A stretch of DNA of 64,000 nt, taken from the NCBI GenBank assembly GCA_032718475.1, contig JAUCBJ010007186.1:10704-74703 (forward strand), given 5' to 3'. The notes beneath the pieces were generated by a model. It did not search any database and was not told where the DNA came from. It was given only the letters and a program-made list of their open reading frames with translations. The position numbers were made by a program, and so were the translations under genes. The DNA comes from Nemertoderma westbladi (lineage: Eukaryota; Animalia; Xenacoelomorpha). Below, one piece after another: positions 1-64,000 of the stretch (within the stretch, counting starts at the first letter, position 1; each line of letters starts with the position of its first letter).

Positions 1-990
1 TGTCCCTCATTAATGTTTGTGTCCCTCATTAATATTTGTGTTCCTCATTAATGTTTGTGTCCCTCATTAATGTTTGTGTCCCTCATTAATGTTTGTGTCC
101 CTCATTAATGTTTGTGTCCCTCATTAATGTTTGTGTATCTCATTAATGTTTGTGTCCCTCATTAATGTTGTGTCCCTCATTAATGTTTGTGTCCCTCATT
201 AATATTTGTGTTCCTCATTAATGTTTGTGTATCTCATTAATGTTTGTGTCCCTCATTAATGTTTGTGTCCCTCATTAATGTTTGTGTCCCTCATTAATGT
301 TGTGTCCCTCATTAATGTTTGTGTCCCTCATTAATGTTTGTGTCCTTGATTGATATCTGTCCCTCGTTTATTGTTTGTGTCCCTCATTAATGTTTGTGTC
401 CCTCATTAATGTTTGTGTCCCTCATTAATGTTTGTGCCCTTGATTGATATCTGTCCCTCGTTTATTGTTTGTGTCCCTCATTAATGTTTGTGTATCTCAT
501 TAATGTTTGTGTCCCTCATTAATGTTGTGTCCCTCATTAATGTTTGTGTCCCTCATTAATATTTGTGTTCCTCATTAATGTTTGTGTCCCTCATTAATGT
601 TTGTGTCCCTCATTAATGTTTGTGTCCCTCATTAATGTTTGTGTCCCTCATTAATGTTTGTGCCCTTGATTGATATCTGTCCCTCGTTTATTGTTTGTGT
701 CCCTCATTAATGTTTGTGTCCCTCATTAATATTTGTGTTCCTCATTAATGTTTGTGTCCCTCATTAATGTTTGCGTCCCTCATTAATGTTTGTGTTCCAC
801 ATTAATGTTTGTGTCCTATATCAATGTTTATGTCCCACATTATTGTTTGTGTCCTATATCAATGTTTATGTCCCACATTAATGTTTGTCACCCTGATTAA
901 TGTTTGTCCCACACTAATGTTTGTGGCGCTGATAAATATCTATCCCTCATTTAATGTTTGTGGCGCTGATAAATATCTATCCCTCATTTA
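1..990. repeat. 19-bp minisatellite (TGTCCCTCATTAATGTTTG)n
   Basis: Dozens of tandem units that degenerate after about 800. The same unit occurs at 49030-49445 (inverted) and 50050-50798. Confidence 0.97.
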
Positions 991-1116
991 ATGTTTTTGT
1001 CAAAGTTGCTATAAGTTACTCTAGGTTGCCGGACGTTTTGGACAATTTGGTCAGCAACTAGCAACTTAATTTGAGCAACATTAACTTTTAGTCTCCGTTA
1101 TATGAGGCATCTTTAA

Positions 1117-2669
1117 CCCTATTAGTACCGGGCTATAAAATGTTGTACAAATACCGGGGGGGGGTCATATTGACCCCCCCCTCTAAAATCTACAAATATT
1201 TACGAAAACGTCTGAGTTTTTGTTTGTAAGTAGGTATCACTTGTCTGGATCCGACCGAAAAAAAAAATTTTCGAAAAAATGTACTGGGATGGTTATATTG
1301 CAGCACCAAAATTACAAGTAGTGCACAATTTTCACCAAATTTGAAAGTTACATTTTCGGCTAATTATTTTTCAATACAGGTTTTCTGGGGTGCAAAATAC
1401 ATTGGAAAATATTAAAAAATGATATGATTACTATAAATGGCTGTTTAGTCCTCTCTGTGTAGGAAAAAAATGAAAAAAACAAGTAACCAGCACTTTTCAG
1501 TTAAAACACAAAATTTTTAATTCACTTATACGATGCTATAAATTCACATTTTCAGGTTTTCGAGGGCGCTGATTCTAATGGAATACATTTCTAATCTGCC
1601 AGATCATTGCTACTTGTATTTTTCGGCGTAATTTGGAAAATTTTGGTGCTAGCACCAAATTTCGTACCCATCACCAAAAAGTACAAGTTTGCGATGTCCA
1701 GTGCTGTTTTTATTGATTCCATCGGATTCAGGACCCTCATAAACCCGTATAACGCAAGAAACAAGGTGATACTATCTACTTATCAATTTGCATATTTTCC
1801 AAAATTTGGTGCTGGCACAACAATTTTCACCCACCGGCGAAAAATAGAAGTTTGAAAACTCTTATGAAATTTTTACTGATTCCATTGAATTCAGAACCAT
1901 CACAAACCCGTATAACGCAAGAAACAAGGTGACACAATCAATTGATATATTTGATGGTTTTCAAATTTTGGTGCTAGCACCACATTTTGCACCCACATCC
2001 GAAAAATACAAGTTTGAGATGTCTAGTTCGATAATTATATTTTCCATTGAATTCAGAACAGCCATAAACCTCTAAAACGCAAGAAATTAATTGTCACAAG
2101 CAATTTTATCTATTGAATGGATTTTCAAAATTTCGTGCTAGCACCAAAATTTGCACACAGCACCGAAAAATACAAGTTTGATACGCTTGGTGCAACTCGT
2201 ATATATTTCATCGAATCCAGAAACCCAAAAAACCACAATTGCGTAAAAAACAAGTTTCAAACTATCAATTTACAAAATTGACTTATTTCAAAATTTGGTG
2301 CTGGCACCAAAATTTGGCACCCACCGAAAAAAACAAGTTTGAAATTTCTAAATCAATTTATATGAATTCCATCAAATTTCTAACACCAAAAAACCGGTGT
2401 AAATCAAAAATAGAGATGTTACAATTCATATTTAATGAAATGTAATTTTCAAAAAACGTCTCAAAAAAAGTGCCAAAAGTAGGGTTAAAAAATGGTGCTA
2501 TAACTCGAAAAGTACCCAATATTTTTGAAAACGGTTTTCACTACTAGGAAGACAATAGATTTTTAGGAAAAGTCATAAAATTTCAGATTCCCAACTGCGT
2601 TTGTTTCAGAATTATAATAAAAAAACCACGGGATGGGTCATATTGACCCCCCCCCCGGGTTTAATAGGG
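1117..2669. mobile_element. piggyBac-type non-autonomous element (MITE)
   Basis: TTAA at 1113-1116 and 2670-2673; termini CCCTATTA...TAATAGGG; subterminal GGGTCATATTGACCC near-palindromes at both ends. The paralogous site near 48915-48935 is empty. Confidence 0.88.
1635..2420. repeat. About 164-bp degenerate tandem repeat (about 5 units) inside the piggyBac-type MITE
   Basis: The motif AAATTTGGTGCT(A/G)GCAC recurs near 1638, 1801, 1963, 2128 and 2291. Confidence 0.8.
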
Positions 2670-4245
2670 TTAACAGCAACAAAGTTCGCGTTTACATAGA
2701 GCAACTTGATCGGCAACCTGAAATGATTACTAAGTTGCTGATAGATACTAGTTGCAGATTAATTATTCGTCATGACGTATGCCTACTGTAAGTGAACTTT
2801 ACTTTAACGTAGCTGTAACCCTGTAGCTAACTTTGTTCTTATTGTAGAGTACCACCCATGGCTATATTTTGTACTTAGAGTTCCGCTTCTGAATCTAAAT
2901 TTTGTTCTTATAGTTCTGCATTTGGCTGCATTTTGTTCAATTTGTATTGATACATGATTCTAACTACAGTCCCGTACTTATTTAGAAGCAATTTATACCA
3001 AAATATCAAAAACTTATGGAGCCCTTTGATTTTGAATTCAAAAATTTCCAACATGTGCGCAAGTGTGTTAACTATATTGTATGTGCTTATTTGTTATTAT
3101 TGCGTTTACAGGTAATACTAACACCTGATCATGTGCTAGTTAACATGTTAGATAGCACTTATTAGCTAATAACAAATGCGCACATGTATTACGTGCGCAC
3201 TACGCACTAAATAATTAAGGACGTACGATACGCCTTTGCTATTATTTGATATATTTTGCGTGTTTTTTGTAAAAATTCGTACTTATGGTGTTTTGCCAAA
3301 TTGAGGATATATTGTTTTCTAGGCAATACCCCGCAACTATCGTATAGTTACGGGATAATACCAGAAAACGGTGTTCCCCTTTGTTTTGGCAAAACACCAT
3401 AAGTCAGAATTTTTACAAAAAAACCGCAATATATTTCAAAGGTAATTCTAAATCATATTGAAAGTTTAATTATATGAATTCTATATATATTTAGTTATCA
3501 AAAAACACAATAACAAGTAAACTGGGGCATCTCTCTAAAAAATAAACAGTTTTTATCGATTATCTCAGAACTACAAAAATCGACTTAGGGGGTTCTGCCT
3601 TGAAGGTGACGAGATGTAGGCCACATACTGACAGGCTCTATCATAAATCCGTACCGGTACCCTTGATAAAAAGTCCACATCCTCCAAAAAAATTAACAGT
3701 CATTTTTCAACCTATAGTGACCAACTTAAAACAAAAAAAATTTTGAAAAAAAAATTTTCTTTTCTCAGAGAGACATGTTTTCGAGCAAAAAGTTATATCC
3801 ACGGCATAGCCTACTATATTACAGGCAATGCCAACGTGCAGATACAATTCTGACTTGGCGGCCGAGTTGGACTTGGAACCAGACTCCGCAATCAGCCAGT
3901 AGGCCTACAGCCAGACAGCAATACCTGAATTCAGCATTGGAGCCTACACTACCTGACTACCTACAGACCTAGGTGTGTTCCGTGTCTTACTTGTATGTAA
4001 TGTACTGTACTGGTAATCCCTTTTGAGAAGTTTTAGGCTACCGGTACTTCTGTACTTGTGCCTTTGCGCCGAAAGTCTTCGACGCAGCATTACGACCGGC
4101 GTCGAAAGTGGAAGCCATCGCAAAGATGTGCAGCGCAGGCGCTAAAATTTAGAACTAATTAAAACTACCAATTAAAACTATAGGCCTAAGTACTGAAGTA
4201 TACCGGTATTCAGGTATTAGGCCTACTTGGTGCTTGGATATCGAT

Positions 4246-4521
4246 ATGCCTCGGAAGTGCTGCGTGCCAGAGTGTCGGTCAAACTATAAAAACGCCACAC
4301 CATGCAAGGTTTTCCGTATTCCAGGGGAGGAGCCCCATAGATCGTCATGGATTTCCGTATTATCAAAAGTGCGTGCTAATTTGCATGTGACTAAACAAAC
4401 CGTTGTTTGTGAACTCCACTGGCCTGAAAACTATGAAAAGCGCCGTGGTTATCGCACAATTAAAATGATTCCAGCAGATCCACCATCTGTGTGGCCAAAC
4501 ATCGCTCCAAGTTGTACGCCC
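4246..4521 (+). pseudogene. P transposase part 1: THAP zinc finger
   Basis: MPRKCCVPECRSNY...FRIP...W...VCELHW...PPSVW is a C2CH THAP motif. It is interrupted by the LINE. Confidence 0.9.
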
Positions 4522-4541
4522 ACGCCCAGCGTGGGCGTACA

Positions 4542-7080
4542 CCTAGGGTTGATGCTTCTAAAGCCACTGGATCGGATGAGATACCGGCAAAGATAATAAA
4601 GGATGGGTTATCAGTCATTATATCCCCCCTACTGCATATTATTAACCAATCTATAATAACCACTAAGTACCCTACAAGTTACAAGATTGCTCGTGTAAAG
4701 ACTGCATATAAAAGCAGTGGTTCGCGACTAGAGAGAGGAAACTTTCGCACGCTCTCATTACTTCCAATAATGTCTAAAATACTTGAAAGAGTTGCATTTA
4801 ACCAGCTACAAGACCACTATATCAATAACAAACTAATAAATAAACTTCAGTCGGGCTTTCGGGAGGGATATTCAACTGAAACGGCATTAATCTTTGTAGA
4901 TAGCGCTATTAGAAATGGTATGGACAATGGCAAACTCACTGGTATGGTCACTATAGACTTTCGAAACGGAAAGCCTTTGACTGTGTGAATCACAATATAT
5001 TGTTAGAAAAACTAAAGGCTATGGGCGCTACCGATAAAACAAAAGATTGGTTCGAATCATATCTTTCTGGTAGACAACAGTTCGTTGCTATTGGCAACAC
5101 ACGATCGGAGACTAAACCTATTAAAAATGGTGTTCCCCAGGGATCTATCTTGGGAGTTCTACTGTACGAAGGAGACACTAACGACTTCCACATGGTAATA
5201 GAGGATGACACCCTGGACCCAACCTTTGCCGATGACACAAACTTAATAAAAACCAATGATGACTCAGAATTAATTTCTAAATGTTTGAGTACAACAATGG
5301 ACAGAGTATTCGACTGGTGTGTACAAAATAAACTGACAATAAACTTTGATAAGACCTACAGCATACTCATTGGAACACACCAAAAGATAGCTTCCTCTCC
5401 TGAACTAGAAGTCTATTGTGGTGGGCAACGTATAAAAAATGCAAAATCGGTCACTTACCTTGGCTCCGTGCTAGACCAACATCTAAGTGGGACCGAGATG
5501 GCCACAAAGGTAATAAAGAAATGTAACAATAGATTGAAGTTTTTACATAGATATGGCGGATTACTAGACTACTATACAAGACGTTTGCTATGCAATACAC
5601 TGATACAACCACATATCGATTACGCCGCATCTACTTGGTTTTACAGCATAACTCAACGCCTTCGTAAGCAATTGGAAGCACTACAGAGGAAATGTGTTAG
5701 ATATTGCCTTGGTTACAGTCCTTGTGAACATATCGGAATCCAACACTTCAAATAAATAAATTGGCTCCCTCTAAATGAAAGAATAAAGGCAGTTATAGCA
5801 TCACATATGTTTAAAATTGTTAACAACATATCACCCGATTACATGTCAGACCTCGTTAACCTTCGTTGTCAAACACGCTCACTGCGTTCTACTGAGTCAT
5901 CAGCTGCGCTCCCCCATTGTACGACAGTTTGCGGCAAGAAAACGTTCACTTACTTGGGCCCAAAAATTTGGAACGAACTGCCTCAAAGCTTAACGAACGT
6001 GAAAACTTTAGAAGTGTTCAAACACAACCTCAAAGACTACTACCTACAGCAGCTGCTAAGCGAAAATGCAAATGAATACATTTATTATGATTATTAATTT
6101 ATATATAAATAATTAACATAACAAACATTGTATTTTATTGAACTTCATAATTATTTATTTTATAGGCTATATTTTATATATTACAGTGTTTTTATTATTG
6201 CATTTATTGCTATTTTTTATTGTATTTTTCAGTTACTTTTAGCATTTCATTGGCACCATTCCATTTTCATTACAATTTTGGTGCAAATAATATTGTCTGC
6301 CGCATAGAGCACAGGGACCCTTATGGAAACGAGGTGAAACCTCATAAGGCTATCCCTCCATTTTAATATAATATTGCACATTTTCTACTTGTTTTTAATT
6401 TTAAGGTTCTACTTGTTTTATTTTTGTCTACCTTGTTTTATTGATGTCTACCTTGTTTTATTTTGTCTACCTTGTTTTATTTTATATACCTTGTTTTATT
6501 GTATAAAATTATACTGAGACTCCGAGTTAATTTTACTGTACATATGTGATAAGTTTTAAACTATGTGTTCGTATTTTATTGTACCTTGTTAAATAAATTT
6601 TATTGTACCTTGTTAAATAAATTTCATTGTATGTATGTGATACTACTTTTTAAACTGTAGTTACGTACTGATACTCCGAATTAATTTTACTATACATAAT
6701 ATGTGATAAGTTTTAAACTACGTGTTCGTATTTTATTGTACCTTGTTAAATAAATTTTACTGTACGTATGTGATACTACTTTTTAAACTGTAGCTACGTA
6801 ACAGATATATTTTAAACTGTAAATTTTATTTTATTTCAAGTTTAATGTATGTATATACACGTGATTTATTGTAAACTACTGTACAGAGTTAGACCATTTA
6901 TGTTACCTAGGCAAGACAATTTTATTATATAATTTCAAACATGTATTACCATCCATTAATTTACATAATTTACATAAAACAATGTAAAATAAATTACCGG
7001 TAAATTGTGATTTATATATATTATTTCAGTATTGTGCAGTATGTATTTTTATATGGGAAAAAATTCAATCAATCAATCAA
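4542..7080 (+). mobile_element. 5'-truncated L2-group LINE (Crack/Daphne-like)
   Basis: RT motifs NFRTLSLLP, QSGFR, GVPQGSILG, FADDT, YLG; C-terminal QPHIDYA and GPKIWNELP; long AT-rich 3' UTR; (TCAA)n tail ending at 7080. Confidence 0.88.
4557..6097 (+). pseudogene. Non-LTR reverse transcriptase, frameshifted and with a stop
   Basis: ORFs 4491-4988, 4985-5755 and 5807-6097 are consecutive parts of one RT, with a frameshift near 4968 and a stop at 5753-5755. Confidence 0.88.
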
Positions 7081-7533
7081 ACCCACGCTAACAACCGTCC
7101 CCGCAACCGTAAACTCGTTGCATCTATGCGATCATTACAGCCGGACGAGTTACCCCAGTTTCTGCAGGGGGATATTGTGACTTATGGATTTATACATTTG
7201 TTCAAATGTATTCGCAATAACTGGATCCCAAAAAATTGAAAACTATCGAATTTGATGGATGTGTAGCGAAATGGTCCTATATTGAAAATCTTTGAACGAG
7301 AAAAGGCATCATCAATAAAGATTGCCCATCGATTGACACAGAAGGCAGTGTACCCAAAGCCTATTAAAAGACAGGATGTTTCTGCTATGCTCCGTGTGTT
7401 TTGTGATGAAACTATTGTTGCTCTTCGTACTCACGTTGATCCCACTGATGATGATAAAGAAACCGCAACTTTCATTGAGAAGTTTGTTCGCGCATTTAAG
7501 ATACTTAACATTCGCAGTCGCAGTGAAGACCAG
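7081..7533 (+). pseudogene. P transposase part 2 (internally deleted, frameshifted)
   Basis: Reads ...SLQPDELPQFLQGD...IHLFKCIRNNW, then AHRLTQKAVYPKPIKRQDV...RVFCDET...FKILNIRS. These are THAP9/P-like motifs. The N-terminal catalytic region appears to be missing. Confidence 0.8.
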
Positions 7534-8767
7534 TGTAAAAGCTTTTGCGTAATTAGCCGGTTATTATCCCCGTAAAGTACTCTGTGGTTGGTTTACCAGG
7601 CATAAAAAGGCCGTGTCCTTGCTGTACTGGTGTTTTGGAGGACATAAAAGCCATTTCTTCTGTATTTGTACTTTAGAGGACATAATCTGTAATTTCGTGA
7701 CGTAAAAGGCTCGATACTCTTGAAAACAGTGTCGCTACCATGACGACGGCTAACGGCTGATATTGCCACGTTGCAACTTTCTGTATCTGCCAATAGAATT
7801 TGAGTTAGCCTTGATTTTGACCTATCACAGAGCTACTGAACTGAAATTTTCCTATCTCACTGCTCTTTCTCTGTATTGAACGGGAGCTTCGTGGAATAAG
7901 GGTAGCTGGTATTCTTATAGTTATTCTTATCAGTGTTGTTGGTGATTCTAAGCCAGGAAGAACGGCTTTAGAGTATTTTGTGCTTTTCTGCTTTAGCCCT
8001 ACACTAGTAGGCTTAATTATAAGGACATATATCCGTTATCTGCATACTGCATACTGCATACACTGCATACTGTGTAACACTGTGCATACTTTTATATTGT
8101 TATACTGCTATTTACTGTCAGTTCTTCATAATATGGTTGATGAATTATTATATTTGGAATAACGACAAATAACCCCGAAAACCCAATATTCTTGATATAC
8201 CGAAGGTAAGAGAGAAGGGTTACAGATAAATGATTGCGACCTATGTTGAGTGGTTTGAAGTGAATCTAATGTTATTTGATAGACCCTACATGATTCGGTC
8301 CGTGTTCCTTTTATATGTGACTAAAATCAGTGAAGATCGGCAGATCAGTGTGCAGTATTGTGCAGCATTGTGTATGAGTGAGACTGATAACGAAGCATTT
8401 CCTAAAGAATGCGCCATATATGTGAATTGTAACTAAGCCATATCGTTGTGAGTAGTTTAAGTCATAACTCTTTTTATATAGATAGAGCGCCACGTCCTAA
8501 AGGAACTGTTAATATTTCCCGAAGGTGAATAATATTGTCAGAGATTATATAATACTGTCAGTCGAATAATACATTAGGCTTACATAGCAATACGATTAAG
8601 CTGTCGAAATCAATCTCCCGGGTATATCCAATGGGTGAATGATCGCGCACAGATTGGTTTCAACTAGTGTAGTGAATCAAATACTTGTTAGAGGCTAAAG
8701 CGATTTATTATCTAGAAGACATCCTAATTTGGCGGGTTAAACTGCCAAAGGTCTGAAAGCGCGAACA
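7534..8767 (+). repeat. 5' LTR of element A (1234 bp)
   Basis: Near-identical to 20922-22168, apart from a few substitutions and 8-bp and 5-bp indels. Confidence 0.96.
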
Positions 8768-8779
8768 ATAACGGATATA
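8768..8779 (+). promoter_or_regulatory. Non-tRNA primer-binding site, complementary to LTR 8028-8039 (putative self-priming)
   Basis: ATAACGGATATA abuts the LTR end and has no TGG. Its reverse complement TATATCCGTTAT is at 8028-8039. Confidence 0.7.
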
Positions 8780-9929
8780 GCTTCTTTATTGCAGTAAGCA
8801 ATAAAGTTGAAAGTACCGGTAAACCTGAAAGGTACATCTGTAGGTCAGTAGGCCCAACTGCCAGAACCGGTACTGCCGTAGGTCCGTAGGTCCAACTGCC
8901 AGAACCGGTACTTCAGTAGGTCGGTAGGCCTAACTGTCCTAACCGGTACTTCCCGTATAAGTACAGCAGTATTATTCGATTTGATTGTTATATACCAGTA
9001 GGTCTTAATAATTAATCGGGGACGCCTGGTTTTTATTGAGATTTTACTTATTTCTGTCAAGTTTTATTTGTTTGTAGGCCAGTATTGAACAGAAGGCGTG
9101 TAAGCCTGATCAGATTGTACAGACAATTTGTAGGCTGAGCTGTTGTCTGATTGTTGTTAAGTCTGAACGGATTGCAGTATGTGTAGATCACCTGTCCGAT
9201 AAAGAACGGTTAGGAAGTAGGGGCAGCGAATGCTGTAAGGTAAACCCCCAACTAAAGAATAAGTCGTACTACTGGGTTAGAACGCATACTACCTAATTAT
9301 TTCGGAGTCTGCATGTCCTGTAGTTTATTTAGGCTTGAGAGTAGTCTGCCATCGTTGAGTCTGTACTTTGTTTGTGTAAGTCTGTACGGGTAGCGTATAA
9401 TATTTATTTAAATAATTTGTAGGCTGGATAGTTGTCTGGCTGTTATTAGGTCTGAACGGATTGCAGCGTGTGTAGATCATCTGTCCGATAAAGAACGGTT
9501 AGGAAGTAGGGGCAGCGAATGCTGTAAGGTAAACCCCCAACTAAAGAATAAGTCGTACTACTGGGTTAGAACGCATACTACCTAATTATTTCGGAGTCTG
9601 CATATACCGTCAGTCAGGGAGATCATCAATTTTGGGGTTACCCCAAATTTCGAATTCTGGTAATAGACTGTCGAAAATTGGGGTTTTTTGTTCAAATTTG
9701 AGGTATTTTTAGGCTTATAATATCGAGTGTTGCTGCGACTTAGGGAAACTGTTGGAGCAACTTCTACTTTTAATATGTTAAAATATAATGTAAAATAAGA
9801 ACTTTTATCGATGCAATAAAATATTTCACCGATGCAAACATGCTTTTATTGGGGGCGAAAATTGAAATTTGAGGTTAAACCTCAAATTTGAGACAAAACC
9901 TCAAATTTTGCCAGTCTTTACAACATCAC

Positions 9930-11062
9930 CAGCCTGCCAGCAGTAGGGTGTAGCAGTAGGCTTTGCTGCTTAGTGCTTATAGAGCTTGGTGAGAATGGGT
10001 GACCAGTGTAACCTGTGACATGGCATGTATGCAGGGTAGGCTTAACCTTACAGCACAGCAACTTATAGTCAATAACTTCAATGATTGTTAACTCCATTAG
10101 TGATTGGTGATACAAATGCAGAAGACTAGAGAAATTCGCTATTCTTACAGCCTTACTGTTGGTAAGAAGAACAGTAGACCAAATCCTCACTGTTGCGAGA
10201 TTCAAGCTCACACAGCCTGACAGCTGCACAGTCACAGACTCAGGAAGGCCTACTATATCTTGTAGATGTTGAATCAATTCCAGAATTTGGAAGTTTACAT
10301 ATTCTGGAATTCATCTGTTCTGTTCATCATTCATATCACACATCTTCGGAAAAAAATATGTTTTCTGGTTGTTGATGTCCTCTTTAAAACTTTGTATATC
10401 AAATGAATCCATTCCTCTCCTGACAGCCTGAGGACTTATGTAATATTCGCCTGCCCTAGCTCTATCCAGCTATCTGTCACTTGGAATACTGTACCATCAT
10501 TCTTCCACAGTTTGGAGCCCATTTCTAGACAAATGTTGCCGCAAAGGTTGACGTGGTTTATACAATATATGTGGACTTGATTCTTTTGTTAGTTATTCTA
10601 TACGACTGGAGACTCTAAAGTTGGAACCACTACCTACTGCAGTAGGCCTATACATCAACTTCAATTTGATAATGTGCTTTAAACTTATATATAAAGATCT
10701 AAACCTGATCCGCCATCAGTCCATTACAACAATGTGCAACATCCTCGCAGACTATTTTAATATCCCAGCCAGACATCCAATGCAATCATGACCTGGCCAT
10801 ATATATAAAATTATGAAGCAAAGGCCATGCCCTGCCCAGCACATCTGCCCATGTCTGCATGTTCCATACATCACCACTTCTTTATCAGGGTCATTAACAT
10901 ATGGAACATGCTGGACCTGGAACACAGTAGAAACATAATCATCACTAATCGCTATTCTTTTAAACAGTCTTTAGACTCTGCTTTATTATCAAGACATCTG
11001 AAATGTTTTAGAAATCTACTGTAAGTGACTGTTTGTTTATACAGTACTATACATACATACAT
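9930..11062 (+). pseudogene. Highly decayed CR1-type LINE fragment
   Basis: Remnants resembling LEYC..WSP near 10480-10520, HHFFIRVINIWNML (CR1 C-terminus) and a short (TACA)n tail near 11050. Confidence 0.45.
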
Positions 11063-11290
11063 CCTTTTAAATTGACCTTATGAGGAACCAGAATCATTTA
11101 TAACTTGGGCAAAAAGTATAACCTTTTTCACTAACCTATTCTCGAGGCTTTATCTCATCTCTGGAGTACACCTTGCAGGCACTAAAGTTGCATTGTAATA
11201 GTGTGTAGGGATGGATTTTGCTCAAATTTCGATCAAAAATTTTGATCAACACATTCAATAAAGTTTTAGAAATTCCACCAAAAATATTTT

Positions 11291-11554
11291 GGCACTTGTG
11301 TCAATCAAATAGGTGACCCTCCTCGTCCTCATCTGCTAATCCTGAAATCACCAGCTAATCCTGAAATTTAGTGCAGGTGATATCAATATTCCTTACTCTT
11401 GTTTATTATTTTTTTTGGTTACTTTGAACTCACCTCTGTAACCTGCTCCTTTGCTAACCCTGTAACCGGGCATTAGTGAAAGTGACTTTAGTTTAGGTGA
11501 TTTCAGGATTAGCAGATTAGGAGCTAGGAGGGTCCCCTATTTGACACAAGTGCC
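11291..11554. mobile_element. MITE with about 60-bp TIRs (GG...CC ends; Merlin/MULE-like)
   Basis: GGCACTTGTGTCAA...ATCTGCTAATCCTGAAATCACC is mirrored at about 11497-11554. The flanks AATATTTT and AATGTTTT form an 8-bp TSD with 1 mismatch. Confidence 0.75.
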
Positions 11555-13746
11555 AATGTTTTATTTTACTTTTTTTACCGGGAGAAAAAGTAAAATCAAT
11601 GCAAAATTATGGCTCTATGGTACATCATTATGTGGCAATATTATTCAATATGATTGCAGGTTGCTGTGTTGCCGACTTTGCAAAAGCTGTGCCCAACAAA
11701 AAGTTACAATATTCAGATATTATGGGGACAACTTTTTCCCTATCAGTAGGGAAAAAAAGTAGGCCTACTACTTTTTCTCCCGATTTTAGGGCATATTCAA
11801 GCAAAAAGTCACAATATAAAAAAATATATAAGTTCTTTAAGCTCTGTACTTCGTTTTGTACGTCTACCATGATCATACCACCCCGCTGCACCCCTACCAG
11901 TAGCCTTTTTAAGTATAAGCCTTTTTAAACTAATACTGAATATGTTTTAAATATTATATTTCACAACACTCAGACACTAGGCCTACATCAGTTTATTTTT
12001 TTACACTAACAACTAACGCTAACAACTACTGAACTAGGCCAACTATGACTTCTGTCTGTATCTGACTATGCTGCTATGAAATTCAAATTTGGGGTAAAAC
12101 TCAAATTTAGAGAATTAACCTAACGTTGTATTAAATTTGAGGTAATTCCAAAATTGGGTCTATAATTTGAAATTTGAGGTATTCTCAAATTTGATGATCT
12201 CCCTGACTGACCGTAGTTTGTTTAGGCTTGATAGTAGTCTGTCAGTGTTCGGTCTGCATTTTGTTTGAGTAGTTTGTACGCGTAGCGTAATATTTATTAT
12301 TCAGAGTTTATGCGATTATTCGCAACATTCATTCCCCAAGTTTGTTCCTACAGTAATTGTGTTTGTTATACATACCGCTATAGTTAAATTAACCCCGGTA
12401 CTACACGGGCTGCTTGGCGTAGGTAAAGACTGGTGATTTTGTGCATCGGTCACTCCAGCAGATGCCGTGGTTCTTTTAGCTGTTCAAGTATATTTAACTA
12501 CTGATTATATGTTATTCAAGTACTCGTACCTAATTTAGGGTTTAGTGTACAGTGCTTTCCGAAAGTAATTAGTGTAGGCATTACATTTGTGGTGTAAAGT
12601 GGTTAATAGGCACGTTCGATTAGCTCTATTAACTTCTAGGTAGGAACACTCCGTGATACATAACGTAGTACCTATAGCGATACGGCTATAGGTCGTCAGG
12701 CGGTGGTATTTTCCTATCTGGACAACGCAGTGTACTTACTACTAAGTATTATTTTCAAATACCGTAGTACCCTGTCCGTTGTAATAACCAGATTTCTAAC
12801 CCTTTGTTAGGCTGGTTTGTAGACTTCTTGTAAAATTACCCTAAAAATTAATATTTTGTGTTTTTTGTAAATTTTTGTGTTTATTTAGAGATTGTAATCT
12901 CACCCGAATTGTACGTAATTTGTAGTATTAAGTAACTTAGGTAAATTAGAATTATTTGTTTTAGTGTCCTATAAGTAACACTTCACTGAAAGCGCACCGC
13001 TTTGTGTAGTGATTACTCCCCAGAAATAATAACATTTATTTCAAACATTGACAAAACCCATTAAAACGGGTATATATATATTATAAATCAAATCTAAAGA
13101 TTTATAAATAGTAGGCCTACCATACAACCATTAGGTCTCCATATCAGTTGGTCTACTGCTCAAATAGCGGTAATAAAGTAAGTAAAGTAACCAAGTAACC
13201 CTTAAAATTCAGAAATTCAATTATTCTAAAATAATTGACATACCGGTATTTACTATTTACAATAGGCTTATTATATTTATTTCTATAAATTTTAGGTTGA
13301 AATCATACCGGTATTCTGTAATTAATTCTAGTCTGTAATTATACTTATATATATACACTATAAGTGTAAACTGCATACCGGTATTTACGATAGGCCTATT
13401 ATCTTTATTTCTATAAATTTAGGCTGAAATTATACCGGTACTTGTAATTAATTCTAGTCCAGAATTATATATACTACAAACTGTAAGCTGTATACCGGTA
13501 TTCCGATAGGCCTATTATATATTTATATATATTTGTGCTAAAATTATACCGGTATTCTGTGATAAACCTAGTCTGTAATAATAGTTATATATACTATAAG
13601 CATACCGGTATTCTAATATATTATATATATCACGCTACACTGAGTAGCAGTACCGGTAATTAATTACTAGGCTAGCAGTTAATACTGAGTTACTAGACTT
13701 GCTCAGACTGTAATACAGCAGTAGACATTCAACTGTACACATAAGC

Positions 13747-16700
13747 ATGTCTGACGCAAAGCAGAACCTGTCAGACAGTCTACTAGATACAACCGAGAGC
13801 GAAGTGACAGCAGAGAAACCGCATAAGAGGGATGCCATTGACATCTATCTGTCAGACTATCAACGTTTTTTAGGTAATGACGAGTTGAGGAGAAGGTTAG
13901 AGGGACTTAGCCCTAATAGTGAAGGAACCAAGCTTGTGTTGGATGCCATCGATGTGGAAATGAGGGCTGCGAATCAGGCTAAATTTGATGATCAACTCCG
14001 CCTGACACGAGTCCAAGAAGAACAAGTAAAGAAAAAACGTATAGAAGACAGAAAGGCAGCGGCAGTAGCAGCAGCAGTGGCAGCTGCAGAAGCAGAAACA
14101 AAAGCGGCAGCGGCAGTGGCAGCGGCAGAGACAAAAGCGGCAGCGGCAGTGGCAGCGGCAGAGGCAAAAGCAGCAGTCTGGCAGTAGCAGCAGCAAAGGC
14201 AGAGGCCGAAGCGGAAAGAAAAGCGGCACTGGCAACAGCAGAGGCAGTAGCAGAAGCCGAACGGAGAGCGACTGAAGAAACCACCCAATTAGAATTTGAA
14301 AACATTCAGGAGAATCAAGACTGCATAAATAAACAGTTAACAGCTAGTAATATGCAGATGATGAATCGATCTACTCCCAAACGACAGGGATATACATCAT
14401 CTGAGGAAGGCGATACCACCGACACTGAAGGCGGAGGAAATCGATCCCGCCTAAGCAGACGTAAAAGAACATTCCACCGTCAGAAATTGCCTGATTTGCC
14501 TCCAGCTGTTAGAAGGCAACTAAATAACACCAACTTAGAGAGTACAGAACCCACAGACCAAATAATTACAATAGAAAGACTCCCTACTATAGTAGATGAG
14601 CCTGAAATAAGTAGGCCTGTTCTTGAAATCACCCCTTCGGTAATAGATACACCTGTGCTCCCTGAAGCTACCTATAAATTCCCTCTGCATAGCACTAAGC
14701 TACCTGTGCCCCGTAGAACTGCCCAGGAGACAGTTCAGGTCCTGGACCCCGAGCGAAATATTCCAAATTTGTCGCCCGTTGTCCCTCGTCTGCCCGCTAC
14801 GACGTTGGCGGATCCCGTTTCGGCGGTTGATTGGGTAGACGAGAGACGGCGGTGGATGGATATTCTCCTCGGAGAGATGAAGGAGAATCGGATACGCTCC
14901 TCCCAACAGGTCCGAGAGTTGGAAGGGACTGTCCAACATTTAAAGGGAACAGTGAGGGAAAGTAAGTTAGAGTTGCAAGAAGTGCAGCAAAATATCGCGC
15001 TAGAGCGCGATAAATTAGTAAATTTACAAAAGGGTATACCACCACCCCCTGTAACAATGTGTCAACCTGTTAGGTCTGAAGTATCGCATGCGCAAGGTGT
15101 GGAACCTACACGCATATATACTGCTAGCGAAATAGAAACTCCTATAGTGAACCCTATTAAGGGTAATTATAAACCTGTTGATAATGATATCTCATCTAGA
15201 CTTGATAATAATCCGAGAAACTTATATACCGATAATTCTCTATTCAATAATGCGATGGCTCAAGAAAGTTTTACACGCCAAATGGCTAGAACCGAAGCCC
15301 GACAAGCGGTAAAGGTTGGAGAGATCGTCAAGTTCAATGGAGATGAGATGAAATGGTTACCTTTTAATGAATATTACAAAGATAACATACAGAACTCTGT
15401 ACTATCTAATGGAGAGAAACTTAGATTCCTCATCGAGTGCTTGGAAGGATCTCCCAAGTTAATGGCGTTAAAGTTTATTGGACATCCAGACGGATTAAGA
15501 CAAGTTTGGGATACACTAAACATCAGGTATGGTAATAGGACTAACATAGCTAGGTATTTATATGCGAAATTAATGGCGCCCCGAAAGTTTCTTAGCAGCG
15601 GGATTATAGAGTTTTCCGATGAGATTCAGGAGATCTGTAGACAACTAGATTGGTTAGGTAAGTCTCATGAATACCAGAATTCTATGGTTGTAGGAGCCTT
15701 AGCATCTACTTTGCCCAAGGGTGGAGTAGGTACACGCTGGGACAAGAAGGTGTTATATATGATGGAACAACAACGACGAGACCCTACCATGACTGATCTC
15801 ATGTCATTCTTAGATAGAGAAGTGAAATTACAGCTCCTAAGGCAGTCCAGAGAGAAGACATTGGAAAACAAGGTAAGTGAGAAACCCGTTTCTAGGAGAA
15901 GGGTAACACCAGTATGTTATACCGACGACGGTGAAAGCCAAACTTCTCAAGGAGAGGACAGCGGGAAAGACACTGACAGATCTTATTATGTCAATAAAAT
16001 GCCTAAAGATCAGGTAAGTAAATCCGAGTCTCGACCCAATGACAGAAGGGAACCGGTACAAAAAACCCTTCCTACGTCTCCTAAAGGAATTCAGGTGAGA
16101 AAGCCCGAGGAAAGAACAAGTGTGCACCACATAGCACAGGTTAAAGTAAGTAACATCAAGCCGAAATGTGTGCTGTGCGACGGGCCCCACCGTTTAAATG
16201 CGTGTGATAAATTCCTGAGGAAATCACTAAAGGATAGACGTGAAGTCATGTGGGATAAGCGGTTGTGTTATAATTGCCTCAGACGAGGACACCAACGGCG
16301 AACCTGTTACTCCGACGCAAGGTGTGCAAAGTGCGGCGCAAAACATCATATCTTGTTGCACACGGAATTCGAACGAAACAGCCCGAGTCAGGTAAGTGAG
16401 TCCGAACTACATGTCCAATTCAGTGATGTGAACGACACTGATCAATCTGAGATGGAAGGATTCTATACGGACGAGTTCTCCGACGAAAACGAATCCTGTT
16501 ACTTAATAAACACCACCGCAGTGTATCGAGCACTCATGCATGAGAAAGACACAGACAGCGACCTTACCTTAACTACTTCCGATCAACAACCATCTTGGAA
16601 AGCGCCAACTTCCAATATAAGAATCCGAGAATTTCCTGTAGTCCAGTTACGGGTCCACGGACCTCAGAAGAGCTATATAGTGAACGCCCTCCTGGACTCC

Positions 16701-17913
16701 GGTAGCACAGGAACATTCATCGATAAAGAACTAGCCGAAGTCATCTTTGCTGGACAACCCAAGTTCCGAACCAAGCTAAACATGTCAGGGATCATGCAGG
16801 TTTGGAATTCTACTGTAGCTGCCGACTATTATATAGGTGAGTTGTCCACTCCACAGGATAAACTAGGAGAATACAGTATAAGGTCAGTAAAAATGGTGGC
16901 AATAAAGAACTTCGCTACCACCCAAGGGGAACCTTATAATTGGGACGAAGATGATCATGCCCAACAACTTAACATCCCTAGATTCGACACCGATTATCCT
17001 GGAGTACAAATATTAATCGGTCAAAACGCGCATGAGGCGCTGGAGACATTGGAGAAACAACCTGCTCAACCGCAACCACTTCAGACCTATGCGGTAAGAA
17101 CTAGAGTAGGTTGGTACCTTACTGGACCTTCCCGTAGAATGCTCAGGGAAAGACTGCTTCAAGATTGCGTCTGCCAGGTGAGTGAATGGGAAGACGATAC
17201 TAGTGAGGGAGACGAACCAACTGAGGGAACACCACACTCCTCAGATAATGACAATCTTAACTCCAATGTAGATCAATGGAGATATTGCCCCAAGACGATG
17301 AATACAACTGACATCGCTTCCAGAGGAGCAACTCCTCAAGAACTGACAGATACTACAGACCGGTTAGGTGAACCCGACTTCCTGAGTAAGGAGGATGAAT
17401 GGTCTCCCCATCTTACTCCGACTGAGATTAGACCAGCCAAGGGAGCGGAGAAAGTCAAACCTAAAACCCGGACGGGTGGATCGGAGTTATTTGAACCCGG
17501 GATAGATCTGTATTCTGTCTGTATTACATATTGCCAGGGACGACGCCGTGGATCTGGACCTCCCCACCGCGAGTGGATCCTTCATGAAGATCAGAGAGAG
17601 CGATTGGAGCTCTGGAACATCAGACGTCTCGCAGGGACTCTCACCTCTCCTGCAGGGAGCGACGGACCACTATAGCTCCTGGAATCAGCTTTGTAAGGCC
17701 GTCGTGTACTTAGAGCGATGTTTCTATCGTCACTATTCCAGGACGAAGAGGAAACCTGGAATTGTATTCGGGATGCAGCGACTCAATCACCCAGTCGGTC
17801 GTTTGTGCTTACCGGAAGGGAATGGAGGACTTTCCGGAAACTGTGGAAGGCAAGATTCTCTTCCCACGACCACCTCCCTAATCCTTCAAACATCTAGGGA
17901 CTCCATAACGTAA
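13747..17913 (+). pseudogene. BEL/Pao gag-protease of element A with residual pol fragments
   Basis: The 1107-aa ORF 14352-17675 has the Pao gag domain (KFNGDEMKW...EKLRFLIECL), three Cys/His knuckles and protease ALLDSGS. There is a frameshift in the Ala-rich tract near 14185. After about 17255 only scraps of the post-RNase H region and IN C-terminus remain. Confidence 0.9.
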
Positions 17914-19569
17914 CAACATATGGAGTGGGTGTGTGACTCTATTATTTTATATTATTTTATTATTTTTATATTTCTGTATGTATTACTATGTAATTTTATT
18001 ATAATCGTTTTCTTTAATTTTATTCAGTAGAATGTTATTTTAGCGATTATTTAGTAGATTAGTGCAATATATATTCGCGTTTATTATTTAATTACTTATA
18101 TTATATTTAGTGAGACGGCGAAGAAATAATTATTTTTCTCTTTCCTTACTGTCCGTATTATATTATAAATACGTAACTACAGTAAGATGAAATGTCCGTA
18201 CTTATTAAAGTACAATAAAGCCACTACTATATTTAAGTATTATTGGTAGGCAGAGTATTAGGAATGCAAAGTTCAGATCCTCGTGTCTCGGCTAAACCAA
18301 GCTCTGGGTAGACCTTGGAAACGACTTGCCTCTTCACACTGACATTGCTTCGTGCGATATTGCTCTCATACCGTATATTAAATAATACATATAGTAGCGT
18401 GATGTCCCTTTAACAGTAGCGTATAACGCAAAATAAATCTGTTAAACCCTTTGACCATCTGTAATTCTAGTCGATTAAGATATCGCGGCACCCACCGATA
18501 TACTTGAAAGACAAATTCTAGAATCAGTGGTTAACGTCCCCAGACAAGTTCTGGAATAAATCGGTGCCCATCTCAAATTTTAATTATTTAATATTTGCAA
18601 ATCTAATAAATCAAAATCTGTAAAATTCAGATCCTTCAACAATTCTAGTCAATTAAGATATCGTAGCATTTACCGATATTCTTAAAAAAGACAATTGTCA
18701 TAGAATTAAGGATCTTGTGTCCCTAGACATGTTCTAGAATCAAAATATGTCCATTTAATTATCAAATAATAAAATTTCAGGGAATAAATTTAAATTCATG
18801 CCTTTTAATGAATTTAATAAATTGCCATTTTTACGCAATTTATAAAGTTCCCAAAATTCCATTAATTAATAGATCAAGGGAGCGGAGATTTATCTTATCA
18901 TGCGTATGAGTGTGTGAAAGTCTCCCAAACATAGTCAATAGCCGATAAAATTCATAAAGTCATGTATAAGACAGAACATTGACTATTAAAGAATACTATT
19001 AAATAACATCCCAGATCTGTATGCATTGGAATTACCCTAATTCTACCGCTAGCTTTGCATAATGTCACCATAGCAACAACCACGCTAGAATTAGAATTGA
19101 GTTAAAAGAACAATAGAAAGCTTGTCCCATTGAATAGCATAGGGAATAAATAGCGCACTACTAGTATCCAAGGATACATAATAATACAGTGACATTCTGG
19201 AAGGCATTGACTAACGGACAAATGGCCCGAATGTGTGTAATTTGTGACAAGTTGTGTGTGTGGTATTTGTGAGTTTATAGGTGAATGTTACTGCTAAAGT
19301 GTGTTTACAGTAGCTAGTCGCAATCGTAAAAGTAACCTAACTCTCCAAGGAAAACCTGAAGTACATCTAAGCCTTTGGGACGGACAGTTGAGTGACTTGT
19401 GCCGGTTGTCGTTGTCGTTGTGCGGCTACGTCGTTGGCGAAAGTACAGCGGCGACGACACATCGGCGCTGAGGATCTCGTACTGTCCGGGGGTTGATTGG
19501 GGTAGGCAGCGACGCCCGCTCGCCTAAATATAAACTCATTATAATATGGATAAACTCATATATAGCAGA

Positions 19570-20844
19570 TATGACGGAGTTGATAGAAGATGGTCTTGGT
19601 ATCGGGGAGCGATATACTCTACTTTTACAAGCGTTTGTTGATAGCTTAATACGCGGCGACGTTAGCCCAACTGCTGCGGAGGACGATGGTCGTTATATCG
19701 AACCGCCAATGTCCCAAGAGCAGCTCGCGCGAGTTGGACTATAGAAAATTCGCTGCTCGATATACGCAGCGTAATGGTACGTATATGGGCTTCTTAACTA
19801 CTGATCATCCTATCGATTTACACAATACGGCTATATATCCTGCCCAGCGGAGTCGGAACCATAAATTGAAATTCGAATGCGAAAATTATATTCGAAATCG
19901 GCTCGAAAGAAAAGGCATTAAAGAAACAAATAAACGCGGTAACTCCAACATATATTTGGAATTCTTGATAGAAGCATTGTAACAACAAATAAATATCACC
20001 CGCGTTTACCCTACCAGACGTGCGTCTTTGGTATTATTACGATAAATGCCCTAGACCCAACTAATAAACGGAAAGACATAAACATCCACGTAAACCGAAA
20101 CTTGTTGACGTATCACCTATGCTCACTCGGCTCGAACGATCCTGGAGTAAACCTACGATCAGAGTCCCGGAATACTCGGTCAAACCTCCTCATTCCTTAG
20201 TTGGACCTCAGACCTGCGATCCTGGTGGTGTCGCGGATCCTCGCGGACTGTATTCACTGTTCAAAGATCTAGTGCTACCCTAACAATTAATCGGTAACAC
20301 TCCGACAGTGATTTCTAGCTAGCCGCCCATCTTACCTAGCCGGATTGTGACGCGGACACCTAATATCACTATCCAACCGTATGGTCGTCCCCGTTTAACG
20401 CGATACAACCCCTCATCAAGGTGAAGGAGAGCGTTGTACGAAACGAGTTAAACGCTATTCTATAAAGATCAAAAGGGAAACCTGCGTTTGTTCAGATAAA
20501 CGTAAGTTATAACAGTAAGTCCAATCGATAAACGAATTGGCCTTATCTCAATTCGATTGAGAAATCTCGAATCTCTAAGAAGATATCAAGCTTAGAAAAC
20601 CCTATTCTCTGCGAGAGTTTTTGATGAACGTATCCAGCTACGAGCGAAGGAAAATCAGCTCGAGGAGAAGCATATAGAAACGGCGGATACCCCGACCATA
20701 ATCCTACACCTTCTGATGCAATCATATTGCACCCTTCACCCATGATTTATAGCCCTCCTAGTAAAGTGGCTCGCCCTAAAGAGAAAAGGACTCTTGCTAG
20801 CCTCAAAAAACTGCGTAAACGCCGTCTGCGTAAGAAAGACTAAC
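19570..20844 (+). other. Broken extra ORF region of unknown function in the 3' part of element A
   Basis: MTELIEDGLGIGERY... through to a basic tail ending LRKRRLRKKD*; many stops and frameshifts; homologous to 44028-45358. Confidence 0.35.
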
Positions 20845-20921
20845 TGTTTAGAGTATCTTTATATTTTAGAAACTGTGATTTGTTATATTTTATAGACTTA
20901 AATCCCATTTTCTGGGAGCGG

Positions 20922-22168
20922 TGTAAAAGCTTTTGCGTAATTAGCCGGTTATTATCCCCGTAAAGTACTCTGTGGTTGGTTTACCAGGCATAAAAAGGCC
21001 GTGTCCTTGCTGTACTGGTGTTTTGGAGGACATAAAAGCCATTTCTTCTGTATTTGTACTTTAGAGGACATAATCTGTAATTTCGTGACGTAAAAGGCTC
21101 GATACTCTTGAAAACAGTGTCGCTACCATGACGACGGCTAACGGCTGATATTGCCACGTTGCAACTTTCTGTATCTGCCAATAGAATTTGAGTTAGCCTT
21201 GATTTTGACCTATCACAGAGCTACTGAACTGAAATTTTCCTATCTCACTGCTCTTTCTCTGTGTTGAACGGGAGCTTCGTGGAATAAGGGTAGCTGGTAT
21301 TCTTATAGTTATTCTTATCAGTGTTGTTGGTGATTCTAAGCCAGGAAGAACGGCTTTAGAGTATTTTGTGCTTTTCTGCTATAGCCCTACACTAGTAGGC
21401 TTAATTATAAGGACATATATCCGTTATCTGCATACTGCATACTGCAGTACTGCATACACTGCATACTGTGTAACACTGTGCATACTTTTATATTGTTATA
21501 CTGCTATTTACTGTCAGTTCTTCATAATATGGTTGATGAATTATTATATTTGGAATAACGACAAATAACCCCGAAAACCCAATATTCTTGATATACCGAA
21601 GGTAAGAGAGAAGGGTTACAGATAAATGATTGCGACCTATGTTGAGTGGTTTGAAGTGAATCTAATGTTATTTGATAGACCCTACATGATTCGGTCCGTG
21701 TTCCTTTTATATGTGACTAAAATCAGTGAAGATCGGCAGATCAGTGTGCAGTATTGTGCAGCATTGTGTATGAGTGAGACTGATAACGAAGCATTTCCTA
21801 AAGAATGCGCCATATATGTGAATTGTAACTAAGCCATATCGTTGTGAGTAGTTTAAGTCATAACTCTTTTTATATAGATAGAGCGCCACGTCCTAAAGGA
21901 ACTGTTAATATTTCCCGAAGGTGAATAATATTGTCAGAGATTATATAATACTGTCAGTCGAATAATACATTAGGCTTACATACAGTAGCAATACGATTAA
22001 GCTGTCGAAATCAATCTCCCGGGTATATCCAACGGGTGAATGATCGCGCACAGATTGGTTTCAACTAGTGTAGTGAATCAAATACTTGTTAGAGGCTAAA
22101 GCGATTTATTATCTAGAAGACATCCTAATTTGGCGGGTTAAACTGCCAAAGGTCTGAAAGCGCGAACA
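20922..22168 (+). repeat. 3' LTR of element A (1247 bp)
   Basis: Follows the PPT, ends GCGAACA and is followed by TSD ACCAG. Confidence 0.96.
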
Positions 22169-22173
22169 ACCAG

Positions 22174-23057
22174 CACTTAAACGACCCACTGCACCAACCA
22201 TTTACAGACTCAAATGACCCACGACTCTCCGAGTTACTGATGCTGGCTAACCAAATCGACTCAATGGATTGCAAAAATAACAACCTTCGCTGTCATACTT
22301 TTACTATTGATACTGCTAAGGCCATCTCTCATACATTTCGTGGCATTGTACATTTGATTCGCCATTGTCTCAACAATAGTTTTCAATATGTACTCCCCGG
22401 TCAGTTTGCCACCGATCCCCTGGAAAAGACGTTTGGACGGATCCGATAGTCAGCAGGCGGTACTTATTTCATATCTGCAGTCCAGGCAATGCAATATTAC
22501 TCTATACAAAAGACCAAATTAATAACTGCATTGGATCAAGATTTTCTAGATTTTCAATCAACTAGCGGAGCTCATAAATGTGATAACTGTGTTTTCATGC
22601 TAACCGAAGAGGACGCTGCAGTATTCGATTCCTTGTCAGCCCTTGAGGTTGACGAGTTGGCCTTCGACACAAAGTCTGCTTTGCTATATGTTGCTGGTTA
22701 TATACAGCGTTATATTCCCAACGATGATGACGATGACACATACTTTTATGCAATGCAGTTTGGCGGCTTTCTTGGTGAACTAAATCGAGGGAAATTGGTT
22801 ACACCATCCGATGCCTTTGTCCAGTTTACATTCTTTGCTTACATCATGTTTATTAGTTTAAACAAGCACAGGCTATGTCGTTTTAGTTTAACCAATATTT
22901 TTGAAACAATTGCGGATAGTTATTTCGCCCAAGTCGTGCCAAAGGCAGAAAGGAGTGCTGTACCAGACTGTGCAACATATTTCTTAATAATTACAGTGTA
23001 TTAGTCACCCCTACAAGCTCTAAGGAAACATCAATTAAAGCAATCAAGTTGTGCTAA
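22174..23057 (+). pseudogene. P transposase part 3 (catalytic E region and C-terminus)
   Basis: Continues in frame across the TSD (SEDQ|HLNDP). Contains YVLPGQFATDPLEKTFGRIR*SAGG, LLYVAGYI and LNRGKLVTPS. In-frame stop at 22447-22449. Confidence 0.88.
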
Positions 23058-23626
23058 TGATATGTTTTTCAATTAAAGCAATCAAGTTGTGCTAATGATA
23101 TGTTTTATTTATTGCCATACAGTAAAGTTAATTACGTTAAGTGTGAAGTTATCAGGCTAAGTATAAAGTAAAACCATAAGTGTAAAGTTATCACCCTAAA
23201 TTTAAAGTGCTGCTTAACAAAGAAAATTTATAATAAATTTTTATTCTAGGGATGGATGTGATTTTTAAATAAGACCAATTTCAATTAATTATAATCCAGC
23301 AGATTAACAGACAAACTGTAATCAATGACATAAAGTTTAATTAAAGTTTCATAACGTATGCATGCATCCTACGGAAAACGTATTTAATGCATAGTTATCA
23401 GGTTTTGTGATGATGACACCACCACTAATAGTTATAGGTAGGTTATTACAGGTCGGCCGCCAAGTCAGAATCGTACCTGCACGTTGGCTCGGCCTGTAAT
23501 ATACAGATATAGTAGGCTATGATCCACGGGTACGGATTTGTGATATTACGTACCAATACTGCAATACCGGTACTGACTGACTGACTTCTGGACATAGGCT
23601 AAATAATTACTAGCATCAGCTTGTTA

Positions 23627-25414
23627 ATGTTACAGCTACAAACAGACAAAGGACAGAAGGAACACAGAACAATGAGTTTCCCTTGGCTAAGAAAATCTAA
23701 ACGAGTTTTCCCAGTACCGGAAAGCGATACCGAAACCATGGAATCGCCGGCAATTAATTCACCAAAACGTCGGAGAATAGGTAGAGATGAAAAAACTAAT
23801 GAGACAATAAAACAAGAGGAGGTCGGCTTAAATAACGAGTATGGAGCTGTAAGTATGAATGACACGGATGGAACTGTAAGTATAGATGGAACTGTACCGG
23901 TACCGGTGAGTATGGATGGAACTGAAATGTTAATAAGCAGAACTCAACCACATGTTAATGACATCGAGAGACGCCGTGAAGAGAATCTCCGAATAAATCG
24001 TGAAGTTCTGGCGGAGTTGGGAATCGGTATCGGGAGTACCACCAGGCCTAATCCTGCAAGTCCTAAACGCAAAAATAAACCGGTTAAATACGAGATCAAA
24101 CGGAAGGATTATGTGACGGACCATGTTAGTAGAGAGCCGACGAGGAAGTCTGCCAGACTGCAAGGGAAGCCGGTACGGTCTCCCAGTAGTGCGGGGGAGA
24201 CAGAAGGGAATAGAACGGGGGGTTCTAGAACTTACAGTTCCACTGCGGTTGTGGATGTTGTACCTTATAACGTACCTTTACCGGAAGTCATAAAGGCCGA
24301 GTGTCTGGAGGTTTCTTACTTAGCGAAGTTGGTTAAAAAGGAAGTGGATTGGGAGGAGTCGTCAAGGACACTGCAGTCTCTTCTCTCGGAGGCGTCGTTA
24401 GCGGAGGCGTACCAGGTTACTGCGACGGAAGAGCGCGCGGTGGATACAGTGGCACGCATCAGTAGTCTCCGAGTGGAAGAGGAGTGGGTCAGGAAGGTGG
24501 TACCCGGTCGCGTGTTCTCATTGGCTTGGTTGGCGACCAATGAGAAGCCGACTGTGGTCGTCGGCGACAAGTACGGCCATCTGGGTGTCTGGAGCGTCTC
24601 GGACGGGGGTGTATACGTGACGCGGCCGCACAGCGGCGCTATCAACTGCGTGCGGTGTCCCACCGAGAAGCCCGATACGGTGTACACGACGAGTTACGAC
24701 GGAACATTCCGTGAGTTCCGGCTGCGTTCTGGACGGTTCCACCGGATGTACGCGGCGGACGCGTTGGTGACCTGGATGGACCGCGTGGACGCGTCCACCG
24801 TGCTACTGTCGCAACGGGACGGCTGTGTGACGCGACTCGACTTCCGGGAGGCCTCACGTCCCTCAGTCTGGAACCTGTCCGCCTCCGGATTCCGGTGTGT
24901 TTCTGTCTGTCCGGCCGCCGTCCCCCGCTACTTCGCCACCGCTGGCGTCGACGCCACCGTGCGACTGTTTGACCTCCGCTTCCCCACGAAATCCCTCGCT
25001 ACGCTCGGCCATGGCCGCGTCGTTAACTCAGCCTTATTTACGCCGCACTCTGGCGACAACCTACTCACCACCAGCGCCGACGACACCGTTAGGATATACG
25101 CCACTAGCGGCGTTATAGCGAACCACACTGCTGCCTCGGTTTCTATGAAACACAACAACTATACCGGCCGATGGCTCACTAAGTTCCGCGCGACTTGGCA
25201 TCCCAGACAGACGGATCTCTTCGTTATCGGCTGTCTGGACCGGCCCCGTAGAGTCGAACTCTTTAGCAGTCGGGGAGTTCGATTGGCAAACCTGTTCGAC
25301 GAGAATCTCACGACGGTTACCTCCATCAACGAGTTCCATCCCTCCCTAGACTACCTGGTGGGTGGAAACTCGTCTGGTAAACTATTTGTCTGGGGACCCC
25401 AAACTGGGCGGTAA
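23627..25414 (+). CDS. WDR76: WD repeat-containing protein 76 (CMR1 family), intronless
   Basis: N-terminal IERRREENLRINREVLAELG; WD40 propeller with GDKYGHLGVW, TTSYDGT, DATVRLFDLR, HNNYTGRWLTKFRATWHP and GGNSSGKLFVW, typical of WDR76/Cmr1. The start may be ATG 23627 or 23672. Confidence 0.9.
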   Translation: MLQLQTDKGQKEHRTMSFPWLRKSKRVFPVPESDTETMESPAINSPKRRRIGRDEKTNETIKQEEVGLNNEYGAVSMNDTDGTVSIDGTVPVPVSMDGTEMLISRTQPHVNDIERRREENLRINREVLAELGIGIGSTTRPNPASPKRKNKPVKYEIKRKDYVTDHVSREPTRKSARLQGKPVRSPSSAGETEGNRTGGSRTYSSTAVVDVVPYNVPLPEVIKAECLEVSYLAKLVKKEVDWEESSRTLQSLLSEASLAEAYQVTATEERAVDTVARISSLRVEEEWVRKVVPGRVFSLAWLATNEKPTVVVGDKYGHLGVWSVSDGGVYVTRPHSGAINCVRCPTEKPDTVYTTSYDGTFREFRLRSGRFHRMYAADALVTWMDRVDASTVLLSQRDGCVTRLDFREASRPSVWNLSASGFRCVSVCPAAVPRYFATAGVDATVRLFDLRFPTKSLATLGHGRVVNSALFTPHSGDNLLTTSADDTVRIYATSGVIANHTAASVSMKHNNYTGRWLTKFRATWHPRQTDLFVIGCLDRPRRVELFSSRGVRLANLFDENLTTVTSINEFHPSLDYLVGGNSSGKLFVWGPQTGR

Positions 25415-26290
25415 ACTGTTTGTCTGGGACCCCAAACTGGGCGGTAAACTGTTTGTCTGGGACCCCAAACTGGGCGGTAAACTGTTTGTCTGGGACCCCA
25501 AACTGGGCGGTAAACTGTTTGTCTGGGACCCCAAACTGGGTGGTAAACTGTTTGTCTGGGACCCCAAACTGGGCGGTAAACTGTTTGTCTGGGGACCCCA
25601 AACTGGGCGGTAAACTGTTTGTATGGGACCCCAAACTGGGCGGTAAACTGTTTGTCTGGGACCCCAAACTGGGCGGTAAACTGTTTGTCTGGGACCCCAA
25701 ACTGGGTGGTAAACTGTTTGTCTGGGACCCCAAACTGGGCGGTAAACTGTTTGTCTGGGGACCCCAAACTGGGCGGTAAACTGTTTGTATGGGACCCCAA
25801 ACTGGGCGGTAAACTGTTTGTCTGGGACCCCAAACTGGGCGGTAAACTGTTTGTCTGGGACCCCAAACTGGGCGGTAAACTGTTTGTCTGGGGACCCCAA
25901 ACTGGGCGGTAAACTGTTTGTCTGGGACCCCGAACTGGGCGGTAAACTGTTTGTCTGGGACCCAAAACTGGGCGGTAAACTGTTTGTCTGGGAACCCCAA
26001 ACTGGGCGGTAAACTGTTTGTATGGGACCCCAAACTGGGCGGTAAACTGTTTGTCTAGGACACCAAACTGGGCGGTAAACTGTTTGTCTGGGACCCCAAA
26101 CTGGGTGGTAAACTGTTTGTCTGGGGACCCCAAACTGGGCGGTAAACTGTTTGTCTGGGGACCCCAAACTGGGCGGTAAACTGTTTGTCTGGGACCCCAA
26201 ACTGGGCGGTAAAATGTTTGTCTGGGACCCCAAACTGGGCGGTAAACTGTTTGTCTGGGACCCCAAACTGGGCGGTAAACTGTTTGTCTG
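25376..26290. repeat. 33/34-bp minisatellite (GGTAAACTGTTTGTCTGGGACCCCAAACTGGGC)n, about 27 units
   Basis: Tandem array that begins inside the last WDR76 codons. Confidence 0.97.
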
Positions 26291-26852
26291 TTCACATTAT
26301 CATTGATGTTTCTGTATATCATTCATTAGATTAATCACTTTCATTTTAAATCATCGTAATTTAGATATCATGTCTTCGTTAATGCAGTTTTACTAATGCA
26401 GTTCATGTCTTACATTTTACTATGCAATATTATTTATGTTTTTAATATCTTTACATAAATAAATCATTATTTACATAAATATCTTAATATTTTTAATAAA
26501 GTTAAGAATATTCTGACTGATTAGTTTTATTTTGACACGAAATACGTGGCACCGAGAGGAGGGGGGGGGGGGGCACTCGTAAATTCCATTTCTAACTCCA
26601 TATTGTTTGTATTTATTTTTATTTTTTATTATTTTTTCTTGGAAAGGAAATTTGCATGTATATGGTACTGGCTCAGATAGAGTGAAAAATAATGTAAAAA
26701 ATATATTTTTTTCACAAATTTCTAAACCCCATAAAAGTACAGTATATATTATTCGGCGAGCTGATTTAAAATATCATACTTAAATATAAAGATAATAAAG
26801 AGCTAAAAAGTTATCAGCAATATTCTAAATAAATCGCTCTTATACTCAAGGT

Positions 26853-26945
26853 TAGGGATGTCCCGGAATTCCGGCGGTTTTTGAACGATTCCGGTTCCGG
26901 CCGGAATGGGGTCAATTCCGGCCGGAATTTTACCGGAATTACAAG
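26853..26945 (+). mobile_element. Possible isolated hAT-type terminus
   Basis: TAGGGATG followed by clustered CCGGAATT/TTCCGG subterminal motifs. No partner end was found. Confidence 0.35.
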
Positions 26946-27061
26946 GTTCCTATCTAGTTTGATCGTTGCAATTAGTTTGTTAAATTATTATCAAAATTTA
27001 TATATTTTTTTAACATATACTTACCAATTAGTTTAAGATACTTGTCAACACTTGTAGTTGT

Positions 27062-27258
27062 AAAAAAATAAACAAGTAAACTTTTATTCGGCAGTTAGAG
27101 CTACCACTTAAGGATGCAAGTCAGAGATGCGCCATGGCTAGTCCCATCAAGCATTCGTACCGAAACGAAAACTACCCTGGCCCTCATGTGGGGATCGTAC
27201 CCTCGACCTCCAGAGATATGTAAATTCAATGCAACCCTACACTAAGGTGGAGTCTAAC
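27062..27258 (-). mobile_element. Putative tRNA-derived SINE
   Basis: The minus strand has an A-box-like TAGTGTAGGG, a B-box-like GGTACGATCCC and a 3' end AATAAAAGTTTACTTGTTT. Confidence 0.45.
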
Positions 27259-27389
27259 TAACCTATGTAACGAGGGAAAATTGACTGCCACCGTGTTTTT
27301 TAAAGTGAATTCAGTCTTGATGGGTGAGACAAGATGGGAACTGGACGCAAATCCCATCTTGGCGAATTAATATCCCGCCTCAATGTTAA

Positions 27390-27531
27390 ATTCTAAATTT
27401 AGGGAAATGAGCAGGTTACAGTAGCACGGTATTTTAACCAAAACAATAAAAAAAATTTTTAAAAACTTTTTTTATTGTTTCGGTTAAAATACCGTGCTAC
27501 TGTAACCTGCTCATTTCCCTAAATTTAGAAT
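27390..27531. repeat. About 142-bp near-perfect palindrome (foldback or MITE remnant)
   Basis: ATTCTAAATTTAGGGAAATGAGCAGGTTACAGTAGCACGGTATTTTAACC... is mirrored around an A/T centre. Confidence 0.9.
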
Positions 27532-27599
27532 AAGTAAGTAGTTTTCAGATTTTGTCTGAGTCCGTATGTCAAAAGTATAGCTCCCGTGCTCCACTGGTA

Positions 27600-29540
27600 A
27601 CACGTAAGTACTTCAGCTGACCCAAGAGCACGGTAAATGGCATCATTACCTAGTCTGTGGTGGGCGTGACGGCTTTTGGTGTACTTGCATGTTAGTGCGT
27701 GGAGGGCTGACGGATCAACTATGGCGCCACACACACAGGGGTGTGATGAACAAACCGGAGACCCACAGCCATACCAAAATCATCATCTGCTAACCTTAGG
27801 CCAAGTGTAGCAGATGGCAAAGCATTCATCCAATCGCCAGATCCTGGCGCCTTGCACCCTTTAAGGCGAGAAAGAGAGCTAAGGTCAGATCGCTGGAAGA
27901 GGTTTTCAACCCGATGTTGCAGGATGGGCTCCATCCAATTCCGCTGACTGGATGGTTCTTCAGGAAGTGAGGGAACAGGTAGGCTTTTCCAAGAAGATAA
28001 TGCCACTGCATAGAATGGCAATGTGGAGACTGGCTCAATAATAATCTTTGCTATCAGGTCCCTATTCTTGTTTAGTGATGCAAGGAATGCGGCTGGTGCA
28101 GTGTGGGATACAAGTGGCACTCCTAACCCTCCTATCCGGCAGGGGAGCGTTGCCTGATCCCAAGAGTCTGGAGACATTTTTACGTTGGTGATTTCCTCCA
28201 GTGTATCTTTTAGTTCAGAGTCAAGCTGATCAGGTGCGAGGTCAGGGCGATGGAAGGTGGGTGAACTACGCAGTATATACGTGAGTTTAGGCATTGCCAT
28301 ACGGTTCTTCAGGAGGAAAAATGCATAATGATGTCCCAGTTTCTGAGGCGGGAGTGAAAGAGATGGAGCATTTCGACCTTCTCGTTGAGAGTATAACTCA
28401 GGGTATTACTTCCTAATGGTACCCCAAGAAGACATAGGTCATCCACAAGGGTTTCTCTAATACTGGGGCAGGCTGATTTGAAGGTGTCAAGGATTTGGTC
28501 ATGGCCATCTGGGTGGAGAATACACAGCTCACACTTTTCCTCATTCAGATAGAGTCCAATGTCTTCGCATGAGGAACGAAACTCCAAAAAATTTGAAAGG
28601 ACTATCTCCCAATTACCTGCTGAGTTCACATCATCTACATAACCTACCTTCAACTCTGTCTGGAAGATGGCAAGCTTTTGATGGAGGCCTTCACAAAAAC
28701 CTAAGACAGCCAGGGGATCACCTTGCTGGAAGCCCTCTTCAGATAAAATGATTTTATCACCAAATGGAAGGAATGAAGTGCCCTCATAACATAGATTGAA
28801 AAAGGGGATAAGCTCTGGGGCTCTTTCACAAGGCATTCTGCGACATGGTCCCTTCTCATTGTGTTGAACGCATTAGATAAGTCCAACTTTAAGATTACGT
28901 CTCCAACCTTGGCAGTATAGATGAAGTTACGAAGGGAGTGAACAGCTGCTTCACATCCGCCTGGTATACCAAAACCGAGTTGAGTAGGACAAAACTCAGT
29001 GGCAAATTTTGGAGAGACTGATCTGGTGGCACATCCACCATCAAGTTTCTGAGAAATTGCGGATGCCAAGAGTTCATCTGAATCTTTAGATGATGGAAAC
29101 TTCCTTTGTGACTTTGAGGGTTGCTTCAGTGATACGAGGGGTTTTGGATCCGGAAACTCACAGAATAGAACACATTGGCGGTTGATAAGGGATGCTAAAG
29201 ATGAGCGTTGTTTACGTCCACCCCGTTCTGGTCGTTTGAGACAAATGTAAGGGAAGAGGAAGAGTTTAGTCCAGGCCTGGTGGTCATTAATAGATAAGAC
29301 TCCCTGGATGCATGATTTAAGAGTTCTACATACCTGAACCCTGGATCCTCTTGGGATAAACCTAACCAGACGGACCCTTGCTGATTGTACTAGTCTGAGA
29401 AATGAAAGTGCAGATTCCATAGGGGTTGGTGATGATGGTGGCATTGAGGGTTGTGATGAGGGAGGATGTAATACGGTCGTAGGCAATGGAGGGATCTCAC
29501 TCTTAGACACCGAGGTTGAGTAGGTAGGCATAATAGACTT
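27600..29540 (-). pseudogene. CRE-clade (RLE-type) non-LTR reverse transcriptase, decayed and 3'-truncated
   Basis: Motifs QLGFGIPGGCEAAVH, KLDLSNAFN, GFQQGDPL, GYVDD, QATLPCRIGGLG, SGDWMNALP and the zinc knuckle CG..VD..ALHALTC. Several frameshifts. The RLE core was not seen. Confidence 0.85.
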
Positions 29541-29552
29541 TTAATCTTTTAA

Positions 29553-30914
29553 TCTACTTTTACAAGCGTTTGTTGATAGCTTAATACGCGGCGACGTTAG
29601 TCCAACTGCTGCAGAGGACGATGGTCGTTATATCGAACCGACAATGTCCCAAGTGCAGCTCTCGCGAGAGTTGGACTATAGAAAATTCGCTGCTCGATAT
29701 ACGCAGCGTAATGGTACGTATATGGGCTTCTTAACTACTGGTCATTCTATCGATTTACACGATACGGACTATGTCGAACATATCCTACCCAGAGGAGTCT
29801 AAACGATAAACCAAAATTCTAATGCGAAAATCCTATTAGAAATCGACTCGAAAGAAAAGACATTAAAGAAACAAATAAACGCGGTAACTCCAACATATAT
29901 TTGGAATTTTTGATAGAAGCATTGTAACAACAAATAAATATCACCCGCGTTTCTCCTTCAAGACTTGCGTCTTTGGTATTATTACGATAAATGCCCTAGA
30001 CCCAGCCAAAAAACGGAAAGACATAAACATCCACGGAAACGTTGTGTTAAACACAGTTGTGCTCGTTATATTTACTGAAGTTTCGAGCGAAACTTGTTTG
30101 ACGTATCACCTATGCTCACTCGGCTCGAACGATCCTGGAGTAAACCTACGATCAGAGTCCCGGAATACTCGGTCAAACCTCCTCATTCCTTAGTTGGACC
30201 TCAGACCTGCGATCCTGGTGGTGTCGCGGATCCTCGCGGACTGTATTCACTGTTCAAAGATCTAGTGCTACCCTAACAATTAATCGGTAACACTCCGACA
30301 GTGATTTCTAGCTAGCCGCCCATCTTACCTAGCCGGATTGTGACGCGGACACCTAATATCACTATCCCACCGTATGGTCGTCCCCGTTTAACGCGATACA
30401 ACCCTTCATCAAGGTGAAGGAGAGCGTTGTACGAAACGAGTTAAACGTTATTCTATAAAGATCAAAAAAGAAACCTGCGTTTGTTCAGATAAACGTAAGT
30501 TATAACAGTAAGTCCAATCGATAAACGAATTGGCCTTATCTCAGTTCGATTGGGAAATCTCGAATCTCTAAGAAGATATCAAGCTTAGAAAACCCTATTC
30601 TCTGCGAGAGTTTTGGACGAACGTATCCCATGACAAGCGGAGGAAAATCAGCTCGAGGAGAAGCATATCGAAATGGACGAGACACCGATCGTAACCCTGC
30701 ACCTTCTGATGCAATTATATTGCACCCTTCGCCTAGGAGCTACAGCCCTCCTCGTAAAGTGGCTCGCCCCAAAGAGAAAAGGACTCTTGCTAGCTTTAAA
30801 AAACTGCGTAAACGCCGTCCGCGCAAGAAAGACTAACTGTTTAAAGTATTTATGTATATTAGAAATTGTGATTTTGTATATTTTATAGACTTAAATCCCA
30901 TTTTCTGGGAGCGG
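29553..30914 (+). mobile_element. Truncated 3' internal segment of a tandem BEL/Pao copy
   Basis: Near-identical to about 44075-45436, and ends in the PPT just before the LTR at 30915. Confidence 0.93.
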
Positions 30915-32073
30915 TGTAAAAGCTTTTGTGGGATAACTGATTTGTTTGCCTTGCTAACCAGTTCCCCCCAGGCGCTAGAATACTTTAAAAAGGGATCTAT
31001 AACTCGAATAGCGCAAGCTACCGGCTGATTGGCTGATTCGCTGTGCGAAGGGATCTGGGCTACGTTTGATTGTCCAACCAGCTTGGGAGAGTATCTGCCA
31101 ATAGGATTTGAGTTGATTTTGATTTCGACCTATCACAGATCTACTGAACTGAATTTTCCTATCTGTATGCTCTTTCTCTGTGTTGGGTGGAAGCCTTTGT
31201 AAATAAGGTTATTCTTATCAGTTTTCAGTGTTGTTGGTCTTTCTGTCCTGAGCCAGGAGAGAAGGGCTTGTAAATATTTTGTGCTTTTCTGTTTTAGTCG
31301 AACACTAGTAGGCTTAATTATAAGGACATATATCCGTTATCATAACAAACTGATGACAATTCAAAACTTAACACACACTGAATCACTGTGCATACTTTTA
31401 TATTGTTATACTGCTATTTACTGTCAGTTCTTCATAATATGGTTGATGAATTATTATATTTGGAATAACGATAAATAACCCCGAAACCCAATATTCTTGA
31501 TATACCTAAGGTAAGAGAGAAAGGTTACATATAACGATTGTGACTTATGTTAAAGTGGTTTGAAGTGAATCTAATGTTATTTGATAGACCCTACATGAGT
31601 CAGTCCGTGTTCCTTTTATATATAACTAAAATCAGTGAAGATCGGCAGATCAGTGTGCAGTATTGTGCAGCATTGTGTATGAGTGAGTCTGATAACGAAG
31701 CATTTCCTAAAGAATGCGCCATATATGTGAATTATAACTAAGCCATATCGTTGTGAGTAGTTTAAGTCATAACTCTGTTTATATAGGTAAAGCGCCACGT
31801 CCTAAAGGAACTGTTAATATTCCCCGAAGGTGAATAATATTGTCAGAGATTATATAATACTGTCAGTCGAATAATACATTAGGCTTACATAGCAATAAAA
31901 TTAAGCCGTCGAACCCAATCTCCCGGGTATATCCAGCGGGTGAATGATCGCGCACAGATTGGTTTCGACTAGTGTAGTGAATTAAATACTTGTCATAGGC
32001 TAAAGGTGATTTATTATCTAGAAGACATCCTAATTTGGCGGGTTAAACTGCCAAAGGTCTGAAAGCGCGAACA
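30915..32073 (+). repeat. LTR of element B (1159 bp)
   Basis: TGTAAAAGC...GCGAACA. Confidence 0.96.
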
Positions 32074-32085
32074 ATAACGGATATA
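32074..32085 (+). promoter_or_regulatory. Non-tRNA PBS complementary to LTR 31329-31340
   Basis: ATAACGGATATA versus TATATCCGTTAT, identical to element A. Confidence 0.7.
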
Positions 32086-32409
32086 GCTTCTTTATTGCAG
32101 TAAGCAATAAAGTTGAAAGTACCGGTTGACCGGTAAACCTGAACCGGTACTTCTGTAGGTCAGTAGGTCCAACTGCCAGAACCGGTACTTCTGTAGGTCC
32201 GTAGGCCCAACTGTCCTAACCGGTACTTCCAGTATAAGTACATTAGTATTATTCGAATTTGATAATTATATAACGGTAGGTCTTAGTACTTAATCAGGGA
32301 ACGGCCGCCCTGGTTTTTTATTGAGATTTTTACTTATTTCTGTCAAGTTTTATTTGTTTGTAGGCCAGTATTGAACAGAAGGCGTGTAAGCCTGATCAGA
32401 TTGTACAGA

Positions 32410-32990
32410 CAATTTGTAGGCTGAGCTGTTGTCTGATTGTTATTAAGTCTGAACGGATTGCAGTGTGTGTAGATCACCTGTCCGATAAAGAACGGTTAGG
32501 AAGTAGGGGCAGCCAATGCTGTAAGGTAAACCCCCAACTAAAGCATAAGTCGTACTACTGGGTTAGAACGCATACTACCTAATCATTTCGGAGTCTGCAT
32601 GTCCTGTAGTTTATTTAGGCTTGAGAGTAGTCTGCCATCGTTTAGTCTGTACTTTGTTTGTGTAAGTCTGTACGGGTAGCGTATAATATTTATTTAGATA
32701 ATTTGTAGGCTGGATAGTTGTCTGGCTGTTATTAGGTCAGAACGGATTGCAGTGTGTGTAGAGCCTCTGTCCGATAAAGAACGGTTAGGAAGTAGGGGCA
32801 GCCAATGCTGTAAGGTAAACCCCCAACTAAAGAATAAGTCGTACTACTGGGTTAGAACGCATACTACCTAATCATTTCGGAGTCTGCATGTCCTGTAGTT
32901 TATTTAGGCTTGATAGTAGTCTGTCAGTGTTTGGTCTGCATTTTGTTTGAGTGGTTTGTACGCGTAGCGTAATATTTATTATTCAGAGTT
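32410..32990. repeat. 289-bp tandem duplication in the retroelement leader
   Basis: GAACGGATTGCAG at 32451 and 32740. The same duplication is in element A at 9165 and 9454. Confidence 0.85.
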
Positions 32991-34305
32991 TATGCGATTA
33001 TTCGCAACATTCATTCCCCAAGTTTGTTCCTACAATAATTGTGTTTGTTATACATACCGCTATAGTTAAATTAACCCCGGTACTACACGGGCTGCTTGGC
33101 GTAGGTAAAGACTGGTGATTTTGTGCACCGGTCACTCCAGCAGATGCCGTGGTTCTTTTAGCTGTTCAAGTATATTTAACTACTGATTATACTGTATGTT
33201 GTACAAGTACTCGTACCTAATTTAGGGTTTAGTGTACAGTGCTTTCCGAAAGTAATTTGTGTAGGCATTATATTTGTGTTGTAAAGTGGTTGATAGGCAC
33301 GTTCGATTAGCTCTATTAACTTCTAGGTAGGAACACTCCGTGATACATAACGTAGAACCTATAGCGATACGGCTATAGGTCGTCAGGCGGTGGAATTTTC
33401 CTATCTGGACAACGCAGTGTATTTACTACTACTTATTATTTTCAAATACCGTAGTACCCTGTCCGTTGTAATAACCAGATTTCTAACCCTTTGTTAGGCT
33501 GGTTTGTAGACTTCTTGTAAAATTACCCTGAAAATTCGTATTTTGTGTTTTTGTAAATTTTTGTGTTTATTTAGAGATTGTAATCTCACCCGAATTGTAC
33601 GTAATTAGTAGTATTAAGTAACTTAGGTAAATTAGTATTATTTGTTTTAGTGTCCTATAAGTAACACTTCACTGAAAGCGCACCGCTTTGTGTAGTGATT
33701 ACTCCCCAGAAATAATAACATTTATTTCAAACATTGACAAAACCCATTAAAACGGGTATATATATATATTATAAATCAAATCTAACGATTTATAAATAGT
33801 AGGCCTACCATACAACCATTAGGTCTCAATATAAGTTGGATTACTGCTCAAATAACGGTAATAAAGTAAGTAAAGTAACCAAGTAACCCTAAAATTCAGA
33901 AATTCAATTATTTAAAATAATTGATATACCGGTATTTACGATAGGCCTATTATCTTTATTTCTATAAATTTCGGCTGAAATTATACCGGTACTTGTAATT
34001 AATTCTAGTCCAGAATTATATATACTACAAACTGTAAACTGTATACCGGTATTCCGATAGGCCTATTATATATTTATATATATTTGTGCTAAAATTATAC
34101 CGGTATTCTGTGATAAACCTAGTCTGTAATAATACTTATATAGTTATATATACTATAAGCATACCGGTATTCTAATATATTATATATATCACGCTACACT
34201 GAGTAGCAGTACCGGTAATTAATTACTAGGCTAGCAGTTAATACTGAGTTACTAGACTTGCTCAGACTGTAATACAGCAGTAGACATTCAACTGTACACA
34301 TAAGC

Positions 34306-37300
34306 ATGTCTGATACTAAGCAGAACCTGTCAGACAGTTTATTAGATGTAACTATCTGCGACTCAGATAGAGGCGTAGAACCGTCTAGTCGTAAGTTCAG
34401 TTCACCTCCCACTGTGAGTAAGGTCATCCCTCCAGTAGTAATAACAGAACCTAGGCTGGTCCAACATCGTAGGTCTATCATAGGCACTCGAGCTCAGGTC
34501 AAGCGGGACCAAGAAGCAGCAGAACAGCAACAACCCGCTAGCCAAGAACTTACTTCTCAACGGCCCAACAGCTCCAGTAGTAAGGATACTGTAGAACTGA
34601 CACCAGAACGCGGAGCAAAGATGATGGATGCGGTTTATTCGGATCCCCTTCTCATCCTTCCTGCAGCCGTACTCACTAGGTTATTGATCGCTGTGGAAGA
34701 ACACCAGATCGATTGGGCGAGAAGCCAGCGTTCAACTAGAGATAGTTATGCTGGATACACAAGGGAAGAACTGAAGTCCATGGTCGAGTCGCAATGGAAC
34801 TTCCCCGGACCCGGACTCCCGTTTGATTTATCAGAAGCTGCCTGGGAAGACATACACCGGATGGGAGTAGCCAAGGAAACCATCGATCCCGCTGTGTGGA
34901 AGAGGTCCGCAGCTGGATACGCACAGGGATTCTTCAGCTCTATGGAGCGAGTAAAAGGACAACTGTTTCAACAACCACAAGGACCTCAAGAGCAGGGACA
35001 ACTGCTTTATCAAGTTAGAGAAAGAATTCTACGAATCAGGCTAATATTATCGGCCTTTGAGGAGGCTTCTAAACGAAGGCAAGACACGTCGTTGCAAGTT
35101 GCCGTAAAGACCTGGTTTCAAAGGGTGAGTCTTCAGGTTCAAGGAACAGCTCAGTGGAAAGCTCAGCTGGAGGAGCGCTCAACCCATGGAGAATCAACAG
35201 ACACTACTTTTTCCCAAGTGGAAAGTGAAGCGACGGCAGAGAAACCGCATAAGAGGGATGCCATTGACATCTATCTGTCAGACTATCAACGTTTTTTAGG
35301 TGATGACGAGTTGAGGAGAAGGTTAGAGGGACTTAGCCCTAATAGTGAAGGAACCAAGCTAGTGTTGGATGCCATCGATGTGGAAATGAGGGCTGCGAAT
35401 CAGGCTAAATTTGATGAACAACTCCGCCTGACACGAGTCCAAGAACAACAAGTAAAGAAAAAACGCATAGAAGACAGAAAGAAAGCAGCAGTGGTAGCTG
35501 CAGAAGCAGAAAGAAAAGCGGCAGTGGCAGAGGCAGCGGCAGAGGCAAAGGCAGCCGAAGCTGAAAGAAAAGCGGCAGCGGCAGCGGAAAGAAAAGCGAC
35601 AGAGGCAGTGGCAGAAGCAGAACGGAGAGCGGCTGAAGAAACCATCCAATTAGAATTGGAAAACATTCAGGAGAATCAAGACTGCATAAATAAACAGTTA
35701 ACAGCTAGTAATATGCAGATGATGAATCGATCTACTCCCAAAAGACAGGGATATACATCATCTGAGGAAGGCGATACTACCGATACTGAAGGCAAAGGAA
35801 ATAGATCTCGTCTAAGTAGACGTAAAAGAACATTCCACCGTCAGAAATTGCCTGATTTGCCTCCAGCTGTTAGAAGGCAACTAAATAACACCAACTTAGG
35901 TAGTACAGAGCCCACAGACCAAATAATTAAAATAGAAAGACTCCCTACTATAGTAGATGAGCCTGAAATAATTAGGCCTGTTCTTGAAATCACCCCTTCG
36001 GTGATAGATACACCTGTGCTCCCTGAAACTACCTCTAAATTCCCTATGCATAGCACTAAGCTACCTGTGCCCCGTAGAACTGCCCAGGAGACAGTTCAGG
36101 TCCTGGACCCCGAGCGAAATATTCCTGATTTGTCGCCCGTTGTCCCTCGTCCGCTCGCTACAACGTTGGCGACTCCCGCTTCGGCGGTCGAATGGGTGGA
36201 TGAGAGACGGCGGGGGATGGATCTCCTGCTCGGGCAGATGCAGGAGACTGTCCAACAATTCAAGGGCACAGTAAGGGAAAGTAGGCTAGAGTTGCAAGAA
36301 GTGCAGCAAAGTATCGTGCTAGAACGCGATAAATTAGTAAATACTCAAAGGGGTATACCACCACCCTCTGTAACAATGTGTCAACCTGTTAGGTCTGAAG
36401 TATCGCATGCGCAAGGTGTGGAGCCTACACGAATCTATACTGCTAGCGAAGTAGAAACTCCTATAGTGAACCCTATTAAGGGTAATTATAGACCTGTTGA
36501 TAATGATATTCCATATAGAACTGATCATAATCCGAGAAATTTATATACCGATAACTCGATATTAAATAACACGATGGCCCAAGAAAGTTTTACGCGTCAA
36601 ATGGCTAGAACCGAAGCCCGGCAAGCGGTGAAGGTGGGAGAGATCGTCAAGTTCAATGGAGATGAGATGAAATGGTTACCTTTTAATGAATATTACAAAG
36701 ATAACATACAGAACTCTGTACTATCTAATGGAGAGAAACTTAGATTCCTCATCGAGTGCTTGGAAGGATCTCCCAAGTTAATGGCGTTAAAGTTTATTGG
36801 ACATCCAGACGGATTAAGACAAGTTTGGGACACACTAAACATCAGGTATGGTAATAGGAATAATATCGCTAAGTATTTATATGCAAAATTAGTAGCGCCC
36901 AGAAAGTTCATCAGCAGTGGGATAATAGAGTTTTCCGATGAGATTCAAGAGATCTGTAGACAATTAGATTGGTTAGGTAAGTCTCATGAATACCAAAGTT
37001 CTATGGTCATTGGAGCTGTGGCTTCTACTTTACCGAAAGGTGGGGTAGGCACACGCTGGGATAAGAAAGTACTATATATGATGGAACAACAACGACGAGA
37101 CCCTACCATGGCTGATCTCATGTCATTCCTAGATGGAGAAGTGAAATTACAGCTCCTGAAACTGTCTAGAGAGAAGACACCGGAAAACAAGGTAAGTGAA
37201 AAACCCGTCTCTAGGAGAAAGGTAACACCAGTGTGTTATACAGACGACGGCGAAAGCCAGACTTCTCAAGGAGAAGATAGCGGGAAAGACACTGATAGAT

Positions 37301-40300
37301 CTTGTTATGTCAATAAAATGCCTAAAGATCAGGTAAGTAAATTCAAGTCTCGAGCAAATGACAGGAGAGAACAGGTAAGAAAAACTCCTCCCACGTCTCC
37401 CAAGAGAATTCCGGTGAGAAAGCCCGAAGAAAAGGCAAGTGTACACAATGTGACTCAAAATAAGGTAAGTAACATCAAACCGAAATGTGCGCTGTGTGAC
37501 GGGACCCACCGTTTGAATATGTGTGATGAATTCCTGAAGAAGTCATTAACGGAGAGACGCGAAGTCATGTGGGATAAGCGGTTATGTTATAATTGCCTCA
37601 GACAAGGACACCAACGGCGTACCTGTTTCTCTAACATAAGGTGTGCAAAGTGTGGTGCGAAACATCATATCTTGTTGCACGCTGAATTTGAGCGAAATAG
37701 TCCGAATCAGGTAAGTGATTCCGAGCTACATGTCCAATTCAGTGATGTGAACGACACTGATCAATCTGAGATGGAAGGATTCTATACGGACGAGTTCTCC
37801 GACGAAAACGAATCCTGTTACATGATAAATACCGCAGTGTATTGAGCACTCACCTATGAAAAGGATACAGACAACGACTTCACTCTAACTACTTCTGAGC
37901 GACAACCATCTTGGAAAGAGCCATCTTCCAATGTAGGGATCCGAGAGTTTTCTGTGGTGCAAGTAAGGGTTCACGGACCTAAGAGGAGTTATGTAGTGAA
38001 CGCCCTCCTTGACTCCGGTAGTACAGGAACATTCATCGACAAAGAGCTAGCCGAAGATATATTTGCTGAACAACCCAAGTTCCAAACTAAGCTCAACATG
38101 TCCGGCATTATGCAAGTTTGGAAATCTACAATAACAGCGGATTATTATGTAGGAGCGTTGTCCACCCCCCAGGACGAACTAGGAGAACATAGCATAAGGT
38201 CAGTGAAAATGGTGGCTATAAAGAACTTCGCTACTACTCAAGCAGACCTTTATAATTGGGACGAGGATGAGAGCATCCAACATCTTAACATACCTCGATT
38301 CCAGACTGATTATCCTGGAGTGCAAATACTCATCGGCCAAAACGCGCATGAGGCGCTGGAGACATTAGAGAAACGGCCTGCTCAACCGCAGCCACTACAG
38401 ACCTATGCGGTAAGAACTAGAGTAGGTTGGTACTTTACTGGCCCTTCCCGTAGAACACTCAGAGAAAGACTACCGCCAGAGAGCGTCTACCAGGTGAGTG
38501 AATGGGAAGATGATACTAGTGAGGGAGACGATTTAACTGAGGGAACCCCATACTCCTCAGATAACGACGACGTGCACCAGCTTTTTGATGAGGAGAATAC
38601 CATCGACCTCCTTAAGGAAAACGAGGCTTGGCAAAACCAAGTGAACTTATGTCAACTTCTTTATCCAACAGAACGAGAAGCTTATAACGACGAGTTAAAT
38701 GACGTCATTGAGCGTTGTAATGCCAAGACTCGAGATGAACATGCCGTACGATTCTTTACGCAAGAGGCGGTAGAGCCCAATTCCTACGATAAAGCCTTGT
38801 CGGTGGAAGAGGAAAGGGCCAAGCAGATCCAAGAGACAACTACACGTTTCCTCAAAGATCAAGGTAGGTATGAAGTCGGTCTACCTTTCCGCAAGAAAGA
38901 ACCGAAGTTCATCAATAACAGACCCTTGGCGGAAAAAAGAATCGCGCAACTCCATCGACGCCTTACGGCTAATTCTTCAGCTAAAGCAATGTATCAAACA
39001 CAGCTGGAGAAATTTATTAGTAAGGGATACGCGGAGAGAGTACCGGAAGAAACACCTGTGACTGAAAGAACGTATTACTTAACTCACCATTACGTTCCTA
39101 AACCCGGTAAGCCACATGAAGTGAGAGTAGTGTTTGATGGCTCCGCTCTTTACATGGGTCAATCCCTTAACTCTGAATTGTTACCCGGACCCAACTTACT
39201 TCAATCTTTGTTGGGAATTCTTTTAAGATTGAGACAATATTCGATTGCTTTCGCCTCCAATATAGAAGGCATGTTCTTACAAGTCAAGGTGTTAGATAGG
39301 GATCGAGATAGTCTACGATTTCTGTGGTGGCCCGAAGGAGACCTCAACCAGAAACCGGTAGAGTACTGGATGACCATCCAGGCCTTTGGGATAATCTCAA
39401 GCCCTTCCAACGCCTGTTCGGTAGTGCGTACCACTGCAGAAGACAACCGAGAGGCCTTCTCTAAGGAAGTGATCGACAACATCAAGAGAGACATATACAT
39501 GGACGACAATCTGAAGTCCCTTCCATCAGTTGAGGAAGCCATTGAGGTCGCTAAAGGAACGGTAGAGTGCTTAAAAAGAGGTGGGTTTCGATTAACAAAA
39601 TTCACCAGCAACTCCCGTGAGTTTCTGGAGTCGATCCCTGCGGAAGATCGAGGGGCGAAAGATCTAGATTTGATCAAAGACGATCTGCCAGAAACCAAGA
39701 CACTCGGCTTGAAATGGGACACAGAGCGAGATATCCTGTTTTTCCAGCTAAAACAGCGAGATAATCCAGTTCGAACAAAACGGATTTGCTTAAGTATACT
39801 GAGCACTTATTTCGATCCATTGGGATTTATTAGCCCAGTTATATTGATTGCTCGTAGTTTGGTACAACAAATGTGGCTTGAAAACCACTCATGGGACGAT
39901 CCACTTAAGGGAGAATTATTGAAGAAGTGGATGAAATGGGAAGATTCTCTGCCAGCTATCGAGGATTTTATAATTTCCCGTTCATATTTTGGTCATGTTC
40001 TCCCTACGTATTCCTATCAACTCCATGTGTTTGGAGACGCCAGCGATATGGGAATAGGTATAGTAGCCTATCTAAGAGTGGAAACTCCGGATGGAATCAA
40101 AGTCGCCCTGGTTACTTCTAAGGCATTAATCAACAACAAGTTGAAAGTTCCTCGAGCGGAGTTAAAAGCGGCTCTATACGCTACAGCCATCGGCCGGAAT
40201 GTAACCGAACAGATTGACTATCCATTAGAGAAAACTGTCTATTGGACCGACGCTTTACTCGTGTTAGAGTATATAACCAATGAAGTCTGTCAGTTCAGCG

Positions 40301-42381
40301 TCTTCGTTACCAACAGGGTAGCCATCATACTTAGTCGCACGACGATGGACCAATGGAGACATTGCCCCGGAACGATTAATCCAGCAGACATCGCTTCCCG
40401 AGGAGCGACTCCAAAGGAATTGGTAAATACTCCCGAATGGTTAGGAGGACCCGACTTTCTCTACAGAGAAGAAGAAGAATGGCCTCCCCATCTCACAACA
40501 GCAGAGATCAGACAGGCCAAGGGAGCGGAGAAAGTTAAACCCAAAACTCGAGCGAGTAAATCGAAGTTGTTTAAACCTGCGGTTGATCTATCTGTATTAT
40601 TTACTTCCGGAGAGGATGCTTTGGATCAGAAACCCACCGCCACGACTAAAGAAGTCTTGGAAATCTGTGACAAGGATTGGAAATCTGGAATACCAGATGT
40701 CGCGCAAGGACTCTCACCTCTCTTGCAGAGAGCGATACGTCACTACAGTTCCTGGAATCGGCTCTGTAAAGCTGTCACCTATTTAAAACGATGTTTTCAT
40801 CATCGTTACTCCGGGACAAAGACCAATAGTGATGATGCTCCATCAACATCTGCACGAGTCCATGTTGTTAAAGATCTCCCCAAATACAAGATATCCGACA
40901 GGTTTCTAAAGGAGAAGATCAGTTACCAGGAGCATGATGAAACCAACAAACAGATGCTGAGACTCCTACAATGTTATGAGGATTCCGATAAGTATTTCCT
41001 GTTGTTAAGAAATCCACAGATGCGCTTAAGGGATCGCTTCTCTAGTACCATGATAGATGGGTTAATACGTGTTGGAGGCAGGCTGACCAACGCCCCATTA
41101 TCCTTTGACACTAAGTTTCCCATCCTCATTAGAAATCTTGACATACAAATCAAGATAATTGTAGATGTTCATAGCAAACTGTACCATGCTGGTAGAGAAC
41201 GAGTTCTGAGCGAAATTCGAACTCGCTACTATTTTTATAAACCCCGTAGGGCTCTGAACCAAGTTCTTAGGAACTGCATACCCTGTAGGAAAGCATTCAG
41301 TAGGCCTTTAACACAGCGAGAGGCAGAATTACCTAGGGAAAGAGTAAGCTTCTATGAACCACCCTTTACTAATACCGGTGTGGATTTATTTGGCCCTATT
41401 GAAGTATATCGTGCCCGGACTATAGTCAAGAGATGGTGTGTCATCTTCGTTTGTATGACTTGTAGAGCTATCCATCTCGATATGGTAAACGATCTATCCA
41501 CCAACAGCTTCGTGTTGAGTTTACGACGACAGATCGCTCGCTTCGGAACCAGTAACACGATGAGATCGGATAAGGGAACGAACTTCATTGGCGCCAACAA
41601 CGAAATTCAAGCTTACGTAAAGGACTGGAACAAAAGACAGGTGGACGATCAGCTAAGGATAACAGCGTCTAGCTGGACCTTCAACGCCGCCGACGCCCCT
41701 TGGTGGGGAGGAAGTTGGGAGAGATTGATTAGGAGCGTGAAGACTGCGTTCCACTTTATTGTACCTTGTCGCGCTTATCTCACCGACGAACTATTGCGGA
41801 CGTTAATGGAGGAAATCGCCGCCTATCTCAACGAAAGACCGCTTATGCCAGTCTCTTCAAATCCTGATTCCCTGGAAGCGCTAACACCCGCGCACTTTCT
41901 ACTGAAGAAGCCCGTAGCCATGCTCCCACGATCGGAGATCACAGACGGAGACGAGTACTGCCGTCGAACCTGGCAACTTATGCAGTTGCTATCCCGTCGT
42001 TTCGCTGACCATTTCGAGAAACATTACCTGCCCACTCTACAACTTCGAACTAAGTGGTTTGCGCAGCAAGAAAACGTCAGCGCTGGAGACATGGTGCTTA
42101 TTGTGGACCCCGATCTCCCACGTAAGCGATGGCAAACAGGACGTATCATCGAGACTCATATCTCGAGCGATGGTTTGGTGCGATCAGTAGAGCTCGTCGT
42201 CATGCGACGTAACTTTAAGAAACCAGGGATAGTCTTTGAGACTCAACAGCTCAATCGCCCAGTGGGTCGTTTATGTTTACTGGAAAGAGACAGAGAGCTC
42301 TCCGGAAACTATGGAAGGCAAGAAACTCTTCCCACGACCACTTCCCTAATCCAACCGACATCTAGGGACTCCCCAACTTAA
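34306..42381 (+). pseudogene. BEL/Pao gag-pol polyprotein with one premature stop
   Basis: ORFs 34306-37845 and 37954-42381 are in the same frame. Motifs: triple zinc knuckle, ALLDSGS, RVVFDGS, GPNLL, YMDD, FGDAS/RAEL/WTD (RNase H), HHCC and DLFGP/SDKGTNF/WERLI (integrase). The TGA at 37843 is CGA in element A. Confidence 0.95.
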
Positions 42382-44027
42382 TATCGTTCGGAGTGGGCGT
42401 GTGACTCTATTATTTTATATTATTTTATTATTTTTATATTTATGTATGTATTACTATGTAATTTTATTATAATCGTTTTATTTAATTTAGTAGAATATTA
42501 TTTAGTGATTATTTAGTAGAATAGTGCAATATATTCGTGTTTATTACGTACGTAATTACTTATATTATATTTAGTGCGACGGCGAGAAATAATTCTTTTT
42601 CTCTTTCCTTACTGTCCGTATTATATTATAAATACGTAACTACAGTAAGATGAAATGTCCGTACTTATTAAAGTACAATAAAGCCACTACTATATTTAAG
42701 TATTATTGGTAGGCAGAGTATTAGGAATGCAAAGTTCAGATCCTCGTGTCTCGGCTAAACCAAGCTCTGGGTAGACCTTGGAAACGACTTGCCTCTTCAC
42801 ACTGACATTGCTTCGTGCGATATTGCTCTCATACCGTATATTAAATAATACATATAGTAGCGTGATGTCCCTTTAACAGTAGCGTATAACGCAAAATAAA
42901 TCTGTTAAACCCTTTGACCATCTGTAATTCTAGTCGATTAAGATATCGCGGCACCCACCGATATACTTGAAAGACAAATTCTAGAATCAGTGGTTAACGT
43001 CCCCAGACAAGTTCTGGAATAAATCGGTGCCCATCTCAAATATTAATTATTTAATATTTGCAAATCTAATAAATCAAAATCTGTAAAATTCAGATCCTTC
43101 AACAATTCTAGTCAATTAAGATATCGTAGCATTTACCGATATTCTTAAAAAGACAATTGTCATAGAATTAAGGATCTTGTGTCCCCAGACATGTTCTAGA
43201 ATCAAAATATGTCCATTTAATTATCAAATAATAAAATTTCAGGGAATAAATTTAAATTCATGCCTTTTAATGAATTTAATAAATTGCCATTTTTTCGCAA
43301 TTTATGACATTCCCAAAATTCCATTAATTAATAGATCAAGGGAGCGGAGATTTATCTTATTATGCATATGAGTGTGCGAAAGTCTCCCAAACATAGTCAA
43401 TAGCCGATAAAATTCATAAAGTCATGTATAAAACAGAACATTGACTATTAAAGAATACTATTAAATAACATCCCAGATCTGTATGCATTGGAATTACCCT
43501 AATTCTACCGCTAGCTTTGCATAATGTCACCATAGCAACAACCACGCTAGAATTGGAATTGAGTTAAAAGAACAATAGAAAGCTTGTCCCATTGAATAGC
43601 ATAGGGAATAAATAGCGCACTGCTAGTATCCAAGGATACATAATAATACAGTGACATTCTGGAAGGCATTGACTAACGGACAAATGGCCCGAATGTGCGT
43701 AGTTGTGACCAGTTGTGTGGTATTTGTGAGTTTATAGGTGAATGTTACTGCTAAAGTGTGTTTACAGTAGCTAGTCGCAATCGTGAAAGTAACCTGACTC
43801 TCCAAGGAAAACCTGAAGTATATCTAAGCCTTTGGGACGGACAGTCGAGTGACTTGTGCCGGTTGTCGTTGTCGTTGTGCGGCTACGTCGTTGGCGAAAG
43901 TACAGCGGCGACGACACATCGGCGCTGAGGATCTCGCACTGTCCGGGGGCTAATTGGGGTAGGCAGCGACGCTCGCTAGCCTAAATATAAACTCCTTATA
44001 ATATGGATAAACTCATATATAGCAGAT

Positions 44028-45358
44028 ATGACGGAGTTGATAGAAGATGGTCTTGGTATCGGGGAGCGATATACTCTACTTTTACAAGCGTTTGTTGATA
44101 GCTTAATACGCGGCGACGTTAGTCCAACTGCTGCAGAGGACGATGGTCGTTATATCGAACCGACAATGTCCCAAGTGCAGCTCTCGCGAGAGTTGGACTA
44201 TAGAAAATTCGCTGCTCGATATACGCAGCGTAATGGTACGTATATGGGCTTCTTAACTACTGGTCATTCTATCGATTTACACGATACGGACTATGTCGAA
44301 CATATCCTACCCAGAGGAGTCTAAACGATAAACCAAAATTCTAATGCGAAAATCCTATTAGAAATCGACTCGAAAGAAAAGACATTAAAGAAACAAATAA
44401 ACGCGGTAACTCCAACATATATTTGGAATTTTTGATAGAAGCATTGTAACAACAAATAAATATCACCCGCGTTTCTCCTTCAAGACTTGCGTCTTTGGTA
44501 TTATTACGATAAATGCCCTAGACCCAGCCAAAAAACGGAAAGACATAAACATCCACGGAAACGTTGTGTTAAACACAGTTGTGCTCGTTATATTTACTGG
44601 AGTTTCGAGCGAAACTTGTTTGACGTATCACCTATGCTCACTCGGCTCGAACGATCCTGGAGTAAACCTACGATCAGAGTCCCGGAATACTCGGTCAAAC
44701 CTCCTCATTCCTTAGTTGGACCTCAGACCTGCGATCCTGGTGGTGTCGCGGATCCTCGCGGACTGTATTCACTGTTCAAAGATCTAGTGCTACCCTAACA
44801 ATTAATCGGTAACACTCCGACAGTGATTTCTAGCTAGCCGCCCATCTTACCTAGCCGGATTGTGACGCGGACACCTAATATCACTATCCCACCGTATGGT
44901 CGTCCCCGTTTAACGCGATACAACCCTTCATCAAGGTGAAGGAGAGCGTTGTACGAAACGAGTTAAACGTTATTCTATAAAGATCAAAAAAGAAACCTGC
45001 GTTTGTTCAGATAAACGTAAGTTATAACAGTAAGTCCAATCGATAAACGAATTGGCCTTATCTCAGTTCGATTGGGAAATCTCGAATCTCTAAGAAGATA
45101 TCAAGCTTAGAAAACCCTATTCTCTGCGAGAGTTTTGGACGAACGTATCCCATGACAAGCGGAGGAAAATCAGCTCGAGGAGAAGCATATCGAAATGGAC
45201 GAGACACCGATCGTAACCCTGCACCTTCTGATGCAATTATATTGCACCCTTCGCCTAGGAGCTACAGCCCTCCTCGTAAAGTGGCTCGCCCCAAAGAGAA
45301 AAGGACTCTTGCTAGCTTTAAAAAACTGCGTAAACGCCGTCCGCGCAAGAAAGACTAA
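44028..45358 (+). other. Broken extra ORF region downstream of pol, unknown function
   Basis: Short ORFs 44028-44324, 44487-44798 and 45152-45358 (Lys/Arg-rich tail). No signal peptide or TM segment was seen. Confidence 0.35.
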
Positions 45359-45436
45359 CTGTTTAAAGTATTTATGTATATTAGAAATTGTGATTTTGTA
45401 TATTTTATAGACTTAAATCCCATTTTCTGGGAGCGG

Positions 45437-46594
45437 TGTAAAAGCTTTTGTGGGATAACTGATTCGTTTGCCTTGCTAACCAGTTCCCCCCAGGCGCTAG
45501 AATACTTTAAAAAGGGATCTATAACTCGAATAGCGCAAGCTACCGGCTGATTGGCTGATTCGCTGTGCGAAGGGATCTGGGCTACGTTTGATTGTCCAAC
45601 CAGCTTGGGAGAGTATCTGCCAATAGGATTTGAGTTGATTTTGATTTCGACCTATCACAGATCTACTGAACTGAATTTTCCTATCTGTATGCTCTTTCTC
45701 TGTGTTGGGTGGAAGCCTTTGTAAATAAGGTTATTCTTATCAGTTTTCAGTGTTGTTGGTCTTTCTGTCCTGAGCCAGGAGAGAAGGGCTTGTAAATATT
45801 TTGTGCTTTTCTGTTTTAGTCGAACACTAGTAGGCTTAATTATAAGGACATATATCCGTTATCATAACAAACTGATGACAATTCAAAACTTAACACACAC
45901 TGAATCACTGTGCATACTTTTATATTGTTATACTGCTATTTACTGTCAGTTCTTCATAATATGGTTGATGAATTATTATATTTGGAATAACGATAAATAA
46001 CCCCGAAACCCAATATTCTTGATATACCTAAGGTAAGAGAGAAAGGTTACATATAACGATTGTGACTTATGTTAAAGTGGTTTGAAGTGAATCTAATGTT
46101 ATTTGATAGACCCTACATGAGTCAGTCCGTGTTCCTTTTATATATAACTAAAATCAGTGAAGATCGGCAGATCAGTGTGCAGTATTGTGCAGCATTGTGT
46201 ATGAGTGAGTCTGATAACGAAGCATTTCCTAAAGAATGCGCCATATATGTGAATTATAACTAAGCCATATCGTTGTGAGTAGTTTAAGTCATAACTCTGT
46301 TTATATAGGTAAAGCGCCACGTCCTAAAGGAACTGTTAATATTCCCCGAAGGTGAATAATATTGTCAGAGATTATATAATACTGTCAGTCGAATAATACA
46401 TTAGGCTTACATAGCAATAAAATTAAGCCGTCGAACCCAATCTCCCGGGTATATCCAGCGGGTGAATGATCGCGCACAGATTGGTTTCGACTAGTGTAGT
46501 GAATAAATACTTGTCATAGGCTAAAGGTGATTTATTATCTAGAAGACATCCTAATTTGGCGGGTTAAACTGCCAAAGGTCTGAAAGCGCGAACA
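45437..46594 (+). repeat. 3' LTR of element B (1158 bp)
   Basis: Follows the PPT GGGAGCGG, ends GCGAACA and is followed by ACCAT. Confidence 0.96.
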
Positions 46595-47164
46595 ACCATC
46601 CAGACACATTTTGGCAAACCTACAAACATATACACAGCACTCATAGCTTTTAAATTGTAACTTCTTTGGGAGCTGGTGAACTAGTAGTTGTGGAGACTAA
46701 ACATTCCATCTAGATGCCTCAAAGGATGTCCATTGTTGTAGAGCATCTATTACACCTGGGCTAGGCCAACATAGAGAGTCGAAGTAATGTATTGCCCCGG
46801 CTTTGGGACGCACTACTGCTAGAGCCCAGTGAAAACCTCTGACATTGACAGGGAAAAACAAAAAATCATACTGGAGTATGCTGGTGTCAGTATGCCGTTG
46901 TGTGACATGGGAGCCACGGTTTACAAAAATGTTCAGAAAGTGAGGACTGAAAACTTTTGCACGACCAGGGTACTGGACACACATATGGTTAATAATGGCA
47001 TCAATCAAGTTGTCAGTAAGCCAACCTTTAGGGTTACTAAGCAAGTCTATGTGGCGTTCGGAGAGAGGAATACCAGCCAACAAGTAGGTTCGCTCAGAGA
47101 CAGGGGGTGGGTCATGCCGCAGTACGCTGTCTGATAGGGATACACTGACACTGCTTGTATTCAT
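46595..47164 (-). pseudogene. Ulp1/SENP (peptidase C48) protease domain, cut by the LTR element
   Basis: GWLTDNLID, FFPVNVRGFHWALAVV and IHYFDSL. Past the stop at 46697 it reads LQFKSYECCVYVCRFA, matching the Q-N-x-x-D-C-G catalytic Cys motif. Confidence 0.85.
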
Positions 47165-49029
47165 AGCAAAGGCTGAAAGGATAGTACAACAAAAGAGTTG
47201 GGTTAATTGAAGCAGATGACAAACTCAATACTGTACATCTATAAACATACAGTTCATTGATGATCTTTGACTTTCAGTTATTTTTTTATCGCTGTGTTGT
47301 TTGTGTTTGATGTTTGTTGTTTTATTATTTACAATCCTTTTATGGTGCGTCAAATTCATTCACGTCATTTATAAACCTGTTTTAGTTTCTTGATATTATT
47401 CTGGATGCAAAATAAAATCATGCGAATCTTTGAATCTAGATAAATTATTTTTCTTCCAATGTCTCTCCCTCCGTGGATAAAAGACCGTGATATTGGCTTT
47501 TCTGATTAAGCCTGGTTGCCAAGGTAACTGAATTTTATATTTACCCTCAAACGGCTCGGCTATGGCCCTTAATGTTGAGTTGAGAAACCCCAAGTTTATA
47601 TCTATTGCGGTTTTGCTACAAATAGAGTTATAATTGATTTGAATTATATAGACTTTTATCTAAGTCCGTTGCCATGGAAACCAGATTTTCCCAGATATGT
47701 GACCTATCCCACATGACTCGCCTTGATGAGTAGTATATACATCCAAAATTTCAGGGAACTTTTAAATGCTAGTTTTTTTATCACTAGTTTAAAGGCTGGC
47801 CTAAAAAAGGATCATATCTGCCTCACATTAGGAAAATGGCCCACTATGAAGAGACCATCTCAAAAAGAAAGGAAATTTTGCAAATTTTAGAAATTTTTCA
47901 TATTTTGTTAAGTTTACGGTTTCCTAGAGAAATAAATAGCTCACATTGTATCGTCACCTTCAAGGCAGAACCCCCTAAGTCATTTTTTGTAGTTCTGAGA
48001 TAATCGATAAAAACTGTTTATTTTTAAGAGAGATGCCTCAGTTTACTTGTTATTGTGTTTTTTGACAAATAAATATATATAGAATTCATATAACTAAACT
48101 TTTTATTTAATTTAGAATCACCTTTGAAATATATTGCGGTTTTTTTGTAAAAATTTGGACTTATGGTGTTTTGCCAAAACAAGGGGGAACACCATTTTCT
48201 GGTATTATCCCGTAACTATACGATAGTTGCGGGGTATTGCCTAGAAAACAAGGTATCCTCAATTAGGCAAAACACCATAAGTCCGACTTTTTACAAAAAA
48301 CACGCAAAATATATCAAATTATAGCCAAGGCGTATCGTGCGTCCTTAATTATTTAATGCGTAGTGCGCACGTAATACATGTGCGCATTTGTTATTAGCTA
48401 ATACGTGCTATCTAACAGTTAACTAGCACATGAGCATGTGTTAGTATTACCTGTGAACGCAATAATAACAAATAAACACAAACAATACAGCTAACACACT
48501 TGCGCACATGTTGGAAATTTTTGAATTCAAAATTCTAAAGTGCTCCATAAGTTTTTGATATTTTGGTATTAATTGCTTCTAAAATAAGTACGGGACTGTA
48601 GTTAGAATCATGTATCAATACAAATTGAACAAAATGTAGCCAAATGCAGAACTATAAGAACAAAATTTAGAATCAAGCAAACGGAACTCAAAGTACAAAA
48701 TATAGCCATGGGTGGTACTCTACAGTAAGAACAAAGTCTAGCTACAGGGTTACAGCTACGTTAATGTTAAAGTAAAGTTCACTTACAGTACGTCATGACG
48801 AATAATTAAAGACTGTTTTTTCTACAGTACGTGGCAACATTTTGAGCAACTCTATCAGCAACTTGGTGAGCATGTCAGGTTGCCGATCAAGTTGCTCTAT
48901 GTAAACGCGAAGTTTGTTGCTGTAAAAGATGCCTCATATAACGGAGACTAATAGTTAATGTTACTCAAATTAAGTTGCTTGTTGCTGACCAAGTTATCCT
49001 AAACGTCCGGAACCCCATAGCAACTTGGA

Positions 49030-49445
49030 CACAAACATTAAATGATGGACAGATATTTATCAGCGCCACAAACATTAATGTGGGACAAACATCAATCAGG
49101 GGGACAAACATTAATCAGGGGGACAAACATTAATGAGGTACACAAACATTAATGAGGGACACAAACATTAATGAGGGACACAAACATTAATGAGGGACAC
49201 AAACATTAATGAGGGACACAAACATTAATGAGGGACACAAACATTAATGAGGGACACAAACATTAATGAGGGACACAAACATTAAACGAGGGACACAAAC
49301 ATTAATGAGGGACACAAACATTAATGAGATAGACAAACATTAATGAGGGACACAAACATTAAGGAGGAACACAAACATTAATGAGGGACACAAACATTAA
49401 ACGAGGGACATATATCAATCAAGGGCACAAACATTAATCAAGGGC
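49030..49445. repeat. 19-bp minisatellite, inverted orientation
   Basis: (CAAACATTAATGAGGGACA)n. Confidence 0.95.
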
Positions 49446-49451
49446 ACCATC

Positions 49452-50008
49452 ATTCCATTCCATTCCATTCATGTTATCCCCCATGGCACTTAGTATGATT
49501 CCTGTTACCACCCATACACAAAAAATATATTACAGTATTACAATTCTCATTACTGTCACGCAATACAATAACAACAATAAATAATAACATATTAATCTGA
49601 CCAAACCAATAATCTATGTTATTACCAATTGAGGGAAAGGAACAGGTTACAGAGATGGTTTTTCAAACCAAAACAATAAACGATGTTGTTACTAATAAGG
49701 GAAGGAGTAAAAAAATGATGAACATGAAGGGGAGACAGGAAGGGGGGGGGGGGTAACATGAATGGTGGGGGTAGGAGGTAAATTGAAAATATGGGGGTAT
49801 AACAGCCGGGGGGGGGGGTGGGGGCGTAGCAGCAAAACAGGCAGCTGAACAACGTAACCAAACGTCGCTTTCAATTAATTTCCATCTAATTAGGTAGATA
49901 GAATGTATACAAAGCGGCGGTACTTTGATCGAAGCTCACGTTCCCATGGTAGTATTTTTTCAGTATATCAGTTTATCACTTATTATCTGATCGTCTGATG
50001 GCAAGCAT
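49452..50008 (-). mobile_element. Possible short retroposed insert
   Basis: (GAATG)n tail on the minus strand at about 49452-49470, with CACCATC repeated at 49445-49451 and 50009-50015. Confidence 0.45.
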
Positions 50009-50049
50009 CACCATCGCTCATATTAATATCCATTGGCAAGCATTCACCC

Positions 50050-50798
50050 CTATTAATGTTTGTGCCCCTAATTAATGATTGTATCCCTCATTAATGTTTG
50101 TGTCCCTCATTAATGTTTGTGTACCTCATTAATGTTTGTGTCCCTGATTAATTTTTGTGTCCCTCATTAATATTTGTGTCCTTCATTAAAAATTGTATCC
50201 CTCATTAATGTTTGTGTCCCTTATTAATGTTTGTGTCCCTGATTACTGTGTGTCCCTCATTAATGTTTGTGTCCCTCATTAATGTTTGTGTCCCTTATTA
50301 ATGTTTGTATCCCTCATTAATGTTTGTGTCCCTCATTAATGTTTGTGTCCCTCATTAATGTTTGTGTCCCTCATTAATGTTTGTGTCCCTCATTAATTTT
50401 TGTCTCCCTGATTACTGTGTGTCCCTCATTAATGTTTGTGTCCCTCATTAATGTTTGTGTCCCTTATTAATGTTTGTGTCCCGCATTAATGTTAGTGTCC
50501 CTCATTAATGATTGTATCCCTCATTAATGTTTGTGTCCCTCATTAATGTTTGTGTCCCTCATTAATGTTTGTGTCCCTCATTAATGTTTGTGTCACTCAT
50601 TAATGTTTGTGTCCCTCATTAATGTTTTGTCCCTTATTAATGTTAGTGTACCTCATTAATGTTTGTGTCCCTTATTAATGTTTGTGTACCTCATTAATGT
50701 TTGTACCACTTAATGTGTGTCCCTGATTAATGTTTGTGTCCCTGATAAATATTTGTATCCCAGATTAATGTTTGTGTTCCCTCAATAATGTTTGTGTC
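50050..50798. repeat. 19-bp minisatellite, forward orientation
   Basis: (TGTCCCTCATTAATGTTTG)n. Confidence 0.95.
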
Positions 50799-51209
50799 AT
50801 GGCCGCAATACAAACCAGTATATAAATGATAATTTACGGGGTTTTGCCAGGTTATTGTTTCTGATTTAAGGGGTTTTACAGGTTGTTATTTCTGATTTAA
50901 GGGGTTTTGCCAGATGGACTGAATTTCATATACTTGAATTTACGGTGTTTTGCAAGCCAATTATTGACTTGTGGGGTTCTGCCTCGAAGTGGGCATAAGT
51001 TACGGGGAACTGTCTTTTGCTTATAACTCAAAAATGGCTGGTAGAAAAGCTTCGGGGTTCTGCCAGACGAAAAAGCCGATATCGAATTACCCAAAAAGTC
51101 AAAAACATGAAAATCGAAAAAAATCGACTTTAAGGGGGTTCTGCTTTGAAGGTGACGGTATGTAAGTAGAATAAAATAAACATACTGTAGTTAACCAAAC
51201 TAAACTAAC

Positions 51210-51368
51210 ATCAATGTCCTCCACGTGGTACGTCATCTCTGATTTTTTCTCTCGAACTATTTTCTGATATTTTCTTTCTAGTGTTGGTAATAACTTCCTC
51301 TCGCCAATATTGCTTCGAAATTTACAGAATTCGGCCCAGTGAGGAAACAGGAAACGGAATACAGTTTG
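51210..51368 (-). CDS. RGS22: RGS22-like exon (159 bp; donor site less certain)
   Basis: Acceptor TTTCAG; QTVFRFLFPHWAEFCKFRSNI...LERKYQK; donor GTTAGT. Resembles RGS22 MTIFGVLFKFWPQFCEFRKN as I recall it. Confidence 0.8.
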
Positions 51369-51524
51369 CTGAAATAAAGAGAAAGCAACCAATAAGGAAA
51401 CAGGAAACAAAATATATATAGTTCAAAAACGACTACAGTTTTCTGAAGTAACGAAAAAGCACCTGATATGTTACAGAAAAATAAATAAAGTATTGCGTTA
51501 TGATTAGTACAGGCCACACTTTAC

Positions 51525-51704
51525 CTGGGCCTCCCGGAATATATACGGATGTATTCTACGTCGGGTTTCTATTATATCGTCGCACTGTTGTTGGGGAATA
51601 TCGATCTGGAGTTTAGGAGGTAAACTGCTGTCTAAGAAGCAGTTTACGATGGTTTGCACTTTGTGTTTAAGGAGGGCGTCGTCAGCGTGTCCGTGATACA
51701 TGTC
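51525..51704 (-). CDS. RGS22: RGS22-like exon (180 bp, RGS domain)
   Basis: AG|DMYHGH...KVQTIVNCFLDSSLPPKLQIDIP...PYIFREAQ|GTAAAG; phase 0/0. Confidence 0.9.
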
Positions 51705-52208
51705 CTAATGTGGAGTAAATAAATCAAATAATCTGGTGTCATTGGTGCGAGTTTCATATAGGCACCCAGATTAATGTGTATGGTGACAAAATTAATTACC
51801 GTACCAATATGAAATGGTTAACCTCGTAGGTTACAATGTGGCGGAGAAGTGGATCTTTTATAGAGTGGCGATCCAGACTCAATTCACAACCCCAAATAAC
51901 AGTCACAAGGGTTGCGAGTAATGCGAGTTTTAATGATTATAATGGTTTGGACCTGACTAGACCAACAAATCTGACAACAAGTAAAATACCATTGAATAAA
52001 AAGTGATTGAACGTTATCGGTATCTATGCGTGACGATGCCGAAAACATTCAATTTGGTGTTGAAACCATATTCAGCTATCTGTAAAGTAACCAAACTCTG
52101 GTTTTGTAATAATGTACTCGTTTACAGGAAAGGAACAGCGCTACGCACTCAGTCAACTGAAAATATTTTTATATACAACAAACAAGCTGTAATAAAAATA
52201 AAGTTTAC

Positions 52209-52284
52209 CTTAAATCTTTGAATTTCCTGCCAAAATAAGACGTCATTGGATAACATATGTTCCTGGTTCACAACAGCAACATAT
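52209..52284 (-). CDS. RGS22: RGS22-like exon (76 bp)
   Basis: TTTCAG|A-YVAVVNQEHMLSNDVLFWQEIQRFK|GTAAAC carries the RGS N-x-x-FW-x-E motif and joins in frame to the next exon. Confidence 0.85.
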
Positions 52285-52591
52285 CTGAAATAAATAAATA
52301 GAGTATGGTACTCGAAACTTCGCAAAGCGCCTCAACGACTTAACGGAACGGAAATGGCATGTCATTTATGTGCTCATGATTATTAAAAGCCAATATCCCC
52401 AATTAAATACTAGTTAAATAGCCTATGAAGTCTTTTCATCTCCGTATAAGCTATATGGTATAAGCTACACGACAGACTAGAAGAGACAGCATCTAATGGC
52501 GGTCTATTTGTAAAAACCACAATTTTCTCTGTAAATTAATCTTGAAGAATTCTACTCCCCCCCCCCCCCCCAAAAAAAAAAATACATCCCC

Positions 52592-55500
52592 GTATCCTAG
52601 TTGTGCGGACGATGTATCCTAGTGGTGTGGACGATGTATCCTAGTGGTGTGGACGATGTATCCTAGTTGTGTGGATGATGTATCGTAGTGTTGTGGACGA
52701 TGTATCCTAGTGGTGTGGGTGGACGATGTATCCTAGTGGTGTGGACGATGTATCCTAGTGGTATGTGTGGACGATGTATCCTAGTTGTGTGGACGATGTA
52801 TCCTAGTGGTGGTGTGGACGATGTATCCTAGTTGTGTGGACGATGTATCCTAGTGGTGTGGACGATGTATCCTAGTGGTGTGGACGATGTATCCTAGTTG
52901 TGTGGACGATGTATCCTAGTGGTGTGGGTGGACGATGTTTCCTAGTTATGTGAACGATGTATCCTAGTGGTGTGGACGATGTATCGTAGTGGTGCGGACG
53001 ATGTATCGTAGTGGTGCGGACGATGTATCCTAGTGATGTGGACGATGTATCGTAGTGGTGTGGACGATGTATCCTAGTGGTGTAGGTGGACGATGTATCC
53101 TAGTGATGTGGACGATGTATCCTAGTTGTGTGGACGATGTATCCTAGTGGTGTGGACGATGTATCCTAGTGGTGTGGACGATGTATCCTAGTGGTGTGGG
53201 TGGACGATGTATCCTAGTGGTGTGGACGATGTATCCTTGTGATGTGGACGATGTATCCTAGTGGCGTGGACGAAGTATCCTAGTGATGTGGACGATGTAT
53301 CCTAGTGGTGTGGGTGGATGATGTATCCTAGTTGTGTGGACGATGTATCCTAGTGGTGTGGGTGGACAATGTATCCTAGTGGTGTGGACGATGTATCATA
53401 GTGGTGTGGACGATGTATCCTAGTTGTGTGGACGATGTATCCTAGTGGTGTGGACGATGTATCCTAGTGGTGTGGATGATGTATCCTAGTGGTGTGGGTG
53501 GACGATGTATCCTAGCGGTGTGGACGATGTATCCTAGTGGTGTGGACGATGTATCCTAGTGGTGTGGACGATGTATCCTAGTGGTGTGGACGATGTATCC
53601 TAGTGGTGTGGATGATGTATCCTAGTGGTGTGGGTGGACGATGTATCCTAGTGGTGTGGACGATGTATCGTAGTGGTGTGGACGATCTATCCTAGTGGTG
53701 TGGATGATGTATCCTAGTTGTGGTGGACGATGTATCCTAGTGGTGTGGGTGGACGATGTATCCTAGTGGTGTGGACGATGTATCGTAGTGGTGTGGACGA
53801 TCTATCCTAGTGGTGTGGATGATGTATCCTAGTTGTGGTGGACGATGTATCCTAGTGGTGTGGATGATGTATCCTAGTGGTGTGGGTGGACGATGTATCC
53901 TAGTGGTGTGGACGATGTATCGTAGTGGTGTGGACGATCTATCCTAGTGGTGTGGATGATGTATCCTAGTTGTGTGGACGATGTATCCTAGTGGTGTGGG
54001 TGGACGATATATCCTAGTGGTGTTGACGATGTATCGTAGTGGTGTGGACGATGTATCCTAGTGGTGTGGACGATGTATCCTAGTGGTGTGGACGATGTAT
54101 CCAAGTGGTGTGGACGATGTATCCTAGTTGTGTGGGTGGACGATGTATCCTAGTTGTGTGGACGATATATCCTAGTGGTGTGGGTGGACGATGTATCCTA
54201 GTGGTGTGGACGATGTATCCTAGTGGTGTGGACGATGTATCCTAGTGGTGTGGACGATGTATCCTAGTTGTGTGGACGATGTATCGTAGTGGTGTGGTTG
54301 GACGATGTATCGTAGTGGTGTGGGTGGACGATGTATCGTAGTGGTGTGGACGATGTATCCTAGTGGTGTGGACGATGTATCCTAGTGGTGTGGACGATGT
54401 ATCCTAGTGGTGTGGACGATGTATCCTAGTTGTGTGGACGATGTATCGTAGTGGTGTGGTTGGACGATGTATCGTAGTGGTGTGGACGATGTATCCTAGT
54501 TGTGTGGGTGGACGATGTATCCTAGTTGTGTGGACGATGTATCCCAGTGGTGGTGGACGATGTATCCTAGTGGTGTGGACGATGTATCCTAGTGGTGTGG
54601 ACGATATATCCTAGTTGTGTGGACGATGTATCGTAGTGGTGTGGTTGGACGATGTATCGTAGTGGTGTAGACGATGTATCCTAGTGGTGTGGACGATGTA
54701 TCCTAGTGGTGTGGGTGGACGATGTATCCTCTAGTGGTGTGGGTGGACGATGTATCCTAGTGGTGTGGGTGGACGATGTATCCTCTAGTGGTGTGGACGA
54801 TGTATCCCAGTGGTGTGGGTGTGGGTGGACGATGTATCCTAGTGGTGTGGGTGGACGATGTATCCTAGTGGTGTGGGTGGACGATCTATCGTAGTGGTGT
54901 GGGTGGACGATGTATCCTAGTGGTGTGGGTGGACGATCTATCGTAGTGGTGTGGACGATATATCCTAGTGGTGTGGGAGGACGATATATCCTAGTGGTGT
55001 TGACGATGTATCGTAGTGGTGTGGACGATGTATCCTAGTGGTGTGGACGATGTATCCTAGTGGTGTGGACGATGTATCCTAGTGGTGTGGGTGGACGATG
55101 TATCCGCTAGTGGTGTGGACGATGTATCCTAGTGGTGTGGGTGGACGATGTATCCTAGTGGTGTGGGAGGACGATATATCCTAGTGGTGTTGACGATGTA
55201 TCGTAGTGGTGTGGACGATGTATCCTAGTGGTGTGGACGATGTATCCTAGTGGTGTGGACGATGTATCCTAGTGGTGTGGGTGGACGATGTATCCGCTAG
55301 TGGTGTGGACGATGTATCCTAGTGGTGTGGACGATTTATCCTAGTGGTGTGGGTGGATGATGTATCCTAGTTGTGTGGACGATGTATCCTTGTGGTGTGG
55401 ACGATGTATCCGCTAGTGGTGTGGACGATGTATCGTAGTGGTGTGGACGATATATCCTAGTGGTGTGGGTGGACGATGTATCGTAGTGGTGTGGACGATG

Positions 55501-58500
55501 TATCCTTGTGATGTGGTTGGACGATGTATCGTAGTGGTGTGGGAGGACGATATATCCTAGTGGTGTTGCCGATGTATCGTAGTGGTGTGGACGATGTATC
55601 CTAGTGGTGTGGACGATGTATCCTAGTGGTGTGGACGATGTATCCTAGTGGTGTGGGTGGACGATGTATCCGCTAGTGGTGTGGACGATGTATCCTAGTG
55701 GTGTGGACGATTTATCCTAGTGGTGTGGGTGGATGATGTATCCTAGTTGTGTGGACGATGTATCCTTGTGGTGTGGACGATGTATCGTAGTGGTGTGGTT
55801 GGACGATGTATCGTAGTGGTGTGGGAGGACGATATATCCTAGTGGTGTGGACGATGTATCGTAGTGGTGCGGACGATGTATCGTAGTGGTGCGGACGATG
55901 TATCCTAGAGGTGTGGACGATATATCCTAGGGGTGTGGACGATGTATCCTAGTTGTGTGGACGATGTATCCTAGTGGTGTGGGTGGACGATGTATCCTAG
56001 TGGTGTGGGTGGACGTTGTATCCTAGTTGTGTGGGTGGACGATGTATCCTAGTGGTGTGGGTGGACGTTGTATCCTAGTTGTGTGGACGATGTATCCTAG
56101 TGATGTGGGTGGACGTTGTATCGTAGTGGTGTGGACGATGTATCGTAGTGGTGTGGACGATATATCCTAGTGGTGTGGGTGGACGATGTATCCTAGTGGT
56201 GTGGACGATGTATCCTTGTGGTGTTGACGATGTATCGTAGTGGTGCGGACGATGTATCGTAGTGGTGTGGACGATATATCCTAGTGGTGTGGGTGGACGA
56301 TGTATCCTAGTGGTGTGGACGATGTATCCTAGGGGTGTGGACGATGTATCCTTGTGGTGTTGACGATGTATCGTAGTGGTGCGGACGATGTATCGTAGTG
56401 GTGTGGACGATATATCCTAGGGGTGTGGGTGGACGATGTATCCTCGTGGTGTGGGTGGGCGATGTATCGTAGTGGTGTGGGTGGATGATGTATCCTAGTT
56501 GTGTGGACGATGTATCCTTGTGGTGTTGACGATGTATCGTAGTGGTGCGGACGATGTATCGTAGTGGTGTGGACGATATATCCTAGTGGTGTGGGTGGAC
56601 GATGTATCCTAGTGGTGTGGACGATGTATCCTAGGGGTGTGGACGATGTATCCTTGTGGTGTTGACGATGTATCGTAGTGGTGCGGACGATGTATCGTAG
56701 TGGTGTGGACGATATATCCTAGGGGTGTGGGTGGACGATGTATCCTCGTGGTGTGGGTGGGCGATGTATCGTAGTGGTGTGGGTGGATGATGTATCCTAG
56801 TTGTGTGGACGATGTATCCTTGTGGTGTTGACGATGTATCGTAGTGGTGCGGACGATGTATCCTAGGGGTGTGGACGATGTATCCTAGTGGTGTGGACGA
56901 TGTATCGTAGTGGTGTTGACGATATATCCTAGTGGTGTGGGTGGACGATGTATCCTAGTGGTGTGGACGATGTATCCTAGTGGTGTGGACGATATATCGT
57001 AGTGGTGTGGCGTTGTATCCTAGTGGTGTGGACGATGTATCCTAGTGGTGTGGACGATGTATCCTAGTGGTGTGGACGATATACCGTAGTGGTGTGGCGT
57101 TGTATCCTAGTGGTGTGGACGACGTATCCTAGTGGTGTGAACGATGTATCGTAGTGGTGTGGACGATATATCCTAGTAGTGTGGACGATATATCCTAGTG
57201 GTGTGGGTGGACGATGTATCTTAGTGGTGTGGGTGGACGATGTATCTTAGTGGTGTGGACGATGTATCCTAGTGGTGTGGGTGGACGATGTATCCTAGTG
57301 GTGTGGACGATGTATCCTAGTGGTGTGGACGATGCATCCTAGTGGTATGGACGATGTATCCTAGTGGTGTAGGTGGACGATGTATCCTAGTAGTGTGGAC
57401 GATATATCCTAGTGGTGTGGGTGGACGATGTATCCTAGTGGTGTGGACGATGTATCCTAGTGGTGTGGATGATGCATCCTAGTGGTATGGACGATGTATC
57501 CTAGTGGTGTAGGTGGACGATGTATCCTAGTGGTGTGGACGATGTATCCTAGTGGTGTGGGTGGATGATATATCCTAGTGGTGTGGGCGATGTATCCCAG
57601 TGGTGTGGACGATGTATCCTAGTGGTGTGGACGATATATCCTAGTGGTGTGGGTGGACGATGTATCATAGTGGTGTGGACGATATATCCTAGTGGTGTGG
57701 GTGGACGATGTATCCTAGTGGTGTGGGTGGACGTTGTATCCTAGTTGTGTGGACGATGTATCCTAGTGATGTGGGTGGACGATGTATCCTAGTGGTGTGG
57801 ACGATGTATCGTAGTGGTGTGGACGATATATCCTAGTGGTGTGGGTGGACGATATATCGTAGTGGTGTGGCGATGTATCCTAGAGGTGTGGACGATATAT
57901 CCTAGTGGTGTGGGTGGACGATGTATCCTAGTGGTGTGGACGATGTATCCTAGTTGTGTGGACGATGTATCCTAGTGGTGTGGATGTTGTATCGTAGTGG
58001 TGTGGACGATGAATCCTTGTGGTGTAGGTGGACGATGTATCCTAGTGGTGTGGACGATGTATCCTAGTGGTGTGGGTGGACGATGTATCCTAGTGGTGTG
58101 GACGATGTATCCTAGTGGTGTGGACGATGCATCCTAGTGGTATGGACGATGTATCCTAGTGGTGTAGGTGGACGATGTATCCTAGTGGTGTGGACGATGT
58201 ATCCTAGTGGTGTGGGTGGATGATATATCCTAGTGGTGTGGGCGATGTATCCCAGTGGTGTGGACGATGTATCCTAGTGGTGTGGACGATATATCTTAGT
58301 GGTGTGGGTGGACGATGTATCATAGTGGTGTGGACGATATATCCTAGTGGTGTGGGTGGACGTTGTATCCTAGTTGTGTGGACGATGTATCCTAGTGGTG
58401 TGGGTGGACGATGTATCCTAGAGGTGTGGACGATGTATCCTAGTGGTGTGGACGATATATCTTAGTGGTGTGGGTGGACGATGTATCATAGTGGTGTGGA

Positions 58501-61500
58501 CGATATATCCTAGTGGTGTGGGTGGACGTTGTATCCTAGTTGTGTGGACGATGTATCCTAGTGGTGTAGGTGGACGATATATCGTAGTGGTGTGGCGATG
58601 TATCCTAGAGGTGTGGACGATATATCGTAGTGGTGTGGGTGGACGATGTATCCTAGTGGTGTGGACGATGTATCCTAGTTGTGTGGACGATGTATCCTAG
58701 TGGTGTGGATGTTGTATCGTAGTGGTGTGGACGATGAATCCTTGTGGTGTAGGTGGACGATGTATCCTAGTGGTGTGGACGATATATCCTAGTGGTGTGG
58801 GTGGACGATATATCGTAGTGGTGTGGCGATGTATCCTAGAGGTGTGGACGATATATCCTAGTGGTGTGGGTGGACGATGTATCCTAGTGGTGTGGACGAT
58901 GTATCCTAGTTGTGTGGACGATGTATCCTAGTGGTGTGGATGTTGTATCGTAGTGGTGTGGACGATGAATCCTTGTGGTGTAGGTGGACGATGTATCTTA
59001 GTGGTGTGGACAATGTATCCTAGTGGTGTGGACGATGTATCCTAGTTGTGTGGATGATGTATCCTAGTGGTGTGGACGATGTATCCTAGTGGTGTGGACG
59101 ATGTATTGTAGTGGTGTGGGCGATATATCCTAGTGGTGTGGACGATGTATCCTTGTGGTGTGGATGTTGTATCGTAGTGGTGTGGACGATGAATCCTTGT
59201 GGTGTAGGTGGACGCTGTATCTTAGTGGTGTGGACGATGTATCCTAGTGGTGTGGACGATGTATCCTAGTTGTGTGGATGATGTATCCTAGTGGTGTGGA
59301 CGATGTATCCTAGTGGTGTGGACGATGTATCGTAGTGGTGTGGGCGATATATCCTAGGGGTGTGGACGATGTATCCTAGTGGTGTGGACGATGTATCCTA
59401 GTGGTGTGGACGATGTATCCTAGTGGTGTGGATGATGTATCGTAGTGGTGTGGCCGATATATCCTAGTGGTGTGGGTGGACGATGTATCCTAGTGGTGTG
59501 GACGATGTATCCTAGTGGTGTGGACGATGTATCCTAGTGGTGTAGGTGGACGATGTATCCTAGTGGTGTGGACGATGTATCCTAGTGGTGTGGGTGGACG
59601 ATATATCCTAGAGGTGTGGGCGATGTATCCTAGTGGTGTGGACGATATATCCTAGTGGTGTGGACGATGTATCGTAGTGGTGTGGACGATATATCCTAGT
59701 GGTGTGGGTGGACGATGTATCCTAGTGGTGTGGACGATGTATCCTAGTGGTGTGGACGATGTATCCTAGTGGTGTGGACGATGTATCCTAGTGGTGTGGG
59801 TGGACGATATATCCTAGTGGTGTGGGCGATGTATCCTAGTGGTGTGGACGATATATCGTAGTGGTGTGGGTGGACGATGTATCCTAGTGGTGTGGACGGT
59901 GTATCGTAGTGGAGTGGACGATGTATCCTAGTGGTGTGGACGATGTATCGTAGTGCTGAGGACGATGAATCCTAGTGGTGTAGGTGGACGATGTATCCTA
60001 GTGGTGTGGACGATTTATCCTAGTGGTGTGGACGATTTATCCTAGTGGTGTGGACGATATATCCTAGTGGTGTGGGTGGACGATGTATCCTAGTGGTGTG
60101 GACGATATATCCTAGTGGTGTGGGTGGACGATATATCGTAGTGGTGTGGCGAAGTATCCTAGTGGTGTGGACGATGTATCCTAGTGGTGTAGGTGGACGA
60201 TGTATCCTAGTGGTGTGGACGGTGTATCGTAGTGGTGTGGACGATGTATCCTAGTGGTGTTGACGATGTATCGTAGTGGTATGGACGATGTATCCTAGTG
60301 GTGTAGGTGGACGATGTATCCTAGTGGTGTGGACGATGTATCCTAGTGGTGTGGGTGGATGATATATCCTAGTGGTGTGGGCGATGTATCCCAGTGGTAT
60401 GGACGATGTATCCTAGTGGTGTGGACGATATATCCTAGTGGTGTGGGTGGACGATGTATCATAGTGGTGTGGACGATATATCCTAGTGGTGTGGGTGGAC
60501 GATGTATCCTAGTGGTGTGGGTGGACGTTGTATCCTAGTTGTGTGGACGATGTATCCTAGTGATGTGGGTGGACGATGTATCCTAGTGGTGTGGACGATG
60601 TATCGTAGTGGTGTGGACGATATATCCTAGTGGTGTGGGTGGACGATATATCGTAGTGGTGTGGCGTTGTATCCTAGAGGTGTGGACGATATATCCTAGT
60701 GGTGTGGGTGGACGATGTATCCTAGTGGTGTGGACGATGTATCCTAGTGGTGTGGGTGGACGATGTATCCTAGTTGTGTGGACGATGTATCCTAGTGGTG
60801 TGGACGATGTATCCTAGTTGTGTGGACGATGTATCCTAGTGGTGTGGATGTTGTATCGTAGTGGTGTGGACGATGAATCCTTGTGGTGTAGGTGGACGCT
60901 GTATCTTAGTGGTGTGGACGATGTATCCTAGTGGTGTGGACGATGTATCCTAGTTGTGTGGATGATGTATCCTAGTGGTGTGGGTGGACGATGTATCCTA
61001 GTGGTGTGGACGATGTATCCTAGTTGTGTGGACGATGTATCCTAGTGGTGTGGATGTTGTATCGTAGTGGTGTGGACGATGAATCCTTGTGGTGTAGGTG
61101 GACGCTGTATCTTAGTGGTGTGGACGATGTATCCTAGTTGTGTGGACGATGTATCCTAGTGGTGTGGGTGGACGATGTATCCTAGTTGTGTGGACGATGT
61201 ATCCTAGTGGTGTGGACGATGTATCCTAGTTGTGTGGACGATGTATCCTAGTGGTGTGGATGTTGTATCGTAGTGGTGTGGACGATGAATCCTTGTGGTG
61301 TAGGTGGACGCTGTATCTTAGTGGTGTGGACGATGTATCCTAGTGGTGTGGACGATGTATCCTAGTTGTGTGGATGATGTATCCTAGTGGTGTGGGTGGA
61401 CGATGTATCCTAGTGGTGTGGACGATGTATCCTAGTTGTGTGGACGATGTATCTTAGTGGTGTGGATGTTGTATCGTAGTGGTGTGGACGATGAATCCTT

Positions 61501-62184
61501 GTGGTGTAGGTGGACGCTGTATCTTAGTGGTGTGGACGATGTATCCTAGTGGTGTGAACGATGTATCCTAGTTGTGTGGATGATGTATCCTAGTGGTATG
61601 GACGATGTATCCTAGTGGTGTAGGTGGACGATGTATCCTAGTGGTGTGGACGATGTATCCTAGTGGTGTGGGTGGATGATATATCCTAGTGGTGTGTGGG
61701 CGATGTATCCCAGTGGTGTGGACGATGTATCCTAGTGGTGTGGACGATATATCCTAGTGGTGTGGGTGGACGATGTATCATAGTGGTGTGGACGATATAT
61801 CCTAGTGGTGTGGGTGGACGATGTATCCTAGTGGTGTGGGTGGACGTTGTATCCTAGTTGTGTGGACGATGTATCCTAGTGATGTGGGTGGACGATGTAT
61901 CCTAGTGGTGTGGACGATGTATCGTAGTGGTGTGGACGATATATCCTAGTGGTGTGGGTGGACGATATATCGTAGTGGTGTGGCGATGTATCCTAGAGGT
62001 GTGGACGATATATCCTAGTGGTGTGGGTGGACGATGTATCCTAGTGGTGTGGACGATGTATCCTAGTTGTGTGGACGATGAATCCTAGTGGTGTGGATGT
62101 TGTATCGTAGTGGTGTGGACGATGAATCCTTGTGGTGTAGGTGGACGCTGTATCTTAGTGGTGTGGACGATGTATCCTAGTTGT
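52592..62184. repeat. 9.6-kb satellite with a 22-bp unit GGACGATGTATCCTAGTGGTGT and 26-bp (+GGGT) variants
   Basis: Continuous tandem array with re-duplicated variant blocks. Confidence 0.98.
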
Positions 62185-62528
62185 AATGGTAGAGCGTCTA
62201 TGAATCTCAGATCCAATTTATATTTATACATTACACACCAATTATGTTCAGTAACAATGCCAATATATTACGGTACACTCTATTCGACATACCTATTCAG
62301 CAGAAGCCGTCCTCTGATTGGCCCTGCATCAGATTATTAATGCCGTTATTATTACAGCCAATTATGTTGCTCAGTTCCTAATGGTAATAAGTAATTATAG
62401 AGGTCAACTCTTATACTATATAATAGCAGTAACAACAATTTATTTGCACTCTCTCCTTGTTATTCAGTTGACTCTGTTGGTAGCTTTAATTAGTTTTGGA
62501 GGGATGGTAATTTACTCTTATTTGTTAC

Positions 62529-62560
62529 CAGGTTCAGGTTCAGGTTCAGGTTCAGGTTCA
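62529..62560. repeat. (CAGGTT)5 microsatellite
   Basis: Read directly from the sequence. Confidence 0.85.
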
Positions 62561-63851
62561 GACAGTTAAATTTCAAATTATCATTTCCACTTGTGCTATT
62601 AAAATCTTACAATTACAACGTATTTTACAGTCAGAAATAATATTTACATCCCTCCATTGTTTATTATTTCAAGTATTACGTAGTCCAATGTGGCCGTATT
62701 ATCTAGTTAAGTTAAGTTTTATGCTGTAATATTTATTTGTGTGCGGATCTTCTCATAGACGCAAGGCCTACAGTGCAGTGCAATTCAGGAGGAACGGGTG
62801 GTAGCGTCCGGACGAATTATTTGTTGGTAAGTGTATATCAATATTACAAATTACGTAACCCTTTGTTTCAATCAATACTAAATATACAACATATTATATT
62901 CTTTGATATTGATGTTATTGTCCACCTGCGTAAGCAAAGGGGGAAGTAATTGCCATCCTGTCCGTAGCTATTGATGTACCCTGTACCCTTCTGCCCATTC
63001 TCCTCGGGAAAACAAGTGCCACTGGGAAGGGCCTTTGTTGGATTAGAAGTGTGTGGTAGCCGACGGACGTAAAGTAACGGGTTACTACGCTAGCGGTTGC
63101 TAGAGTGGCTGTGGCATTTCGGTGGCCGGCGTTATCTTTCACATTAAGGCAGTGGGGATAGACGCATGCAGCGGGGGTCCCATACAGTAACAAATAGGAA
63201 TATTTTGACTGAATCAGAAGGGTACCGGTACAATACTGTAGACCCTAATTATTATTTTACAGCTATCGATTATTACATTGCAGGTATTTTGGCTGGAAAT
63301 AACTAAAGTTTAATTATACATCGATTTTTTTTCAGTTTTGTTTTTTTTCAAAATTATTCCGAATTTTTTTTTTTTCGTCAAAATTTTGTTATCCCAGTAA
63401 CATAATATTTAATACGGAAGCACCACGGCTGCAGATTGAGTCGACGCGATCTGCAGCAGTTGGACCAACAGTATTAAACAAATAAAAAAAAAACTAAATA
63501 AATTTTGCATATTCACAAAAAACCCCCTAATCTGCAGTTAGCCGGTTTTTGCGTGAGGGTTTATAAGTTACCGGCAGAGTCAACTGTGTGAGAGAGTCCT
63601 TTGTCCCATAGCGTCCTACCGTGGGGTAAGTATACAGTAAGTTCAATTTAGAGCATTCATCTCATCATTCACTATTTTTTTTTGTATTTGTTTCTTTACA
63701 TTTATTTTCTCATTTCGCCCTATTGTCTCGTAACATACAGTATGATACACTATTCTGTACTATTTGTGTTTGATTTACTTCCCGTAAGCTCGGTACTGTA
63801 AGCTCGTATTGAATATACTGTATAGCTGTATGTAGTAAGTAGGCCTATATG

Positions 63852-64000
63852 CAGTATAACTTTATGTACTAAATTTTCTATGTACTGAACTTCCGCTAAG
63901 GTAAACGCGGTATAGTATTTCAAGTACAGTATAACTTTATGTACTGAACTTCCGCTAAGATAGACGCGGTATAGTATTACAAGTACAGTATAACTTTATG
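63852..64000. repeat. 59-bp tandem repeat running off the window end
   Basis: ACGCGGTATAG at 63905 and 63964; CAGTATAACTTTATG occurs three times. Confidence 0.8.

Follow-up and report, generated by a model that had tools for sequence, protein, structure and literature searches.

We analysed a stretch of 64,000 nucleotides (hereafter the window, with positions counted from its first letter) on contig JAUCBJ010007186.1 of the Nemertoderma westbladi assembly GCA_032718475.1. Two young copies of a long terminal repeat (LTR) retrotransposon, A and B, lie in it in the same orientation, with the following parts.

7534-22168, forward strand: element A, with LTRs of 1234 and 1247 bp and TGT...ACA ends
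7529-7533, forward strand: left target-site duplication of A, ACCAG (right copy 22169-22173)
7534-8767, forward strand: 5' LTR of A, 1234 bp, TGT...ACA
13992-17675, forward strand: gag-protease open reading frame (ORF) of A
20914-20921, forward strand: polypurine tract (PPT) of A (B counterpart 45429-45436)
20922-22168, forward strand: 3' LTR of A, differing from the 5' LTR by 3 substitutions and 2 indels
30915-46594, forward strand: element B, 15.7 kb
30915-32073, forward strand: 5' LTR of B, 1159 bp
34273-37845, forward strand: gag frame of B (DUF1759, three Cys-His boxes), ending at an in-frame stop
37846-42381, forward strand: pol frame of B with protease, reverse transcriptase (RT, YMDD), RNase H, and integrase
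45437-46594, forward strand: 3' LTR of B, differing from the 5' LTR by 1 substitution and 1 indel

Both are BEL/Pao retrotransposons, as the initial annotation had proposed. The assignment follows from BEL-specific Pfam domains above cut-off (DUF1759, Peptidase_A17, and DUF5641, next to an integrase zinc finger), from the Cys-His boxes, and from the ALLDSGS, YMDD, and acidic-residue motifs. The accessible part of PMC554778 describes a triple Cys-His box in Gag and an LLDxG protease motif for BEL/Pao; in B the three Cys-His boxes fall within Gag 1072-1137, and pol contains ALLDSGS, with its motifs in the order PR-RT-RH-IN. Across a 30-sequence alignment the acidic residues of the RT, RNase H, and integrase motifs do not vary, and those of RNase H are present in B as D731, E772, D802, and D848. 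The elements thus share with the Belpaoviridae of the ICTV profile (PMC8742986) the three Cys-His boxes, LLDSG, the PR-RT-RH-IN order, a PPT, TG...CA LTRs, and a 5-bp target-site duplication (seen in A only). They depart from that profile in size and priming: it gives genomes of 4.2-10 kb and an 18-nt primer-binding site (PBS) for tRNA-Arg or tRNA-Gly, whereas B measures 15.7 kb and neither such a PBS nor a TGG was found after the A and B LTRs. The closest database relatives, among them echinoderm, cnidarian, mollusc, and nemertean proteins, reach only 43-44% identity over RT-RNase H.

The two copies are damaged or rearranged to different extents. A has lost its RT region (positions 17252/17271 match 38568/40348 in B), which makes it non-autonomous, and its leader holds a 2.6-kb insert (9605-12210) that B does not have and that one contig of a related sequencing run skips. 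In B, an in-frame stop at 37843-37845 separates the gag and pol frames at a point where the frame of A is open; it is either a lesion or a read-through site. The leader of B (32074-34273) is unusually long at 2.2 kb and contains repeats of ~289 nt, and its 3-kb 3' region (42381-45436) has no ATG-started ORF of at least 100 aa. Directly before the 5' LTR of B lie a PPT and 1.36 kb of 3' UTR (29553-30914), 99.8% identical to the 3' region of B itself, which could stem from another copy upstream, either tandem or truncated, or from aberrant strand transfer. Since a left duplication is also missing, B probably follows a truncated copy, with which it probably shares its 5' LTR. The sequence after both 3' LTRs starts with ACCA (ACCAG at 22169-22173, ACCAT at 46595-46599), possibly a target preference (n=2).

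A is flanked by open stretches resembling P-element/THAP9-type transposases (7270-7533 and 22174-22446), the first with a weak match to a TNP-like GTP-binding domain (E=0.042). Broken non-LTR-type RT ORFs on the reverse strand (27719-29540; weak RVT_1 match, E=0.012) lie directly left of the B array. Elsewhere in the window we found a split RT (4464-5755), a WD40-repeat ORF (23603-25414), a Ulp1-like protease ORF (46697-47224), and satellite arrays at 1-1000, 25260-26400, 49000-50800, and 52500-61000.

At the position where a tRNA would be expected to anneal, A and B carry a short sequence that matches their own LTR. The features concerned are as follows.

8028-8039, forward strand: predicted self-primer 12-mer of A (copies 21416-21427, 31329-31340, and 45851-45862)
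8768-8779, forward strand: PBS-position 12-mer of A, without TGG, adjoining the LTR end
32074-32085, forward strand: PBS-position 12-mer of B
8728-8749, forward strand: U5 hairpin with an 8-bp stem including one G-U pair
8784-8806, forward strand: 9-bp hairpin directly 3' of the PBS, with 0/500 shuffles equally stable

The 12-mer TATATCCGTTAT occurs once per LTR (8028, 21416, 31329, and 45851), and its reverse complement is found only at 8768 and 32074, with a gap of 0 nt after the terminal ACA. The missing TGG, the exact 12-nt self-complement, and its identity in A and B at both sites, all claimed from the first inspection of the sequence, hold at every coordinate. Twelve paired nucleotides at gap 0 exceed the sequence criterion by which Tf1-type self-priming has been predicted, namely at least 10 complementary nt starting 0-5 nt after the LTR (accessible part of PMC6317226). 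The 3' base of the 12-mer is paired to the base that immediately follows the LTR, and on extension the terminal CA would therefore be copied first. By comparison, no other anchored Watson-Crick match in either LTR exceeds 5 nt. Under order 0-2 models 2.2-4.2e-4 such 12-mers are expected per LTR, and in an empirical null only 2 other positions of 12,138 in the internal region of A reach 12 nt. The self-complement is non-random. A chance inverted repeat might still be argued from the fact that A and B, being identical at both 12-mer sites, display no covariation and count as one independent instance; given the low chance figure and the family-specific matches and compensatory changes of the relatives described below, which largely refute it, we regard coincidence as exceedingly improbable.

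How much A/B conservation tells depends on the region. The 12-mer sits at the 3' edge of an identical island of 40 nt (8001-8040), as first noticed, whose flanks have diverged (46-54% identity upstream, 50% downstream). From 8080 to the LTR end, on the other hand, the two LTRs are 90-100% identical in every 50-nt bin, and the U5 hairpin and PBS both lie inside a single A/B-identical run of 119 nt (8702-8820). The U5 hairpin, which had been put forward as conserved, is indeed present in all four LTRs, but its conservation in B is weak evidence because this whole region is near-identical; 7/500 shuffles are equally stable. The hairpin at 8784-8806, absent from the initial annotation, is the stronger of the two. 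Additional pairing upstream of the window 12-mer is not significant (p=0.07-0.09), and another helix on the 5' side of the core has little statistical support either in the window (p=0.07-0.17) or among 21 cases (p<0.05 in 3/21). ARAGORN detected no tRNA or tRNA-like gene in the window or in the 33 of 78 relative loci scanned, and Rfam returned three weak matches below the gathering score.

For RNA folded from the 12-mer as far as 60 or 150 nt beyond the PBS, the 12-bp helix is predicted with a probability of 0.97 in A and 0.94 in B. The helix is kept with up to 16 extra 5' nt in both elements; further additions abolish it in B (at 20 or more) and give varying results in A, and with 300 nt past the PBS or a start 60 nt upstream its probability drops to ~0. 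Folding is therefore compatible with the self-priming model rather than support for it, long-range predictions of this kind being fragile. Side duplexes like those of the Tf1 'pretzel' were not found in A or B (22-76/100 shuffles equally good); in their place the PBS of the window is flanked by the two local hairpins.

Self-priming also depends on where the transcript begins, on which the LTR gives mixed signals.

8018-8022, forward strand: TATAA, 10 nt before the 12-mer (B counterpart 31319)
7790-7794, forward strand: CCAAT box common to A and B, a candidate upstream promoter (B 31098)
7864, forward strand: TCT-like pyrimidine motif after the CCAAT box (B 31171)
7980-7996, forward strand: pyrimidine tract plus TAG, a candidate splice acceptor (B 31297)

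The initial annotation predicted a start at about 8028, making the 12-mer the first 12 nt of the RNA; this start site is unsupported. Its own caveat, a TATA-like motif about 10 nt upstream, proved justified at both 8018 and 31319, and if this TATAA is the promoter, transcription would start downstream of the 12-mer. The CCAAT box, the TCT-like motif, and the acceptor-like tract (31 nt before the 12-mer, with weak upstream donors) would argue for an upstream start, the TATAA for a downstream one.

A downstream start is the basis of another explanation, in which the 12-mer would lie only in U3 at the 3' end of the RNA and would pair with the PBS from there, or the primer would come from a second RNA. 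It suits the TATAA at 8018 and the CA dinucleotides 26-33 nt beyond it in both A and B, and the A LTR contains no AATAAA that would fix the poly(A) site. A cut at that place, however, would strip R from the RNA concerned, the CCAAT box and TCT-like motif of A and B offer another promoter, and in the relatives a poly(A) signal follows the complement in 8/10 families while one family (F1) has a TATATAA upstream of it. We thus hold priming from the 3' copy or a second RNA to be quite unlikely.

Sequencing data related to the window add little to this point. One run of uncertain type (X1) has 16% of words in common with the window, and 201 of its contigs show related copies of the window elements, without the 2.6-kb insert of A. 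One contig joins 7771 to 7992, near the candidate acceptor, which a diverged copy would fit equally well. Of the 174 contig differences, 40 were viewed, and none of these 40 falls in either 12-mer.

More can be learned from relatives. Metagenome contigs were scanned with the 30-sequence pol alignment, and we worked with the best 78 of 532 confirmed matches, which form 47 DNA clusters, the relatives having 39-44% RT-RNase H identity; a scan of viral contigs gave no relative (0/47 pattern matches). For 10 families the LTR end could be fixed by aligning two LTRs or sister loci (in F10, LTR and PBS were taken from two sister loci). Within these best 78 matches, none of the 10 fixed-end families has a TGG after the LTR, and all 10 possess, in at least one copy, a perfect family-specific self-complement of 9-15 nt. 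In nine of them the copies tested reach 9-15 nt with at most 2/300 shuffles as long; the tenth shows 6 nt in L065 and 11 nt in a second copy, L066.

The complement is contiguous in only two families (L014 and L031, 10 nt each), whereas in the other eight it is split by a predicted LTR intron of the form GT[AG]AG...YAG. All 13 spliced cases have GTAAGT, GTGAGT, or GTAAGG as donor, and 12 of them carry T at the sixth donor position, for which no selection was made. A contiguous-only anchored scan of the relatives (at least 11 nt, gap 0-2) found nothing at true LTR ends and looked negative until introns were allowed. The scoring used strict pairs, a gap of 0-5 nt, and enumerated candidate introns. 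Critically speaking, the 10-family set is not blind, as the splice pattern was first spotted in it by eye and the gap (to 5 nt) and the acceptor cut-off were widened after results had been seen. When LTRs and PBSs were swapped among the 10 families and the window, 5/110 pairs reached at least 9 nt and 2/110 at least 10 nt, both of the latter between families having the same 11-mer; we kept to strict pairs since scoring G-U pairs loosened this null (21/110 swaps at 9 or more).

The held-out set comprised 49 loci outside the 10 families. Twenty of them were set aside, 11 because they lacked a gag anchor and 9 because too little of the LTR was present; in the remaining 29 every ACA was tried as the LTR end. 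Matches reached by no more than 1/40 shuffles appeared in 12/29 loci against ~1.5 expected, six spliced and six contiguous. L063 was afterward dropped as support, its match forming a local hairpin 15 nt from the end, so that 11 remain; L054 (3/40 shuffles) was not counted. The other 17/29 loci gave no self-complement signal, several of them having truncated LTRs, such as L018, which starts inside the intron.

Compensatory changes between PBS and LTR, which the initial annotation had suggested looking for across related BEL families, do occur among the relatives: L047 and L050, 83% identical at the DNA level over gag-pol, differ by two such changes inside an 11-bp helix. Covariation of this kind proves pairing rather than priming, and it leaves room for the duplex to be a selected RNA structure, for instance one that switches the RNA from translation to packaging or back, or one that masks the spliced mRNA, with priming done by something else. 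The splice dependence in the relatives would suit a mark distinguishing spliced from unspliced RNA, and Tf1-like side arms are missing. Against this, the end of the helix invariably falls within 0-5 nt of the LTR end, the place from which priming has to begin (although this spread is wider than a simple model predicts), and neither the 10 fixed-end families nor the window offer an alternative TGG site. A purely structural role is in our view unlikely.

In many relatives (L001, L003, L006, L036, L065, and L067) the LTR is followed by a TTCGA-like core, of which a direct repeat often lies in U5 ~40-105 nt upstream. The core resembles part of a tRNA-Tyr-type PBS and is possibly an ancestral remnant. 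The same core could be invoked for priming by a host tRNA half, an internal tRNA fragment, or another small RNA, the LTR match then being incidental. The PBS, however, differs in nearly every family and each time matches the family's own LTR, compensatory changes are not predicted by a fixed host RNA, and the window match has a chance expectation of 2-4e-4. Half-tRNA priming does have a precedent in Copia lineages (accessible part of PMC6317226); as an account of the elements studied here, it strikes us as very unlikely.

Self-priming is the best explanation for a PBS that changes from family to family and yet agrees each time with the LTR of its own element. For the window, we consider it likely, judging from sequence comparison, that this BEL/Pao family without a tRNA-type PBS primes minus-strand DNA with its own transcript. 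Transcription would start upstream of or at 8028, and the LTR 12-mer would anneal to the 12 nt that adjoin the 5' LTR on its 3' side. A cut after 8039, at the 3' end of the 12-mer and probably made by the element's RNase H, would release the primer, from which RT would copy U5 and R back to the cut. The nascent DNA would then jump to the 3' LTR, which would restore the consumed segment and any intron. Once the primer is itself copied into plus-strand DNA, the PBS would be re-created and the two arms would stay complementary.

In most relatives, the primer would be built by splicing of the predicted GT-AG intron in the LTR. As their complement straddles that intron, pairing would depend on the predicted splicing and need not involve the first nucleotides of the RNA. 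In 8/10 families the complement is followed by an AATAAA or ATTAAA, and F1 has its TATATAA 31 nt upstream of the complement (the only one of 10 families with a TATA-like box ~30 nt before the arm), which together place the pairing arm of the relatives probably in R, though often not at +1. The window family is a contiguous form, and contiguous families may arise where the 3' copy has also been spliced. RT-RNase H sequences differ by 37-55% between families, and on the tree the spliced families are intermixed with the contiguous ones. The window pol forms a long branch with no supported place among them, so the behaviour of the relatives is carried over to the window by analogy. For the wider picture, the balance tips only slightly toward a broad lineage of aquatic-invertebrate BEL/Pao elements without tRNA priming, most of which would have their primers built by the spliceosome through removal of a 5' LTR intron. 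Splicing would then license reverse transcription, the intron would be inherited via the unspliced 3' LTR, and the window family would be a derivative that lacks the intron, its contiguous primer pairing exactly over 12 bp.

Within the BEL family, Cer7 of C. elegans reportedly carries a proposed tRNA-like 'self primer' in its 3' region. Cer7 resembles the window elements in being proposed to supply its own primer; it differs in reportedly mimicking a tRNA 3' end alongside a normal PBS, while ARAGORN detected no tRNA-like gene in the window. The established case is Tf1, whose self-priming (PMC7175516, PMC4600332, PMC10085805, PMC5341516), primer release through RNase H cleavage (PMC7175516, PMC4600332), and 'pretzel' of two flanking side duplexes (PMC10085805) are described in the accessible parts of these papers. 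As far as these sources go, Tf1, Tf2, Tj1, and the Tf1/sushi group share with the window elements the missing tRNA PBS and a short LTR segment complementary to a PBS adjacent to the LTR. The differences are considerable. Tf1/sushi elements are Ty3/gypsy chromoviruses, whereas the window elements are BEL/Pao and show no chromodomain among their Pfam matches. In Tf1 the 5'-terminal 11 nt of the RNA serve as primer, whereas the window 12-mer is a predicted primer. The side duplexes of Tf1, as described in the accessible text, have no counterpart found in A or B, R-U5 of the window would be at least 740 nt long, and the arm of the relatives is split by a predicted intron.

Self-priming has also been predicted for Tcn1 chromoviruses and for the Copia TAR lineage (Houba, Osr-1), and the window agrees with both in the length and position of its complement; these are plant Copia and Gypsy elements, and the accessible part of PMC6317226 mentions no intron-split arm for them. 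Fungal GalEa elements with their 'conserved hairpin site' and bivalve TRIMs similarly have a hairpin near the LTR end and no tRNA PBS, but their authors found no LTR complement, which the window does have (accessible parts of PMC5445492 and PMC6934838). Among BEL/Pao surveys, PBS and primer terms were absent from the accessible main text of PMC3118150, PMC554778, and PMC6238403, and PMC8220671, in its accessible part, mentions the PBS in general only (PMC3601003 and PMC2864245, also in part, complete the literature base). A search at title and abstract level, with most subscription journals, Repbase reports, and supplements outside its scope, found no description of self-priming or a splice-built primer in BEL/Pao. 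Self-priming is thus a known mechanism for which we found no earlier description in BEL/Pao, and a prior mention may exist.

If true, self-priming would be present in all three LTR superfamilies and would explain the failed PBS searches in many marine-invertebrate elements. It would also allow LTR ends and start regions to be annotated by a simple rule, and it should free these elements from control by tRNA fragments. A splice-built primer, if real, would connect RNA processing with retroelement replication in a new way. As a last observation on the relatives, the PPT before the 3' LTR is conserved as AGGGGCCGG in ~34/78 of them, the window PPT being GGGAGCGG.
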